Notes: a model not told the origin generated them from the letters alone. A stretch of DNA of 63,996 bases, filler included, from Catajapyx aquilonaris (GCA_000934665.2; 3 parts of 3 records of this genome joined end to end with filler, not necessarily neighbours in it); one strand, 5' to 3'. Counted from the first letter of the whole stretch, positions 1 through 63,996 are shown. Made by a program: numbers and translations.

Positions 1-260
1 CCTGCACCGAACAGTTAGTTATGGTTTCAAGTCTACCGCAAAAAATAATGATAATTATCCGAGCACAATTAACCGCAATTGTAGGCATAAAACTACCCGC
101 GTCCATGCAGCCCGCCATATAAGAGGCAGGCAGGAGAGGTGAACATCTGTCGACAGCAGTGCCGCCTGGCGGTGCGGCGTTCGATTTTTTGGGAGGCTGA
201 GCTTTTCCGTTGGAGGGATACCCGATCGGCATACTAGTTTATTCTAGGTACTATAACAAT

Positions 261-749
261 GAGGACGTTCCTTAATTCACCGGTAGCCGACCGGGGCGAC
301 CGCAACTGTTCCTAAATTCTCCGGTCCGCCGACCGGTAGCTGAGGCAGCGTCATGTATGACGTCACCGGTAGGGAACCGCTTGCACCGGCCGGCCGAGGG
401 ATATGGTTCGTCCGGTCGATCCAACATGGCGACTCCCAGCACTGGATATGAGATGAGGTTATGGGCATGCGAAAGTGGCCTACCTCGGGCGTTTGAACAC
501 CGAAAAGGATGTATTAATGAGCTGCGGCCATTTCTGTCCCCTGGCATGTCTATTTCGGGCTCAGGTGAGGCTATGCCGATGTTTCGAAAGAGGGTGACTA
601 ATTCCATGTTCGAATTCTGCGGTTGGTTGTTACCGGTGCGTACCAAAAAACGTTCCTTTAATCCGAGCGTTGACGTCATTGGTACCCGAACCGGAGGGGA
701 ACCGGCAGGGCGCACCGGTCTGCGCACCGATGAATTTAGGAACGTCCTC
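261..749. mobile_element. MITE, PIF/Harbinger-like
   Basis: About 24-bp TIRs (gaggacgttccttaattcaccggt vs reverse complement of accgatgaatttaggaacgtcctc) flanked by a 3-bp AAT direct repeat (258-260, 750-752). No recognisable coding capacity. Confidence 0.65.
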
Positions 750-1579
750 AATGGGTACAACAATCGTGACGTCATGATATGGCTTCCCTCCGGGTCGATT
801 TCCGTATTTCCAAACCTGCCTACTTGCAGGCCGACCGCAACATTTGCAACCGCACGAAAACGGTGTTCTTTTTAGCTCGCACCGTAACCATGGCGACGAA
901 ACGCAGGTAACTTGTTTACTGCAAGTACTTGCAGGCGGGCGTTCATTTTGCAGCCCGTAGTCGCCAAGGGCTCGCATTGTTACCGATTGTTACCGTATTT
1001 TTTAAATAATGTAATGAAAATAAGGTAAAGCATAATATATTTATTTAAGCAGTTAGCGTACGTAATTCCGCATAAAGTGTAGAGATGATATTTACACAAA
1101 ATAATACTCTAAATAATATGTGACTATTGTCACACATGGATTCCAATTACACGCATCGCTGCTCATAATGAAATATTAACTTATTATTTTATTTCGGGGT
1201 TCTATTACGTCCTTGGGTTTTTTGTGTAGGGGATCGGGCACTGCAGCACGTCGGGCCGGATACGTGTTCAAAATGTGAAGGCTGTACTTGCAACGGGTTT
1301 TGAGATATGCTTGACAGAAAAACGTCCTCCCAACAAGGAAAATTTTCATTGTTGTTTTTGCACGAGGATCTTACTTATAGGGACTATCGTCCCTACAATG
1401 TAAGTCGTTGAAATAACACTGATTAATAATTTAATTATAATTTATAGTCAATTTCTCAACTTGGGCCTGCTACAGGCCTACTTAGAAATTGGTACGAAAA
1501 TTAGTAGGCCTACTGAATGGGTATGAAATATTTTGGTCATGAATGACATTTCTGATTATTTTTCACTGCAGCCAGGATC

Positions 1580-3173
1580 ATGTCGCTGACCCAGACCATC
1601 AAGAAGGAAGAGGAGGACGAGGAGATGACGACGGAGGAGACTTGGCTCCTGCGGGTCAAGGAGGAGACGCCTTCCTGCCTGGAGGAGGAGGACCCTGGCT
1701 TCTTTGAACGATATGCTGCAGGGGCTGGAGGTGTTGAAGGGAAGGAAGACCATGGCAGGGTGGTAAGCATGTAGATCACCTCAGTTTGTTAACGAGAGTG
1801 GAACCTGCTCTTCAGACGCTTTCATGCAAATGTAATATTCAGCCATCAGTGTCAAACGAAGAGGAGGCAGGTGGAAACGCGGCTGCAGACAGCGGTTTGA
1901 TCTTGACCATCAGTGTCAAGCCAGAGTCGGATGCAGCTCAAGGTCCGAGCACAACTTCGATTCTCAAGAGCTTTAGGATGAAGAAGCAGAACCATTCAGA
2001 TGAGAATCTGGAGAAAGGAAAGGTAAGGTCACGTAGCAATCGAAGCAGCTGTGGTGACAAGATCAATTGCCTTTTTAAAAATCGTACGCTATTTTTATTT
2101 TGTAGGCAAACACAAATCAAGAGAGCATGAAGACTTCTTTCCCTTGCCCCGTCGGTGGAATGGTGTTTGATGACGAAAAGGAGCCCAGAGCCCACAGACG
2201 CTCCCACAGTACTTTCCCATGTGACGTTTGTGGCAAGATTTGCAAGAATTTGGGAGCTCTGACCCTCCACAAGGAATCCCATCCGAGAGAGAAGCCCCAC
2301 AAGTGCACCAGATGCGACAAGTCCTTCTTTTCCGTGGTCAGGCTGCAGGCTCACGTTACCTCCCACGACGCTGGTGGTGACCTCGTGTGTCGCATTTGCA
2401 ACAAGTCCTACAGCAAAAGACGAGCATTTTTGGCACATGTGAGAATGCACGAGCGAATTCATGTTTGCAGAGTGTGTGACAAGGCATTTACAAGCCAATC
2501 TGTCTTAAAGAGGCATGCAAGTGCACATGTGGAGGAGAAACCCTTTGCTTGTGATGTTTGCAACAGTAGATTTACGTATATGGTGACTTTGAAACGTCAC
2601 AAGAAATTGATGCATGTTGAGCAGGGGCAATTATTAAAATGCAAATTCTGCCCCTCCACTTTTAAGGATGAGGAATACCTCCAGCGTCACTTGAAGAGGC
2701 ATACAGAAGCAGGCCCAGATAAAAGGTTCAGGTGCACTGTGTGTGGAAAGGCATTCACTAAGAAGAGTCATTTGGTAAGGCATGGTGCTACTCACACTGG
2801 GGAAAGGCCCTTTGAATGTGACGTGTGTGGTAAGGCTTTTCGTCAGGCAAGTAATTTGAAAGTGCATAAGGTGCTACACATGGAAGATGAATCTCACTTA
2901 TGCACAAAATGTGGGAAATGCTTCAAGTCGAGAAGTGCTCTTTACCAACACACAAGAAGGCATAAGATTCCACCGAAACTGGTCAAATGCCCCCATTGTG
3001 ATGAAGCTTTCAGCTGCAAGAGTAAAGTAGAGGACCACATTCGGCAGAGCCACACCGGGGAGAGGCCTTACACTTGCGACATTTGCGGGAAAAGATTTGC
3101 AAGCAAACAAAATATCAAGCAACATATCAAGATGGTTCACGGTAAGGAAAAGCCACTCAAATCCGGAAAATGA
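1580..3173 (+). CDS. C2H2 zinc-finger protein, cluster copy ZF1 (476 aa; 11 intact fingers plus 1 degenerate)
   Basis: Exons 1580-1762, 1843-2022, 2106-3173 joined by phase-0 GT-AG introns give an open frame. Tandem CxxC..HxxxH fingers with TGERP linkers and an acidic TEETWL N-terminus. Acceptor at 1571/1575 suggests an upstream exon (possible donor at 907). Confidence 0.9.
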
Positions 3174-4010
3174 GAAAAGCGTTTCCAGACTCACTCAGGA
3201 TCACACTGTCGCTCAATGTTTTATTTTTATGCATGGCCATTCCCATGTCTTTGTTGAGCCAAGCCTTTTGAGAGACATTGTAACCTTCTCAGATGCAAGA
3301 GGAAATTGCTGTGATTTCTATAAAAATTAAGTGTGTTTTGGGGGGGCGTTTCAGGAAGTGTTACAAAGGAAAATATGTGAGAGACATTCTGTATTATTCA
3401 TATCCAATCCTCTAATTGGAAATTAAAAATATATTTTCTCCAATTCCTTTTCGATATTTAAAACCTCATTTACAGCTTGAAGCCTGGTCGTTTTAATGAC
3501 TATAATATCTGAGCGAAATTTAATTCTTTAGATTGGATATGCAGCCACTATAAATTGGCCCTTCAAACATTAAAGGCATTTTATGGCTGAGAAACCTTCA
3601 TTATAATATCTTCATGATAATAATATATAACAAAAATAGACCGATATTACATAATGTGTAACTAATAAACTGTATCATTATTTCTGTTACATAATAGTTA
3701 TATAACTTATATGATTGCATAATGTGACCAAAGTGAAGATGAAGTTTTTCTTCCACCTAGCTGTGGGCGTTAATTACTATCAATCTCGTTGAACCATTCG
3801 CAATGCTTAATTGTAACCAGGAACATTAACCAGGCCATTAAATGTGCATAATAAATGTTTCGAACAGTCAGCATTATTATGTTTTAACTCATTTTAGGCA
3901 GAGAAAAACATGTCAAAATATTCGTGCAAGTCATTAGCCAACCTTGAAGCGATGGCGCCCTTTCTTTACGATAAGTACAGGCTGGAGAGAGTGTCAGTAC
4001 CGGTATCGAA

Positions 4011-4076
4011 GTAGCGCAGTGGTCTAGTGGTCAAGACTCTCTCTTCGTAACCTGAAGGTTGGAGGTTCGAATCCTT
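4011..4076 (+). repeat. Degenerate tRNA-derived Pol III head (SINE remnant)
   Basis: A-box-like tggtctagtgg and B-box ggttcgaatcc. No clean acceptor stem. Confidence 0.4.
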
Positions 4077-4790
4077 TTAAAAAAGACGTCCTTTCTTTTT
4101 ATCAACTTGTCATAGCTAAAATCCTGCTCTATTGAAAAAAATAGGCTACTTGTGGATCGCTGCGAGAGAAAATAATAAATTGATATGGGACACCGGCTTT
4201 GCCACATTGGGTCCCACATGGCTGCCATATTGGCGCCAGTCTACTTCTACACTTATTATCAACTTTGTCTTGCCGATCCACAGATATGGCCACGTCACGT
4301 GTATGAATCTGCATTGTCGGACTTGGATGTGTAGATTCTTGCAGGTGACAACTTCCGCATGATGAGTTTGTCAGCCATACCATGCCAGGCCTTTAATGTT
4401 TGAAGGGCCAATTTATTATTATAGTGGCAGCATGTACTACAATCTAATTAATTAAATTTTGCTCAGATATAGTCATTAAAACCTTTCATAACTTTCAACT
4501 GTAACTTTCAAACTGTAAATCAGGTTTTAAAGATTGGAAAAGAGTTGAGGAAATATATTTTTAATTTTCAATAGACCAGTACATACAAATAATAAATGCT
4601 TGTCTCTCGTACATTTCCTTAACATTTCCTCAAATGGCCCCAAATACATTTTGATTTTGATAGAAATTGCGGCACTTTCTTCTTGCGTCTGAGAACAAGG
4701 TTGTTGAGAGCCTTGGCACAGCAATGGCCGCACGTAACAATTAAACATTAAGTGACAGTTTCATCCTGAGGGAGTCCGGAAACCCTTTTC

Positions 4791-6335
4791 TCATTTGCTG
4801 GATTTGGGTGGCTTTTCCTTACCATGTACCCGATTGACATGCTTTCTGATATTTGGTCTGCCTGCAAATCTTTTCCCACACAAGTCACAAGCGTAAGGCC
4901 TCTCCCCAGTGTGCCTTTGCCGGATGTGGGCCTCTAGTTCATTCTTCTTTCTGAAAGACTTAGAACAATGGGGGCATTTGACCAGTTTTGGTGGAATCTT
5001 ATGACTCCTCATGTGATGGTAAAGAGCACTTCTCGACTTCAAGCATTCTCCGCAAACATGAGATTCTTCTTCCATGTGTAGCAACTTGTGCTCTTTCAAA
5101 TTACTTGCTTGACGAAAAGCCTTACCACACAAGTCACATTCAAAGGGCTTTTCCCCAGTGAGTAGCACCATGCCTCACTAAATTACTCTTCCAAGTGAAT
5201 GCCTTTCCGCACACAGTGCACTTGAACCGTTTCTCTGCATGTCTTTTCATGTGACGCTTGAGGTATTCCTCATTCTTAAAAGTGGAGGGGCAGAATTTGC
5301 ATTTTAATAGTGGTGTCTGCTCAGCATGATTCAATTTCTTGTGACGTTTCAAGGTGTTCACATACTTAAATCTATTGTTACAAACATCGCAAGCAAAGAG
5401 TTTCTCTTCAACATGTACACTTGCATGCCTCTTTAAGTGAGAGTCACTTATAAATGCCTTGTCGCACACTCTGCAAACATGCATTTGCTGGTGCACTTTT
5501 AGATGTGCCAAAAATGCTTTTCTTTTGCTGAAGGACTTGTTGCAAATGCGACACATGAGTTCACCACCAGCGTCATGGGAGGAAGAGTGAACCTGCAGCC
5601 TGACCTCGGAAAAGAAGGACTTGTCGCATCTGGTGCACTTGAGGGGCTTCTCTCCCGGATGGATGGCTTCCTTGTGGAGGCTCAGAGACCACCAAGTCTT
5701 GCATATCTTGCCACAAAGGTCACATGGAAAAGTATTTTGTTGAATGTGGGCATGTCTGTATGTGCCTCAGCCTTTATTTCCTCATCAAAAACCATTCCAC
5801 AGATCAGGCAAGGGAAAGAATAAGTCTGTGCCTACAAAACAATAGCAGCATAAAATATTTAACAATACAATTTTGCTTTGAATGCTATGTGACCCACCTT
5901 TTCTTTACCAGGACTCCCATCTTTATTGCCCTGCTTTGCCATCCTGAAACCCTTCAGAATATCCATTGTGCGAGGACCTTGCGCTGCTTCTGGCTCTGGC
6001 TTGACACTGATGGTCAAGATCAAACCACTGTCCGCAGCCGCATTTTCACCCGCATCCTCTGCCTCTTCTTCGTTTGCCACTGATGTCTGAAACGGTCTGA
6101 AATTAATCGCATGGACGAGTTAATGATCAGGACCTCAATGACCGGAGCTCGGATATCATCCGGGTATGATCTGATTCCACATCATGCCCAGCGGTACACT
6201 ATACAGGCTCCTTCATAATAACTAATGGAGTTAATCCACATGCTCACCTCTCCCTCACTGCCGCCTTCGTCTTCCATTTTCACATGGTCATCAACGCCTG
6301 AAACGTATTCCTCGATGAAGCCAGGCCCCTCTTCC
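4791..6335 (-). pseudogene. C2H2 zinc-finger pseudogene ZF2
   Basis: Paralogous exons 6248-~6335 (5'-truncated, no ATG), 5898-6086, 4791-5831. A +2 insertion near 5760 and a -2 deletion near 5160 relative to intact paralogs; one finger lacks CGK. Confidence 0.85.
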
Positions 6336-7002
6336 TAGAACCTAGAATAGTCAGATTTCTACCAGGGATACAGAAGTGGACATGAGGTCGTGGCGTCATT
6401 AATTATTCCAATTGCCCTCTTTTTCAACCAAGACCTGTCATAAAAATGTTGGCCGAGAGGGACTCGAAACACTTAGGTTCTGATCATGCACCGGTGTACT
6501 TCGCCAATAGACCAACTAATCGCATGAAGATTTTGTTACAAACATGTACGGCATATGCCAGGGAATTACGCAGTTATAGTAATAATGGCCAAGGTCTTAA
6601 CTTGAACGAGTACTTGAGTAACGTATTTCAATATCTTTAATCATCAGGATAGCATTGAGCAGTCATCCGATATCATGGTTATGATCTGATTCCACATGAA
6701 CCCTTTCAAACTGTAAATGAGGTTTTAAGGTTTGGAAAAGAGTTGAGGAAATACATTTTTAATTTTCAATAGGCAAGAATACATACAAATAATAATGCTT
6801 GTCTCTCGTACATTTCTTTAACATTTCCTCAAATGGCCCCAATTATATTTGATTTTCATAGAAATTACGGCACTTTTTTCTTGCGTTTGAGAACAATAAG
6901 GTTGAGATGTCTCTCAAAAGCCTTGGCACAACAATGGCCGCACGTCAGAATTAAACATTAAGTGACAGTTCGATCCTGAGGGAGTCTGGAAACACACTTT
7001 CC

Positions 7003-8328
7003 TCATTTGGTGGGTTTGGGTGGCTTTTCCTTACCATGTACCCGATTGACATGCTGCCTGATATTGTGTCTGCCTGCAAATCTTTTCCCGCAAACGTCAC
7101 AAGCGTAAGGCCTCTCCCCAGTGTGCCTCTGCCGGATGTGGGCCTCTAGTTCACTCTTCTTTCTGAAAGACTTAGAACAATGGGGGCATTTGACCAGTTT
7201 TGGTGAAATCTTATGACTCCTCGTGTGACGGTAGAGGGCACTTCTCGACTCCAAGCATTTCCCACACTCTCCACAAACATGAGATTCATCTTCCATGTGT
7301 AGCAACTTGTGCTGTTTCAAATTACTTGCCTGATGAAAAGCCTTCCCACACACGTCACATTCAAATTGTTTTTCCCCAGTGTGGGTAGACCCATGCCTTG
7401 CCAAACTACTCTTCCTAGTGAATGCCATTCCGCAGACAGTGCACCTGAACCTTCTCTCTGGGCCTGCCTCTGCATGTCTTTTCATGTGACGCTTGAGGTA
7501 TTCCTCATTCGTGAAAGTGGAGGGGCAGAATTGGCATTTTAATCGTTGTGTCTGCTCAGCATTCTTGTGACGGTTCAGAGACCACAAATTCTTGTATACC
7601 TTGCCACAAACGTCACACGGGAAAGTACTGTGGGCACATCTGTGGACTTTGGCCTTCTTTTCCTCATCAAAAACCATTCCACAGATGGGGCAAGGGAAAG
7701 AAGGCTGCACCTTCCTGCTCGTTTGATTAGCGCTTGCCTACAAATAAATAATAGCAATATAACATTTTTGAAAATACAATTCTGCTTTCAATGTTCTATG
7801 ACCCACCTTTCCTTTCTCCAGATTCCCATCTGAATGGCTCTTCTTTTCCATCCTGAAACTCTTCAGAATTTCCATTGTGCTAGGACCTTTAACTGCTTCT
7901 GGCTCCGGCTTGACACTGATGGTCAATATCAAACCACTGTCCGCAGCTGTGTTTTCACCCGCACCCTCTTCCTCCTGGTCGTGTCCTTCCAACGGCTGAA
8001 ATTAAATGCATATGGATAAGTTAATCGTCACATTAAGGACTGAAATGAGCAATCCTCTGATATTGTGGTTATGATCTGATCCCACATCATGCTCTCTCAT
8101 TAACCTTACTGATCAACAAAGAAAGATAATCCAGATGCTTACCACCCTGCCGTCGTCTTCCTTCCCTTCAACTCCTCCAGCCCCTGAAGCGTATCGTTCA
8201 AAGAGGCCAGTGTCCTCCTCCTCCAGGCAGGAAGGCGTCTCCTCCTTGATCCGCAGGAGCCAAGTCTCCTCCGTCGTCACCTCCTCGTCCTCCGCTTCCT
8301 TCTTGATGGTCGTCGGCATGGTCGACAT
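7003..8328 (-). CDS. C2H2 zinc-finger protein ZF3 (369 aa; in-frame deletion of four internal fingers)
   Basis: Exons 8143-8328, 7807-7995, 7003-7737 with phase-0 introns and open frame. Finger 2 is fused to the linker before finger 7 (RHKN|AEQ). Confidence 0.8.
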
Positions 8329-9170
8329 GTTCCTGGCTGCGGTCAACAATAATCAGTCATTAAGCAACAGAGTCATGTCGTCATGACCATTTCACACCCA
8401 TTCAAATCCAATAAATTTGTAAGCAGGCCTGTAGGCCAAAGCTTGTTTGTTTGTCCAGAGGTTAGGTCACCCAGCCAACTGGTTGCTGCCTCAGGTCGTT
8501 ACCTTCCCCGTCTTCCCACGCCTTCCTATTCGACTTCCGCCCACTAAAATATCACTAAAATATCACCAAAAATCGACACCCAATTAACAAAAACAATGAT
8601 TAATAATTACCTGAAGCGCGTTGATGGAACAAAAAGAGGAACGCCCGTCGCCACTCATTTGTTCTGTCAAGTAGCGAAAAGTAACCGGCCGCATTCCGAT
8701 GGCTGCAAGAACAGGGACATAAGCGCTATTAAAGGTAGCTGTTACTGTAACCGCTACTCGCTACTCGCTATTCATTTTTTTTTTTTTTTTCCTGCCTTAG
8801 GAAACTGCCTTAGGAAAGGTTCCTTTGTTCAGCCTCCCAGTGTGCAAGGTCATTAATGAGAAGTTTTGCCATGCCTAGCCCCACCAAGGATCTTACCCAT
8901 TTGGCCCTTTTTGTGGAGATACATGCATGGTGAAAAGATCCGGCATCACCAGCACCTGCGGGATAAGATTGCAACAGTAACGCCAGACATGCCTGAAAGG
9001 GTTTGGCACGACACCTATTAGCGTATTTAAATTTATCAAGTGACAAATGGAGCTCATATCGAAACAAATTATGGTAATGCCAAAACTTTAGACGTGACAT
9101 TATATGGTCGCACATAAGAATTAAACACTAAGCTACAGTTTGATACTGGGTGAGTCTCAAAACACTTTTC

Positions 9171-10118
9171 TCATTTGCTAGTTTCGGGTGGATTTTCCTG
9201 ACCATGAACTACCATGACATGCTCTCTGACATTACGTCTGCCTGCAAATTTTGTCCCGCAGACGTCACAAGCATAAGGCCTCTCCCCAGTGTGACTTCGC
9301 CGAATGTGGGCCTCTCTGCTTCACACTTGCTTTGGAAAGACTTAGAACAATGGGGCCATTTGACCAGTTTTGGTGGAATCTTATGACTCCTCATGTGACG
9401 AGAAAGAGCATCTCTGGACTTGAAGCATCTCCCACACTCTCCACAAACATGAGATTCATCTTCCATGTGTAGCAACTCATGCCTCTTCAAATGCCTTGTT
9501 GCACACCCTGCAAACATGAATTCGCTGGTGCACTTTTGCATGTGCCAAAAATGTTTTTATTTTGCTGTAGGACTTGTGGCAAACGTGACACACGAGTTCA
9601 CCACCAGCGTCATGGGAGGAAGCGTGAAGCTGCAGGTTGATCTCTGAGAAGAAGGACTTGTCGCATCTGGTGCACTTGTGGGGCTTCTCTCCTGGATGGG
9701 ATTCCTTATGTCTGATCAGAGACCACCAAGTCTTGCATATCTTGCCACAAACATCACATGGAAAAGTATTTTGTTGAGTGTGGGCACGTCTGTGTGCCTT
9801 AGCCTTTATTTCCTCATCAAAAACCATTCCACAGACCAGGCAAGGGAAAGAATAAGTCTGTGCCTACAAAACAATAGCAGCATAAAATATTTAACAATCC
9901 AATTTTGCTTTGAATGCTACGTGACCCACCTTTCCCTTCTCCAGTCTATCATCTGAATGGTTCTGCTTGTCCATCCTGAAACTCTTCAGAATTTCCATTG
10001 TGGTAGAACCTTTCGCTGTCTCTGGCTCTGGCTTGACACTGATGGTCAAGATCAAACCACTGTCCGCAGCCGTGTTTTCACCCGCACGCTCTGCCTCCCC
10101 TTCGTTTGCCACTGACGG
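9171..10118 (-). pseudogene. C2H2 zinc-finger pseudogene ZF4
   Basis: Exon 2 (9930-10118) and exon 3 (from 9863) present, exon 1 and promoter absent. Frameshifting deletion near 9480 (AFEEA*), CPHC mutated to WPHC, further frameshift near 9315. Confidence 0.85.
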
Positions 10119-10327
10119 CTGAAATTAATCGCCATTCTCCATCTCTCCATCACTGCTACTCGCTGATGTAACAAAACATAATGGAAACAATTACAATGTG
10201 ATAAGCATACATTGTTTACTTTATTATATCAGAACATATTAGCGATAATTTTGCTGTTGTAAAATGCTATTCACAATGGTCATATTATACTATCACATAA
10301 TAGTTATGTAACTTTTATGTAACTATA

Positions 10328-10507
10328 CAGTAGACTCCGGATATTACAGATTTCAAGGGACTACAACTTAAATCAGTCTGCTATAGCCGAGGTCTGTTGT
10401 AGCCCAATACAAAGCCCATGTATGGAAGTATGGCGGGACAAGCCTTTTGGATCCGCTACAACCTGGATCCTGTCATAGCCGAAGGTTGTTATATCCGGAG
10501 TCAGCTG
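10328..10507. mobile_element. Short Tc1/mariner (Tigger/pogo-like) MITE
   Basis: Inverted ends cagtagactccggatat / atatccggagtcagctg. Truncated paralogous copy at about 19871-19905. Confidence 0.5.
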
Positions 10508-10908
10508 TCTATGATATAGTTTATGTGTTACATATTACGTAATATAGGCATATTTGTTACATATGTAATCTAATCTCCTAATTTAATTTCGCGCATATAC
10601 AGTATAGTCATGAAAACCACCAGGATTTATAGATTGGAAAAAAGTTAAGGATTTTAAAAAAAAACCAATAGAAGATTGCATAAATAATAAAGCTTGTCTA
10701 ACCCATTTCCTTCGTAACATTCCCTCAAATGGCAACCCAAATACATTTGATTTCAATAGAAACTGCAGCATTATTTTTTCTTGCTTCTGTCTGAGAAGTT
10801 CACAATGTCTCTCAAAAGCCTTGGCACAACAATGAGAATGGTCGCACATAATAATTAATCACTAAGCTGCAGTTTGATCCTGAGTGAGTCTCGAAACACA
10901 CACTTTCC

Positions 10909-12560
10909 TCATTTGTTGGTTTTGAGTGGCTTTTTTTCACTGTGTAATGCCTTGATATGCTCTCGGAGATGATTTTTGCCTGCAAATCTTTTCCCGCAAA
11001 TGTCACAAGCGTAAGGCCTCTCCCCAGTGTGCCTCTGCCGAATGTGGTCCTCTACTTCATTCTTGTATCTGAAAGCCTTAGAACAATGGGGACATTCGAT
11101 CAAGCATTTGGCAGGATTTGGGGGAATCTTATGTTTGCTCACATGACAGTGAAGGGCATACTTCGACTTCAAGCATTCCCCACATTCTCTGCAAACATGA
11201 GATTCATCTTCCACGTGTAGCAGCTTGTGCTGTTTCAAATTACTTGCCCTAAGAAAAGCCCTACCACACACGTCACATTCAAAGGGCTTTTCCCCAGTGT
11301 GTGTCAAGTCATGCCTTACCAAACTACCCTTTGTAGTGAATGCCTTTCCGCAGACAGTGCAACTGAACCTTTTCTCTGAGCCTGCCTCCGTATGCCTCTT
11401 CAAGTGAAGCATGAGCTTTTCCTCATCCTCAAAAGTGGAGGGGCAGAATTTGCATTTTAATAATTGCTTCTGCTCTACATGCTTCAATTTCTTGTGATGT
11501 TTCAAGTACCTCATAGACTTAAATCTAGTGTTGCAAACATCGCAAGCAAAAGTTTTGTCTTTCACATGTACACTTTCATGTGTCTTCAACACAGATTCAC
11601 TTATAAATGCCTTGTCGCACACTCTGCAAACATAAATTCGCTGGTGGACTTTCGCATGAGCCATAAATGCGTTTTTTTTGCCAAAGGATGTGTTGCAAAT
11701 GTGACACACAAGTTTTCCACCAGCATCATGGGAGGAAGCGTGAAGCTGCAGCCTGACCTCGGAAAAGAATGACTTGTCACATCTGGTGCACTTGTGAGGC
11801 TTCTCTCCCGGATGGGCTTCCTTGTGGCGGCTCAGAGACCACCAGGTCTTGAATATCTTGCCACAAACATCACACGGGAAAGGATTTTCTTCAGTGTGGG
11901 CACATCTGTGGGCCTTGGACTTCTTTTCCTCGTCAAAACCCTTTCCGCAGACCGGGCAAGGGAAGGAAGTCTGTGTCTAAAATAGAAGCATAAAATATTT
12001 ATCAATACAATTTTGCTTTGAATGCTACGTGACCAACCTTTCCCTTCTCCATACTATCATCTGAATGGTTCTGCTTGGCCAGACTTAATAAGCTCTTCAG
12101 AATTCCCGTTGTGGTAGAACTTTGCACTGTGTCTGGCTCCGGTTTGACGCTGACAGTCAAGATCAACCCACTGTCCGCAGCCACGTTTTCACCCGCATCC
12201 TCTGCCTCCTCTTCGTTTGCCACTGACGTCTGAAATTAATCGCATGGACGAGTTAATCATCAGGACAGCAATGAGCAGTCCTCTGATATGATGGCCATGA
12301 TCTCCACGTGTACTTTGGAGGCACCTCGCACCTTCATAATAACTAATTGAATTAATCCACATGCTCACCTCTCCCTCGCTGCCGCCTTCGTCTTCCATTT
12401 TCACATGGTCATCAACGCCTGAAACGTATTCCTCGATGAAGCCAGGCCCCTCCTCCTCCTGGTCAGGCGTCTCCTCCTTGATCCGCAAGAGCCAAGTCTC
12501 CTCCGTCGTCATCTCCTCGTCCTCCTCCGCCTCCTTCTTGATGGTCTGGGTCAGCGACAT
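10909..12560 (-). CDS. C2H2 zinc-finger protein ZF5 (483 aa; 12 fingers)
   Basis: Exons 12369-12560, 12038-12229, 10909-11976 with phase-0 GT-AG introns and fully open frame. Confidence 0.9.
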
Positions 12561-12698
12561 GGCCTTCCTCAGGGGCGTTCCACTCGCCTTCCCTCTCTTC
12601 ACCAACCCTTTCCAAGAACCTCGCCAAAAACAGTGCGAATCAGAGGGAATCCGAAGAGGAAAAAGAGAGAGAAGCGAAGGAGAATTATTAGTCAGAGG

Positions 12699-12740
12699 GA
12701 CGCCATCTTGGATTTTGGACAGGGTGCATTCGGACGCCTG
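12699..12740 (-). promoter_or_regulatory. Conserved cluster promoter element with YY1/Pho-like CAAGATGGCG core
   Basis: caggcgtccgaatgcacc-N-aaatccaagatggcgtc about 140 bp upstream of the ZF5 ATG; recurs at 13105, 15361 and 19529. Confidence 0.65.
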
Positions 12741-13104
12741 GAATAAAGAAGAACGGACAGCGGGAGGTGGATATACGCTATCGAATGTAGCTGCTACCTC
12801 AATCGCTGCTACTCGCTGATGGAACAAACTGCAATGAAAACTATATATCATGTAATATTGTCAGCATATTAGACACATATCATGTTATATATTCAGAATG
12901 TTGGTTACGTATCATGTAATATCAGCATATTTTTGTTATCCAGGTTGTTAAACAACGTATAATATTGCAATCAGCAAAATAGCACTTTATCGTGTCGCGA
13001 ATAACGTACAACGGTAGCGGTTACTTAAGTAACGGTTCCATAAATAGCTGTTAGTTAAGTAAAGGATCCGGGGATAGCGCTTAGACACATCGACGTATTG
13101 TGGT

Positions 13105-13146
13105 CAGGCGTCCGAATGCACCCAACCTGAAATCCAAGATGGCGTC
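13105..13146 (+). promoter_or_regulatory. Conserved cluster promoter element (divergent partner of the ZF5 copy)
   Basis: Same motif on the opposite strand, about 80 bp before the donor AAG|GTGAGT at 13224/13225. Confidence 0.65.
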
Positions 13147-13449
13147 GATTATTCTCGATTATTGAAGTGCGGCGTCGTAATTTAATCATTTGCGAGCTAA
13201 TTAAAGGTTGGAATTGGAAGCAAGGTGAGTGGACAGGTTAAATGGGACGATGGAAGGACATTTTGGGCCAAATTTTGGGTGGGGAATCGGAAGGAAGGTC
13301 CCGCTGGAGCTGATAAGAACACTTGTCATGGAGCTAGAAAAGGATTGGGCATTGTGGCCATTTTTAAAAATGCAAAACTGTGGGGGTTATGTAAGATTAT
13401 TGATATCCATATGAGCATACAGATTTATAACATACATTTTTACAGGACA

Positions 13450-14752
13450 ATGGAAGTTATGGTCAAGCCTGATGAAGCAGCGGACAGTGTAGCGACTGAG
13501 GAGACATGGTTAGAGTTGAAGCAAGCCACTTTCGACAATGATTCGACTGTTACTACATGGACACTACAGGAGGTCAAGCAGGAGGAAGAAACTATCTTGC
13601 CCGATGTGGAGGTTATGGACGTTGCCGACGATCCTTCAGTCGCTGGTGCACGCAACTTGCAAAGCCACATGATAGTTCATGAAAAAGACAGGTCATACTA
13701 TTGCGATGTGTGCCGGAAAAGGTTTGCTGTGCAGGCGACGCACATGGAAGAACAGCCATTCCATTGCCAGCACTGCGGTAAAACGCTTAAAGCCGCAGGT
13801 AATGTCATTCAGACATACGTACTGCAGAAAATGTTTAGGCCACTTCTGAGCTCATTTTTATTTAGAGATGAAGTTATGCCGACATGCGATTTTGTCGTAC
13901 ACAATGTGCACCAATTAAAATACTTCATGTATTTCAGACTCCGCCTTGACAGACAGAAATACAGTCAGAGAATCAGAAGAAAGAAGCAAGGAAAAGCGAC
14001 AACGCAGAGAGGTTTCATCATCAAGCGATGAAGATGACAACGACGACAATGAGCTTCCGCCTCCACCTTCCACTTCGTTTACTCATGTACCTGTCTCCGT
14101 TCAAGCTGCATCAAGCTGCAGTTGTGCCCAAATGATTACCCAAATGGCAAAGCAGCAAGAAGGTTGGTAAATTGATATTGTGAGCATCAATGGCTATCAT
14201 TAATTATCAATTACTATTTTGCTTTACACAGAGTTCCATAATATTTTGCTGAGGCAGCAGACGCAATTGATAATCGGTCAAAATAGAATTCAGGATACTC
14301 TGGATTTCATACTCCAGAAAATAGGGGGGAACGACCAAGAAGGATTATGGAATGGAAGCGACAACAGCGTCCTTTGAAACCTTCCTCTTTCAACGGAGGA
14401 AGCGCTGGAGGAACTGGAGGAAAAGCTGGTGGTTGAAGACGCCAGGACCTGTCTCCTGAAATCGTTGCGGACATTAGGAGGATCGAACGTGAAGGAGGTG
14501 GTCAAGACACTAATGAAATTCATGATGAACGACCACCTGGCAGCCACGTTCAGCTGGGAGGGAAGAAAAGGGAAAAGACCATTCGTAAAACTAGGCTTGT
14601 GCAATATTGTCTACGAAGCAGTGCGAGGAAATGTCCGCACCAAGGAAGCCACGAATAAGGAAGTGGAACAGGAAGTGAAAATCTGGCTGCGTCATGCGCC
14701 TGCCAGGTCAGAAAAGAAAAAAGCAGACGCAGGAATTAAGTACGTACAGTAA
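13450..14752 (+). pseudogene. TEETWL module + degenerate zinc fingers + DUF4806 (BEN-like) gene with one in-frame TGA
   Basis: Exons 13450-13798, 13938-14162, 14232-14752 join in frame (phase-1 introns). C-terminus LPLSTEEALEELEEKL...LGGSNVKEVV...FSWEGRKGKRPF...IWLRHAPAR fits the DUF4806 pattern. Single TGA at 14375-14377. Confidence 0.65.
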
Positions 14753-15360
14753 AATAATCAGTCATAAACAATATGCGACAAAAAAAATTGGCTGTCGTCA
14801 GAAAAAGGAAAATTAAAAGTTCGGGACGGAGCGTCTGCTGCGGTGTGGCCATTTCTAAAATATATTTTTAAAAAACACAAGTTTGCGCTTTCAATTCATT
14901 TTTTGATGTTGATATTTTATATGTAAAAATCATTATGTACGTGGAATAAATACATTTTCATTGAAACATCCTTTCAATCTTGTGTACAGTACTTACTGTG
15001 CATATTACTATTGTTGCATATTTTAAATACCTGATATATTTTTTTCTGACATACATTTTCACTACATTGCCTGGTTAACATAATTTTACCTATGAAACTT
15101 TTAAAAAATTTAAATTTAAATTTTTAAATAAAACATTTTGCCAATTAAATTCAAATATTTTTAAATTTAAATTTTAAATAAAACATTTGCCAATGAAATT
15201 AAATTATTTTTAAATATAAATTTTAAATAAAATATTTTGCCAATTAAAATATTGTCCATTTACAAAAATAGCACCTTAACGAGTCGCGAATAACGTTCAA
15301 CATTAACAGTTAGTAAAGTAACGGTTGCGGGAATAGCGCTTAGGCACGTGGCTTTGTGGT

Positions 15361-15396
15361 CAGGCGTCCGAATGCACCTAAAATCCAAGATGGCGT
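15361..15396 (+). promoter_or_regulatory. Conserved cluster promoter element
   Basis: caggcgtccgaatgcacctaaaatccaagatggcgt upstream of a 5'UTR exon ending at 15475 (AAG|GTGAGT). Confidence 0.65.
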
Positions 15397-15687
15397 CGTT
15401 TGCAATCAATTAATGATCTGATGGTTCATAATTAAATTAATTGCGAGCTAATTAAAGGTTGGAATCGGAAACAAGGTGAGTGGACATGTTAAGTGAAATT
15501 GTGTTAAGGAAATTGTGCCAAATTTTGGCGAAGGAAAGGCCAGAAAGGGCCGGTTGTATGCGATGAAGTATTGGAGCTAGAAAAATATTTGGCAATTTTG
15601 GAATTATTTTGATGTAAAACTGTGGGTCATGGCAACTTGTTGATGCAAATGTGAGCATGCAGACTGATAATATGCATTTTCAGAGCA

Positions 15688-16715
15688 ATGGAAGGGAAAG
15701 TCAAGACTGAGGTGGAGGAAGCAGCAGACAGTGTTGATACAGCAGAGGAGACGTGGTTGCTCCAAGTGAAGCAGGAGGCCACTTTGTACATGGACAATAA
15801 GTCTACCAGTGTTACGGAAGCCAAACATGACGTCAAGGAGGAGGAGGAAGAAATGGTCTTGCCCAAGAAGCTGCAGTCAGTTGACAATGCCAATGATCCT
15901 TTACGTCCTGGTACATGCAACGTTCAGAGACATAACGATTGCGGGTAAGTATTAGGTACGCAGTAACTGAATTTGTAGTAAACCGTGCGCCACTTGCAGA
16001 TGCCGCCGGAACTGTCTCGCTGACGTACCCACGTACAAACAGAAAGCTATCCTCAGAAAGTTCAAGCAGCTGCAAAAGAGAGGGAAAGTTGCCCAGGACA
16101 TCTACCTTCAACGCTGCATCACTCCAACACCAATACTACGCCGTCGCAAGCGTGACACTGGTGACAGTCAACTAAAACGCTCCCCAAGGACTGCTACGTA
16201 CATCTACACTGTCCCGCTTGGTACGTATTAATTACTTCAATACTTGTTGATATGTGATGAGTGTACCCAAAACAGGTGCGACAGTACGTGTCGTGTGTTT
16301 GAAGGCGTTTTGCTCCCTCCACGATGTGCGTCTTGGACGGATGAGGAGGCTGGCTCTTCTAGCGAGCAGGAAGCAGGTGCCGGAAGAGCTGCGCGGGAAG
16401 CATGGAAATAACCCTCGACAGACGGACCCTGCAAAACTCCAGCTGATCACAGACCACATCAGGTCTCTTCCTTTCAATCCGCACAAGGACAACAAAACCA
16501 AGAGACACCTGACTACAGTCCGAAGTGTCAAACAGATGTACGAGTTGTTCCTACAGAAGTACGACATCAAGGCTTATAATAAATGGAAGGTGTCGGGAAT
16601 TCCCATTGACAAGGCCCGTGGATTGGTCACTTACAGAATTTATTTGCATCAATTTCACAACACCTGCAGCAACTATACTTTTGGGAAGACCAGTGCGGAA
16701 CTTGTGACGAGTTGA
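15688..16715 (+). CDS. 305-aa fusion protein: EETWL acidic module + transposase-derived (Sola-like) Cys-rich/DNA-binding region, no catalytic domain
   Basis: Exons 15688-15944, 16000-16220, 16276-16715 (two 55-nt GT-AG introns) total 918 nt with an open frame. Motifs CGCRRNC, QDIYL, VCLKAFCSLH, LRGKHGN, HIRSLP, SVKQMYELF, YRIY..F...NYTF. Confidence 0.75.
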
Positions 16716-17045
16716 AGTCCTCTTTGGAATATACAGTGCATAATGTGCAAGCCGATCTTTTCCCTGGAACTATTGCATGTGTTGATTATTTTTTTTACAT
16801 TACTACATTATTATAATTATAATATCAAAGAGAGAATTGCATATATATAAATAATAAAACTTGTCTCTCGTAATACATTTCCTTCATAGCATTTCCTCAA
16901 ATGGCCCCAAATATCTTTAATTTTGAAAGAAATTACAGGACTTTTTCTTGCAACTGAGAAGGTTCAGATGTCGCGCAAAAGTCTTCGCACAACAATGTAG
17001 TACATAGGAATGGTCTGCTATCACAATGTAAAACAAAGTGACAGT

Positions 17046-18473
17046 TTAATCCTGAGCTAGTTGTTTCTCATTTGCTGGATTTGAGTGGCTTCTTCTCGCA
17101 TGACGGTAAAGGGCATGTCGCGACTTCAAGCATTTCCCACACTCTCCACAAACATGAGATTCATCTTCCATGTGTAGCAACTTGTGCTCCTTCAAATTAC
17201 CCACCCAACGAAAAGCCTTACCACACACGTCACATTCAAAGGGCCTTTCCCCAGTGTGAATAGTGCCATGGGTTAACAAATTACCCTTCGTAGCGAATGC
17301 CTTTCCACAGACAGTGCAACTGAAACTTCTCTCTCGGAGTTCCTTTTCATGCCTCTGCAAGTGAAGCTTGAGGTATTCCTCTCTCTTGAAAGTGGAGGGG
17401 CAGAATTTGCATTTTAATAATTGCGTCTGCTCAGCATGCTTCAATATCTTGTGACGTTCCAAGGTCCTCATAGACTTGAATCTACTGTTGCAAACATCGC
17501 AAGCAATGAGTTTCTCTTTCACATGTACACTTGCATGCCTCTTCAACCCAAAGTCAGATATAAATGCCTTGTCGCACACTCCGCAAACATGAATTCGCTG
17601 GTGCAGTATCCCATGTGCCAAAAATGTTTTTAATTTGCTGTAGGACTTGTTGCAAACGTGACACACAAGTTCACCACCAGCGTCATGGGAGGAAGCGTGA
17701 AGCTGCAGCCTGTGCTCTGAGAAGAAGGACTCGTCGCATCTGGTGCACTTGTGGGGCTTCTCTCCCGAATGGGATTCCTTGTGGCGGCTCAGAGCTTCAA
17801 AAGTCTTGCAAGTCTTGCCACACACATCACATGGGAAAGTATTACGCTCAGTGTGGGTATTTGCCTAAAAAATATTCATTATAAGATTTTTTGTTTAAAG
17901 ACAACTTTTCACCATAGCTACTTTCAGTGACATGCGACCCACCTTTCCCTTCTCCAGACTATCATCTGAATGGCTCTTCTTTTCCACCCTGAAGCTCTTT
18001 AGAATATCCGTTGTGCAGGGACCTTGGACTGCTTCTGGCTCTGGCTTGACATTGACCGTCAAGATCAAACCACTGTCCGCCGCCGCATTTTCACCCGCAT
18101 CCTCTGCCTCCTCTTCGTTTGCCACTGACGGCTGAAATTAATCGCATGGACAAGTTAACCACCAGGACCACAATGAGCAGTCCTCTGATATCATGGATAT
18201 GATCTGATTCCACATCATGCCCAGTCGTATACTATACAGGCTCCTTCATGATTAACCAATGGAGATAATCCACATGCTTACCACACTGCCGTCCTCTTCC
18301 TTCACTTCCGTACTGTTAGCGCCTGAAGCATATCTTTCAAAGAAGCCAGTGTCCTCCTCCTCCAGGCAGGAAGGCGTCTCCTCCTTGATCCGCAGGTGCC
18401 AAGTCTCCTCCGTCGTCATCTCCTCGTCCTCATCCTCCGCTTCCTTCTTGATGGTCATCGGCAGAGACGACAT
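17046..18473 (-). CDS. C2H2 zinc-finger protein ZF8 (399 aa; 9 fingers, lacks the first and last two)
   Basis: Exons 18282-18473, 17943-18131, 17046-17864 with phase-0 introns and open frame. Its own upstream region is replaced by the truncated ZF9 copy. Confidence 0.8.
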
Positions 18474-18562
18474 GGTCCTGGCTGCGGTTAAAGATCAATC
18501 ATTTTCGTTCACTTGCAACAGATGCGGGGGCATAAAGTTATGGCCAACATTTACTACGGTAC

Positions 18563-19399
18563 CCAGCCTGAGCTCTGAGAAGAAGGACTTGTCGCATCTG
18601 GGGCACTTGTGGGGCTTCTCACCTGGATGGGCTTCCTTGTGGGTGGTCAGAGTTCCCAAAGTCTTGCATATCTTGCCACAAAGGTCACACGGGAAAGCAT
18701 TTTGTTCAGTGTGGGCACGTCTGTGGGCCTTGAATTCCTTTTCCTGGTGGAATCCCTTTCCACAGACCAGGCAAGGGAAAGGAGTCTGTGCCTACAAAAA
18801 AATAGAGGTATAAAATATTTAACAAGGACATTTTGCTTTGAATGCTATGTGACCCACCTTTTCTTTATCAGAACTCCCATCTGAATGGTCCTGCTTTTCC
18901 ATCCTGAAACTCTTCAGAATTTCTGTTGCGCAAGGACCTCGGACTGCTTCTGGCTCTGGCTTGACCCTGACAGTCGAGATCAAACCACTGTCCGCAGCCG
19001 CATTTCCACCCGCACACACTGGCTCCTCTTTGTCGTCCACTGACGGCTGAAATTGAACGCGTTGATGGGTTAATCAGCAGGACCACAATCCTACTAGTAC
19101 AACTGCTATATGATCTGACTCCCACCATGCTCCTCTCGTCTACCTTAGAGGCTCCTTCATGATTAACTAATGGAGTTAATCCACATGCTCACCTCTCCCT
19201 CACTGCCGCCTTCGTCTTCCATTTTCACATGGTCATCAACGCCTGAAACGTATTCCTCGATGAAGCCAGGCGTCTCCTCCTCCTGGTCAGGCGTCTCCTC
19301 CTTGATCCTCAGGAGCCAAGTCTCCTCCGTCGTCATCTCCTCCGTCGTCATCTCCTCCTCGTCCTCCGCTTCCTTCTTGATGGTCTGGGTCAGCGACAT
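18563..19399 (-). pseudogene. 3'-truncated zinc-finger copy ZF9 (or 5' part of a ZF9-ZF8 read-through gene)
   Basis: Exons 19193-19399 (EEMTT duplicated), 18858-19046 and exon 3 from 18791, which breaks inside finger 3 at about 18564. Confidence 0.75.
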
Positions 19400-19528
19400 G
19401 GCCTTCTTCAGGGGTGTCCCACTCGCCTTCGCAAACCACCCACCTTCCAAACCTCGCCAAAAACAGTGCGAATCAGAGGGAATTCGCAAACGAAAAGAGA
19501 GAAGCGAAGGAGAATTATTCTTCAGAGG

Positions 19529-19571
19529 GACGCCATCTTGGATTTTGGGAAAGGGTGCATTCGGACGCCTG
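19529..19571 (-). promoter_or_regulatory. Conserved cluster promoter element upstream of ZF9
   Basis: gacgccatcttggatttt...gggtgcattcggacgcctg, same as 12699-12740. Confidence 0.65.
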
Positions 19572-19910
19572 GAAAAGGAAGAACAGACAGCGGGAGGTGC
19601 ATATGCGCTATTTAAGTATAACTGCTACCAACATCACGGCTACTCGCCGCTTTGACAAAATATAATGGAAACTATTGCAATGTGATGGACATACATTGTT
19701 TACCATATTGTATCAGAATATAATTAATTAGGCATTCAGAATAATTAACTAATCGAATAATTATTTCCGATATTATCGGAAATAATTATTTGACTGTTAC
19801 GAAATGTTATTTGCACTGGTCGCATTATACAATCATGTAATAGTCACGTTAACTTTTATGTAACTATATACAGCAGACTCCGAATATAACAGACTTCAAT
19901 GGACTATAGC

Positions 19911-20127
19911 CCAACGAAAAGCCTTCCCACACACGTCACATTCAAAGGGCCTTTCCCCAGTGTGAATAGTGCCATGGGTTAACAAATTACCCTTCGTAGC
20001 GAATGCCTTTCCGCACACAGTGCATCTGAAACTTCTCTCTCGGAGTTCCTTTTCATGCCTCTGCAAGTGATGAAGCTTGAGGTATTCCTCTCTCTTGAAA
20101 GTGGAGGGGCAGAATTTTCATTTTAAT
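19911..20127 (-). pseudogene. Orphan zinc-finger exon fragment
   Basis: Near-identical to 17204-17419 (fingers 7-9 region of ZF8) with a 3-nt insertion and no flanking exons. Confidence 0.8.
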
Positions 20128-20819
20128 GATTAGTCCGGACGTTAAGGGACGAATAAAGAGTCAACCGTGCATTTGGTGAAAAAAGCATGAAATTTGGTAC
20201 AAATGTCCCTGAGACCATCTATAATATTAAAATGCTTGCGGACGGCCGCCGAGCCCTCTGATTGGTCCGCCCCCGTATTGTCGCCGCCACCTCTTCCCAT
20301 TGGCCCTCCGTCCATTGTTGCTGCGTCGTATCCATGACGCACTGTTACCACGACGCCTCCGATTGGCCCCCGTTCCGAGCATGCGCAATGGGTGGGAGAA
20401 CGCCTCAGTCGCTTGCTGGACGTCAACGAGGACGCATCATTCTCCTCTCCCGCGAAGACCCCTCTGCCCCTTTCCACCTACCCTTCTCTACGCACGTCTT
20501 ATTCACGGTGACCTCACAATAACAGAGGAGGGGGGAAATAATGGAAGCCGTAAACAAGCCGAACACTGGACTACCACGGTCGATCGTTGTTTTAATATCA
20601 GTGCAGTGGTGCCAAACTGCCAACTCCCTGGACGTTTGTGAAGCAAAATATAATTTCAGTTTTTTAACCTTTTGACGACGGAGTTTCTGAGCCATTGCCT
20701 TACCCCAGGGCCTGAGTTCTAGGCCGCCGCCGTCATCGTCACGCCGGACCTTTTTCCCTTCCCCACCTACACCATACCTGTCCCCCCTTCGCCGCGGGTC
20801 ACTGGTGGTTATTGAAAAA

Positions 20820-21034
20820 ATGGCCGTAGGCACTGGTGGAGACGGGTGGAGAATAATATGTAAGTTCGAAATTCGAAATTTACCATTGCTGATCGGGCTG
20901 CTTAGGAACTGCGTGCGTAGGCCTACCCATGCGCGGTGCTTTCACAGATGGGAAGTACAATACACTGTCTTCGAGGCACTTCTTTCAGTGTATGGTGTCG
21001 GAAACTGACTACCGTCGAAGGCGTAGAATCGAAC
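20820..21034 (+). CDS. Candidate first two coding exons of an unidentified gene running into the gap
   Basis: ATG 20820; exons 20820-20859 and 20948-21034 both end in GTAAGT and join in frame (MAVGTGGDGWRIIYGKYNTLSSRHFFQCMVSETDYRRRRRIE). CpG-rich context. Confidence 0.3.
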
Positions 21035-21471
21035 GTAAGTAGCCGGGTTGCAAATCTCACGCGTTCGAATTATTAGCCTGGAGCGTACTATATTGTTGGA
21101 TTTCCAGACAGCCAACTGGCAGGTTGTTTATTTATACAGTCAGTGAGGGTCATTGAGTTGGCACAACTGGCAACCAACAATAGAATCCAATTACACTGTA
21201 CTCCCGATTATCAGGGTGCGGATAATACGTGCATCGCCATAATATAAACATTTACGTCCGAAAAAAATGTCTCGAATTTTTGTCCCACTGCTAGATAGTG
21301 CATACTGATAACTCAACAGTGGTACGGAAATTCCACCCAATATCAATATCAATGTCTCACCAACGAAAAAAATATATGCCATACTTTCTCTAAAAGGCAA
21401 AGTAAAAAAATAATATATGGTAAGTTTTATTTTTTGGATTAACCAAGCAAGCAGCATGCTCTTTGTACAGT

Positions 21472-21571
21472 NNNNNNNNNNNNNNNNNNNNNNNNNNNNN
21501 NNNNNNNNNNNNNNNTTAATTAATTAANNNNNNNNNNNNNNNNNNNNNNNNNNNNNNNNNNNNNNNNNNNN
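21472..21571. other. Assembly gap (N-run with TTAATTAATTAA linker)
   Basis: 100-bp N block with a central six-frame stop linker. Confidence 0.97.
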
Positions 21572-21630
21572 ATGGTACAGTAATATCAAATGAGCAAAGA
21601 GATATTAGTCTGGGATAATAAGTTCCTTAA

Positions 21631-22900
21631 CCCTAATAAGACGGGAGTATCATATGCTGATACGGTGGCTTTAAGAAATTCTGCTATGTAACGTGGTTTC
21701 TGTGTGGCTTTTGAAATTTTCTCTCGCGAATTTTGGACTACAAAATCTTGCCTAAATAAACCAGATTAACTTGAATGATATGGCTTTGCGGCCGATGGAA
21801 AAGATATATATATATATTTTAAACGTTACCCCGTGATAAGGCGGAGCCTTTTTAGGGGGGTGGCACACCACCATCAGTTTTTGAGTAACTGTGTACTATT
21901 TTTCTTCATGAAAAAGAAACTTCAAAAAAAGAAAACAAATCTGACCTTGGCCGGCAAATTTTTGCCATGCATAGTTGCCCCCAAACTTCCTCAAGAGATT
22001 CCACCCTAAAATTAGTGCAAAAGATAATTAAATAGTTTTAAAATAAATAAATAATGTTCGGGGAGGTGTGGTGGCCAAGCTGGTAACGGCTCGGCTTGCT
22101 GATCGAAAGGTCCCGGGTTCGATCCCCGCCTGGGATTTCCCTTTCGGCTGCGTCAGAAGGGTCTCTGACCCACACCTTGGAGGTGCCTGGCAACCTAACC
22201 TCCTGGGGGACTGCACATGGCCCAGTTTGAGACATTGCACTTGCACCCGTGTCCCCTCCCCAAAAATCCCTATCCTTACCCAATTTCCCTGATTTCCCTG
22301 CACTGGAGTTTGAGGATAAAACCAAGAAAATGGAAAATATGGTAGTGTTCCACCCCCCTAATAGTGTGTTGACAATGGGGTAAGTTAATTTTAAAAAATA
22401 AAAAAAGTTTGTAAATGCCAATTTAGCGGCTGGCAACTGAGCAACTCCCGGCCGGCCTCCCGTCAGGATGGAGGGGCACATGCCCCGCGGAGTTTTTGAA
22501 CAGGTGTGTAGTGAGGGAGGTTTCCACTCGGGAGGGGGTGTATGTTTATTGCTGCAGCTCGCATGCCGGTCCTGTGACATATTTCATGCCATGTGCTGAT
22601 GTACTGCTTTGTTCAGCAGTGTCAAGGCTACATACCCATATACTTTTTGTCAAGCAGGCGGAGTGACAAAAAATTGGAGTAGGCACGAAACATACCCTCT
22701 GCGCTACCTTGTTGCGCTTTTAAGAATTTACATCTCCGTATGATATGAGAGGAGGGTCACATAGATGGGCTCAGGATGAAGCCTGGACACTAGACGATCT
22801 TATTCACTAGTGTATTCACGTCTCATCCTTCAAGTGACAAAGCAAGCAAATTTTTTGCAGATCCTTGCCAAAACGCGAAAAACCACCCATCTTATTAGGG
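21631..22900. mobile_element. Non-autonomous piggyBac-like element (contains SINE insertions)
   Basis: TTAA on both sides; TIR ccctaataaga(c/t)ggg. Confidence 0.75.
22060..22383 (+). mobile_element. tRNA-derived SINE, head type A
   Basis: A box tggccaagctgg and B box ggttcgatccc; copies at 30648, 55515, 61257. Confidence 0.8.
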
Positions 22901-22973
22901 TTAATGTATGGAAAGAAGTTGCCCATGATTTCAGGGTGATTAATTTATTTTTATAAATTTGTTTATTTTTTAG

Positions 22974-23368
22974 ATGTACCCCGTGCTAGGGCCGTAGGCC
23001 CTCTTAGGGGAGTGGATTACCACTATCGGTGCAGGGGACAGGGTAGGGATAGGGAGGGGGGGGACACTGGTGCATGTGCAATGTCTCAAGTTGGGGGTCG
23101 TGTGCAGTCCCTCAGAGGGCCCGTTCACCAAGATGACCCCCTAGATGCGACCCCCTAGAAAAGTCCCCACTGACACCGCACCTCCTCCAGGGCAGGGAAA
23201 GGAAGCGGCTGTGGCCTATTTTATGGTATGATCCCGGAATATTTTCTGGGGCGACCTTGGGAAACCATAGAAAACCAAGGTCAGGATCGCCGGCCTCCGG
23301 GATTCGAACCCAGGACCTGCCGATTAGCAGTCGGACACCATATCCACTCCACCACTACTACTTTGGTG
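22974..23368 (-). mobile_element. tRNA-derived SINE, head type B with long body
   Basis: B box plus ggttttctatggtttccc..ggccacagccgcttcc core; homologous to 49196, 55796, 57430. Confidence 0.75.
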
Positions 23369-23449
23369 TGATTAATTGATTAAAGATTAACTTAAATCAA
23401 TTATCTCCAAAAGTAATTGAGAGTTACTATGAGGGTAGCATGCGGATCA

Positions 23450-23660
23450 CTTTAGTTATAGGAAATTTCACTCAAAACTTATTTTTGGGCAGCTTGTTGT
23501 ACCCCATTCCGGGTGCTCTATTAAATAGCAACTACTACATTTGACCACCTAGGAACAATATATTGGGCACGTGGATAGTGGCACAACAAGCTACACAAAA
23601 TGAATACTTTGGGCTATATTAGGGATAACTTAAAATGGCCCTGATACTTGGAACACCCTG
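23450..23660. mobile_element. Tc1/mariner MITE fragment (cagggtgttccaag family)
   Basis: Ends cttggaacaccctg|ta; homologous to 45787-47786 and 42959-43040. Confidence 0.55.
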
Positions 23661-23695
23661 TACATGCAGTAAAGGCACATTACTATAGATACTGA

Positions 23696-23968
23696 ACCGA
23701 AGCAGGTTGGCATAGTGGATAAGGCGTCCGACTGCTAATCGGGAGGTCCAGGGTTCGAATCCCGGGGCCGGCAATTCTGACCGTGGTTTTCTGTGGTTTC
23801 CCACGGTCCTTCCAGGGAAATTCCGGAGTTGTTCCCGTAATTAATAGGCCACAGCCGCTTCCTTCCATCCCTATCCTATCCCAAAGAGCACAGTAAAATG
23901 AAAAGCAAAGAGTTCCAGGCAAAACAAACTTCCCCCGTAACGAGCCGATGGCTGATAACGGGGTATGA

Positions 23969-24041
<73 letters not shown>
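23696..24041 (+). mobile_element. tRNA-derived SINE, head type B, (TTA)n tail
   Basis: A/B boxes, Lm1/Talua-like core, long (TTA)n at about 23971-24041; near-identical copy at 41522. Confidence 0.85.
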
Positions 24042-24046
<5 letters not shown>

Positions 24047-24232
24047 AGATACTGCTGGAGAATAGGATACAGCAGTGTTTTGAAATGTGTTGGGACATGC
24101 CCAGCACCAAATGTGTTCTATGGTCCATGAAATTTGGTATTCGAAACTTTTGGGTTTCAGAGTTTTGGATAAGAGATTGTGTACGGTCTGTATTTTTAAG
24201 TAAAATTATATTGACACTGGGTCTTATTTCAG

Positions 24233-27200
24233 GTGGTCACGCGAGTCCCAAAGAGCACTCGAGCTGAAATGGAAGATGCCGTGGAAGCCGCAAAAGCAGC
24301 CTTTAAGAAGTGGTCAAAGGCCTCAATACTCACTCGCCAGCAAGTGATGTTCAAGTACCAGAATATCATTCGGGCTAATATGGTATGGCTGTGTCCTGCA
24401 TTAGTGACAGTTTTATTTTGTGATAGGGAATAATGGTGTGTACCTTGGTTCCTAACTCATTATAATAGTGTATAATATTTTTTAGTAATGTGGAGTTATT
24501 TGAGCTGTGAAGTTAAAATTAATGATGTTCCTACAGTTATTTACAAATAATTAATGAAACAAACCATGTGGTTATACACAAAGGCTATTCTTCACATGGT
24601 TCTTGGACTATATTTTATATGAAAATTTAAGTTGATGGTAGGCATGCAGTACCTGTCACGGTTTGATTTGATTCCTTTGTTCAATGCACTTGGTGCAATT
24701 TCTTGAAACCCTCTCAATTCTGCTAAAATAATTGTTCTCTGGATGTTGGTCCTAATCAGCCCCATGACACGTTCCACGAATACGGTAGGGTAACTAATTA
24801 CTGTGTCTTGGCCGTGGTGAAATTTGGCGCTGGCGGCACTACATCGTTCGCTATATCGCCATCTTGTCAAGGTGCATCTGGTGGTAGGTACCGGGTAGTC
24901 TGCCGCGATTGGCTCAATCTTTCTTTGCTTCCGCAGACTTACCACTTGAGTGCACCTTGATGGTATAGTGAACGATGCCAGCGCCAAATTTCAGCCTGGC
25001 CGAGACACAGGAGTTAGCCTACCGTATCCATACGGCTAGGGGGGAAGTGACAGAGGGCTGGTCCTAATGATTAGGATCACTGAGCAGACCACCAATACAA
25101 ATTTGAGCTCCCCACTAAAAATAAATTTATCCTTTTTAGGCACACCAAAATTCCTTACAGCAGTATATTTACAGCATTAATGTAGGAACTGGTTACCTGC
25201 ATGCATAAAGTAGCAGCAGCATATAGAAGGAAGTTTTTACTGAAGATGGGATGGGTGAAAGGTTCTGAATTCTTGTAATGGTGTTGCCAAAGAAGATTTA
25301 GTACCCACACACAGGGGGAAAAAAGGCAGTCATTTCTGTGAACATCTCAATTTCTTTGAAAGGAGAAATTCTAGCTGAAAGTCCTGCCCATCCATCTCTG
25401 TTTTTTACAAGTGCCCTGTAAAATGTCACAAAGATGGATTCTGGTCTAGATCAGTTTTCATTTAGGCAGACAAATTTTAACAAAGTTAACAATTCCGAAG
25501 GAGTAAGAAATTCAGAATGAAATTCTACATCATTGTCTTTAGGTACCAAAGTGGCCTAATCTAATGGTTAGGCATTCTAGCTGAAATTATTTGGGAATCC
25601 GTGGATTTTAAGCCTGCTGCCAACCAGCTTTCCATGTTTTGTTTTTCCCAGTCAATTCCAGGGTGTTTTTTGTTCTTTCTCAGGGCAAATTGCTGCTTCC
25701 TTCCTCCTCTGCCCTGCTCCTCTACTATGTCGTGCAAATTGGCTATGTCCTTCCTACCGCTTTGTCATTTTGTGGTCCCAATTATCTGGTGCAACACTGG
25801 AAGGCTGTTGGAGCCATAATGCCTGTTCCCTATAAAGTAACCAGCCAACCAATTGTGTTGGAGTTCTAGTTTGTACCTGTGACATTAACTCTCTCTCTCT
25901 CTCTGCCGCTAGATTTAACCTTGACTGTTTTTAAATTGCAATTATTAGGGAATGGGGTCCTATGTGAGCCTTATTTCCACGCGAGTTAAATAGAATCTGC
26001 CATTGCCGATGGCTCCCCGTGCTAGACCTCCGCCATCTCTTGGTGCCCGCTACTTTCCAAGGACATGCTTTAAATCCCTTGGCGTGGGATCGGCCAGCCA
26101 CCTGGCGTTTAAATGGGAACCTGCTGCACATACACCATGCTCATCCATGGTCATCATCCATGCGCAATAATTCAAAAATTGTTATAAGCGAATTATTGTC
26201 TACCACACTAACTCCTTTATTGTGAAAGAAGTAAAAATGAGCTTGTATTTATTAAGTCTTTAGAGATAATTTAATTAGCTTTATAAGGGACCTTTCACAG
26301 CCTAAAAACTCTTCTCGGAATGCTCCCAAGGTGGCCGTACGACCTGACCACACGAGATTTTTTGGGTGAATTGTGCATGTTTTGTGGGTGAATATGCCGC
26401 ATCCATTTACACCTGATAGAAGGTCCGCATAAAATTAGCGAAATTTCGTGTACCATGCGTCTGGTACGCAGTGGTGAAAGGGTTAAAGGACTAGGATTTT
26501 ATATCTACCTAATTAAGCATAAAATATATAAAAATCATAATTAGCCAGATACTAAATGCATGATGATGTCTGAATTTATTAAGAACAAATGTGTAAAAAA
26601 AAGCTGCTGAAAAAATATTAATAATATGAATTCACTGCTGCTGCAATAATGTTTTTATACTAAAAACTAGGTGCATGTGCCGGGTTGTTGTTTTAAGGTT
26701 TAAAAAAATTAATTTCATTTCAAAGTAATGTACTACTTACTTGTTCTGTGTAACCAGGGTGGCGTAATACTTAACACAATATCTTTCTTTCTTCCATAAG
26801 AGTCATTCAAATGAAAACAAATTGCTGAATGAGTGTCTCGTGGGATTTTCTACACAAAATAAAGGTGGTACCGATGTAGTATTATAACTCACTGACAAGT
26901 GGAGATTCGATGACGTGTCCCAGTGGCAGTATGCCTTATTTGTTCATGAACCCCCTTAAAAAGACCGCCCAGTCAGATATGGAACCAACGACCATTGAAC
27001 AGCTAGTGGTAATTCATTTTTGAACCGTGGAAGGTGTTGGGAGTACAGAAATCCATTGTTGTATGAGTACTATGTACAAAAACTGTGTCTTTGTCACTTG
27101 TTAGAGCTTGGAGCAAGCCCTGGCCTGGAATCACCAGTCAACGATGACTACCCCTTTTTGAACCACTTGCTCCAGGCTTTAATACATGACAAAGACATGC

Positions 27201-30200
27201 AGTTTTCGTATGTGGTACTCATACAGCGTTAGATTTCTGTACTCCCAACACCTTTAACAGTTCAAAGACGGATTACTGCTCTCTGCTAAACGTTTCTTGC
27301 TTCCATAGCTGACTGGACGGTATTTTTGATGGGGAGTCATGAACAATGGCACACTGCCACTGTGGCATGTTATTGAATCTCCACCTGTCAGCGAGCCTTC
27401 ATACTACATCGGTACCACTTTCATTTTGTGCTGAAGATGCCACAAGAAACTGACTTGGCAATTTGCTATGACCTTGCTCATTTTAGTTTGAATGACCCTT
27501 TTAGTAATCAAGCCTTTTTTGCTGTCCCTATTCATGCCACCTCCCCTACTCCATTTATCGCAGTGTCCTATGTTTTTTAAATTGGATGTTTTGTCCTACA
27601 TATTGATTTCACATGCATTACAGTATTGTCTCCTTTGCACAGGACAAGCTAGCAAAGAGCATCACAACTGAGCAGGGCAAAACTTTGGCAGACGCTGAGG
27701 GAGATGTTCTTCGAGGCCTGCGTGAGTGCATATTAGCATTTTAGAGGATTAACTAATCTTACTGGAGAGTTTGATGGACAGTACACTGAATTTATGAAAT
27801 TTTGTGTGTTGGGATTTTTGTTTTGTCTGGAACTCTTGCGTACATTTTTACTTGGCTTTTTGGGATAGGATAGGGAAGGAAGGAGGCGGCTGTGGCCTAT
27901 TAATTTAGGAAACAACTCCGGAATTCTCCTGGAGGGACCGTGGGAAACCACAGAAAACCACGGTTAGAGTTGCCGGCCCCGGGGCTCGAACCCAGGACCT
28001 CCCGATTAGCAGTCGGACCCTATAGCCACTCCACCAAACTGCTTCGGTAAATTTAGTATGTTAAAGCAGATTAAAAGGGAGAACACAAAACATGCATGAG
28101 GTGGAGAAGTGACCTGTCTATTGAAAAGAGAGTGGGAGGGAAATAAGTCAAACTATTGTTGAGTGTTGTAGCATTGCACAACCTTAGCAACAAAATAATG
28201 TAGTCTTACATTTACTGCTACCTGTGCAATATTTAGTGTTCATATTTTTTCAACTTGTTTTATTTGTACAGGGTGATGGAAACTCACGGACAATCGCCAG
28301 GTAGACTTATAGTACTCGTGAAACTATATAGGGATGTGCAATTAGTTTTGGGCGCCGATGGGTAGTTAATGCATGCAGCGCCTTTAAAGTGTAGAGGGCC
28401 AGACAGTAAAATATGAGGCAAAAATGACAAGTGCACAGGTGTCGTACCCAGATTCTTCCTTTACGGGATTTGATCACCTATTGCACATGGACGATGTGTT
28501 ACAGACCCAAGGCTGGATTGTTTGGAGGCCCTCGAGCTGGCTTTTGCTTCTTTATAGCTGGCGGAATGGATGTGACGTCACGAAACTTTGACTGTGCTGC
28601 ATGCATTAACTATGCAACGGCGCCCAAAATGAATTGCACATCCTTATATTAGTTTGACGAGTATTAGCAGTCTACCTGGTGATTTTCTGTGAGTTTCCCG
28701 TAACCCTGTACTTTCATACTACGGAGGGTTTAAGAGCTCTTATGGGCTAGTTAAGCCACCTTAAAACCATCTGACCCTGTACTTTCATACTGTTCTTCTA
28801 CAAAGTGGTGCACTGCCCAAGTCCGCTGTTCAGAGAGGGGGAAGGTAAAGAAGCTGTGAATTGTATACCATACCAATCAGTTTAGAGAATAGACCAGTGG
28901 TTCCCAACATTATTTTCCTAGAGGCATTCGTATGCGCACTGAAAATTCTGAAGGCACCCCTAACTTTACACTCACAACCAAAGTAACGCTTTGCAGTCAA
29001 AGGCGATTATAATAAAGGAGACCCAAGGCTCTCCGGATGCAGGAGCCAAGGCTCTCCATTATTATAATCGCCTTCGACTTCAAAGCGTGTGAGATGACCC
29101 TTCTCCTTTGCGGCACCGGAGAGCGCTACAGACGTAGTGAAAGGCGACCGCGACTGGGCAGCTGGGACCAGCGACTCGCGACCGGATGCAGGTGTTGTGG
29201 CTTCGGAATATCGCCTATTGGCTGTATTTTCACCCTGCTAATGTGGAAATTAGCAGTGGAGGTGATCTTTTCTCACCACTATAGGCCAAGCAGAATTAGA
29301 AAATCCAAAAAATTTCAAAATTCAGGAGGGTAAGAAGAGTTACTTTGGTTGTCAGTATAATACTTCTTATGAATAGTAATATTTCATAGTGAAAAGTGAA
29401 ATAGAGTAAATATAGTTTCATTACATATCAAACAGTATTATGGCACTTATTGTAAAATATTACCTCACTTAAAGCGGCATGCCAGTATAACCCGGGGGTG
29501 GCCGCATGCCACAATTGCCAAGGTAGATTACCATAATTTCGATCCTTGTCTAATTTGTTGGAATGCATCTGGTACTGTACTGAAATAATGTTACTGTGAA
29601 TAAATGTACCAGCACAGGCCTACAGGGCTGTGAGAATATGCAAGTTCATCTATTGCACAGGACGTAGAGTGTGACCAATTCCATATTCAGCCTGCTTTGA
29701 GAGGGGAACCCCCTACTCCAACACAATGGATCAAGGCAAACTCCTTTGGTCCTTCATTTTGCTCAATAGTTCGCTTGTCACCGATCTCGTTGGCAATCAC
29801 AAGATCACTTTGTGTAGTGGTATCAATATGTATGAGAAGCTTTGTTACTCAGATAATAAAATCCAAACCCAACGTATGAAATATCCTGGTAGGTATGCTT
29901 ACCTTCTTGCAGCCTTGCACTTTTAATTGAAAATGTTGCAGTGAAAGTACTTAATAAACGATCATATGGGATGGTCCACACTGTAGAACATGGTGCAATG
30001 CATTCATTGGAGTAACAACAGTTTTCAGAGGGCTCATGATAATGTTGTGCTAAAGAAAACCTTGCCATGTATCATCAGTCCAAAAGAATTGTCCCTCGCG
30101 TCGAGCGGGCAGCCACGCGTCAGGATGAAAGGAGCCAGTTAACTGGTTGCTTTCATCCTGACGCGTGGCTGCCCGCTCGACGCGAGGGACAATTTTTTTT

Positions 30201-33200
30201 GAACCGCTGATACTGGCATACCTCACTTAGACCGGCATGCCAGTATAGCCACCAGATCACACATTTCTAAAAACTGGTTGACCTCGACTATACCGGCATT
30301 GCCACTTTAAGTGAGGTAATACGGTAATACAAAATTTCACACGGCCGGAAACTATATGATGATCATTATTTTCGCGGCACCCCTACATGATATTTGTAGC
30401 ACCCTAGGGTGCTGCGGTACCCCAGTTGGGAACCACTGGAATATACAATTATGACAAGCGACTGTGACCCTCTAATGGCTTCCAATGGATTTTGTCTGTT
30501 ACTGGTTGCCAGGTTAAACGATCCATAACTTCTGCCCCTACTCGACTCTTGAATTTAGGACCTGGGCAGTTTCCCCTGTATGAGGAATGTTGGCAAAAAA
30601 ATAAACTGTGAATAATTTTAGTACGGCCCTCGCATAATTGGTCTGATTGGGTGAGATGCGGTGGCCAAGCTGGTAACGACTCGGCTTGCTGATCGAAAGG
30701 TCTCAGGTTCTATCCCTGCCCGGGATTTCCCTTTAGGCTGTGTCAGGAGGGTCTCTAACCCGCGCCTTGGAGGTGTCTGGCAACCTAACCTCCGAGGTTC
30801 GGTGACTTTTCTCTGGGTGGTAGAAAAGTGAGAGTGCGCCTTCCTTCGGAGGGGAAGTAAAGCCGTCAGCCCCGTGTGCTTGTGACATTGCGCGAGTGCA
30901 CGTTAAAGATCACCAGAGCAGCCAAATTTTCAGGAGGAGGACCACCCCCTGGCATCGGTGTTGAGCCATGCGGCAGAAATAGGCCGACGTTAAGCCCCAC
31001 TGAAAAAATGTATATTGAGTCCATACTTACTACTGTTCGGTAAGTCATAGGGCACAATGTCTATTGAGGGGAATTTATGGTGTTGCCAATGTATTAATGA
31101 TGGACAGTAGTAAAAGTACAGTACATAGTAGATTTAAATGAATTTCTCGGCCATCATAGCACATATTGAAAAATGGCCCTATGAATGGGCGTGAAAATGC
31201 ATGTCCTTTCGAATGATACTGTGAGGGCCGTACTAAAGTGATTTTCATTATTTATTTTTTGCCACAAATACAGGACCTGGCAGGTTGGCAGATAGGCACA
31301 CATCATCGAGAGAATCCTCCTGAATCCGAATGCACTGGTACCACGGGTGTGGCAACCTCTCCAGACCCTCTAGGAATCATATTTTGATGGTGCAGCACAC
31401 CAGTCCTAGTGCCAGACAACTGGTCGCAAGTCAACAATATCCTCCAAATGGCGTCAGTGAAGGGTTTTTTTCATGGATCTGGCATTGGGTGCTTCCACCC
31501 GCTACATGCCCCCGGCCTGGCTGCCAGTGACTTTCACCTGCTCAGAACCATGAAAAAGCCCCTTCACTGATGCCATTTCGAGGACGTTGTTGAACTGCGG
31601 GCAGTTGTTGGGGAGTGGGTGAGCCGCACCATCAACACATGGTTCTTGGAGGGCCTGGCGAGGTTGCCACACCCGAGGGCTCAAACTTTGCCACATCGGG
31701 CCCCCTGGGAAAGTAATTTCCGATATCGCCCCCCACCCAATACGCCTGCGGCAGGCGATTTTTTTTTGGGTTCAAGGTCACTCAATCTTAGGTGAATGTA
31801 ATAACTGACAAAGTACAGCGGAATCCTACTGTAAGCACATCGGATATAAGCAAGTGGAAAGATCGGTCCTTTCATATTTCCAGCAGTGCCAATGTACAAG
31901 TGAAGTTGAATCCGGATATAACAGACTTGTCTGCTATTAGCTGACTGCACAAATTCTTATTCAGAATTGCACTTTTGGCTTTTAGAACTGCACAAATTGT
32001 GTAGAACTGCACGCTACAGTAAGCCCTGAGAAGTAGTTCTTACCTAATCAGTGCGACTTTTGTGCCTGTTTCGAGTCACATAATTTTTGGATTCGCCCCG
32101 CGCCCCCCCTGCCACCCGTTCGCGCCCCTCAGTTTGAGAACCACTGACTTAATGGCTCACTTTCATCTGACTGAACCTTGTACTATCCACCAAGAATTGT
32201 CGTAGCGGCAGCGCACGAACTACAGTTACGAGCACTTCTCCCCCCGGAAGTGCTTGTAGACTGTAGTTCGTGCGCTGCCGCTACGACAATTCTTGGTGGA
32301 CTGATAGTACCAGCAGTGGTATTTTAATTTTTATGTGACATATCACAGGGCACTACATTTGCTATCCTGAGCCCAAAAGCTTATATGATTAACAGAACAT
32401 GAGGGTAGAGTGTGAAGTCTGATTTTATAACTTGCAACTTTTGCAAGCTTATTTATGTAACATGTACAGTGAAACATGTACAATTGTCTTTGCAGAGGTG
32501 GTTGAACATTGCTGTGGCATCACCAATCTTCAACTAGGAGAGACATTGCCAGGAATTGCAAAAGATATGGACCTGCATTCCTACCGTGTGCCACTTGGTG
32601 TCTGTGCAGGGATCACGCCTTTCAACTTTCCTGCTATGATCCCTCTCTGGGTGTGCCTCCAGTTTTACAGTGATTTTAAGAAAATAACAGGAACTCATGA
32701 CGCAATATTTCTATGACAGATGTTCCCTACTGCTCTGGTGTGTGGCAACACCTTTGTGGTAAAGCCATCTGAGCGTGATCCAGGAGCATGTATGCTGCTG
32801 ATGGAAATGCTAAAGGAAGTTGGATGCCCAGATGGTGTAGTCAACGTCATTCATGGTCAGCATGATGCAGTCAACTTTATCTGCGACAACCCTGACATCA
32901 AAGCAATCTCATTTGTTGGTTCAGACACTGCAGTGAGTGTCTTGCTCATCTTCTCAATGGCAACTTGTATCATTTTCTGCTCTTCAGATCAGAGTGGTTA
33001 GGCTTTTATAACCTACGTTGGCAAAGTTATGCCAAAAATCATGTCATTTATTTTTCAATAGTACAACTTGTGCTGACAAGTTCTTGGTAACTTTCTTGGT
33101 CGTTACATATTAATGCAATGTTGTTTGTTAGGGCAAATACATTTATGAACGTGGATCTCGCAATGGCAAGCGTGTTCAGTCCAACATGGGTGCCAAGAAC

Positions 33201-34075
33201 CATGGTGTTGTCATGCCAGACGCAAACAAAGAAAACACATTGAACCAACTGGTGGGAGCAGCATTTGGTGCAGCAGGACAACGCTGTATGGCACTCAGCA
33301 CTGCTGTGTTCGTTGGAGAGGCACAAGACTGGCTGCCACAACTGGTGGAGCGTGCCAAGACACTTAAGGTCAACGCCGGGCATGAACCAGGAGCTGACTT
33401 GGGCCCTGTCATTTCTCCACAGTCAAAGGAACGCATCTGCAGACTGATTGAGTCTGGAGTTAATCAGGGAGCCAAACTCTTGCTGGATGGGAGGAACCTT
33501 ACTGTGCCAGGTTATGAGAAGGGAAATTTCATTGGTCCTACAATTCTTACAGGTGTACAGGTGAGGAAAGTGTGATGTCATGTTACTAGTGCAATGTTTT
33601 AAACCTGGCTTTCTGTGACATTATTTCTTTTAGCCCAACATGGACTGCTACAAGGAAGAAATTTTTGGCCCAGTTCTTGTCACCCTCTGTGTTGATACCC
33701 TTGAAGACGCCATTAACATGATTAATGCTAATCCCTATGGGAATGGAACTGCCATATTCACGACAAATGGTGCCACAGCACGCAAGTTCACTCAGGAAAT
33801 TGATGTTGGGCAAGTGGGTGTTAATGTGCCCATTCCTGTGCCATTGCCCATGTTTTCCTTCACTGGATCCAGGGGTTCTTTTATGGGTGATTCAAACTTC
33901 TATGGGAAGCAGGTAGGGAATATCTCATGTTCATGTGCGAATGATTTCAACAAGATGATTACTTTAATTTCAGGGCATCAATTTCTACACTCAAGTGAAG
34001 ACTGTGACACAGATGTGGAGAGAAACAGATGTATCACACCAAAAGGCAGCTGTAGCGATGCCAACCATGCGGTAG
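24233..34075 (+). CDS. ALDH6A1: Methylmalonate-semialdehyde dehydrogenase (acylating), mitochondrial; 5' exon(s) not visible
   Basis: Exons 24233-24382, 27643-27721, 32496-32650, 32720-32932, 33132-33560, 33634-33912, 33974-34075 join in frame. Motifs [54 protein letters not shown] (catalytic Cys), [22 protein letters not shown] at 34186. Confidence 0.96.
24745..25080. mobile_element. Small foldback MITE in ALDH6A1 intron
   Basis: Inverted arms such as ctgtgtcttggcc..aaatttggcgctggc / gccagcgccaaattt..ggccgagacacag. Confidence 0.55.
26799..27499. mobile_element. Foldback MITE (gggtcattc-ended family)
   Basis: Diverged long inverted arms (e.g. gtggtaccgatgtagta / tactacatcggtaccac); ends agagtcattcaaa / tttgaatgaccct. 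Confidence 0.6.
27863..28048 (-). mobile_element. tRNA-derived SINE type B, partial
   Basis: Homologous to the head and core of the 23696 copy. Confidence 0.75.
28269..28708. mobile_element. Tc1/mariner MITE
   Basis: TA|cagggt..gaaactcac..caggtagact and its inverse ending accctg|TA. Confidence 0.7.
28895..30438. mobile_element. hAT non-autonomous element carrying nested MITEs
   Basis: TIR cagtggttcccaac / gttgggaaccactg; 8-bp flanks gaatagac / gaatatac. Nested inverted-repeat elements at about 28968-29358, 29458-30321 and 30070-30212. Confidence 0.75.
30070..30212. repeat. Near-perfect palindrome (hairpin MITE)
   Basis: aattgtccctcgcgtcgagcgggcagccacgcgtcaggatgaaag is inverted exactly at about 30150-30195. 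Confidence 0.85.
30648..31003 (+). mobile_element. SINE head A fragment joined to a Nin/Deu-domain-like SINE body
   Basis: Head as at 22060. Body gtgcacgttaaagatc...gccaaatttt..ggag also occurs at 38432-38585. Confidence 0.6.
31222..31680. mobile_element. Mariner-derived foldback element, truncated
   Basis: Homologous to 53969-54532; internal inversion (gggtgtggcaacctc / gaggttgccacaccc). Confidence 0.6.
32180..32310. repeat. Near-perfect palindrome (hairpin MITE)
   Basis: tccaccaagaattgtcgtagcggcagcgcacgaactacagt inverted exactly; ends resemble those of the 30070 hairpin. Confidence 0.85.
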
Positions 34076-34318
34076 GACTGATAACCCATGTTTAGATGTC
34101 AGATCGTTCTGTGGCAAGAGATGTATTCCCGAGAAATGATTCCTGTTATGACAAAGTACCTTATGGAACATTAAAAAAGCATCACAATAAATTTTATTGC
34201 ATTTACATTTGTGCATTTTCAACATCAAATCACAAGAAGGGGAAGTTACAGATAGTCTGATTATTATTATTATGGACACTTTCACATGATTTTCTTATTA
34301 GCTTATTGCCCATGATAA

Positions 34319-35969
34319 CACAGGGTTGGAAATTTACCTTACTGTCGCTTTGGGAAATGATGTATAGGTTCTTGGCGATCACTTTGAGTATAGGCAACAT
34401 GGGTCTCCAACGCATAGTTACTGAGATAATGTGCTTCAAGCACAAGGTATAAAATATCCTGGCACGTATGCATCTCTCCACGCGACCTTATACCCTTTTC
34501 ATTTAAATTTAAGGTGTTACCATGTTATTTAATATAAATTTACGATCCTGTTAGGTGTAGCAGGAAATATACTAGGCAATGGAAGTGTCCTAAGCAGTAT
34601 CCGAAACCTATAAGCTGAGATAATGCACTTTTTATTTAATGCTAATTATCTGGGTAACTATGCGTCAGAGACCCATGTTGCATATAAGGTGAGTCGGGGC
34701 AAGTGCTGAATCTGGGTAAGTGCGACTTCGGAAAAAAAATCATGCCACAGTATAGGAGCACTTTTTGTGATAGCCCCATATGATTGTCCTGACTTCGGTC
34801 AACATAGGGCAAAAACATTTTCCTGCATTACTGGCTTTGTGTGGCTATGACGGAGGCGGAACGCGCGACCCTCACATCTCACCTTCAGAAGAAGATCGAC
34901 GAACGTCAGAAGATATTTTCTGTAGGTGCACTTCAACATGCTGGGTACTATTTTTGCATAGTTATGAAGCATTTTCTATGACCTTTTCATAGATGTTGTG
35001 TAATTAACGATAAGATTATGACGTCACCTTTAGTTGCCTAGGTCGCAGTTGCCCCATGACAATGTGACACTGGGGCAAGTGCAGAGGTGGAGCATTACTA
35101 TTTGGACTGGATTTTTCAGGCTTAAATGTGTGCTAAACGTGTGAGTGTGGCATTCCGTTTACTGAAGAAGTGCTTCTGAGACATACTAACTTATTTTATT
35201 CACATGCCAACTCATACTATGTAACTTGGGGACTTTTTCTCCTCTTGGCATACTCAAGTCTTATGCAGATTTTCATTGAAAGTTGATAATCTGACACTGG
35301 GAAAAGGTATTTTGATTCGGAAAAGAACTCCAGAAAGGTATACTGCTACCCTAGTCGCCACTTACCTCATTTCCATTACCCGATGCTCTCCTTCGAAGAT
35401 AAGGCCAGTAGTCGCACTTACCCCACGTCGGGGGCCTCGGGGCAAGTGCCAAATCCGTGACACACTTTCGGGAATAATTAATTTTCAGGCAATTGCAAAA
35501 CCGTAACCTATTGATTCTGTGATCACTAAAAGAGAATTATAATAATAATATCCGGGGTAGTGCTGACCTCATCAGAGGTATGTAGCACGGACCTTTATTT
35601 ATTTTGTCTTGTACATTGGAGCCTTTATACGTAACGCCCGGGCCCACGGGCAAGATGACAGGAGGGGATGTGCAAGGTGCAGTGCAATGTCTTAAACATG
35701 GCCATTTTTAGTGAACTCCCCCGGGTGGTTTAGTCTGTGGAAATACCACCTGAGACAAAGCCAGAGGTGACCCACTAAAAGAGAGTAGTTACTCTGCATG
35801 TGGTTGTAAGTTCAGCTTTTTTACAGCTTCCTGAGCAGCACAATCCTCACCCAAAGTCAACCTATGTAAAACAGGGTCGCACTTGCCCCGACTCACCTTA
35901 TTAAAAGTGATCGCCTAGAACCCCTCTATCATGTCCCAAAGTGACGGTAGATTAAATTTCCAAACCCTG
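34319..35969. mobile_element. Tc1/mariner MITE split by a younger insertion
   Basis: Left arm cagggttggaaattta..gcgatcacttt..caacatgggtctc. Right arm split between 34668-34684 and 35901-35969. Confidence 0.6.
34687..35898. mobile_element. Non-autonomous pogo-like DNA transposon
   Basis: Perfect 20-bp TIR aggtgagtcggggcaagtgc with TA target duplication; internal ggggcaagtgc repeats. Confidence 0.8.
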
Positions 35970-36247
35970 TATTGTGCTGATGACACACTGGCATGCTAAT
36001 CTAGGAAAATGGGGTATTGATGTCATGGACACAGTGTGGGTCATACATATTGCAAAGATAACCCAGGTGTACTTGTCCAACCTCAGAAGATGGTCACCTT
36101 GAATTTGTGGCCATTCAATTTACAGGGCCCCATGCTCCTAAAATGGCATCTGGGGTTCCAGAGAGGTTCCTGCTGTAAAGGGTGAGTCTTGGACCACTAG
36201 GATACTAAAAATATCACTGCTTTTATTAGTACCATGTAATTCAGGTA

Positions 36248-36579
36248 CAGTAGGACCCTGATTATCCAACCCCTCTGTTTATCCGACCATCCTGCATCAG
36301 CAATAAATCTGTTTTCTCATCAAATACTGTAATGCAGGCCTACTAAGCATTTGTTTGGTATTGCCTTAGTTAAATAATTTTAACCAGCAGAATGTGTATG
36401 TAAAAGATAAATACTTAATTATTTCCTAGAAAACCATATTATTGTACATTATTTCATGATTTATATGTTTTTTGTTGTGTTTCATTAAAGTTCCTTTGCT
36501 CTTCGGATTATCTGACCTTATCCGTTATCCGACCATGCCCCAGTCCCGTGGGCGACGGATAATTTATCATGTTCTACTG
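36248..36579. mobile_element. Tigger-like MITE
   Basis: TA|cagtagga..attatcc ... ggataat..ttctactg|TA. Confidence 0.55.
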
Positions 36580-37813
36580 TATTTAAAATGTACCACAGAG
36601 TACAAAATAATTTGGTTACAGCAGGGAAGTAAGTAGTACTAGGGAAATGCGAGAGGAGCGAGGGTTTTCCTAGTATTTACTTTAAAATGTTCACAATGTA
36701 ACAAATGTCCAAACAGGGATGAATATTTTAGTACTGTTAATGTTTTGCTAAACTGATTGCTAAATTCAAAGCCTGCTATACTGTACCAGAGGACTGCAGT
36801 ACTGTACTTCACTGCCCTCTGCCCCTACTTTATACCCACTCCCCACCATGCCACCCTAATGCAGCCTGTTTGGAGTTTGCCAGTTGGGCTCCACTGGAAT
36901 TCCAGCTGGGATGAACATGCTGTACCTACACTACAGCACCTTGCACTACAGTGTTCTGGGAGCAAATAAATCCACATCAGCATTTGAGCAGAGTGGATTA
37001 TATTAGTCCTTGCTGTACCACTTTTGTGACATAATTCTTGATATTCGGGTTGCAGGGAGGCTGTCAGGAAGGAAATATTCAACAGGTAACAATTAAATAA
37101 TATTGGGTTCAGTCAGTTTCAAATGGCATGGACAGATTACCATCAGTAATTTGACCAGTATGGCATCCCAATAATTGTACAGTAGTTATTCTTAAGGGAA
37201 GTACACTTTTATGTTGATGTTGCAGGAGCAGCCTGGAGATAATGTTAACATGAGTCCCATTAACTCTTTGACAGAAGGTTTTTTTTTGGCCTTTTTTTCT
37301 TTCTTTTCTTGATGAAAATTTGTAGTATAGGAGTGATATTAATGAAAAACAATATGCTCCAATATTTATCATTTTAACTTGCGGTGGTCCTTTTGAATGT
37401 AAATTGCCGAGAAAAATTCATCTACAGGGTGTTCCAGAAAAATATTTAAAGTGCAATTAACTTGAAATGTAATTACATTAATTTAAATTTTTAAAGTCGC
37501 TGTAAAATGGTTACTATGGTTACAAAATAATACTAAAACACTGTACTATCAGAATCTCCTAAGAGTCAAGACTTACGGGACGCCCTGTTCTGACGCCCCT
37601 GGAGGGGCATACGCCATGGTAGTTGAGCCTCCTTCCACAAGGAGGTAGGAGCAGTTTGAGCCCCAAACTGCGTCTGGGGTGGGACTCCTGAGACTAACCA
37701 CCCGGGGGAGTTCACAAAATGTACCGTTTGAGACATTTCACATCCCCTCCCACTCATCCCCCCTTCTCTCGCGGTACCCGGGTGTTACGGAAAAGGACCA
37801 ACCTGTACTAGCT

Positions 37814-37963
37814 TGTACTATGGGGCTCAAATTGTTTTGGCCACTTTATCGTGGTCTTGAAGCAACCCTTCACACACACACACCTGCTCAACGTGGGGCC
37901 TGTGCGAAGGGTTGCTTCAAGACCAGGATGAAGTGGCCAAAACAATTTGAGCCCCATAGTACA
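37814..37963. repeat. Palindromic MITE
   Basis: tgtactatggggctcaaattgttttggccactt..tcttgaagcaaccctt and its inverse. Confidence 0.8.
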
Positions 37964-38014
37964 TCTAAAGCAAATAAAGTGCCAGATGCCCATCAATGGG
38001 TGGTGCACTAACCC

Positions 38015-38081
<67 letters not shown>
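38015..38081 (+). repeat. (TTA)n microsatellite, probably a retroposon tail
   Basis: Pure ATT repeat. Confidence 0.9.
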
Positions 38082-38082
<1 letters not shown>

Positions 38083-38083
<1 letters not shown>

Positions 38084-39310
38084 AGGTAAAATCCCATTAC
38101 AATGAAGCCCGCGGGACCGGGTACATCATTTCGTAATAACGGAATTTCGTTAAATCGAGATTGGTTATCTTTATTTCCTAAATGCAGTGTGCCTTAGAGG
38201 TTACAAACAAATATCACTTCTGATCTCCCGAATTGTGAATTAATAAGGAGATAGGTCAAATAAGTCAAAAATAAATAAATAAAATTATGCCCTGTCCAGA
38301 AAAGCAGTCATTTTGGTTTGAACCAGGTTTGAACCAAGCGTTGGGTTTCACTTATTGTCATTAGGTAAGTTTCAACACCAGCAACGCGATGGAAGATTAC
38401 ATCCGGGATGTCAACGTGAGTTGTCAAGAAGGGGGGGAAGTAAAGCCGGCGGTCCCGTGTGCTTGTGACATTTCGCGAGTGCACGTTAAAGATCCCCGAG
38501 TGGCCAAATTTCCAGGAGGAGGATCACCCCCTGCCGTAGGTGTTGAGCCTTAGCAGCAGAAATAGGCCGACGTTAAGCCCCACTGATTAGTGGTTAAGAA
38601 GCGCTTGACTCTTTCCATTGCAGAAAGTACATCTCTGATTGTCATTGTCTCTTCGTGATGCTCTTCCCCCACTTCTTCACCCTCGTTGTCACTGTCATCT
38701 GAGTCATGTGAGGGGGTGAAAATCAAAAACCGACAGCTCCAGAAAATAAAAAAAATGAGTTAGCGCCGGAAATGCATTCCTCATGCCATGGACTACATAA
38801 TACCTGAATATGGTATCAAAAAACCTACATATGTACATGGGAATAGCTGCTAAATTCAGGAATTTACATTGACATATACAGCGAAACTGTAGGTTTTTCT
38901 CGTTTTTCTTTGTTATGTTTATGACGGAGCTGTCGGTTTTGATTTTCACCCCCTCATGTGTGGGAACCATATCGGTACTTCTTGGCGCCACCCCTGCAAG
39001 TATGTCCGAATCTGTCAACTCCTGGCACACTTGTACGTCGTTGTACGGCGCACTCGCTTATCTCTATATAAACAGTGCTGGAGCATGTGTGGCGGAGCAT
39101 TTCACTAGTGCATATTTCTTTATATCGGGTTCAATACTAGCCAGGGAACCACATTTCATATTCGTTGTACTGAAAATTTCGTAGTAACGGATTTCGTAAT
39201 AACGGGATTACAAATACATTGCTCTTACGGCTGGCCAACCAAAATTATATTTTTATTGCGTTCTATTGAAATTTCGTTGTATTGGTATTCGCTAAAACGA
39301 GATTTTACTG
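38083..39310. mobile_element. Tigger/pogo-like non-autonomous element with nested SINE body and MITE
   Basis: TA|caggtaaaatcc ... gagattttactg|TA. Nested inverted repeat gagggggtgaaaatcaaaaaccgacagctcc at about 38705-38960 and SINE body at 38432-38585. Confidence 0.6.
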
Positions 39311-41521
39311 TATTATTATAATAATATTTCCATCCCCTCATTGCTATGAGCCTAAAAGGCTAGAGAAGCTGCATAATAAGGCAACATCATGAGTCAATTG
39401 AGAGCTACGGTGCTCTCACAACTGCCACAAGCGCATTGTCCTATTGTAATATTTTTATTGCAAATATATTACCGAGTAGATTACAGATTTCTCCTTAATT
39501 CCACACAAAGTGGTCTGCATACTCGTTTTATAGTGTGCAGTACATGATTCCTCCTCTGGACAGACTAAGTGCTGCATGCCAACAATTTATAATGAGTGTA
39601 TGGCAAGTAATAAATAAATGACAATTAAACTTGGAGAGTTCCATTGTGAGAATTTTTCCCCTACATCATGCATCACCATGTCTCGCTTTTCAGATCTGCA
39701 TGAAAATGTAGCCTACTGTATACTTTAAGCCTACATGTCTATCATCAGGACAATGTATGGAATATGGAGTGCACAATTAATCATAATATAAGCCAATTTT
39801 GCGCTTTAAATAATAATTAAATTATTATTTAATTTTAATTTTGCAATTTTGTTTATGCATCTTGGTGTCAACATACCCACGACATACCGTAAAATACAGT
39901 AATTTGGTGGCCTGCACAGTAACGACATCTGGCACAGGTTTACCCCGCCAACCCCGCCATCTGGCGACGACTGTGTCAATGAAGCCGGAGAGTGACGCCC
40001 TCAATCCACCATATCTAGAATATAAGTTAGTTACCAGACGTTGCAGGCTGATACCGGACCAAGTGGGACGTTCTGGCCCACCCTTTTTGGCGGAAGGTGT
40101 TCGACCTGTGATTCTAGTGTACCGTACTCATGCGGAAACTACGTTTGCCCCCGGTGCGCTGCTGAGACCCTTAGGAAAACTAGCCCACGTTCGAAGGATT
40201 TTGGGAACGAAGGTGAGTCACTCGCTCATGCACCGCGCTGTTGCCGCTTTTGATCAGGAGCTCAACGTAGCCCATTTTTGACACAAACCTGTGTGCAAAG
40301 GAGCTTCCTTTCCGAACCTAACTGCTGTTGAGTCAGTTACCCGAACAGAAACTAGACTATTTGGTTGGGTTGAACCGGGCATAATTCCAACCCTGGGGCA
40401 TTCCATTGCGCTCATTTTATCGTGTTTGTTGCAATTTTATGGCTTTGGGAGCGCGAGGGGACCATGGGCAGGTGTGTGCATTATTGTTGCAGGTTCTTGT
40501 ACCTTTTCTGGGAGTTGTCAATAAAGGTGCCTTATGAGGGAGTGCTGAGTCTGCTAAAGTTAAGCTGACAATGCGATTTTAGGGTTATGTTTTGACAGCA
40601 TGAACTGTGTATTTGGCATGGGATACGCAGTTGCAATATTCTGACTACATGCTTGATGTGATTGCAAATAGGTTTTCCATGCATGATACATTTGCCAGAT
40701 GAGGACCGCTGGTGTGTAGGTGGAGCATTATTTTTCTTGTGCAGTAGAGCACCAATTGAGGCTTTGATGTGCGTAGAAACAGTGGCGAAGCATGAAGGGA
40801 GACAGAGGGAGTTGATAGGACAGTATAGCTAAATGATACATTACATTCCCATGAGACACGCTCGACTATCCTGCAATATCATGAAACATTAACGAGAAAA
40901 TATTGTTGTCGCTGTTGTGTCATTTGTGCACTGCCGGCCGATTCCTTACATCCAAATTTAAAGAAACTTACGCATGTAGCATCGCATCCCTGTTTAATTT
41001 ACACCTTCATGCATGTGTTTTTTGGTCAATTCAGTTGCTGTTAATGATGGGCTTTTCTTAAATATGCAAAAAGCACAATTTTGTACCATACCAAACTAAT
41101 AAATAACCTGACAGAAACTGACACATGCCACTCCTTAATAATTTGATCTTACATAGTACCTTGTATCACATCAATTCTCTGCATGTAAGGTTGTAAATCA
41201 TATCTCTTTTGACATGTCAATATTGAGAAGACAGAAAGAAGTATGATTTGGAAAGTGATTGCAGTATTAAAATGTGAGAGAGAATACGATGATTTATAAT
41301 ACTTACAATGGAAAGACGGTTTTTTTACGCTTCCAGTTTGATTTGTTTTTTACCTGTTGTTGTCAGGTTGTTTTTAAAATGCATTTAATGACATTCTCCC
41401 CAGGCTATACATAATTATATTCCCAGTGTAATGGAAAAGTCCGCAATATTGTAAACAGCCCTAATGGCGACATTAACTGACAATGTCGTCAGTTAACAAA
41501 TATATTTAAACTAAAAAAAAA

Positions 41522-41800
41522 ACGAAGCAGGTTGGCATAGTGGATAAGGCGTCCGACTGCTAATCGGGAGGTCCTGGGTTCGAATCCCGGGGCCGGCAAC
41601 TCCGACCATGGTTTTCTGTGGTTTCCCACGGTCCTTCCAGGTAAATTCCGGAGTTGCTTCCGTAATTAATAGGCCACAGCTGCTTCCTTCCGTCCCTGTC
41701 CTGTCCCAAAGAGCACAGTAAAATGAAAGCAAAGAGTTCAGGCAAAACAAAATTCCCCCCTAAAGAGCCGATGGCTGATAACAGGGTATGAATTATTATT
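41522..41800 (+). mobile_element. tRNA-derived SINE type B
   Basis: Near-identical to 23696-23970. Confidence 0.85.
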
Positions 41801-41949
41801 ATATTATTTTTGGGATGTAAGTAGGTTTCCTGATTAATACTTGGGAGACATAATCACATCTTGTTGATATTAGAAATGTTGATAAGGTATTTCTTGACCA
41901 TTTAATACCTACATTGTTGTTGAGGACAGAATTTATTACAGTCATATAT

Positions 41950-42944
41950 AGTGCATTTCTGTATCACTTCATCCTGATAAAATTAAAAATGTCACCCACC
42001 ATCTCAGATTTTCTTGAAATTTTAAATGTGTAAACTGTGTACTGAGAAACTAATAACCTGAAAATTTCAGCTTCGTAGCTCTTACAGTACTTGATCAGAT
42101 GGTAAAGATACTGATAATGTGAGCGCCAGCTAGGATAAAGTCAAAAAGCGTATGAGCTGAAAAGATTAATATTTTGTAATATAAGTGAACTGTATGCTTC
42201 GTTTTTATTTACATATCGAGATGTGAAAGTAGATATATGTAGTCCTGTGCACTACCAGCAAAGCAATGCGCTCTTGCAAAATCACCAGGAACACATTCTG
42301 TATGCTTCTGCAGTTTTACGAAAAATCAAAGTGACTTATAACATGTATGTTAAAATGAGTTTTGTTTTGGTGCTGTGCCTGTATAAAAACAATTAGCATC
42401 AAATGTCATAGGAATATAAAAGTAGTTTGTCAATAGAAATTCCTTGTTAATTGACACTCTGTGTTTATATAGCATTATCTATGTGAAAAACCAAAATACA
42501 CAATTAAATTTATACACCACCTGAAATTACACTTCAAGACCTTTGTTGTGGTGAAATTTCATTAAAATCTGGTGATAGCCGTTTTGGGTATTAGCTGTTA
42601 AAGTGTCAAGGTCATGACGATTCCTGCTAACAATATTTGCTTGATTAGAGTGTGAAGATATGATCTTAGTACAAATTTGACTGCATTTTTGTAATCTGCA
42701 TGTTTCTTGACATATGTACTGTATTTCTCAACTTTCTACAGTTATTAGTTATTTATACAATGAATATTTTGATAAACAAGTCGTGCTTTCGAGACTCTGC
42801 CATAGCCATAACTCAAGAACTATAAGAGCTAGGAAGCTGAAATTTTCAGGTTATTAGTTTCTCAGTGCACAGTTTACACATATGAAATCAAGGATATCTG
42901 AGATGGTGGGTGACATGCCTGGACGAACTGATGTGGAATGACCC
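41950..42944. mobile_element. Foldback MITE (gggtcattcc-ended)
   Basis: Inverted arms about 41989-42084 / 42821-42916 (atgtcacccaccatctcagat..ctgagaaactaataacctgaaaatttcagctt). Confidence 0.7.
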
Positions 42945-43041
42945 GTAAGATTAAAATACAGGGTCTCCATGTACAGGTCGATTTAGTTATAGGAAATTTT
43001 GCTCGAAGCTGTTATTTTTTTGTAACTTGCTGTGTCCCAAT

Positions 43042-43141
43042 NNNNNNNNNNNNNNNNNNNNNNNNNNNNNNNNNNNNNNNNNNNNTTAATTAATTAANNN
43101 NNNNNNNNNNNNNNNNNNNNNNNNNNNNNNNNNNNNNNNNN
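43042..43141. other. Assembly gap (N-run with TTAATTAATTAA linker)
   Basis: 100-bp N block. Confidence 0.97.
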
Positions 43142-43795
43142 AAGGGGGCGCCTCTTCGGAAGGGGGCGCCTTCGGCGCCCCCCATCGGGTTGCGCCCTTG
43201 GCGGGGGCCAATTTCGCCACCCCCTAGGTACGCCCCTGGGGGTGTGTGTACATTGTTGAGATTGTCATGCTTGTATGTCGGTGAAATATAACTCCAGGAG
43301 TGTACAATTTTGGATTTGGAATTAAGTTCTGTATGGCTACATATGCATTTATTTATTTTTTAATCGAAAGGGGTCGAGTCACAGCCATTTCCTGAATTGA
43401 CACTGATGGAATGACCCAGTTCTAAGTTACCGGTATGTAAAATTTGACTTAGGTATAATGTTGTGGAATGATCCACTTATGTAATTCGGTGTTGTCTGTA
43501 TGTGGCACGTATTAAAGCATATCAAAAGTGAAAACTACAAAAATGAACCAACTTGTTCATGTGAGCTCAGTGTTTCTTAGTCTAGGCTCCAGATCTAGAA
43601 ATACAAGTGATAAAAGTATTCGAACATAATTCTCTATTACTACCATGCAGTGCAGTGGGTGGAAAAAGGTCACCCAATTGCAATTTTTGAAAGGAAACCG
43701 GTAATTAGTATTAAGTTAGTATTCAAGTTGTAATAGACTGTCTGTTTCCATTCAGTTGCATGGTACAGGCACCTTAAATTTAAAAATAGTTTTCA

Positions 43796-45387
43796 TCAAC
43801 TTACTGGTGGTGTTGGTGGAAAGCAGGTTGTCCCTTCCAGTTCATATGAACTCTCCAGTGTGTTTGCTATATCATATTGGGATCCTCCAAGATGATACCA
43901 GAGCCCTGTTAGAGTTGACTCATAAGGATCAGGCTCACGATGTATAGAAAGAATTGTTTCACTCCCTACTTGCGGGATCAATGAGTCTTCTCGACTATAA
44001 CATTAATATTGCTGCTGTCAACATGCATTTCCTTGAGGATTAGTAATGCTGGTGTGCATGACTGATAGTACGAGGTTGGTTTGAAAAGTTTGGCCTCCTA
44101 TGCGATAATTTCAACAACACAAGACCGTATGTCTGGTGAAAGCTTGGAATGTCCTCTACCAGAGGATTTCATTACTTTTCCACTTAGTCACCATCCCTAT
44201 CCACACGCATGTGCCAAAGTCAGACCAGTTGTTGCATTCCGTCAGAGTCTATATCAGGAGTCTTATCCTGGCACAGGAAATGCACATATGGTTGCACCTC
44301 TGCATCACTGGTGTAATGGTGTCACTTTCAGTGTTCTTTCAGCTTCATGAAAAGGAAAAAGTCGCAAGGTAAGAGATCCGGGGTATATGGCGTCTGATGT
44401 TGCAATGCAGCTTGCCTTTGTCGACTCGTGTGTAGGATTGGTGTAGGATTGCCATACAGCCCGGATCTCGCACTGTGACTTTTTTCCTTAAAGATCACCT
44501 GCAGGGACATTGTTACACCAGTGATGAGGAGATGCAAGCAGATTTGCATCGCTGGTGCTGGAAGATATCTTCTACGACGGGATGCAACAACTGGTCTGAC
44601 TTTGGCACATGCATGTTGATAGAGATGGTGACTAAGTGAAAAAGTAATGGCACCCTCTGGTAGAGGGCATTCCAAGCTTTCAGCAGACATACGGTTTATG
44701 TGAGTATCTTGCCTATTATTGAAATTATTACATAGGAGGCAAAACCTTTCAAAGCAACCTCTTTCATCCAGAACAAATGGTTGATCATTGGTATTAATTT
44801 TGTTTAGAATATTGTTACCCTCAATGAATAACAAGATATCAACCACTAGTTTTGAATTTACTATTGATCGCCCACCCCATCCTAAATGTTTTTTACCATC
44901 TGCGGATTGTAAAACATAGATCGGGAGGCTCCTCAACTGCTTCGTCAGCAAGAGGACCCAGCGGATCAAATTCTTGTTCATTGATTGCAAAGTTGTATGC
45001 TGCTTCGCACTCACTCCGTTCGCCAAACAATTCAATGAATATTTGAATTCTTCTTCTACGTCTTAGAACATATCTATATGTCTCTTCATATTCTTCATAG
45101 AAATCTTGACCAAAAGGACAGCCTCGCTTTTTTGCCTTTGCAAATATAAATGCTCTGTCAACATCATCAAATCCCTTTGGATCAAGGAGCTCTTCAAACA
45201 AAAATTGCAATTTCCTGAAGAACTTATTATTTTTATTCAGGAAGCATTTTGAGCCGACTTGTAATGCATCAATAAGGTGCATTACAGGTGGTTTCAAAAA
45301 CATGCTCTGGGGTTTAAGCATGTATTTGCCCAGATATGTATCGCCTAGGCGGTTGTGCCTTTGCCAGTAGTGATAATCTTCTAACAT
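43796..45387 (-). pseudogene. Unidentified decayed coding sequence interrupted by a mariner MITE
   Basis: 164-aa ORF 44893-45387 with protein-like composition continues by frameshift (ADGKKHLGWGG..FVLDER) to the MITE edge. Coding-like sequence resumes beyond it (43796-43981). Confidence 0.4.
44071..44761. mobile_element. Mariner-derived foldback MITE
   Basis: Arms about 44071-44330 / 44510-44761; remnant PYTPDLLPCDFFLFMKLKEH (mariner YSPDLAPxD motif) on the minus strand. Confidence 0.8.
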
Positions 45388-45946
45388 GATTGCTTGTTGC
45401 TCTTTGTCACCTTGAATTTAAAATCTGAAATATATGGAAAATGTTAATTTGTAGTTTTAAATTATTTACATGGATGCAAATATTACAGGAAAATAGACGG
45501 TAGTGTCCTCAGTAATAAAGTGGGTCGCATTCAACACATACAAAGCTAGCATGAAAAATCCCTCAAGAAAGTCCCCGAACCTGCAGTGATGCCAATCTAT
45601 TTTTCTTACAATCATAAAATGACCTAGGAAACACAACCAAACACATACATTTGACTGAGCAACCTGTGGGAGTGTGGGCCGATTGTGGTGACATGTCATG
45701 ATGCCACAGTGTGCCTTGTGACCCTTGACCTCTGATGAGTGTTATTTGACCATTATAACATATTTCTACTGTGTCAGAACTTGGAACAGGGTGTTCCAAG
45801 TTCTTGGGGCCTTTTAGTTACAGGAAATTTCACTCAAAGCTGCTATTTTTTGTAGCTTGTTGCTTGATCGGGGAACAACAAGCTACACAAAAATAACTAC
45901 TTCGGGTGATATTAGTGATAAATATAACTACTCATGAACTTGGAAC

Positions 45947-47772
45947 CAAAGTGCATAGAAACCAAAGATAGAATCCTACAGGGCGACACGGTGGCCGAGT
46001 GGTTAGCGCCGCAGCCTTCCACCTCTAAGGTCCCGAGTTCGATACCCGGGTCGGACGGAGGATACTTATGTGGATAGAGTTTCAATGATTTCTCTCCGTG
46101 TTCCCGTGGGTTTTCTCGGGGTTCTCCCGTTTCCTCCCACTATCAAAATCCATCACATTACAGGCAAATGATTAAAGTCGGGTATTCAAAAGATGATCCC
46201 CTAAGAGGCCCAAGGGGCCTATCACGGGGTATCCATTATTATTATTATTATGATAGAAACCTACAGGTAGCGCCGTAACGGGCCAGGCCAATTATAGCGC
46301 AGCAGTGTGTGACGTCACCGGGATGACAAAGTTTCCCGCCAATTATGAAAGACAGGCTCTGGGCATGGGGAAACGGGCTTGTGCCCGCGATTAGAGACTG
46401 AAACTCAGGTGATGTGCCATTGTACGATGTATTCTGATTGAAGGGAATGTGCTTATTAGTACTCACCTCTCACTGTCGCCCACCACCTGGGTGCAAATGA
46501 AGGCCGGATTGGACCCACTTCCGAGCCTTCTTTGCGTCGCCTCGCCTCGCCGCTGCCCGTTTCTTCGCTCCTGCATTCAGGTGGCAAATGCGAATAAATG
46601 TCCTTGTCCTGGAATACAGCCTGATCACTTCAGGGTGGATGCTGGGGAACTTCTTTTGCAGCAATTGGCGAAGCAACAGAATCACACGCTGTTCTTTTGA
46701 GGCGAAATTGCCGTGAATACTCCAGCAGAACACCACCTCAAATATATTGTCGCACAGTGTCCAGCCACCCTTCATTAGGTTGGTATTAGCCCCCCTTTGA
46801 AATCACGTCAAGCCAAGTGTCGCGAGGTTTGGACCCGCTCTGTTGACTGGTTCTTATGCCAATTGTTTGGTCTACTTTTCTTGCTCGGAAAGCGATATAA
46901 CCAGCAAGGTATCTCATGCCTTCGTTGGAGCAATCCTTTTCTTTGCGGCCAAGAGGCGTAACTACCTCCACTGAGTCATTGGTGATATCACTGGAGTCTG
47001 ATACTGTGATGCCCAACTCTTTAGCTATGTCGTCCACCTCAAAGAAGCTACGATTTTCTTCCTCAGCCTCAATTGTTACAATCAAATTGGGGTCTACACC
47101 ACATCGGAGCACTTTACCAGTCAGCAAAGGCCCTGAATCCTCCATTGCTTCGTCATTTGGTGCACTAATGCGCTCAGGGGGACATCGGCAGCATTGACTC
47201 CGAGCAGAAGCAGAGCAGAGTATCAGACTCCAGTGATATCACCAATGACTCAGTGAAGGTAGTTACGCCTCTTGGCCGCAAAGAAAAGGATTGCTCCAAC
47301 GAAGGCATGAGATACCTTGCTGGTTATATCGCTTTCCGAGCAAGAAAAGTAGACCAAACACTTGGCATAAGAACCAGTCAACAGAGTGGGTCCAACCCTC
47401 GCGACACTTGGCTTGACGTGATTTCAAAGGGGGGCTTATACCAACCTAATGAATGGTAGCTGGAAACTGTGCGACAATATATTTGAGGTGGAAGCGGGTC
47501 CAATCCGGCCTTCATTTGCACCCAGGTGGTGGGCGACAGTGAGAGGTGAGTACTGAGCACATTCCCTTCAATCAGAATACATCGTACAATGGCACATCAC
47601 CTGAGTTTCAGTCTCTAATCGCAGGCACAAGTGGGCACAAGCCCGTTTCCCCATGCCCAGAGCCTGTCTTTCATAATTGGCGGGAAATTTTGTCATCCCG
47701 GTGACGTCACATACTGCTGCGCTATAATTGGCCCGGCCCGTTATGGCTCTACCCTTCCTTCTATATACCCTG
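45947..47772. mobile_element. Non-autonomous P-element (THAP9-type) foldback derivative
   Basis: 8-bp TSD cttggaac (45939-45946, 47773-47780); ends caaagtgcatagaa / cagggtatatagaa. Both arms encode P transposase C-terminal motifs EGMRYLAGYIA..W..ISKGG; YSRTRTFIRI is present on the left arm. Confidence 0.85.
45981..46250 (+). mobile_element. tRNA-derived SINE type C with V-domain-like core
   Basis: A/B boxes; gtgggttttctcggggttctcccgtttcctccc; (TTA)n tail; 14-bp TSD gatagaa(t/a)cctaca; copy at 62498. Confidence 0.85.
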
Positions 47773-47875
47773 CTTGGAACACCCTGCATAACAGGCTTTT
47801 TCCAGAAGAAATATTAAAAATCTGTGGTAAATTTTATTATGCTTATACCTTATTTAAAGCAGCGTGCAGTATGTA

Positions 47876-50441
47876 CTATTGACCGCAAAAGTAATGTCGC
47901 GACTGTTTATGTGCTTTTGTGTTTATGTGTTGGTAATCCTGGGTGCTGCCGGGTTACGGACATGTTTATTTGGCGATGTTCCGGAATCCACAACACTCTG
48001 CTCACCGGTCACGTCCGCGGTCCCTTGGCCGCACAGTCTCGCAAGTGGCCGCACGGTCTGGGTCGCTGTTTGAGAGCGCCGCTACTTATTCGTGCAACTT
48101 ATTTCTACGAGTATAGTTTGGGTAATTCCATGTGAGATCATACAACTATGTTCACCCGACATTTTTTTTAGAAAATCAAAATTTGGCACTTAGGATCGTA
48201 TTTTGTCAAGGTCACAGGAACATATTTTTCAAACCAGATAACCGCTATAGGTCACGAGAAATGAGCGAGGTAAAAAATGGGAACTTTTCCATCCTGATGT
48301 TTACAATAACCCGATAATAATTTCTCTAATAATTATTATGCGTCCTACATACATGCAAAATGGGGCTTAATATTCTACAAGGTAACGCCGAACTCACAGA
48401 TAACCTCCAACAAATTCTACGATTAAAATTACGTGTCATTTTGGCAGGTCATATCCCTTCAATGGTGCAAGTTTCATATTTGCCCTCGTATTAGGGTCCG
48501 AGATGTAAAATACAGTATAAATAAGGTGGCCGGGTGCGCCTGGGTCATTCTATGACAAGACGTCCAAGTTGGTGGCTCGGCCATCTCAGAATGTATTGTT
48601 GTAACCCCCATATATTATAGTACGTAAGTTATATGAACGGGCGTGAGATGGACATACATTTTGGAGGCAACGTAACGGTTTTAACCTAGAGCGTAAAATG
48701 GCGATACTAAAAAATTCCCATTGTTGTGCAAAAAGGACACATTTCAGGTGGTCCAATGAAATTGTTAACCGCATGCTAAGAGTATGAAATTAATGTGGTG
48801 AGTACATGGTCATCTACTCATTACCCCTGGAGAAGGAAAACATCACAAGCCTCTATTCTATCTTGGAAATAATAAATCCTGACATGTCCGTTTTTCCATC
48901 ATTTGGTCATTTTTTTTTCCTCTTATGTGACACTGGGCAATTTTAAATTTACACGTGTTCAAATAAGCGCCATGTCATGCTTGACCTATCTATTTAAGAA
49001 AGGTTCAGTTCCCCTGAGAGCCTCACCAGCAGAAAATCTCAAAATTCAGGACCAAGATGACCAAATGATGGAAAAACGGACATGTCAGGACAACAATACA
49101 TTCTGAGATGGCCGAGCCACCAACTTGCCCTCCATGTCATAGAATGACCCAGACGCTCTAGGCCACCTTATTTATTTTATATCTCGGACCCTATTTATTT
49201 ATTTTATTTATTTATTTTTATTTACACCCTTGAGGCCTTCTGGCCTATGTAGGGGGGAGATTTTTCCACCATTTTCTGACTCTCCAGTGCTGGGATAGAG
49301 GGGGGGACAGTGGTGCAAGTGCAATGTCTCATGGTGGAGGACGTGTGCAATCCCTCAGAGGGCTAGGTTGACAAGACGACCCTCTAGATGCGGGTCAGAG
49401 ACCTCCCACAAACGCTGCACCTCCTCCAGTATGGGACAGGGATGGGAAAGGCAGGAAGCGGCTGTGGCCTACTAATTTAGGAAACAACTCCGGTATTCAC
49501 CTGGGGTGACCGTGGGAAACCACAGAAAACCACAGTCAGAGTTGCCGGCCTGGGGATTCGATCCCTGGACCTCCCGATTCGCAGCCGGATACCAAATCCC
49601 CTCGGCTACTGCTGCTTCGGTTCTCGGACCCTATTACGAACACAACAATGGAAATGCATACCACTGAAAGGTTATGGGTAGCAGATTACTCACAAAAATG
49701 TTCGCAAAATTGGACTCGGTGCTGGTCGTCACGTCAAGGGTCACGCAACTTCGTAATATTGCGGAAAAGGGCGAAAGAGGTGCATCCGGCCTCCTTATTT
49801 GCTGTATTTTACATCTCGGACCCTAATACGAGGGCAAATATGAAACTTGCACCACTGAAGGGATATGACCTGCCAAAATGTCACGTAATTTTAATCGTGG
49901 AATTTGTTGGAGGTTATCTGCGAGTTCGGCGTTACCTTGTAGAATATTAAGCCCCATTTTGCATGTATGTAGGACGCATAATAATTATTAGAGAAATTAT
50001 TATCGGGTTATTGTAAACATCAGGATGGAAAAGTTCCCATTTTTTACCTCGCTCATTTCTCGTGACCTATAGCGGTTATCTGGTTTGAAAAATATGTTCC
50101 TGTGACCTCGACAAAATACGATCCTAAGTGCCAAATTTTGATTTTCTAAAAAAAATGTCGGGTGAACATAGTTGTATGATCTCACATGGAATTACCCAAA
50201 CTATACTCGTAGAAATAAGTTGCACGAATAAGTAGCGGCGCTCTCAAGCAGCTACCCAGACCGTGCGGCAACTTGCGGGACTGTGCGACCAAGGGACCGC
50301 GGCCGTGACCGGTGAGCAGCGTGTTGTGGATTCCGCAACATCGCCAAATCAACATGTCCGTATCCTGGCAGCGCCCAGGATTACCAACACTTAAACACAA
50401 AAGCACATAAACAGTCGCGACATTACTTTTGCGGTCAATAG
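47876..50441. mobile_element. Tc1-like foldback element with about 660-bp inverted arms
   Basis: TA|ctattgaccgcaaaagtaatg ... cattacttttgcggtcaatag|TA. Arms about 47876-48540 / 49782-50441, with extra internal inversions and a SINE insertion. Confidence 0.85.
49196..49621 (-). mobile_element. tRNA-derived SINE type B, long body
   Basis: 14-bp TSD tctcggaccctatt (49182-49195, 49622-49635); near-identical to 55796-56211. Confidence 0.85.
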
Positions 50442-51196
50442 TACAGTAGTTCATTAAAAACCTCTGAATAGCCTATAATTTATGGTGTCTAGGAACATAT
50501 TTGGATTATCTGTGCTTTCCAATTATCCGGCACACCCATGCACTCATTAGCGTGGATAATAATAATCAGGAGTACAGTGTAGTTCAACAATTGAAGCATA
50601 TAACTCAAAGGGATGTAGGTGCCCAAATATTCAGAGTTGCGTTTTGCATGCAAAAGTTATGTTTGTGACATGTTAATAATGTCTGCAATGTTGTAAGTCC
50701 CAGAACTTGACAAAGAAGGCTGTATCGAGTCTCACCAAAACCAGCTTATGAGCACTTCCAGCTTTCTCACTGATGGCACTTACATCTTTTGATATTTGCA
50801 ATTTCACAAGGTACTCCTATTCCTATGAACTACTTTTCTGGTACTGCAAATGAATATGATCATGACAAGTGGACATTGATGCATGCTGTAACGAGTAAAA
50901 TTTTGGGATGTGTAGGACCGTTCCTACACACTTTTCGTTGATTTCCCAGGTTTCACGTTTTTCACACTTACATCCCTTTGACTTTTACCATTCAATTTAT
51001 TGAGACAGATCCGTCCACTGTGGTATGGTCACAGTGTATGTATGCCCACTTCTCTGTCCATTGTATGAAATGGTGGAATGAACGTCTTCTTGAATGATGT
51101 TTAGTGATACATTTTTTAATGTTGTGGAGAATATTTGCCATTGATGATGTGACCATCTACTGAAATAGCAGTGTTGTCTTAATGAAGCAGAGGTAA

Positions 51197-51355
51197 GGGA
51201 GGCAGAGTGGCACTGCGGTAACCTATGCACCAACGGTCCACGGATGTTAAGGTCCTGGGTTCGATCCCAGCCCGGGGACACCGCCTTCATCACACACACA
51301 CCCAGGGTAGGAAAGTCATGGGCCGATTAAAACGATGCAGCATGGCGTAAGTAAT
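51197..51355 (+). mobile_element. tRNA-derived SINE, additional family
   Basis: A-box-like gtggcactgcgg and B box ggttcgatccc. Confidence 0.5.
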
Positions 51356-51399
51356 GAACAATTATATTTAAAAACAATTATACTACACAGAGAAAGATA

Positions 51400-51790
51400 T
51401 GCCATTTATGGATCGAGGTCCAAAAAAGTCACTTCTTGAAAACAACACCAGATACATGTCCGCCTTTGTGGGCAACACATTATTCCTCCAAGTGCCGGAC
51501 GAAACCCTTCATAACGTGCTCCAGCATGTCCAGGGGAATGTTTCTCACGGCGTGTCTTATCTGATCCTTAAGATCAGCCAATGACTGAGGACGTGTGACG
51601 AACACCAAACAAATTAAAATTCAAATGTGTCCTGGGTGGGTCATTTCGAGATTTGGGGACATTCCATGGCCACGGTGGCCGGATTTGACCACCCCCGACT
51701 TCTTGTGGGGGTACCTGAAGAGTTTGGTGTTCGCCACGCGTCCCCAGTCATCATTGGCTGATCTTAACCCAGTTATGCCGGAAAAAGTTT
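51400..51790 (+). mobile_element. Tc1/mariner-superfamily transposase fragment
   Basis: Remnant WPRWPDLTTPDFLWGYLKSLVF (WPxxSPDLxPxDFxLWGYLK motif). Confidence 0.65.
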
Positions 51791-52601
51791 TTGTTGAATT
51801 TTTGAACTTTTTTTGTTTCTATTAGTTCATATTAGTTCCCAAAACACAAAAAGTGAGATAAAACATTTTTCTGACTGCTTGTTTGCGAGAAAATGGCCGT
51901 TTCCTATAATTATGGGATGCTAGGAAAATGTAACCTAGTATGGCTATAACAGTTGTTGATTACATTACCATGGCAACAGTGACATTCTGCAATATACATA
52001 GTTTCATAACATCATTAATTATTGATTGTTGTCGATTGCATTACCATTGGAAACAGGCCACGCAAAGAAGGGGTTGTGATTGAGTCACAATCAACAACAA
52101 TCAAGGGTTGTTGCAAAGGTTGCCATGTTAACCAATTGCCATGTAATCTCGTTTTAATTGTATGGATTCGTTAAAATACAGTTCAACAAAGCGTACAAAA
52201 TCCACCCACATACTTTACTTGTCCAAATGTGGGTGCATTTGCATCTTGTGTTCCCCCGAGGGGACACCAGATTTCAACACTACTCTCAGACGAGGAAAGT
52301 AAAAAATATGGCTATATTTCCCCATCAACATCATCATTCATAAGTTTTCGAAGTATTACAAACAATAAATAACTGATAACATTAATCAATATTCGAGTTA
52401 ATTAATTACTAATCATATTCGGAACATGAAGGTGCAGCCATTATTTCCTGAGTTAAAATTCAAACACCTGTATCTTAAAAAGCTGAAGCAATATTTGAGC
52501 AGGTTTGAACTTGCATTGTTAGCTGGGACTCTCCTGAAGCCCCCTACTGCCAGCTCTTTAGCAGCAGAAGGACCAGCGCAAAAAAATCACAATATAACAA
52601 C

Positions 52602-52767
52602 TGTGCAGGTGTCCCCTATAGGGGACACTCGGAATATCTGGGTTAAGGATCAGATAAGACAAGATTTTGCATTTGAGTCATGTGCAGGTGTCCCCTATAG
52701 GGGACACTCGGAATATCTGGGTTAAGGATCAGATAAGACAAGATTTTGCATTTGAGTCATGTGCAGG
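52602..52767 (+). repeat. 79-bp perfect tandem duplication
   Basis: 52602-52680 equals 52681-52759, followed by a partial third unit. Confidence 0.9.
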
Positions 52768-52928
52768 CTGCACTTGAGTGAAATGCAAAATTGTCTTCAT
52801 GCTTTTGAGCAATATAGTACCACAGACCATTATTTACCCTTGGGTATACAGTACATTGGACCTTTTTGAACAAAATACCTAGGTCTGCAGGCAGGGGTGA
52901 GTGGGAGGTAAGGTGCAAAGTGCAAGTA

Positions 52929-53090
52929 CAGTGCTGGCCATATATCGAGGCAACCGCCAGCGACATTTTTCCGAAGCGGCAGAAGAAGGAATCGAAGATA
53001 AGCATGCTACAAGCCGGGCGAGCAAGATTCCTTCTTCTGCCGCTTCGGAAAAATATCGCTGGCAATTGCCTCGATATATGGCCAGCACTG
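52929..53090. mobile_element. Palindromic Tc1/mariner MITE
   Basis: TA|cagtgctggccatatatcgaggcaa ... ttgcctcgatatatggccagcactg|TA. Confidence 0.85.
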
Positions 53091-53320
53091 TACAATGGCC
53101 TAGCTTGGTGATTTTGTGATTCCCCCTGGGTGGTTAGTCTCAAGGAATCCCACCAGAGACAGATCTAGAGATGACCCAACTCTGCACAAGAGGAAAGGGG
53201 GGAAAAGCCCAGGCTTGGGATAGAAACCAGGACCCTTCCATTTGTGGGTGCATACATTACTACAGGGCCACTTCGCTTCCCCAAAACATCGCAAGTTATT
53301 ATCTCTGTTGTGATAGTTAA

Positions 53321-53602
53321 CCCTGGAACCATGCCGTGGGGTCTTGTTGGACCCCAAGGAATTAAAATGCATTAAAATGATAATTACAATGAACTTTTGC
53401 CATTTTTTTAGAGTATATAACAGGAAGTGCATGTTTATTTTGAATTGGTGATCATTTTAGGCATTGTTCAAAGAATGATTGCATATAGTCAATACATTGA
53501 AAAGCATTATATAAAAATTAATAAAAATTAAATTATGGATGGGGTCCGAAAAGACCCCACGGCACGGTTGCCGTAACTTTCAGGCACGGCACGGTTCCAG
53601 GG
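53321..53602. mobile_element. piggyBac-like MITE
   Basis: TTAA|ccctggaacc(a/g)tgccgtg ... ggttccaggg|TTAA. Confidence 0.8.
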
Positions 53603-53968
53603 TTAAATCACCGAAATCAACTGGGGTGATTTTATTTTAACAAACAACAACATCACGACATTTCCCTATGAGGGGTAGTCAGCGATGAAGGGAGACGCAA
53701 GCTAACCCAACATATGAACTAATAAAACTCATGAGCATAAACCTAAAAAACAACCCGTCCCACCCCCCACCCCTGCCCACCTCAGAAACAGACACTCAAT
53801 ATTAAATTTAAATATTTCACTATGCAATTTATTTTAAAAAATTGAAAAAATCCGAGGGGAAGTACTTTCCTTTGGCACCACCTTAAGGGATATGTTGGCT
53901 GCCTAAACTGTTTCACAATATTAGATCACATCCATATCAGTTGAAATGTTGTAGACTATCCTGTATTA

Positions 53969-54532
53969 CGAGGGGTATTCAGAAAGTTTTTACACTTTAT
54001 TTTATTTGCCACAAATGCAGGGCCCATGCTGGTAGGCAGGTAGGCACACATTATCAATAGAACCCTCCTGGAGCCGAATGCACTGGCACCATGGGTGTGG
54101 CAACCTCTCCAGGCCCTCCTGGAACTACTTTTTGGTGGGGCAGCGCACCCACTGCCAGACAGCTGCTCACAGTCAACAACATACTGTCAACAATATCCTG
54201 AAAATGGCATCAGCGAAGGTTTTTTTTTCATGTATCTGGCTTAGGGTGCTTCCACACCCACCGTACTCCCCCATCCTGGCCCCTACTGACTTTCAACTGT
54301 TCAGATCCAATCAAAAACTCCTTGCCCGATGCCATTTCGAGGACATTGTTGAACAGGAAACAGTTGTACGGGAGTGGGTGCACCGCACCACGAAAAAGTG
54401 GTTCCTGGAGGCCCTGGAGATGTGGTGCCAGTGCATTTGGCTCCAGGAGGGTTCTATCGATAATGTGTGCCTATCTTATGACCTGCAGGGTGACAAAAAA
54501 ATTAAGTGTATAGACTTTCCGAATGCCCCTCG
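53969..54532. mobile_element. Mariner-derived foldback MITE
   Basis: About 29-bp TIRs with TA; remnant LPHPPYSPILAPTDFQLF...; the left arm is an inverted copy of the transposase 3' end. Confidence 0.85.
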
Positions 54533-55184
54533 TAAGTTGGTACTCCTTTGCCTGACAAATTATAGTTGGTCATAAGAAACAAAGATTCATTCAACTCCTC
54601 TTTCACTCCCCTCCTGCTCAGGGTGCCAACAAGACTTCTGGGTGCATGCAACATGTCTTCCAACACTGCCAAGGTCTTATGAGCATAAAAATTACCATGG
54701 TGTGTCTAGGGTAATATTTGGTGAATAGGAAAGTAATGCGTATGTTTCTTTCCTATAAGCATTATTACATTGTACAAGAGATATACATCCTTCACATAAC
54801 AATTTTGATTTTTAGAACATCACCTACACCTACACAGACATAATAAGATAAATTCAATTGAATATACTTTTTGTACTTGCATATTGTTGCCAGTGAGTTA
54901 CCTGTATTCTACAAAGGAGTTGTACTATGTTTTTTTCTTTGGATTATGTAATTGGGCCTGGAGGTTGCTGACTCCCGCTTGCTCCAAATAATGTGTTGAT
55001 ATTCTTCAGTTGCCAGGTGCAGAAATTTACAGATGGCTCTGCTGAAGACAAGTGAATGTCATCTAATTAGATGAGATTGATTTGTTTCAGGTTCAGTGGG
55101 CACTCGGTATCCGTGGGGGTTTGGGCTTCCTGAGGATACCAAAATCTGCCACTCTTCCAGCTCCTTGCATAAAATGGTGTAATA

Positions 55185-55500
55185 CGAGGACGAATCAGAA
55201 AGTAATTGAAGATTTTTTTAGTTCAAAAGTTTCACGAGAGAAACTGAAACTGAGATATACCATATGAAAGGACGAGTCTTCCTCTAACTGTAGACATAGT
55301 CACCATACACTTTGGCGCACATCTACCAGCGGGACACGAGTTTTTCTATACCCCTGCAGAAAAACGCCAGGCTGGGTGGGAAGCCAGTGGGGGATGACTT
55401 CTTTCACTTCCTCGATGTCACTGAAGTTCTGACCTGCCAGGTGCTTTTTCATTGGTCCAAAGAGATGGTAGACCATGGTTAAAACCATCTCTTTGGACCA
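55185..55500 (-). mobile_element. Mariner transposase 3' fragment
   Basis: YHLFGPMKKHLAGQNFSDIEEVKEVI..WL followed by a TIR-like end (ta|cgagga). Confidence 0.7.
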
Positions 55501-55514
55501 GTGAAGAAGCTATA

Positions 55515-55740
55515 GGGGAGGTGTGGTGGCCGAGATGGTAACGTCTCTGCTTGCTGAGTGAAAGGTCCTAGGTTCGATCCCTGCCTGAGAGTTCCCTTTC
55601 ACCTGCGTCGGAAGGGTCTCTGACCTGCACCTTAGAGGTGTCTGGCAACCTAACCTCCTGGGGGACTGCACATGGCCCAAACGTTTAAGACATTCCACCT
55701 GCACAAGTGTCCCCTCCCCAACAATCCCTATCCCTACCCT
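55515..55740 (+). mobile_element. tRNA-derived SINE type A
   Basis: Homologous to 22060. Confidence 0.8.
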
Positions 55741-55795
55741 TCATCCTCAAATAGGCACAAAAAGTTAACTTTTTATTTATGCATAATATTATTAT

Positions 55796-56211
55796 TATTA
55801 TTATTTTTTTAAATTACACCCTTGAAGCCTTCAGGCTTATATAGGGGGGAGGTTTTTCGACCATTTTCAATCTCTCCGGTGCTAGGATGGAGGGGGGGAC
55901 AGTGGTGCAAGTGCAATGTCTCATGGCGGAGGCCGTGTGCAGTCCCCCAGAGGGCTTAGGTTGAAAGACGACCCTCTAGGTGCTGGTAAGAGACCTCCCA
56001 CAAACACCGCACCTCCTCCAGTGTGGGACATGGATAGGAAAGGTAGGAAGCGGCTGTGGCCTACGATTAGGAAACAACTCCGGTATTCACCTGGGGGTGA
56101 CCGTGGGAAACCACAGAAAACCACGGTCAGAGTTGCCGGCCTGGGGATTTGATCCCTGGACCTCCCGATTTGCAGCCGGATACCAAATCCCCTCCGCTAC
56201 CACTGCTTCGG
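55796..56211 (-). mobile_element. tRNA-derived SINE type B, long body
   Basis: Flanked by direct repeat tgcataatattattat; near-identical to 49196-49621. Confidence 0.85.
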
Positions 56212-56289
56212 TGCATAATATTATTATGGAGGATAATGTTACAGAAAATAAAAAATTCAGAATGATTTTAAAGCCCTACCGTATAAATA

Positions 56290-57195
56290 CGAGGTGTGAT
56301 CGAAAAGTTCCCGGACTGTGTTCATAAAAACATTAATATTTACTTTAAGTCCTAATTTCCATGCCACCTTCAAAGTAGTCACCTTGGGCACGTATACAAC
56401 AATTCCAGCGAATTTCCCATTTGTGGAAGCACCAAAAAAATTAGCAAACAGTAGTGTGTTCAACACCTGCTGCGATTTGGCTTAGACCTCTTTAGTGGAG
56501 TCAAAATGCCTCCTTTTCTACCCAAATTTCATTTTAGGGAAGAGGTAGAAATCACATGGTGCGAGGACAAACGAACAGGCAAGGTGGGGAACAGTGGTCA
56601 TGTTATTTTGTATCAGGAAGTCCCTGACTACGCGTGAGGTGTGTGCAGGCGGCATTGTCATGGTGCAGCAACCAGTCTATGTTCTTCCATATCTCCGGCA
56701 AATTGAGCCTAAATCGTCTCAAACCATCGCAGTAAGACTTGCCGTTGACAGTTTTACCAGGAGGGAGAAACTCCATGTGCACAATTCCTAAAATGTCAAA
56801 GAAAATGATCAGCATTGAGTTGATTTTGCCGCGCACTTGGCGCGCCACCTTTGAAGCTGTTAAACTACTAATATGTTATTGCTTGTCTTACAACTTGCTC
56901 ATCAAAAGCCTTGTTCAGCATTTGGTTGGTTGCATCCGAAGTTTTGTTGATCTGGAAGCAAAATTTAATACAAATCTTTTGCTCCCTAACATCAGCCATT
57001 TCGAAAAATCGCAGAAGCACAAGAACACGGTGTCAAGAAAACTGCCGAAACTCGGAAACATGTGCACCTATGAAGACGAGATTTTTCAGACTAATAGATG
57101 AAAGGTGCACCTAGCGCCCCCTAACGTCACAAGTTCATAGCTCCACTGGTTTGCACGGTTTATCGACAGTCCGGGAACTTTTTGATCACACCTCG
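56290..57195 (-). mobile_element. Internally deleted mariner element
   Basis: TIR cgaggtgtgatc(g/a)aaaagttcccggactg with TA; transposase remnant SMLIIFFDILGIVHMEFLPPGKTVNGKSY...WLLHHDNA. Confidence 0.9.
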
Positions 57196-57429
57196 TATAA
57201 GGTCGCAAACTAGAGCAAATATTGAAGAACACCTATAAACAATAAACTGACAGAAAATCACAAAACTTGGGCAAAAGACAAATAGTGCAAGCAAGTATCA
57301 CTTGCTCTGAACTCTACCACTTGTAGCCAGTTTCCTCTTGCACAATCAGACTATCACAATATGTTGCCAAATATTTTTCCAATTAGAGGTTGTTTTTTTT
57401 TTTTTTTGCATTACGACGGAAACATGATT

Positions 57430-57872
57430 CGTTTTTTTTGTTGTTGTTTTTGTTCGTACCCCATGCTACGGCCCTAGGCCCTCTTAGGGGAGTGGAATAC
57501 CACCATCCGGTGCAGGGGACAGGATAGGGATAATGAGGGCGGGACACTGGTGCAAATGTAATGTCTCATGGAGTCATGGTGGGGGTCGTGTGCTGTGTGC
57601 AGTACGTCCTTCAGGGGGCCCGTTCACCAAGATGACCCCCTAGATGCAGGTCAAAAACCCCCAACCGACACCGCACCTCCTCATGGATGGGACAAGGATA
57701 GGAAAGGAAGGAAGCGGCTGTGGCCTATTATTTAGGAAGCAATCCCGGAATTCTCCTGGGAGGACTGGGAAACCACAGAAAACCACGGTTAGGATTGCCG
57801 GCCTCGGGACTCGAACCCAGGACCTCCCGATTATCAGTAGAACACCTTATCCACTCCACCAAACTGCTTCGG
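57430..57872 (-). mobile_element. tRNA-derived SINE type B, long body
   Basis: Homologous to 22974-23368 including the tail. Confidence 0.8.
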
Positions 57873-58248
57873 TACATGATTCATATTACTTCTGAACTAT
57901 TTGGGTCCTTTCAAGAGCACAAAAAATACTCCCCAAAAAACCAAACATGCCTCTGAAGGAATAGGCCCGGAATAGGCCCAAAAAGTCCCGAAATTACTGA
58001 AAAAAGTTTAAAAACTATCCCAGAAAAGGCCAAATAGGCATGAAAAGTCGCAAAAAGGCAAAATGGGCAAAATAGTTCCCAAAACCACGAAATAAGCCAT
58101 TTTAGGCACTATAAAACCTACATTTTCCACATCCTCCACTCATGAAACAAATTGATCTTTTCACAAAACCATCGCAATTGTTAAGGAACTAAATAGGCAT
58201 TTGCCTAAGAATCCGGACTCTACTTATGAATGATGTCGTCGATGGAGT

Positions 58249-59107
58249 GGATATGGCACCATCATTATGGGAAATGACTTTCCGTTAAATTCTCCCAATT
58301 TGTTATATGTTGTAGAAAATAAGATGGTAATCAATTCTTAACATTGCGCCAAGACCTGACAATCATCAGGTCACCTGCTACATCGGGTCAAAGGGCAGCA
58401 TACTCTTCCCTCATAAGGTCCACCAATTGTGGTACCAATGGAACGGGCGTGATTAGCTCGTTCTGAAAAACCCCACATGTTGACCCCTGTGACCTACAGG
58501 TCACTCGCTACTTCAGGTCAAAGATACAAAATATTGGTCCCTCAATTGGCCCATCAAAATAATGTGGTATAGTACAGTACCGGACAAAATAACATCATAA
58601 ATGTAAACAATGGCTTTGGCGTTACCTGGCAACTGGGCATGTTTGGACTTCAGCATATGGAGAGTGCTTAGCGTTCTTTCTATTGTTGCCAGCAATTGAT
58701 GCTGGGCGACCTATAGGTCGCAGCCCGCTTATTCCGATGCCATGCATTAGACCCGTCACTAGGTCGCCCAGCATCAATCGCTACCTGTAAACGGTGGCAA
58801 CAATAGAAAGAACGCTAAGCACTCTCCATATGCCGATGTCCGAACACGCCCAGTTGCCAGGTGACGCCAAAGCCATTGTTTACAGTCATATTTTATGATA
58901 TTATGCTATTTTGTCCGGGACTGTACAGTAGATGGGCCAATTGAGGGACCGATATTTTGTATCTTTGACCTGAAGTAGCGCGTGACCTGAGGATTTTCAG
59001 GTCTTGGCGTAATGTTAAGAATTGATTACCATCTTATTTTCTAGTATATATAAAAAATTGGGAGAATTTAACCAAAAGCCATTTCCCATAAGGATGGTGC
59101 CATATCC
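58249..59107. mobile_element. Foldback element (palindromic over most of its length)
   Basis: ggatatggcaccatc..gggaaatg.. and cttcaggtcaaagatacaaaatat..gagagtgcttagcgttctttctattgttgcca are each inverted on the right half. Confidence 0.8.
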
Positions 59108-59269
59108 TTCAGGCATATTTTTTTTACTTTCCTTGTCTGAACCGAAGCAGTTTGGTGGAGTGGATAAGGTGTTCGACTGCTAATCGGGTGTCACATGTGC
59201 CCATTTTCTAGCATTTTTGACCCATATATGCTGTTACTTGGGAGGGCCACAAGATCAGGTTTAATCATA

Positions 59270-59416
59270 GGGGCCGTGCAGATGGGCCAAGCTTGGCTGC
59301 GGCCGCGACGGTTCACACCTGGCAAGCCATGGCCAGGCCACGGCTTACAAGGTAGGCCAACTTCCTGGAAGTTGGCCAGGGCCGCGGCTGCAAGCTTGCC
59401 CCGTCTGCACGGCCCC
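59270..59416. mobile_element. Tourist/Harbinger-like MITE
   Basis: TIR ggggccgtgcaga with 3-bp ATA on both sides. Confidence 0.75.
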
Positions 59417-59499
59417 ATAAATTTAATGTGTGCATTTGAAAGGTTGGTATTTTCGCTTTCTATGAGATGGTCATACATATGCACAAGAAAATCCAAAAT

Positions 59500-60880
59500 T
59501 TAAATTCAAAATGGTTCCCAAAATTTTTATATTTTGATATTAGGCCTACTAATTAATCTACCCCTATACTACTGATTTTGAATGGTGCTTCAAATAATAC
59601 AGGAAATGTTTGCTTCAGATTGCTGCCAAATCTGGAGATGAGAAATTCGATATTTTCCAAATATCAGAAGCATTTTGTGCGCCAAACATAGAAATCCCGT
59701 AAATTGACAACAAAATTTCACAAAATAACATTGTTTTCTAAAAAGAAATAAAGCCCTACCACGTACATATGATATTGCGAGAAAGCCTGATGCAAGAACT
59801 CGACCGAGTTAACAATAAATACCGATGTCATTGAGTAATAAGATAAATCACATTAAGTTAAAAGAGACCACAATTTTTAAGAGCTTCTGAAGAAGCAAGT
59901 TTCAGAATTTTTCTTGTCATTTATGGATGTCCAATAAAATTGTAAAGTATCTCAGTGATTAAATGGGTAGCGGTATGTGCCGATCCAGAAATAATATTAG
60001 AGCTGCTATTTCAGCACTTACTTAATTGTTATTAAGCAACAATATGATAGATGCTCTCTTCAAAACCTCTGAGCATTGTAACACGTACTTGGGTCGTTAC
60101 TGCTCCAGGGGGTGTTTTGGAATGATGCATTTCGCGTAGGGCGGTTTAGTAGGGTTCATTGTTGGACACAAGAACGGACCTGAGTGTACGTGTAGCCTAC
60201 ACAAGTGTTGAGAAAGGCCTGCTCATAGCTGGAGCCCTATGGAAGAATCTTCATCGTTGCTCCATCCACCTATGTACTGTACACGGTTAATCCATTCTTG
60301 TGTTCAACAATGAACCCTGATAAACTGCCCAACACGAAATACGACACATACAACATCATTCCAAAATACCATTGTTGCATGTGTCCCTGGATTGGCAACT
60401 GTCCCTGGATTGGCAACTGTCCAGACATCAAGTTCATATGTTCAGCGATTTTGAAGAGAACATTTTATCACATTGTTGCTTGATAACAGTTACGGAAATG
60501 CTGAAGTGTCAATTGTAATATTATTTCTGGATCGACAAATATCCAATCAATCATTCAGCCACGGGATAGTTTTTTTGGCCGTCCATACACGACAAGAAAG
60601 ATTCTGAAACTTGCACCTTCCTCACTGAGAAGCCCGATAAAATGGGAATCTCTTTTAACTTCATGCAATTAATCATTTTACTCAGCCATTGACATTGGTA
60701 TTTATTGTTACCTCGGTAGAGTTCTTGAATCAGGGAACAGGGGTTCTCCAGATTTTGCGGAATCCCAAGTAAACATTTCCTTTATCATTTTAAGAGCCAT
60801 TCAAAATAAATCGCAGGGGTCCATTAATGATCAACATCAAAATAAGAAATTTTTTGACCGCCATTTTTATTTAAGTTTTT
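59500..60880. mobile_element. Old diverged foldback element
   Basis: Scattered inverted blocks (gatccagaaataatatta / taatattatttctggatc; aactcgaccgagttaacaataaatacc / ggtatttattgttacctcggtagagtt). Ends uncertain. Confidence 0.5.
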
Positions 60881-61256
60881 TTGTCTTTTTAATTACGAGT
60901 ATGACCATCTCATAAAGAGTAAAATTACCTTTCAACGTCACAAAAAGTTTAGGAATTAACTGTTCTTCTGGGAGTTGTCCTCCAAGTAACAGCTTACGGA
61001 TGCTTACGGAGCAAAATTGGCACATTGGTCACCCCGTGGTTCCGCAACCACTTGTCGTACCGAGAAACAATCTCTGTTACGCAAACCTATCTGTTGGTAC
61101 TACAATATACTTGAATATGACCAAAATCTGAAAAGGTCATAGCAAAGGGTAGCCCCATTGACTCAGAATGCCCAATACAATCATACTTATACTGTACATA
61201 CGTACAATTTTGTTACATTTACATTCATACATACTGATCATATACCTAATTGACCC

Positions 61257-61616
61257 CCTTTTTTATTTTTTTATTTTTTTATTTTACCCCGTGATGTCCC
61301 TTATGGGAGCTATAGGGGGGTGGCATACCACCATCAGTTTCCTGTATATATTTTCGCTTCATTCTCCGGTGCAAGGAAACAGGGACAATGGGAAAGGATA
61401 GGGATTTTTGGGGAGGGAACATGGGTGCAAGGTGCACTGTCGTAGCTAATGGGTCATGTGCTGTCCCCCAGGAGGTTAGGTTGCCAGACACCTCCTTGGT
61501 GCAGGTCAGAGACCCTCCTGACGCAGGTGAAAGGAAAGTTCCCCAGGCGGGGATCGAACCTGGGGCCTTTCACTCTGCAAGCCGAGACGTTACCATCAAT
61601 GCCACCACACCTCCCC
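61257..61616 (-). mobile_element. tRNA-derived SINE type A
   Basis: Reverse copy of the 22060 family; flanking direct repeat aattgaccc. Confidence 0.8.
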
Positions 61617-61925
61617 AATTGACCCTCATTGTGCAGCTTATTTAAATAACACATAAATAACACTTAAATAACATGAGTAGTCTGCAGGGAACTATGTATT
61701 GTTATTTTAATGCGGCAGTATCAATAACTGAAGAAGTATCCACCGGCTGACATGTTCACATGGATTATGACTCATAACACATGATCCATTGTCTTGATTA
61801 CGTGGATCCTACCAAAAATCTAAAGCGTAAGCAATACAGATTCCATGGAAAAAATATGGTGCCTTTGTCCAACATGTCCCCATTCTGTCAAATTTTGACC
61901 CTAACAGCCCCTACTAATTGCAGAT

Positions 61926-62017
61926 TTTTTCTGGTAACGGGCGTATGGAAAGTACCCGATTTCCGAGTCGAATATAGCGGAAATCGTGTACTTTCCATAC
62001 GCCAGTTACCAGAAAAA
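61926..62017. repeat. Short palindrome
   Basis: tttttctggtaac..ggcgtatggaaagtac..gatttccg and its inverse. Confidence 0.75.
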
Positions 62018-62497
62018 TTCCGCAATAGGCAAGTTTCCATTATACACAGGGTCCGTTGTGGACAGGATTCACTATATATTTATATACAGCGAAACCTGTG
62101 CATAACGGAATAGCACGGGACCCTAAAATATTTTCCGTAATGGACAAGTTCAATACAGCAGCCTATATCTTACGCTTTCCTTGTACAGTATAGGCATACT
62201 AGAGGTTACATTTGCAGAGTGTCCCCTATAGGGAACGGCCCTTTTCGTACAATCTAGCATTCCGTAAAAAAAATTTAACATTTTTGTTGCGTTTTGGGGA
62301 CTATTATGAACTAATAAAAACAAACAAAAACCGAAATTTAAACGAAAAATCTTTCAGGCATATCTGGGTTAAATAAAAGTTCTACAGAATGTCATGTCAA
62401 TATGTCTTGCAAAGAAAGAAATGTAACAGACTTATTCCAGAAGACAAATTAAAAATACATGGTAAATTTTATTATTTTAATTCAACATCACTTAAAG

Positions 62498-62766
62498 CAG
62501 AAGTGGCGGAGTGGTTAGCTCCGCAGCCTTCCACTTCTGAGGTCCCGAGTTCGATCCCGGGTCGCGCAGAGGATACTTATGTGGATAGAGTTTCGATGGG
62601 TTCTCTCCGTGTTCGCGTGGGTTTTCTCGGGGTTCTCCCGTTTCCTCCCGCAATCAAAATCCATCACACGCAGGCAATGATTAAAGTCGGTTCATGAAAA
62701 GAAGATCCCCTAAGGGGCCCAAGCCCTAACACGGGATATCCATTATTATATATTATATAATTATTA
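62498..62766 (+). mobile_element. tRNA-derived SINE type C (V-domain-like)
   Basis: Near-identical to 45981-46250. Confidence 0.85.
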
Positions 62767-63035
62767 CTTAAATCAGCAAACAGTAGTAGCATACAGTGTA
62801 GTTCGAACCTCTGAATAACTCATTTTTATGGTGTGTAGGACCATTTTCGGATTGTCCCTGTTTTCCTATTAGCTGGGCACACCCATGCATTCACGAGCAT
62901 GGATATATAATCGAGAGTACAGTGTATTGTCCTTTCATTTCTCGTATCCAATGACTCAGGTGGTATGTTGGGAAATGGTTCCATGAAGTCTATACCCTGT
63001 GTATCATTATTATTAATGTACCTCTCATATTGCAG

Positions 63036-63280
63036 GGCTTGCACAGCCACCAATGAACCTGCGGGCCAGCAAGAAGAGGAGGGAGCTGAGGGACGATTTT
63101 ATGGCTACTGCTGTAGAAGAAATTAAAGCAATTTCTTATCGTCCCCCTCCTCCCGAAAACACCCTGGACATTTTTGGCCAATGTGTGACCAGTAGCTTAA
63201 AGCAGCTAGTGAATATACACCAGCAGGAATGTCCAAGGTTCGTAATACGCGAAATCCTTTTTAAGGCCCAAAGTGGCCTT
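63036..63280 (+). pseudogene. BESS-like motif exon, probably a remnant of a MADF/Harbinger accessory ORF
   Basis: Acceptor ttgcag at 63035; ENTLDIFGQCVTSSLKQL..Q....FVIREILFKAQSG resembles the C-terminal helix motif of MADF-type ORFs. No upstream exons found. Confidence 0.4.
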
Positions 63281-63996
63281 CTTCTCCCTGTGCATGACCT
63301 TACCACATCTCATTTGCATCTTCTCCCAGAGAGTCCCCATTGTCACCAGCCATGTCCTCCGCCAATCACTTCTCAAATTCTTCCAATATATCATCACCCT
63401 TGCCACTGTACCCATCCCCACTATCTGAAGCTGATCCCTCATCCCAGGCACCACTTTCCTTGTAGGCGAGCGGTCACTGGAGGAAAAGACGCTTATTTAA
63501 GGGTTTAGTGACCACGGCGGTATAACAAGCAAATGACTCTTTTTTTGGAAAGTGCATATCGTGACTGGATCGTACATGGAATTTTTTTGATGTCGGACCC
63601 CGGGAAGTGCCCGAAATGACGTCATCAAGATGGCCGAAATTGAACATTGCTAGGGGGCTAGAAATGAATTTCTGGAGCCCCCGGTACTCGTTCTGACTGC
63701 GGATTTTGGCTGCCAAGTTGTTAAGAAGTGCCTAGGCGACAATTACAGAACCATACCGCTTCCTCAGGAATGAGTATGAGGTCACATGACTGACAAATAC
63801 GTCAAGGAACTTACCAAACTTCAGAGAACATTTCGCTTTAGTCACGTTTTGCAGCTCCCCCTTGAGGTATAACAGAAAATACTTCCTATAAACATTGTGC
63901 CTAGCTTCATTCTGGACATTGTAGCATTTATTAGAAGTACGTCGGTTGAGAATTGTACGGAGGAGAGCAGTATTTGTGAGCGAGTGCGCGATGTGG

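Follow-up and report, generated by a model that had tools for sequence, protein, structure and literature searches.

A conserved acidic N-terminal module in a tandem C2H2 zinc-finger cluster and its possible SUMO-dependent role

Described systems and how the locus compares

The FiNZ-ZNF proteins of cyprinid fish, as described in the main text of Wells et al. (2023; PMC10547256), begin with a short glutamate-rich N-terminus without similarity to known domains, which has an exon to itself ahead of the finger-array exon, lies at a coding-sequence start that is highly conserved across paralogues, and belongs to tandemly expanding clusters. The N-terminal module that we analyzed here (the head) is likewise short, glutamate-rich, conserved and clustered, but it spans two exons of ~62 + 62 aa, whereas FiNZ comprises 28 aa in one exon and is reported as cyprinid-only; the word SUMO has no occurrence in that main text. 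FiNZ was compared by description, and a profile search of 1.84 billion protein representatives with the head gave no match at E ≤ 0.001. Membership of a cyprinid or cypriniform FiNZ family was rejected, since an ALDH6A1 gene in the window (the whole stretch of DNA analyzed, 63,996 bases) shows its highest similarity to proteins of hexapods and crustaceans (78–79% over ~490 aa, compared with ~74% to those of molluscs and ticks). Introns in the window measure 55–70 bp. The genome thus looks arthropod, which makes FiNZ an analogue and not a relative.

The ZAD folds into a zinc-binding dimerisation domain with four cysteines. It is a lineage-specific N-terminal partner of arthropod C2H2 arrays, in genes described as clustered and fast-evolving, as here (Chung 2007 and Kasinathan 2020, as summarized in Wells 2023; PMC7655104); the head differs in having no such cysteines, no PF07776 match and no confident fold. 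In KRAB-ZNF and KRABINER genes, as presented by Cosby et al. (10.1101/2020.05.07.082677), small 5′ effector exons are spliced to variable DNA-binding parts, and KRAB exons have been captured before transposon-derived domains, an arrangement that one gene of this locus (G15) may share, although its tail is only a candidate for transposase descent. The head has neither a KRAB fold nor a Pfam match and, whereas KRAB works via the SUMOylated adaptor KAP1/TRIM28, itself carries SUMO-consensus sites.

At transposable elements, SetDB1 recruitment needs SUMOylation of KAP1 in humans and of Su(var)2-10 in Drosophila, and Panoramix must be SUMOylated to bind Sov, according to the sections of PMC9406493 that treat these factors. 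These cases, and the “SUMO spray” of the same source, in which modification of chromatin-bound proteins with common SUMO-consensus sites recruits SetDB1/Eggless or Sov, resemble by analogy the mechanism that we propose for the head. The Drosophila piRNA-pathway factors differ in being piRNA-guided or E3 ligases, not sequence-specific finger proteins, and have no sequence relation to the head.

Zinc-finger N-termini rich in the SUMO acceptor consensus ψ-K-x-E also occur in pipefish (P0058, P0093), locust (P0005, P0014, P0068), gecko (P0072) and grouper (P0059). These are acidic and carry repeated (I/V)K(x)E, often with a proline after it, near a tryptophan (IKKEEDDFTW, WIKTEP, IKEEQEELW), but are longer than the head and repetitive, and the likeness is at the level of motifs only (hhalign probability 0.2–1.5% for P0005, P0093 and P0059). 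At least three ψ-K-x-E sites precede the first finger in 22 of 109 unrelated zinc-finger proteins, so the style is recurrent, though the head sequence family is new. The original prediction that such an N-terminus is special to this lineage thus did not hold, and the head motifs may reflect a general property, not a special system.

The head and its zinc-finger genes

Six-frame translation of the window revealed seven occurrences of EETW, every one of them within an acidic first coding exon in the interval 1580–19399, namely the first exons of five finger genes (ZFa to ZFe) and those that start at 13450 (+) and 15688 (+). Block shuffling (200 rounds) gave 0.09 occurrences on average and never more than 2, and the remaining 11 orderings of E, E, T and W occur 0–1 times each; the seven copies are not independent, however, as five of them are closely related paralogues. 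The finger genes are laid out as follows.

1580–1762 (+): ZFa head exon, 61 aa, with IKKE, EETWLL and VKEE; phase-0 donor GTAAGC at 1763
1843–2022 (+): ZFa second head exon, 60 aa, with LILTISVKPE
2106–3173 (+): ZFa finger exon, 11 C2H2 fingers
4791–5766 (−): ZF2 finger exon in two frames (5140–5766 and 4791–5174), a frameshifted copy
5898–6086 (−): ZF2 second head exon
6185–6334 (−): ZF2 head-exon remnant, 3′ half only (profile positions 38–66, 35.5 bits)
7003–7737 (−): ZFb finger exon, 7 fingers; fingers 2–6 lost by internal deletion
7807–7995 (−): ZFb second head exon
8143–8328 (−): ZFb head exon, 62 aa
9209–10118 (−): ZF4, with second head exon (9930–10118) and finger fragments (9477–9863 and 9209–9556); no head exon was found for this copy
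10909–11976 (−): ZFc finger exon, 12 fingers
12038–12229 (−): ZFc second head exon
12369–12560 (−): ZFc head exon, 64 aa, with IKKE, EETWLL, IKEE and VKME
17046–17864 (−): ZFd finger exon, 9 fingers, C-terminal end truncated
17943–18131 (−): ZFd second head exon
18282–18473 (−): ZFd head exon, 64 aa, with EETWHL
18495–18791 (−): ZFe finger exon, 2 fingers only, ending where the 5′ end of ZFd starts
18858–19046 (−): ZFe second head exon
19193–19399 (−): ZFe head exon, 69 aa, with EEMTT duplicated

In these genes the head consists of two phase-0 exons of ~62 aa each ahead of a single finger exon, and its core reads T-I-K-K-E, an acidic run, and then T-T-E-E-T-W-L-L-R-I-K-E-E-T-P. EETW(L/H)L followed by ψ-K-x-E had been expected throughout; all seven acidic first exons do carry EETW, but the one at 13450 continues as EETWLE, then LKQA, and so departs there from both EETW(L/H)L and ψ-K-x-E. 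The expectation that the head precedes C2H2 arrays was likewise borne out for the five finger genes, of which only two retain full arrays (11 or 12 fingers) and the others have 7, 9 and 2. With three of the five finger genes that bear a head truncated, and G13, the gene starting at 13450, broken, part of the cluster is decaying. The five finger-gene copies are recent paralogues, and the best explanation for them is a birth-and-death C2H2 cluster with the head as its lineage-specific N-terminal module.

As predicted, the head is more conserved than its flanks. Nucleotide identity reached 96% over a 93-column core (TIKKE..KEETP), compared with 73% in the rest (3′ half) of the head exon, 68% in intron 1 and 0.40–0.54 upstream, and the splice phases and GT-AG sites of the finger-gene head exons are conserved. 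The head can therefore be regarded as a module in its own right, whose conservation far exceeds that of the adjoining sequence. Synonymous divergence (dS) was 0.05–0.24 in the core and 0.26–0.95 in other parts; the low core value fits gene conversion or nucleotide-level constraint as well as it fits selection on the protein.

No relative of the head was found in Pfam, in the PDB or among the 1.84 billion protein representatives (profile search, E ≤ 0.001), nor did a protein-library search with head exon 1 return one, so that the head corresponds to no catalogued domain. The claimed lack of ZAD, KRAB or BTB domains was confirmed by a Pfam scan of the 145 ORFs of at least 55 aa from 1–20.2 kb, in which KRAB (PF01352), ZAD (PF07776), BTB (PF00651) and SCAN (PF02023) were all missing and the only families detected were C2H2-type and DUF4806.

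The proposed repetition of the SUMO acceptor consensus also stood: the seven heads contain 18 ψ-K-x-E sites, compared with 1.95 expected from composition shuffles, and none of 10,000 shuffles reached 18. Two or three sites fall in every head, with a further one (VKPE) in all seven second exons. Positions are conserved as well, with site 1 retained in all seven heads, site 2 in six and site 3 in five. AlphaFold gave a mean pLDDT of 56.6 with helices confined to residues 19–29 and 41–49. Most of the head is thus predicted to be disordered, apart from a single short helix that covers EETWLLR(I/V)KEE.

Diverged heads of two further genes

Between ZFc and ZFd lie G13 and, starting at 15688, G15, each with a more distant version of the head.

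12699–12740 (−): 42-bp upstream motif (..CCGAATGCACC..AAATCCAAGATGGCGTC), at −146 of ZFc
19529–19571 (−), 13105–13146 (+) and 15361–15397 (+): further copies of the 42-bp motif
12976–13472 (+): G13 5′ cassette, comprising the promoter side and head-exon start, with a copy at 15265–15710 of 72–84% identity
13450–13798 (+): G13 first exon, with VKPD, EETWLE, VKQE and the degenerate remains of zinc-finger sequence; candidate donor site at 13799
13938–14162 and 14232–14374 (+): candidate G13 middle exons, followed by an in-frame TGA at 14375–14377
14378–14752 (+): DUF4806 (BEN-like, PF16064) unit, scoring 32.1 bits (cut-off 25)
15688–15944 (+): G15 head exon, with VKTE, EETWLL, VKQE, VKEE and DPL; donor GTAAGT
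16000–16220 (+): G15 exon 2, the Cys/Arg-rich beginning of an unassigned tail, after a 55-bp GT-AG intron
16276–16715 (+): G15 exon 3, the remainder of the tail with the stop codon, preceded by another 55-bp GT-AG intron

The 42-bp motif is common to ZFc, ZFe, G13 and G15, and its orientation follows each gene. A diverged head together with its promoter side was duplicated, so that one copy fronts G13 and the other G15; past the start-codon region their DNA ceases to align. The G13 and G15 heads are 17–31% identical to that of ZFa and keep T-EETW-L..K and the first ψ-K-x-E. A profile built from the five finger-gene heads ranked the G15 head next among 2208 ORFs of the window (16.8 bits, E = 6.7e-4; best of 4000 shuffled heads, 13.1 bits), and with the reverse profile the heads of the five finger genes scored 20.6, 18.0, 15.7, 13.1 and 9.3 bits. 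By these profile scores and the shared 42-bp motif, the two types of head are related beyond composition.

The head had been proposed to front three different DNA-binding domains, which goes too far. For the C2H2 arrays this was upheld, and in G15 a related head does front a non-finger tail in an intact ORF model, but in G13 the in-frame TGA separates the head from DUF4806, a domain described in the cited portions of 10.1101/2023.12.06.570431 and PMC10789644 as a BEN subtype. No plausible splice would remove this stop: the GT sites before it are all weak, and the in-phase one at 14369 would leave a 30-bp intron. The zinc-finger remnant in the first exon scored 38.8 bits as zf-H2C2_2, under the cut-off of 40, and G13 is a decayed finger/BEN-like locus. 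The G15 model (15688–16715), by contrast with G13, has 305 codons and no internal stop and joins the head in frame to its tail. This tail had been called a transposase-derived DNA-binding domain, a claim that we could not sustain: it has no Pfam family, no PDB match and no relatives in metagenome contigs, so the label rests on one weak lead from the Atlas, in which the tail scored 0.95 to unnamed eukaryote clusters and 0.77 to the nearest named family, DUF7869, the latter a lead only. The G15 tail is possibly transposon-derived.

Proposed role and rival readings

We consider it about an even bet (probability roughly 0.5) that the lineage-specific head of this C2H2 cluster is a common effector handle that is SUMO-modified and recruits silencing machinery. 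By analogy with KRAB or FiNZ, the head may be a home-grown regulatory handle, which the variable DNA-binding parts would bring to their targets. Once the protein sat on chromatin, lysines of the head would be SUMO-modified, and these marks would recruit SUMO-reading silencers (SetDB1/Eggless-Windei, Sov), as insects use at transposons, without a KAP1-like adaptor. It is from the consensus sites that we infer SUMO-dependent repression by the head.

An unlikely but still appreciable alternative is that the head is an acidic activation domain, in which W-L-L and F-F/Y contact co-activators and the proteins are activators or switchable factors, the flanking ψ-K-x-E sites serving as SUMO “synergy control” brakes that damp activation. 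With a net charge of −10 to −20 the heads are strongly acidic, and W, LL, F and Y are conserved in them; activation domains have much the same look, being acidic with W, L and F, and the sole predicted structure is the short amphipathic helix over EETWLLRVKEE. Furthermore, a proline follows [IV]KxE within three residues in five of seven heads and six of seven second exons, and [IV]KxE followed by proline is the synergy-control form. In Nurr1, SUMO sites in the activation domain limit synergy, as reported in the relevant part of PMC3554661. Against this, the SUMO sites are denser and more conserved in position than one brake would call for, and KRAB and FiNZ, the tested heads among tandemly expanding finger families, act in repression, as stated in the text of Wells (2023). 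Improbable, in our view, is a docking or self-association motif, either a SUMO-interacting motif (SIM) beside acidic, CK2-type threonines or a dimerisation handle like ZAD or SCAN, whose partner would be a protein, with lysine modification secondary. Loose ψ-ψ-x-ψ cores do immediately precede ψ-K-x-E sites (LLRI/LLRV/LLQV in five of seven heads, ILT(I/V) in six of seven second exons), and a T-T-E-E CK2-type site lies upstream in five of seven heads. Nevertheless, none of the 14 peptides from heads and second exons fits any of the three SIM patterns quoted in PMC3395311 (SIMa, SIMb and SIMr), ZFd (WHL) and G13 (WLE) lack an intact LL pair, no fold able to dimerise is predicted, and the 0–1 cysteines per head leave none for a ZAD-like zinc site.

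We give a similarly small chance to the head having no dedicated function, as a leader whose copies stay similar through recent tandem duplication and gene conversion, with ψ-K-x-E a by-product of K/E-rich low complexity and the non-finger loci accidental junctions within a decaying cluster. The core dS of 0.05–0.24, set against 0.6–0.9 in neighbouring parts, is typical of conversion tracts, and several genes are truncated or frameshifted, with G13 carrying a stop. What speaks against such a passive leader is that shuffles preserving head composition fall far below the 18 sites observed (1.95), that T-EETW-L..K and the first ψ-K-x-E survive in G13 and G15 at 17–31% identity to ZFa, although the DNA no longer aligns past the start-codon region, and that the open frame of G15 spans two introns over its 305 codons.

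The head exon and its gene cluster

Six-frame translation of the window gave seven EETW matches, each within an acidic stretch beginning with a methionine, which bore out the original prediction that an acidic EETW head is carried by several genes of the cluster. Shuffles preserving local base composition (n = 200) produced a mean of 0.09 and a maximum of 2 matches, and the other 11 orders of E, E, T and W occurred 0–1 times each in the real window. Five matches belong to genes with C2H2 finger-array ORFs downstream (ZFa to ZFe), and the two others, at 13450(+) and 15688(+), begin the loci G13 and G15, whose partner regions are not zinc fingers. When a profile of all seven heads was run against 2208 ORFs, the sole extra match was a truncated head remnant.

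Head exons of the finger genes (EETW matches in six-frame translation) and the profile-detected remnant
1580-1762, + strand, ZFa head exon
8143-8328, - strand, ZFb head exon
12369-12560, - strand, ZFc head exon
18282-18473, - strand, ZFd head exon
19193-19399, - strand, ZFe head exon
6185-6334, - strand, truncated head remnant

Each of the five finger genes has three coding exons. Exon 1 (61–69 aa) encodes the head and ends in a phase-0 donor, GTAAGC or GTGAGC; it is followed by an intron of 80–150 bp, then by exon 2 (60–64 aa, phase 0 at both ends), which reads ..ADSGLILT(I/V)SVKPEPE.., and finally by exon 3, the finger array. The presence of exon 2 in seven copies pointed to two more genes, ZF2 and ZF4, in which exon 1 has been lost by half and wholly, respectively.

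The finger arrays descend from a 12-finger ancestor. ZFc has 12 fingers and ZFa 11, while ZFd has 9 following a C-terminal truncation, ZFb has 7 following an internal deletion, and ZFe has only 2 because it is cut off at the start of the ZFd 5′ end. The finger exon of ZF2 is frameshifted and that of ZF4 fragmented; the cluster is of the birth-and-death type rather than a series of intact genes. At the cluster edge we observed another broken copy, an isolated finger fragment at 19896-20117(-) that is near-identical to ZFd fingers 7–8. A block of about 155 bp, 75–83% identical between copies and probably a common 3′ UTR, lies directly 3′ of the stop codon in five finger genes.

Conserved block of about 155 bp downstream of finger-gene stop codons
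3251-3403
4580-4695
6779-6936
10680-10834
16841-16997

We compared the mean pairwise nucleotide identity of the five finger-gene paralogues region by region, and found the head core to be far better conserved than intron 1 or the sequence upstream of the ATG.

Mean pairwise nucleotide identity among the five finger-gene paralogues
Core of the head exon (TIKKE..KEETP, 93 columns): 0.96 (minimum 0.95)
Head exon, 3′ half: 0.73
Intron 1: 0.68
Exon 2: 0.80
Sequence upstream of the ATG: 0.40-0.54

The core had a synonymous divergence of 0.05–0.24, compared with 0.26–0.95 elsewhere, and at so low a value selection on the peptide is not separable there from gene conversion or nucleotide-level constraint. 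The better argument for protein-level constraint comes from the diverged heads of G13 and G15: despite identities to ZFa of no more than 17% and 31%, they retain T-EETW-L..K and the first psi-K-x-E site. When a profile was restricted to the five finger-gene heads, the next-ranked window ORF was the G15 head (16.8 bits, E = 6.7e-4), and none of 4000 shuffled heads exceeded 13.1 bits. The G13 head scored 5.7 bits, which is non-significant by itself. The reverse profile recovered the five finger-gene heads, at 20.6 down to 9.3 bits.

Heads on other partners and the promoter-side duplication

The region 12976-13472 (G13) matches 15265-15710 (G15) at 72–84% identity, from the promoter side into the beginning of the head. 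Within this duplicate lies a 42-bp motif whose end reads AAATCCAAGATGGCGTC. The motif recurs 137–146 bp 5′ of ZFc and of ZFe, in each case oriented with its own gene. Together, the duplicated 5′ region and the common motif indicate that a promoter-plus-head cassette has been copied. The core of the motif resembles the ATGGCG site of the YY1/Pho type. Within 500 bp of the remaining three head-bearing genes the motif is absent, and these genes show an apparent splice acceptor just 5′ of the ATG.

Copies of the 42-bp motif
12699-12740, - strand
19529-19571, - strand
13105-13146, + strand
15361-15397, + strand

In exon 1 of G13 (13450-13798) the degenerate remains of a finger persist (zf-H2C2_2, 38.8 bits against a cut-off of 40), and the sequence allows consistent splicing to 13938 and 14232. 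Beyond this, the frame is interrupted by a TGA at 14375-14377, directly 5′ of the DUF4806 match; only weak GT sites precede this codon, and the in-phase one (14369) would require a 30-bp intron. A head joined to a DUF4806/BEN-like domain had been proposed for this locus, and the BEN label is fair, DUF4806 being described in passages of two sources as a subtype of the BEN DNA-binding domain (10.1101/2023.12.06.570431; PMC10789644), but in the assembly the fusion is broken by the TGA.

For G15 we obtained an intact model of 305 codons with two 55-bp GT-AG introns.

Exons of G15
15688-15944, + strand, exon 1
16000-16220, + strand, exon 2
16276-16715, + strand, exon 3

The proposal that this head precedes a transposase-derived DNA-binding domain held for the gene itself; the DNA-binding domain is putative, and the tail gave no Pfam match and only chance-level PDB matches (E = 0.19 or worse). 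The Atlas placed the tail at 0.95 near unnamed eukaryotic clusters from arthropods and oomycetes, with DUF7869 as the nearest named family at only 0.77; a literature search on DUF7869 found no paper. None of 136 pattern matches to the tail in metagenome contigs was confirmed, and a single-sequence AlphaFold prediction gave a pLDDT of 40.6. A transposon origin of the tail is plausible.

SUMO-type motifs, relatives and possible action of the head

As predicted, the heads are enriched in the psi-K-x-E SUMO consensus: [VILMF]-K-x-[ED] occurs 18 times in the seven heads, compared with 1.95 when each head is shuffled, and none of 10,000 shuffles reached 18. Because five of the heads are paralogous, these figures are fairly read as three lineages, with P of about 0.0005 to 0.02 apiece. 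Site 1 (IKKE/VKPD/VKTE) is present in 7/7 heads and is followed by the acidic run, site 3 is present in 5/7, and VKPE in 7/7 second exons. The IKEE-like site expected after EETW (site 2, directly after EETWLL) was found in six heads but not in that of G13, which reads LKQA there. In the five finger-gene heads site 2 has a proline after it, as does VKPE in 6/7 second exons. We take these extended sites of the head and exon 2 for the acidic-patch-dependent and synergy-control forms of the SUMO motif, names that follow in part PMC3395311. The published SIM patterns quoted there matched 0/14 head and second-exon peptides.

AlphaFold, run on the seven-sequence alignment, gave a mean pLDDT of 56.6 with weak helices at residues 19–29 (EETWLLRVKEE) and 41–49, and on this model the best description of the head is a disordered segment that holds a single short amphipathic helix. 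No known domain was matched by the heads, either in Pfam, in PDB sequences (nothing at E ≤ 10) or among 1.84 billion protein representatives (no matches to the seven-head profile at E ≤ 0.001). In keeping with the earlier remark that no ZAD, KRAB or BTB domain is visible, Pfam annotation of 145 ORFs of at least 55 aa between 1 and 20.2 kb found C2H2-type families and DUF4806 only, with no ZAD, KRAB, BTB or SCAN. Family members score about 100 bits on the seven-head profile, so close relatives are truly missing from the 1.84-billion library, a result that covers close relatives only, since a head as remote as that of G15 is from the finger-gene set (17 bits) would have fallen short of the threshold. 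A protein search with exon 1 for longer proteins returned 73 candidates, none at E ≤ 0.01; none of 484 pattern matches in metagenome contigs was confirmed; and the Atlas returned unnamed matches only, at a recognition of 1489, which is under the useful level. By sequence comparison the head is a family with no detectable relative.

The style of the head is not unique. At least three psi-K-x-E sites were present in 22 of 109 zinc-finger proteins with at least 30 residues ahead of the first finger, and (I/V)KxE(P) adjoins a tryptophan in pipefish, locust and gecko zinc-finger proteins. When the heads were aligned by hhalign with zinc-finger proteins of locust, pipefish and grouper, probabilities were 0.2–1.5% and no homology was detected; an acidic psi-K-x-E head is thus shared in style with unrelated zinc-finger proteins, while the sequence family itself is new. 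Our literature search brought up no account of arthropod zinc-finger genes headed by an acidic SUMO-motif sequence, and this is the sole basis for calling the head undescribed.

Our favoured reading, at about even odds, is a putative scheme in which the head would be SUMOylated on chromatin and, once modified, would recruit SUMO readers such as SetDB1/Eggless and Sov. According to passages of PMC9406493, SUMO-modified chromatin-bound factors recruit SetDB1/Eggless in insects, and Panoramix-Sov binding requires SUMO. The main rival reading sees in the head an acidic activation domain restrained by SUMO, and the composition of the head suits this view as well as it does silencing. The silencing scheme also forms part of a broader reading, which we consider unlikely: that zinc-finger genes across the genome of an early-branching arthropod lineage have evolved an effector system of their own; that the disordered acidic head is itself poly-SUMOylated on chromatin and directly recruits SetDB1- or Mi-2-type silencers with no KAP1-like adaptor; that the promoter-plus-head cassette is portable and has repeatedly been set before new DNA-binding parts, including transposon-derived ones; and that KRAB/FiNZ logic would thus have been invented independently for a third time, through another biochemical link.

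The cluster is built like KRAB and FiNZ genes: small 5′ exons encode a constant head and one exon a variable array, the genes turn over in tandem, and other partners have captured the head. The head itself differs from those systems, being unfolded and very acidic, and the residues it keeps best are the SUMO-consensus lysines on either side of a W-L-L helix. Outside tetrapods, flies and carps, no effector domain is known for most large zinc-finger families. The head is short and easily synthesised, and with its few conserved lysines and single tryptophan it suits the question of whether direct SUMO modification can replace the KRAB-KAP1 link. In G15 a foreign DNA-binding part may have captured effector exons, which would be an arthropod case comparable to vertebrate KRAB-transposase fusions; KRAB is given by Cosby et al. 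(10.1101/2020.05.07.082677) as the commonest host domain in fusions with transposase DNA-binding domains. We had initially suspected the head of being a FiNZ relative, and dropped this because FiNZ is reported, in passages of Wells 2023 (PMC10547256), to be unique to cyprinid fish, which would make it an analogue rather than a relative.

Other features of the window

Two overlapping open frames of 199 codons on opposite strands, with no Pfam or Rfam match, occupy a GC-richer stretch at 272-875. At 21472-21571 and 43042-43141, four 44-letter runs of N (176 in total) were read as assembly gaps. A multi-exon methylmalonate-semialdehyde dehydrogenase (ALDH6A1-type) gene with introns of about 60–70 bp lies at 24230-34072(+). 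One of its exons shares 85–87% identity with proteins of mayfly, springtail, cockroach and cricket, and over about 490 aligned aa hexapods and crustaceans were best at 78–79%, versus about 74% for molluscs and ticks. These margins are small, but taken with introns of 55–70 bp they indicate an arthropod genome; the gene served solely for this placement. Two tRNA matches above the Rfam gathering score, at 23702-23773(+) and 41527-41598(+) (35.2 and 39.7 bits), could be genes or tRNA-derived repeats. ORFs at 44328-45417(-) and 54036-54575(+), spotted by eye only, carry Tc1/mariner-like C-terminal motifs (..PYTPDLLPCDFFLF.. and ..PYSPILAPTDFQLF..) and are likely transposase remnants.

Follow-up and report, generated by a model that had tools for sequence, protein, structure and literature searches.

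The zinc-finger gene cluster within a 63,996-nt stretch of DNA from Catajapyx aquilonaris (three parts joined end to end with filler; hereafter the window) contains a locus at 15688–16715 in which an acidic coding exon of the cluster is followed by transposase-like sequence. A preliminary description regarded it as an intact gene, in which a domesticated transposase DNA-binding region was attached to the effector module of the cluster. The question raised by this locus is whether the two parts make up one gene and, if so, whether that gene is an established, domesticated one. The host-transposase chimera is real and its transposase homology is solid. The locus is a candidate fusion gene, for which a young or decaying state is likelier than an established one.

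Structure of the locus

The ORF of 305 amino acids, described earlier as three exons separated by two 55-nt GT-AG introns, was recovered when it was recomputed. The intervals 15688–15944, 16000–16220, and 16276–16715 joined into 918 nt, which represented 305 codons, free of internal stops, and a TGA. Each of the intervals left out measured 55 nt (GTAAGT...TTGCAG and GTACGT...AAACAG). When the first was retained, the frame ended at the TAA at 15946–15948; when the second was retained, it ended at a TAA whose last base was 16231. At the first junction, only one of 16 GT/AG pairs (at least 40 nt apart) was both open and in frame, i.e., 15945/15999. Exon 2 (16000–16220) had no in-frame ATG, and thus the transposase-like frame could be translated only as a fusion. 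The host exon and the transposase-derived sequence shared one uninterrupted reading frame, which established the architecture of a fusion gene. The features of the locus from the start codon onward were as follows.

15688..15944, plus strand: host-derived coding exon with the ATG at 15688 and the acidic EETW module; 45% amino acid identity to the paralogue exon
15945..15999, plus strand: putative intron 1, 55 nt, GTAAGT...TTGCAG; the sole open in-frame pair of 16, status uncertain
Between ~15933–15980 and ~16790–16811, plus strand: alien piece, bounded by the end of host homology and the start of the 3′ flank
16000..16220, plus strand: exon 2, transposase-derived, with the CxxxC of CxCxxxC and the QDxYL region; family profile positions ~62–133, tblastn
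16221..16275, plus strand: probable intron 2, 55 nt, GTACGT...AAACAG; gap-free colinearity with the family once removed, immediate stop if kept
16276..16715, plus strand: exon 3, transposase-derived, with VCxxAF, RGKH, and HIxSxP, then NYTFGK and the TGA; relatives found by phmmer
16683..16790, plus strand: frameshift site and out-of-frame transposase tail; ~10 nt of FGxPRxD lost near 16685
16812..17091, no strand assigned: sequence past the alien piece; shared 3′ flank of a convergent minus-strand zinc-finger gene (blastn)
16853..16858, plus strand: poly(A) signal AATAAA, the sole canonical one from the stop to 17100

The position of the AATAAA, 138 nt past the stop, was in favor of a working fusion gene. 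The alien piece was present as one copy within the window according to blastn and tblastn, apart from one weak HSP near 63 kb. This HSP, one of 189 tblastn HSPs (E ≤ 0.01), came from a Sola1-family protein and was located at approximately 63000–63500 (+); it may be due to chance or may mark a further fragment.

Promoter and first coding exon

The upstream part of the locus had been described as the cluster promoter, a 5′UTR exon, and the EETW module, and this was borne out by its paralogy. The region 15309–15932 aligned with 13050–13667 at ~70% identity, and the homology stopped at 15932 (blastn).

13050..13667, plus strand: paralogous reference unit with promoter, 5′UTR exon, intron, and EETW exon, aligned to 15309–15932
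15300..15420, plus strand: promoter-like region with the AAGATGGCG motif at 15387; 80% identical to the upstream region of the paralogue (97/121 aligned positions)
15421..15475, plus strand: putative 5′UTR exon, start undefined, donor GTGAGT at 15476; 15421–15476 were 82% identical to the paralogue (46/56)
15476..15683, plus strand: putative 5′UTR intron, 208 nt, GTGAGT...TTTTCAG; 15477–15683 were 69% identical to the paralogue intron

The segment 15361–15397 also matched minus-strand cluster genes at 12740–12699 and 19571–19529 (blastn), and the AAGATGGCG promoter motif occurred at five places in the window. The promoter motif, the 5′UTR exon, and the EETW exon were common to the locus and the zinc-finger cluster genes, and transcription of the locus would start from this shared region. 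Directly upstream of the promoter-like region, four copies of an AT-rich direct repeat of ~50 nt were located at 15085–15248; they shared 60–100% identity and contained internal palindromes.

The host-derived coding exon was 67% identical to the paralogue exon at the nucleotide level, and all five of its indels were multiples of three, which was not so for the indels of the 5′UTR intron. Between the two acidic exons, dN/dS was 0.45 (bootstrap 0.22–0.85) and dS was 0.79 over 73 codons, an estimate that covers the host exon against its paralogue and is averaged over the two copies. Together with the in-frame indels, this established a coding constraint on the host exon: on average for the pair, the acidic exon was kept as coding sequence after an old duplication. 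The higher identity of the promoter and 5′UTR exon (80–82%) versus the intron (69%) pointed toward maintenance. The exon had a good start context and a good GTAAGT donor. The open frame downstream of a conserved promoter, the constraint on the host exon, and the consensus donor all spoke for a working fusion. The apparent maintenance of the promoter and the host exon spoke against a reading in which no fusion exists.

EETW modules were found at seven places in the window (1634, 8271, 12503, 13498, 15745, 18410, and 19327). Five of the seven formed a closer subfamily (IKKEAE..EETWLLRIKEE) and were located upstream of full zinc-finger exons; the other two, in the units on the plus strand at 13.5 and 15.7 kb, were a separate, more diverged pair. 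The acidic exon had no match in a word-index protein search, which is weak evidence. None of the 156 proteins examined from the Sola1/DUF7869 family contained the EETW module, a point against a working fusion.

No zf-C2H2 match was found by Pfam on any of the exon pieces of the locus scanned. The last codons of exon 1 (NDCG) may stem from either the host or the transposase. The idea that they represent a remnant of the first zinc finger of the paralogue, joined by microhomology, was rejected: the local alignment downstream of 15932 scored 13, which was below the mean for shuffled sequences (14.4) and was attained in 402 of 500 shuffles.

Transposase homology of exons 2 and 3

The exon-3 peptide matched 149 proteins at E ≤ 1e-3, and 14 of them at E ≤ 1e-10, in a phmmer search of 1.84 billion representative proteins. 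The best match in this library had an E-value of 2.8e-18 and was just 39% identical, which did not favor a working fusion. Against a family profile built from 47 relatives (621 positions), the spliced ORF scored 176.2 bits at profile positions 57–270. The transposase likeness noted in the preliminary description was thus confirmed, and the sequence comparisons identified exons 2 and 3 as the third of a DDE/D transposase that lies N-terminal to its catalytic domain. Pfam DUF7869 (PF25273) was located C-terminal to the matched region in 20 of the 26 relatives scanned, which were the longer and better-scoring ones, and was absent in six. The Atlas clusters of the family contained DUF7869 in 80–95% of cases, with Arthropoda as the commonest phylum. 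Among ten relatives looked up, the only named one was a hypothetical protein of Periplaneta americana. The separate exon pieces of the ORF had no Pfam match above threshold, DUF7869 included, and a word-index search of exon 3 against longer proteins gave no match, which again is weak evidence. In the literature searched, the word DUF7869 was not mentioned.

The catalytic part of the family was examined in the relative P0050, for which a full-length model was obtained (pLDDT 90.2). Residues ~297–475 of the model adopted an RNase H fold of the integrase-like type, and the best VIA match of its DUF7869 region was 6rwo_A at Z 11.8 (rmsd 2.7 Å, 130 residues); the best Foldseek E-value of the model was 2e-4. 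HMM profiles for the RNase H-like domains of Sola1–3 are provided in supplementary file 1 of PMC5751038. The RNase_H_Sola1 profile was compared with the relatives P0001, P0016, P0022, and P0050 by eye, with no score, over 94 of the 124 consensus nodes and for Sola1 alone among the three. Its consensus stretches sfDlqk..lsLP......fyYkr, gRgsNe.as.l, and ilysDncagqNkn ... f.epgHs (PMC5751038) had by-eye counterparts in the relatives, i.e., afDfqqn.plP...fYkRq, arRGvNEv.S.L, lyifTDnCgaQNKN, and FPeaGHS. These motifs surround the conserved acidic residues. Within nodes 57–124 of the consensus, the five upper-case nodes observed (R58, D86, N92, I113, and H122) were all matched by the relatives. In this unscored comparison with part of the profile, the catalytic domains of the relatives fitted the Sola1 consensus, which supports the label Sola of the preliminary description, and specifically Sola1.

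The locus itself contained no catalytic domain with an acidic triad, and the fragment ended at profile position ~270–290 of 621. At the locus, no tblastn match of the full-length relatives extended past ~16790. The reported absence of TIRs was also seen here: no inverted repeat flanked the transposase piece, and only short pairs with 72–81% complementarity were found elsewhere. The fragment started and finished within coding sequence, and both the element ends and a target-site duplication were absent. Its truncation was thereby established. A metagenome scan, performed with a smaller alignment than the 47-sequence one, identified one degenerate relative (L001, 1–3813 of a contig), which spanned the N-terminal region as well as the catalytic motifs and was interrupted by stops and frameshifts.

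Frameshift in the conserved motif

The preliminary description placed the end of the ORF just before the expected DxCxxC motif. The stop was not a clean one: the motif was present at 16688–16714 in the +1 frame, where it read DQCGTCDEL and was matched by the HSPs of ~30 relatives, each of them weak (tblastn). Weak likeness to the family extended in the +1 frame to ~16762–16790. Compared with the family sequence FGxPRxDxCxxC, ~10 nt were lost directly after FGK, and because this loss shifted the frame, the ORF ended at a TGA eight codons later. When the shifted tail was added with an X at the break, the profile score rose from 174.0 to 185.1 bits.

Several conserved positions were affected (residues are numbered according to P0050, the first row of the alignment; this applies to H182, H192, C263, and C266). 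P258, D261, C263, and C266, each conserved in at least 90% of the family, were all lost from the ORF, and Y193 and L207, which are nearly invariant, were also lost. The profile alignment displayed a four-residue gap at the SHY motif, and an R replaced a conserved Leu. The designation of the gene as intact could not be retained, given a frameshifting deletion in the most conserved motif, the loss of two nearly invariant Cys, and the gap at SHY. That the ORF was ended by this deletion and not at a domain boundary argued against a working fusion; the frameshift and the motif losses were at the same time what inert debris would show. On the other side, 220 transposase-derived codons were open and scored 176 bits against the family profile, which counts against decay. 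The lone frameshift is located at the extreme 3′ end, where a capture retaining only the N-terminal domain would tolerate it.

Predicted fold and DNA binding

The exon-3 peptide was modeled by AlphaFold2 with a pLDDT of 85.6, based on an 11-sequence alignment. The model had no Foldseek match at E ≤ 1e-3. In the wide VIA search, the top match was a winged-helix domain, the cullin WHB domain 8caf_E (Z 5.2, rmsd 3.6 Å, 68 residues), and the matches to the DNA-binding parts of TnsABCD, the P element, and Tc3 were weak (Z 4.8, 4.5, and 3.8, respectively). A VIA Z under 8 may reflect merely a common arrangement, and all matches of the exon-3 model were below this reliability level. The predicted fold of the modeled region and its location N-terminal to the catalytic domain make a winged-helix or HTH role in DNA binding plausible. 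One zinc site might be formed by H182, H192, C263, and C266, which are nearly invariant; if so, the frameshift removes half of it. A working fusion was favored by the retention of most family motifs, the predicted folding of the exon-3 part, and the winged-helix-like matches that included transposase DNA-binding domains (Z 3.8–5.2), and disfavored by the level of these fold matches.

The two putative short introns

Intron 2 (16221–16275) was well supported as an intron by the colinearity of the family across it. The degenerate relative L001 had no intron at this position, and thus intron 2 was not family-wide.

The status of intron 1 was uncertain because the transposase frame read through its acceptor. 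The first Cys-x-Cys of CxCxxxC ran straight across this acceptor, and the tblastn matches of the relatives began at 15980–15998, reading CRC over it. Against the family profile, the spliced form scored 176.2 bits and the read-through form scored 174.0 bits. The residue before the first Cys in the family was most commonly D (12/29) and was T once; between the two Cys, K (8) and R (6) were the commonest residues, and G occurred twice. On these comparisons, the two forms appeared to fit the family about equally. Three options were considered for intron 1: it may be a native intron of the element, with the break within ~12 nt of it; it may be a new intron, with a host-side donor and an acceptor within transposase codons; or the interval may never be spliced.

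Pyrimidines made up 10 and 8 of the 20 bases before the AG in intervals 1 and 2, respectively, which indicated weak acceptors; a verified intron of 73 nt elsewhere in the window, in the methylmalonate-semialdehyde dehydrogenase gene, had 15 of 20. The lack of pyrimidine tracts in both intervals and the read-through of the intron-1 acceptor weighed against a working fusion. The use of both splices is a prediction of the fusion model. The dehydrogenase exons were located at 33132–34095 (+), with the intron at 33561–33633, and their best named matches were from an ostracod, mites, springtails, and a dragonfly (~84–91% identity over 93 residues).

The two 55-nt intervals were alike at 27 of 55 positions without gaps, and both opened with GTAMGTATTA. 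Their cores were alike at 19 of 46 positions, a value attained in 75 of 5000 shuffles (mean 12.2). Such likeness is only suggestive of two copies of one insert; it might reflect a shared origin or a tightly constrained consensus of minimal introns.

Surrounding zinc-finger cluster

The flank downstream of the alien piece (16812–17091) matched 3433–3150, 4580–4814, 6779–6936, and 10680–10938 (blastn). The convergent minus-strand ORF at 17046–17864 contained a full zf-C2H2 array (Pfam). In the paralogue at 13450–14031, the acidic exon ran straight into two degenerate C2H2 fingers, and a DUF4806 ORF (E 1.5e-7) was located downstream of these finger remnants at 14378–14752. Thus, both units of the plus-strand sub-cluster were rearranged. 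A second copy of a rearranged or chimeric kind, followed by alien coding sequence, may be present at 13050–14752 (+).

Elsewhere in the window, two ORFs at 44328–45062 (−) and 54036–54575 (+) had a YxPxLxPxDFxLF-like motif and no Pfam match at E ≤ 0.01. We take this motif to be that of mariner-type transposases, and the two ORFs are probably degraded transposon fragments.

Origin and status of the candidate fusion

Here, we propose that the locus is a young or decaying chimera derived from a rearranged zinc-finger paralogue, and not an established domesticated gene; we give this reading about an even chance of being right. The locus would be a rearranged paralogue of the cluster zinc-finger genes, in which the zinc-finger-coding part was swapped at the DNA level for an internal Sola1-type (DUF7869-family) fragment of ~830–880 bp. 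This fragment would begin at CxCxxxC (profile position ~57–62 of 621), cover the N-terminal region with its helical, winged-helix-like structure, and break off close to where the catalytic domain starts. The first ~60 codons, the whole RNase H-like domain, and both element ends are absent. Transcription from the cluster promoter and removal of the 5′UTR intron and the two 55-nt intervals would give a protein of 305 residues. In the predicted product, the acidic EETW module would precede the N-terminal region of the transposase, and such a protein would be incapable of transposition. With the ~10-nt deletion in FGxPRxDxCxxC, the locus might represent an evolutionary trial of transposase capture, the order of these events being our reconstruction. 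A young or decaying state is preferred because this deletion frameshifts a conserved motif.

The next explanation is that the locus is a functional fusion gene, in which the acidic module is spliced to a retained N-terminal DNA-binding domain of Sola1 and acts as a sequence-specific regulator. By analogy with the KRAB-transposase fusions of tetrapods, such a protein might act, e.g., at Sola1 ends, and the loss of the catalytic domain and the CxxC knuckle would then be part of the domesticated form. The open frame behind a maintained promoter and the constrained host exon fit this explanation well, and the position of the frameshift and the weak acceptors fit it poorly; we consider it possible, though somewhat doubtful. 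A bolder version of it holds that the promoter and the acidic first coding exon are a capture platform of this genome for transposase domains and that this locus is a working member, which seems to us unlikely by a further small step. In this version, the locus would be the first Sola1-derived fusion regulator, with a junction intron formed de novo from a host donor and an acceptor in transposase coding sequence, and with the transposase trimmed to its N-terminal DNA-binding region.

The least favored explanation, which we regard as improbable, is that no fusion exists, the host frame ending at the TAA at 15946–15948 to leave an 86-residue acidic peptide or none, and the transposase piece being inert debris from an intron-bearing Sola1 copy whose join to the exon is coincidental. 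An in-frame join has a prior of ~1 in 3, one of 16 candidate pairs was open, the acceptor lies within sequence readable as codons of the transposase (CRC, which ranks first or second among the forms seen in the family), both acceptors are weak, and the neighboring paralogue is likewise rearranged. However, the working pair has a perfect donor (GTAAGT) and an acceptor that reads CAG, interval 1 has the same 55-nt length as the homology-supported intron 2, and the spliced form is slightly better in the profile and places the commonest residue, D, before the first Cys.

Comparison with known fusions and elements

KRABINER and other KRAB-transposase fusions are cases of transposase capture in tetrapods, and the fusions reported by Cosby et al. 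were judged by a fusion transcript, alternative splicing, and purifying selection on the transposase domain (10.1101/2020.05.07.082677). The present locus resembles these fusions in combining an N-terminal host exon of a regulatory type from a zinc-finger cluster with a non-catalytic, presumably DNA-binding part of a transposase, and in having an acceptor, here putative, within transposon-derived sequence. It differs from them in that the host looks like an arthropod and not a tetrapod, an acidic EETW exon takes the place of KRAB, and the transposase is of the Sola1 type. In addition, the present piece is an internal fragment and not a whole element in an intron. The name Sola is absent from the main text of that report.

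Exons 2 and 3 share homology with the N-terminal part of proteins that have a Sola1-like catalytic domain, and the motifs shared with the Sola1 profile in the catalytic domain of the relatives are fD, ysDncagqNkn, and epgHs (PMC5751038). Unlike Sola1 elements, the copy in the window lacks the catalytic domain, the TIRs, a target-site duplication, and the first ~60 codons; it cannot be an element. It has one or two 55-nt introns, the second of which is absent in the degenerate relative L001. Compared with the DUF7869 proteins (PF25273), which are mostly from arthropods, the ORF is confined to the part that precedes DUF7869.

In tetrapods, the capture of transposases is documented as a source of new transcription factors. 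If a zinc-finger cluster of an arthropod-like host does the same with a Sola1 transposase, the principle would be extended to another animal lineage, to another effector module, and to a transposon superfamily not named in the main text of that report. The locus could show an early or failing stage of capture, in which a junction intron was assembled from host and transposon sequence, a stage that is rarely caught.
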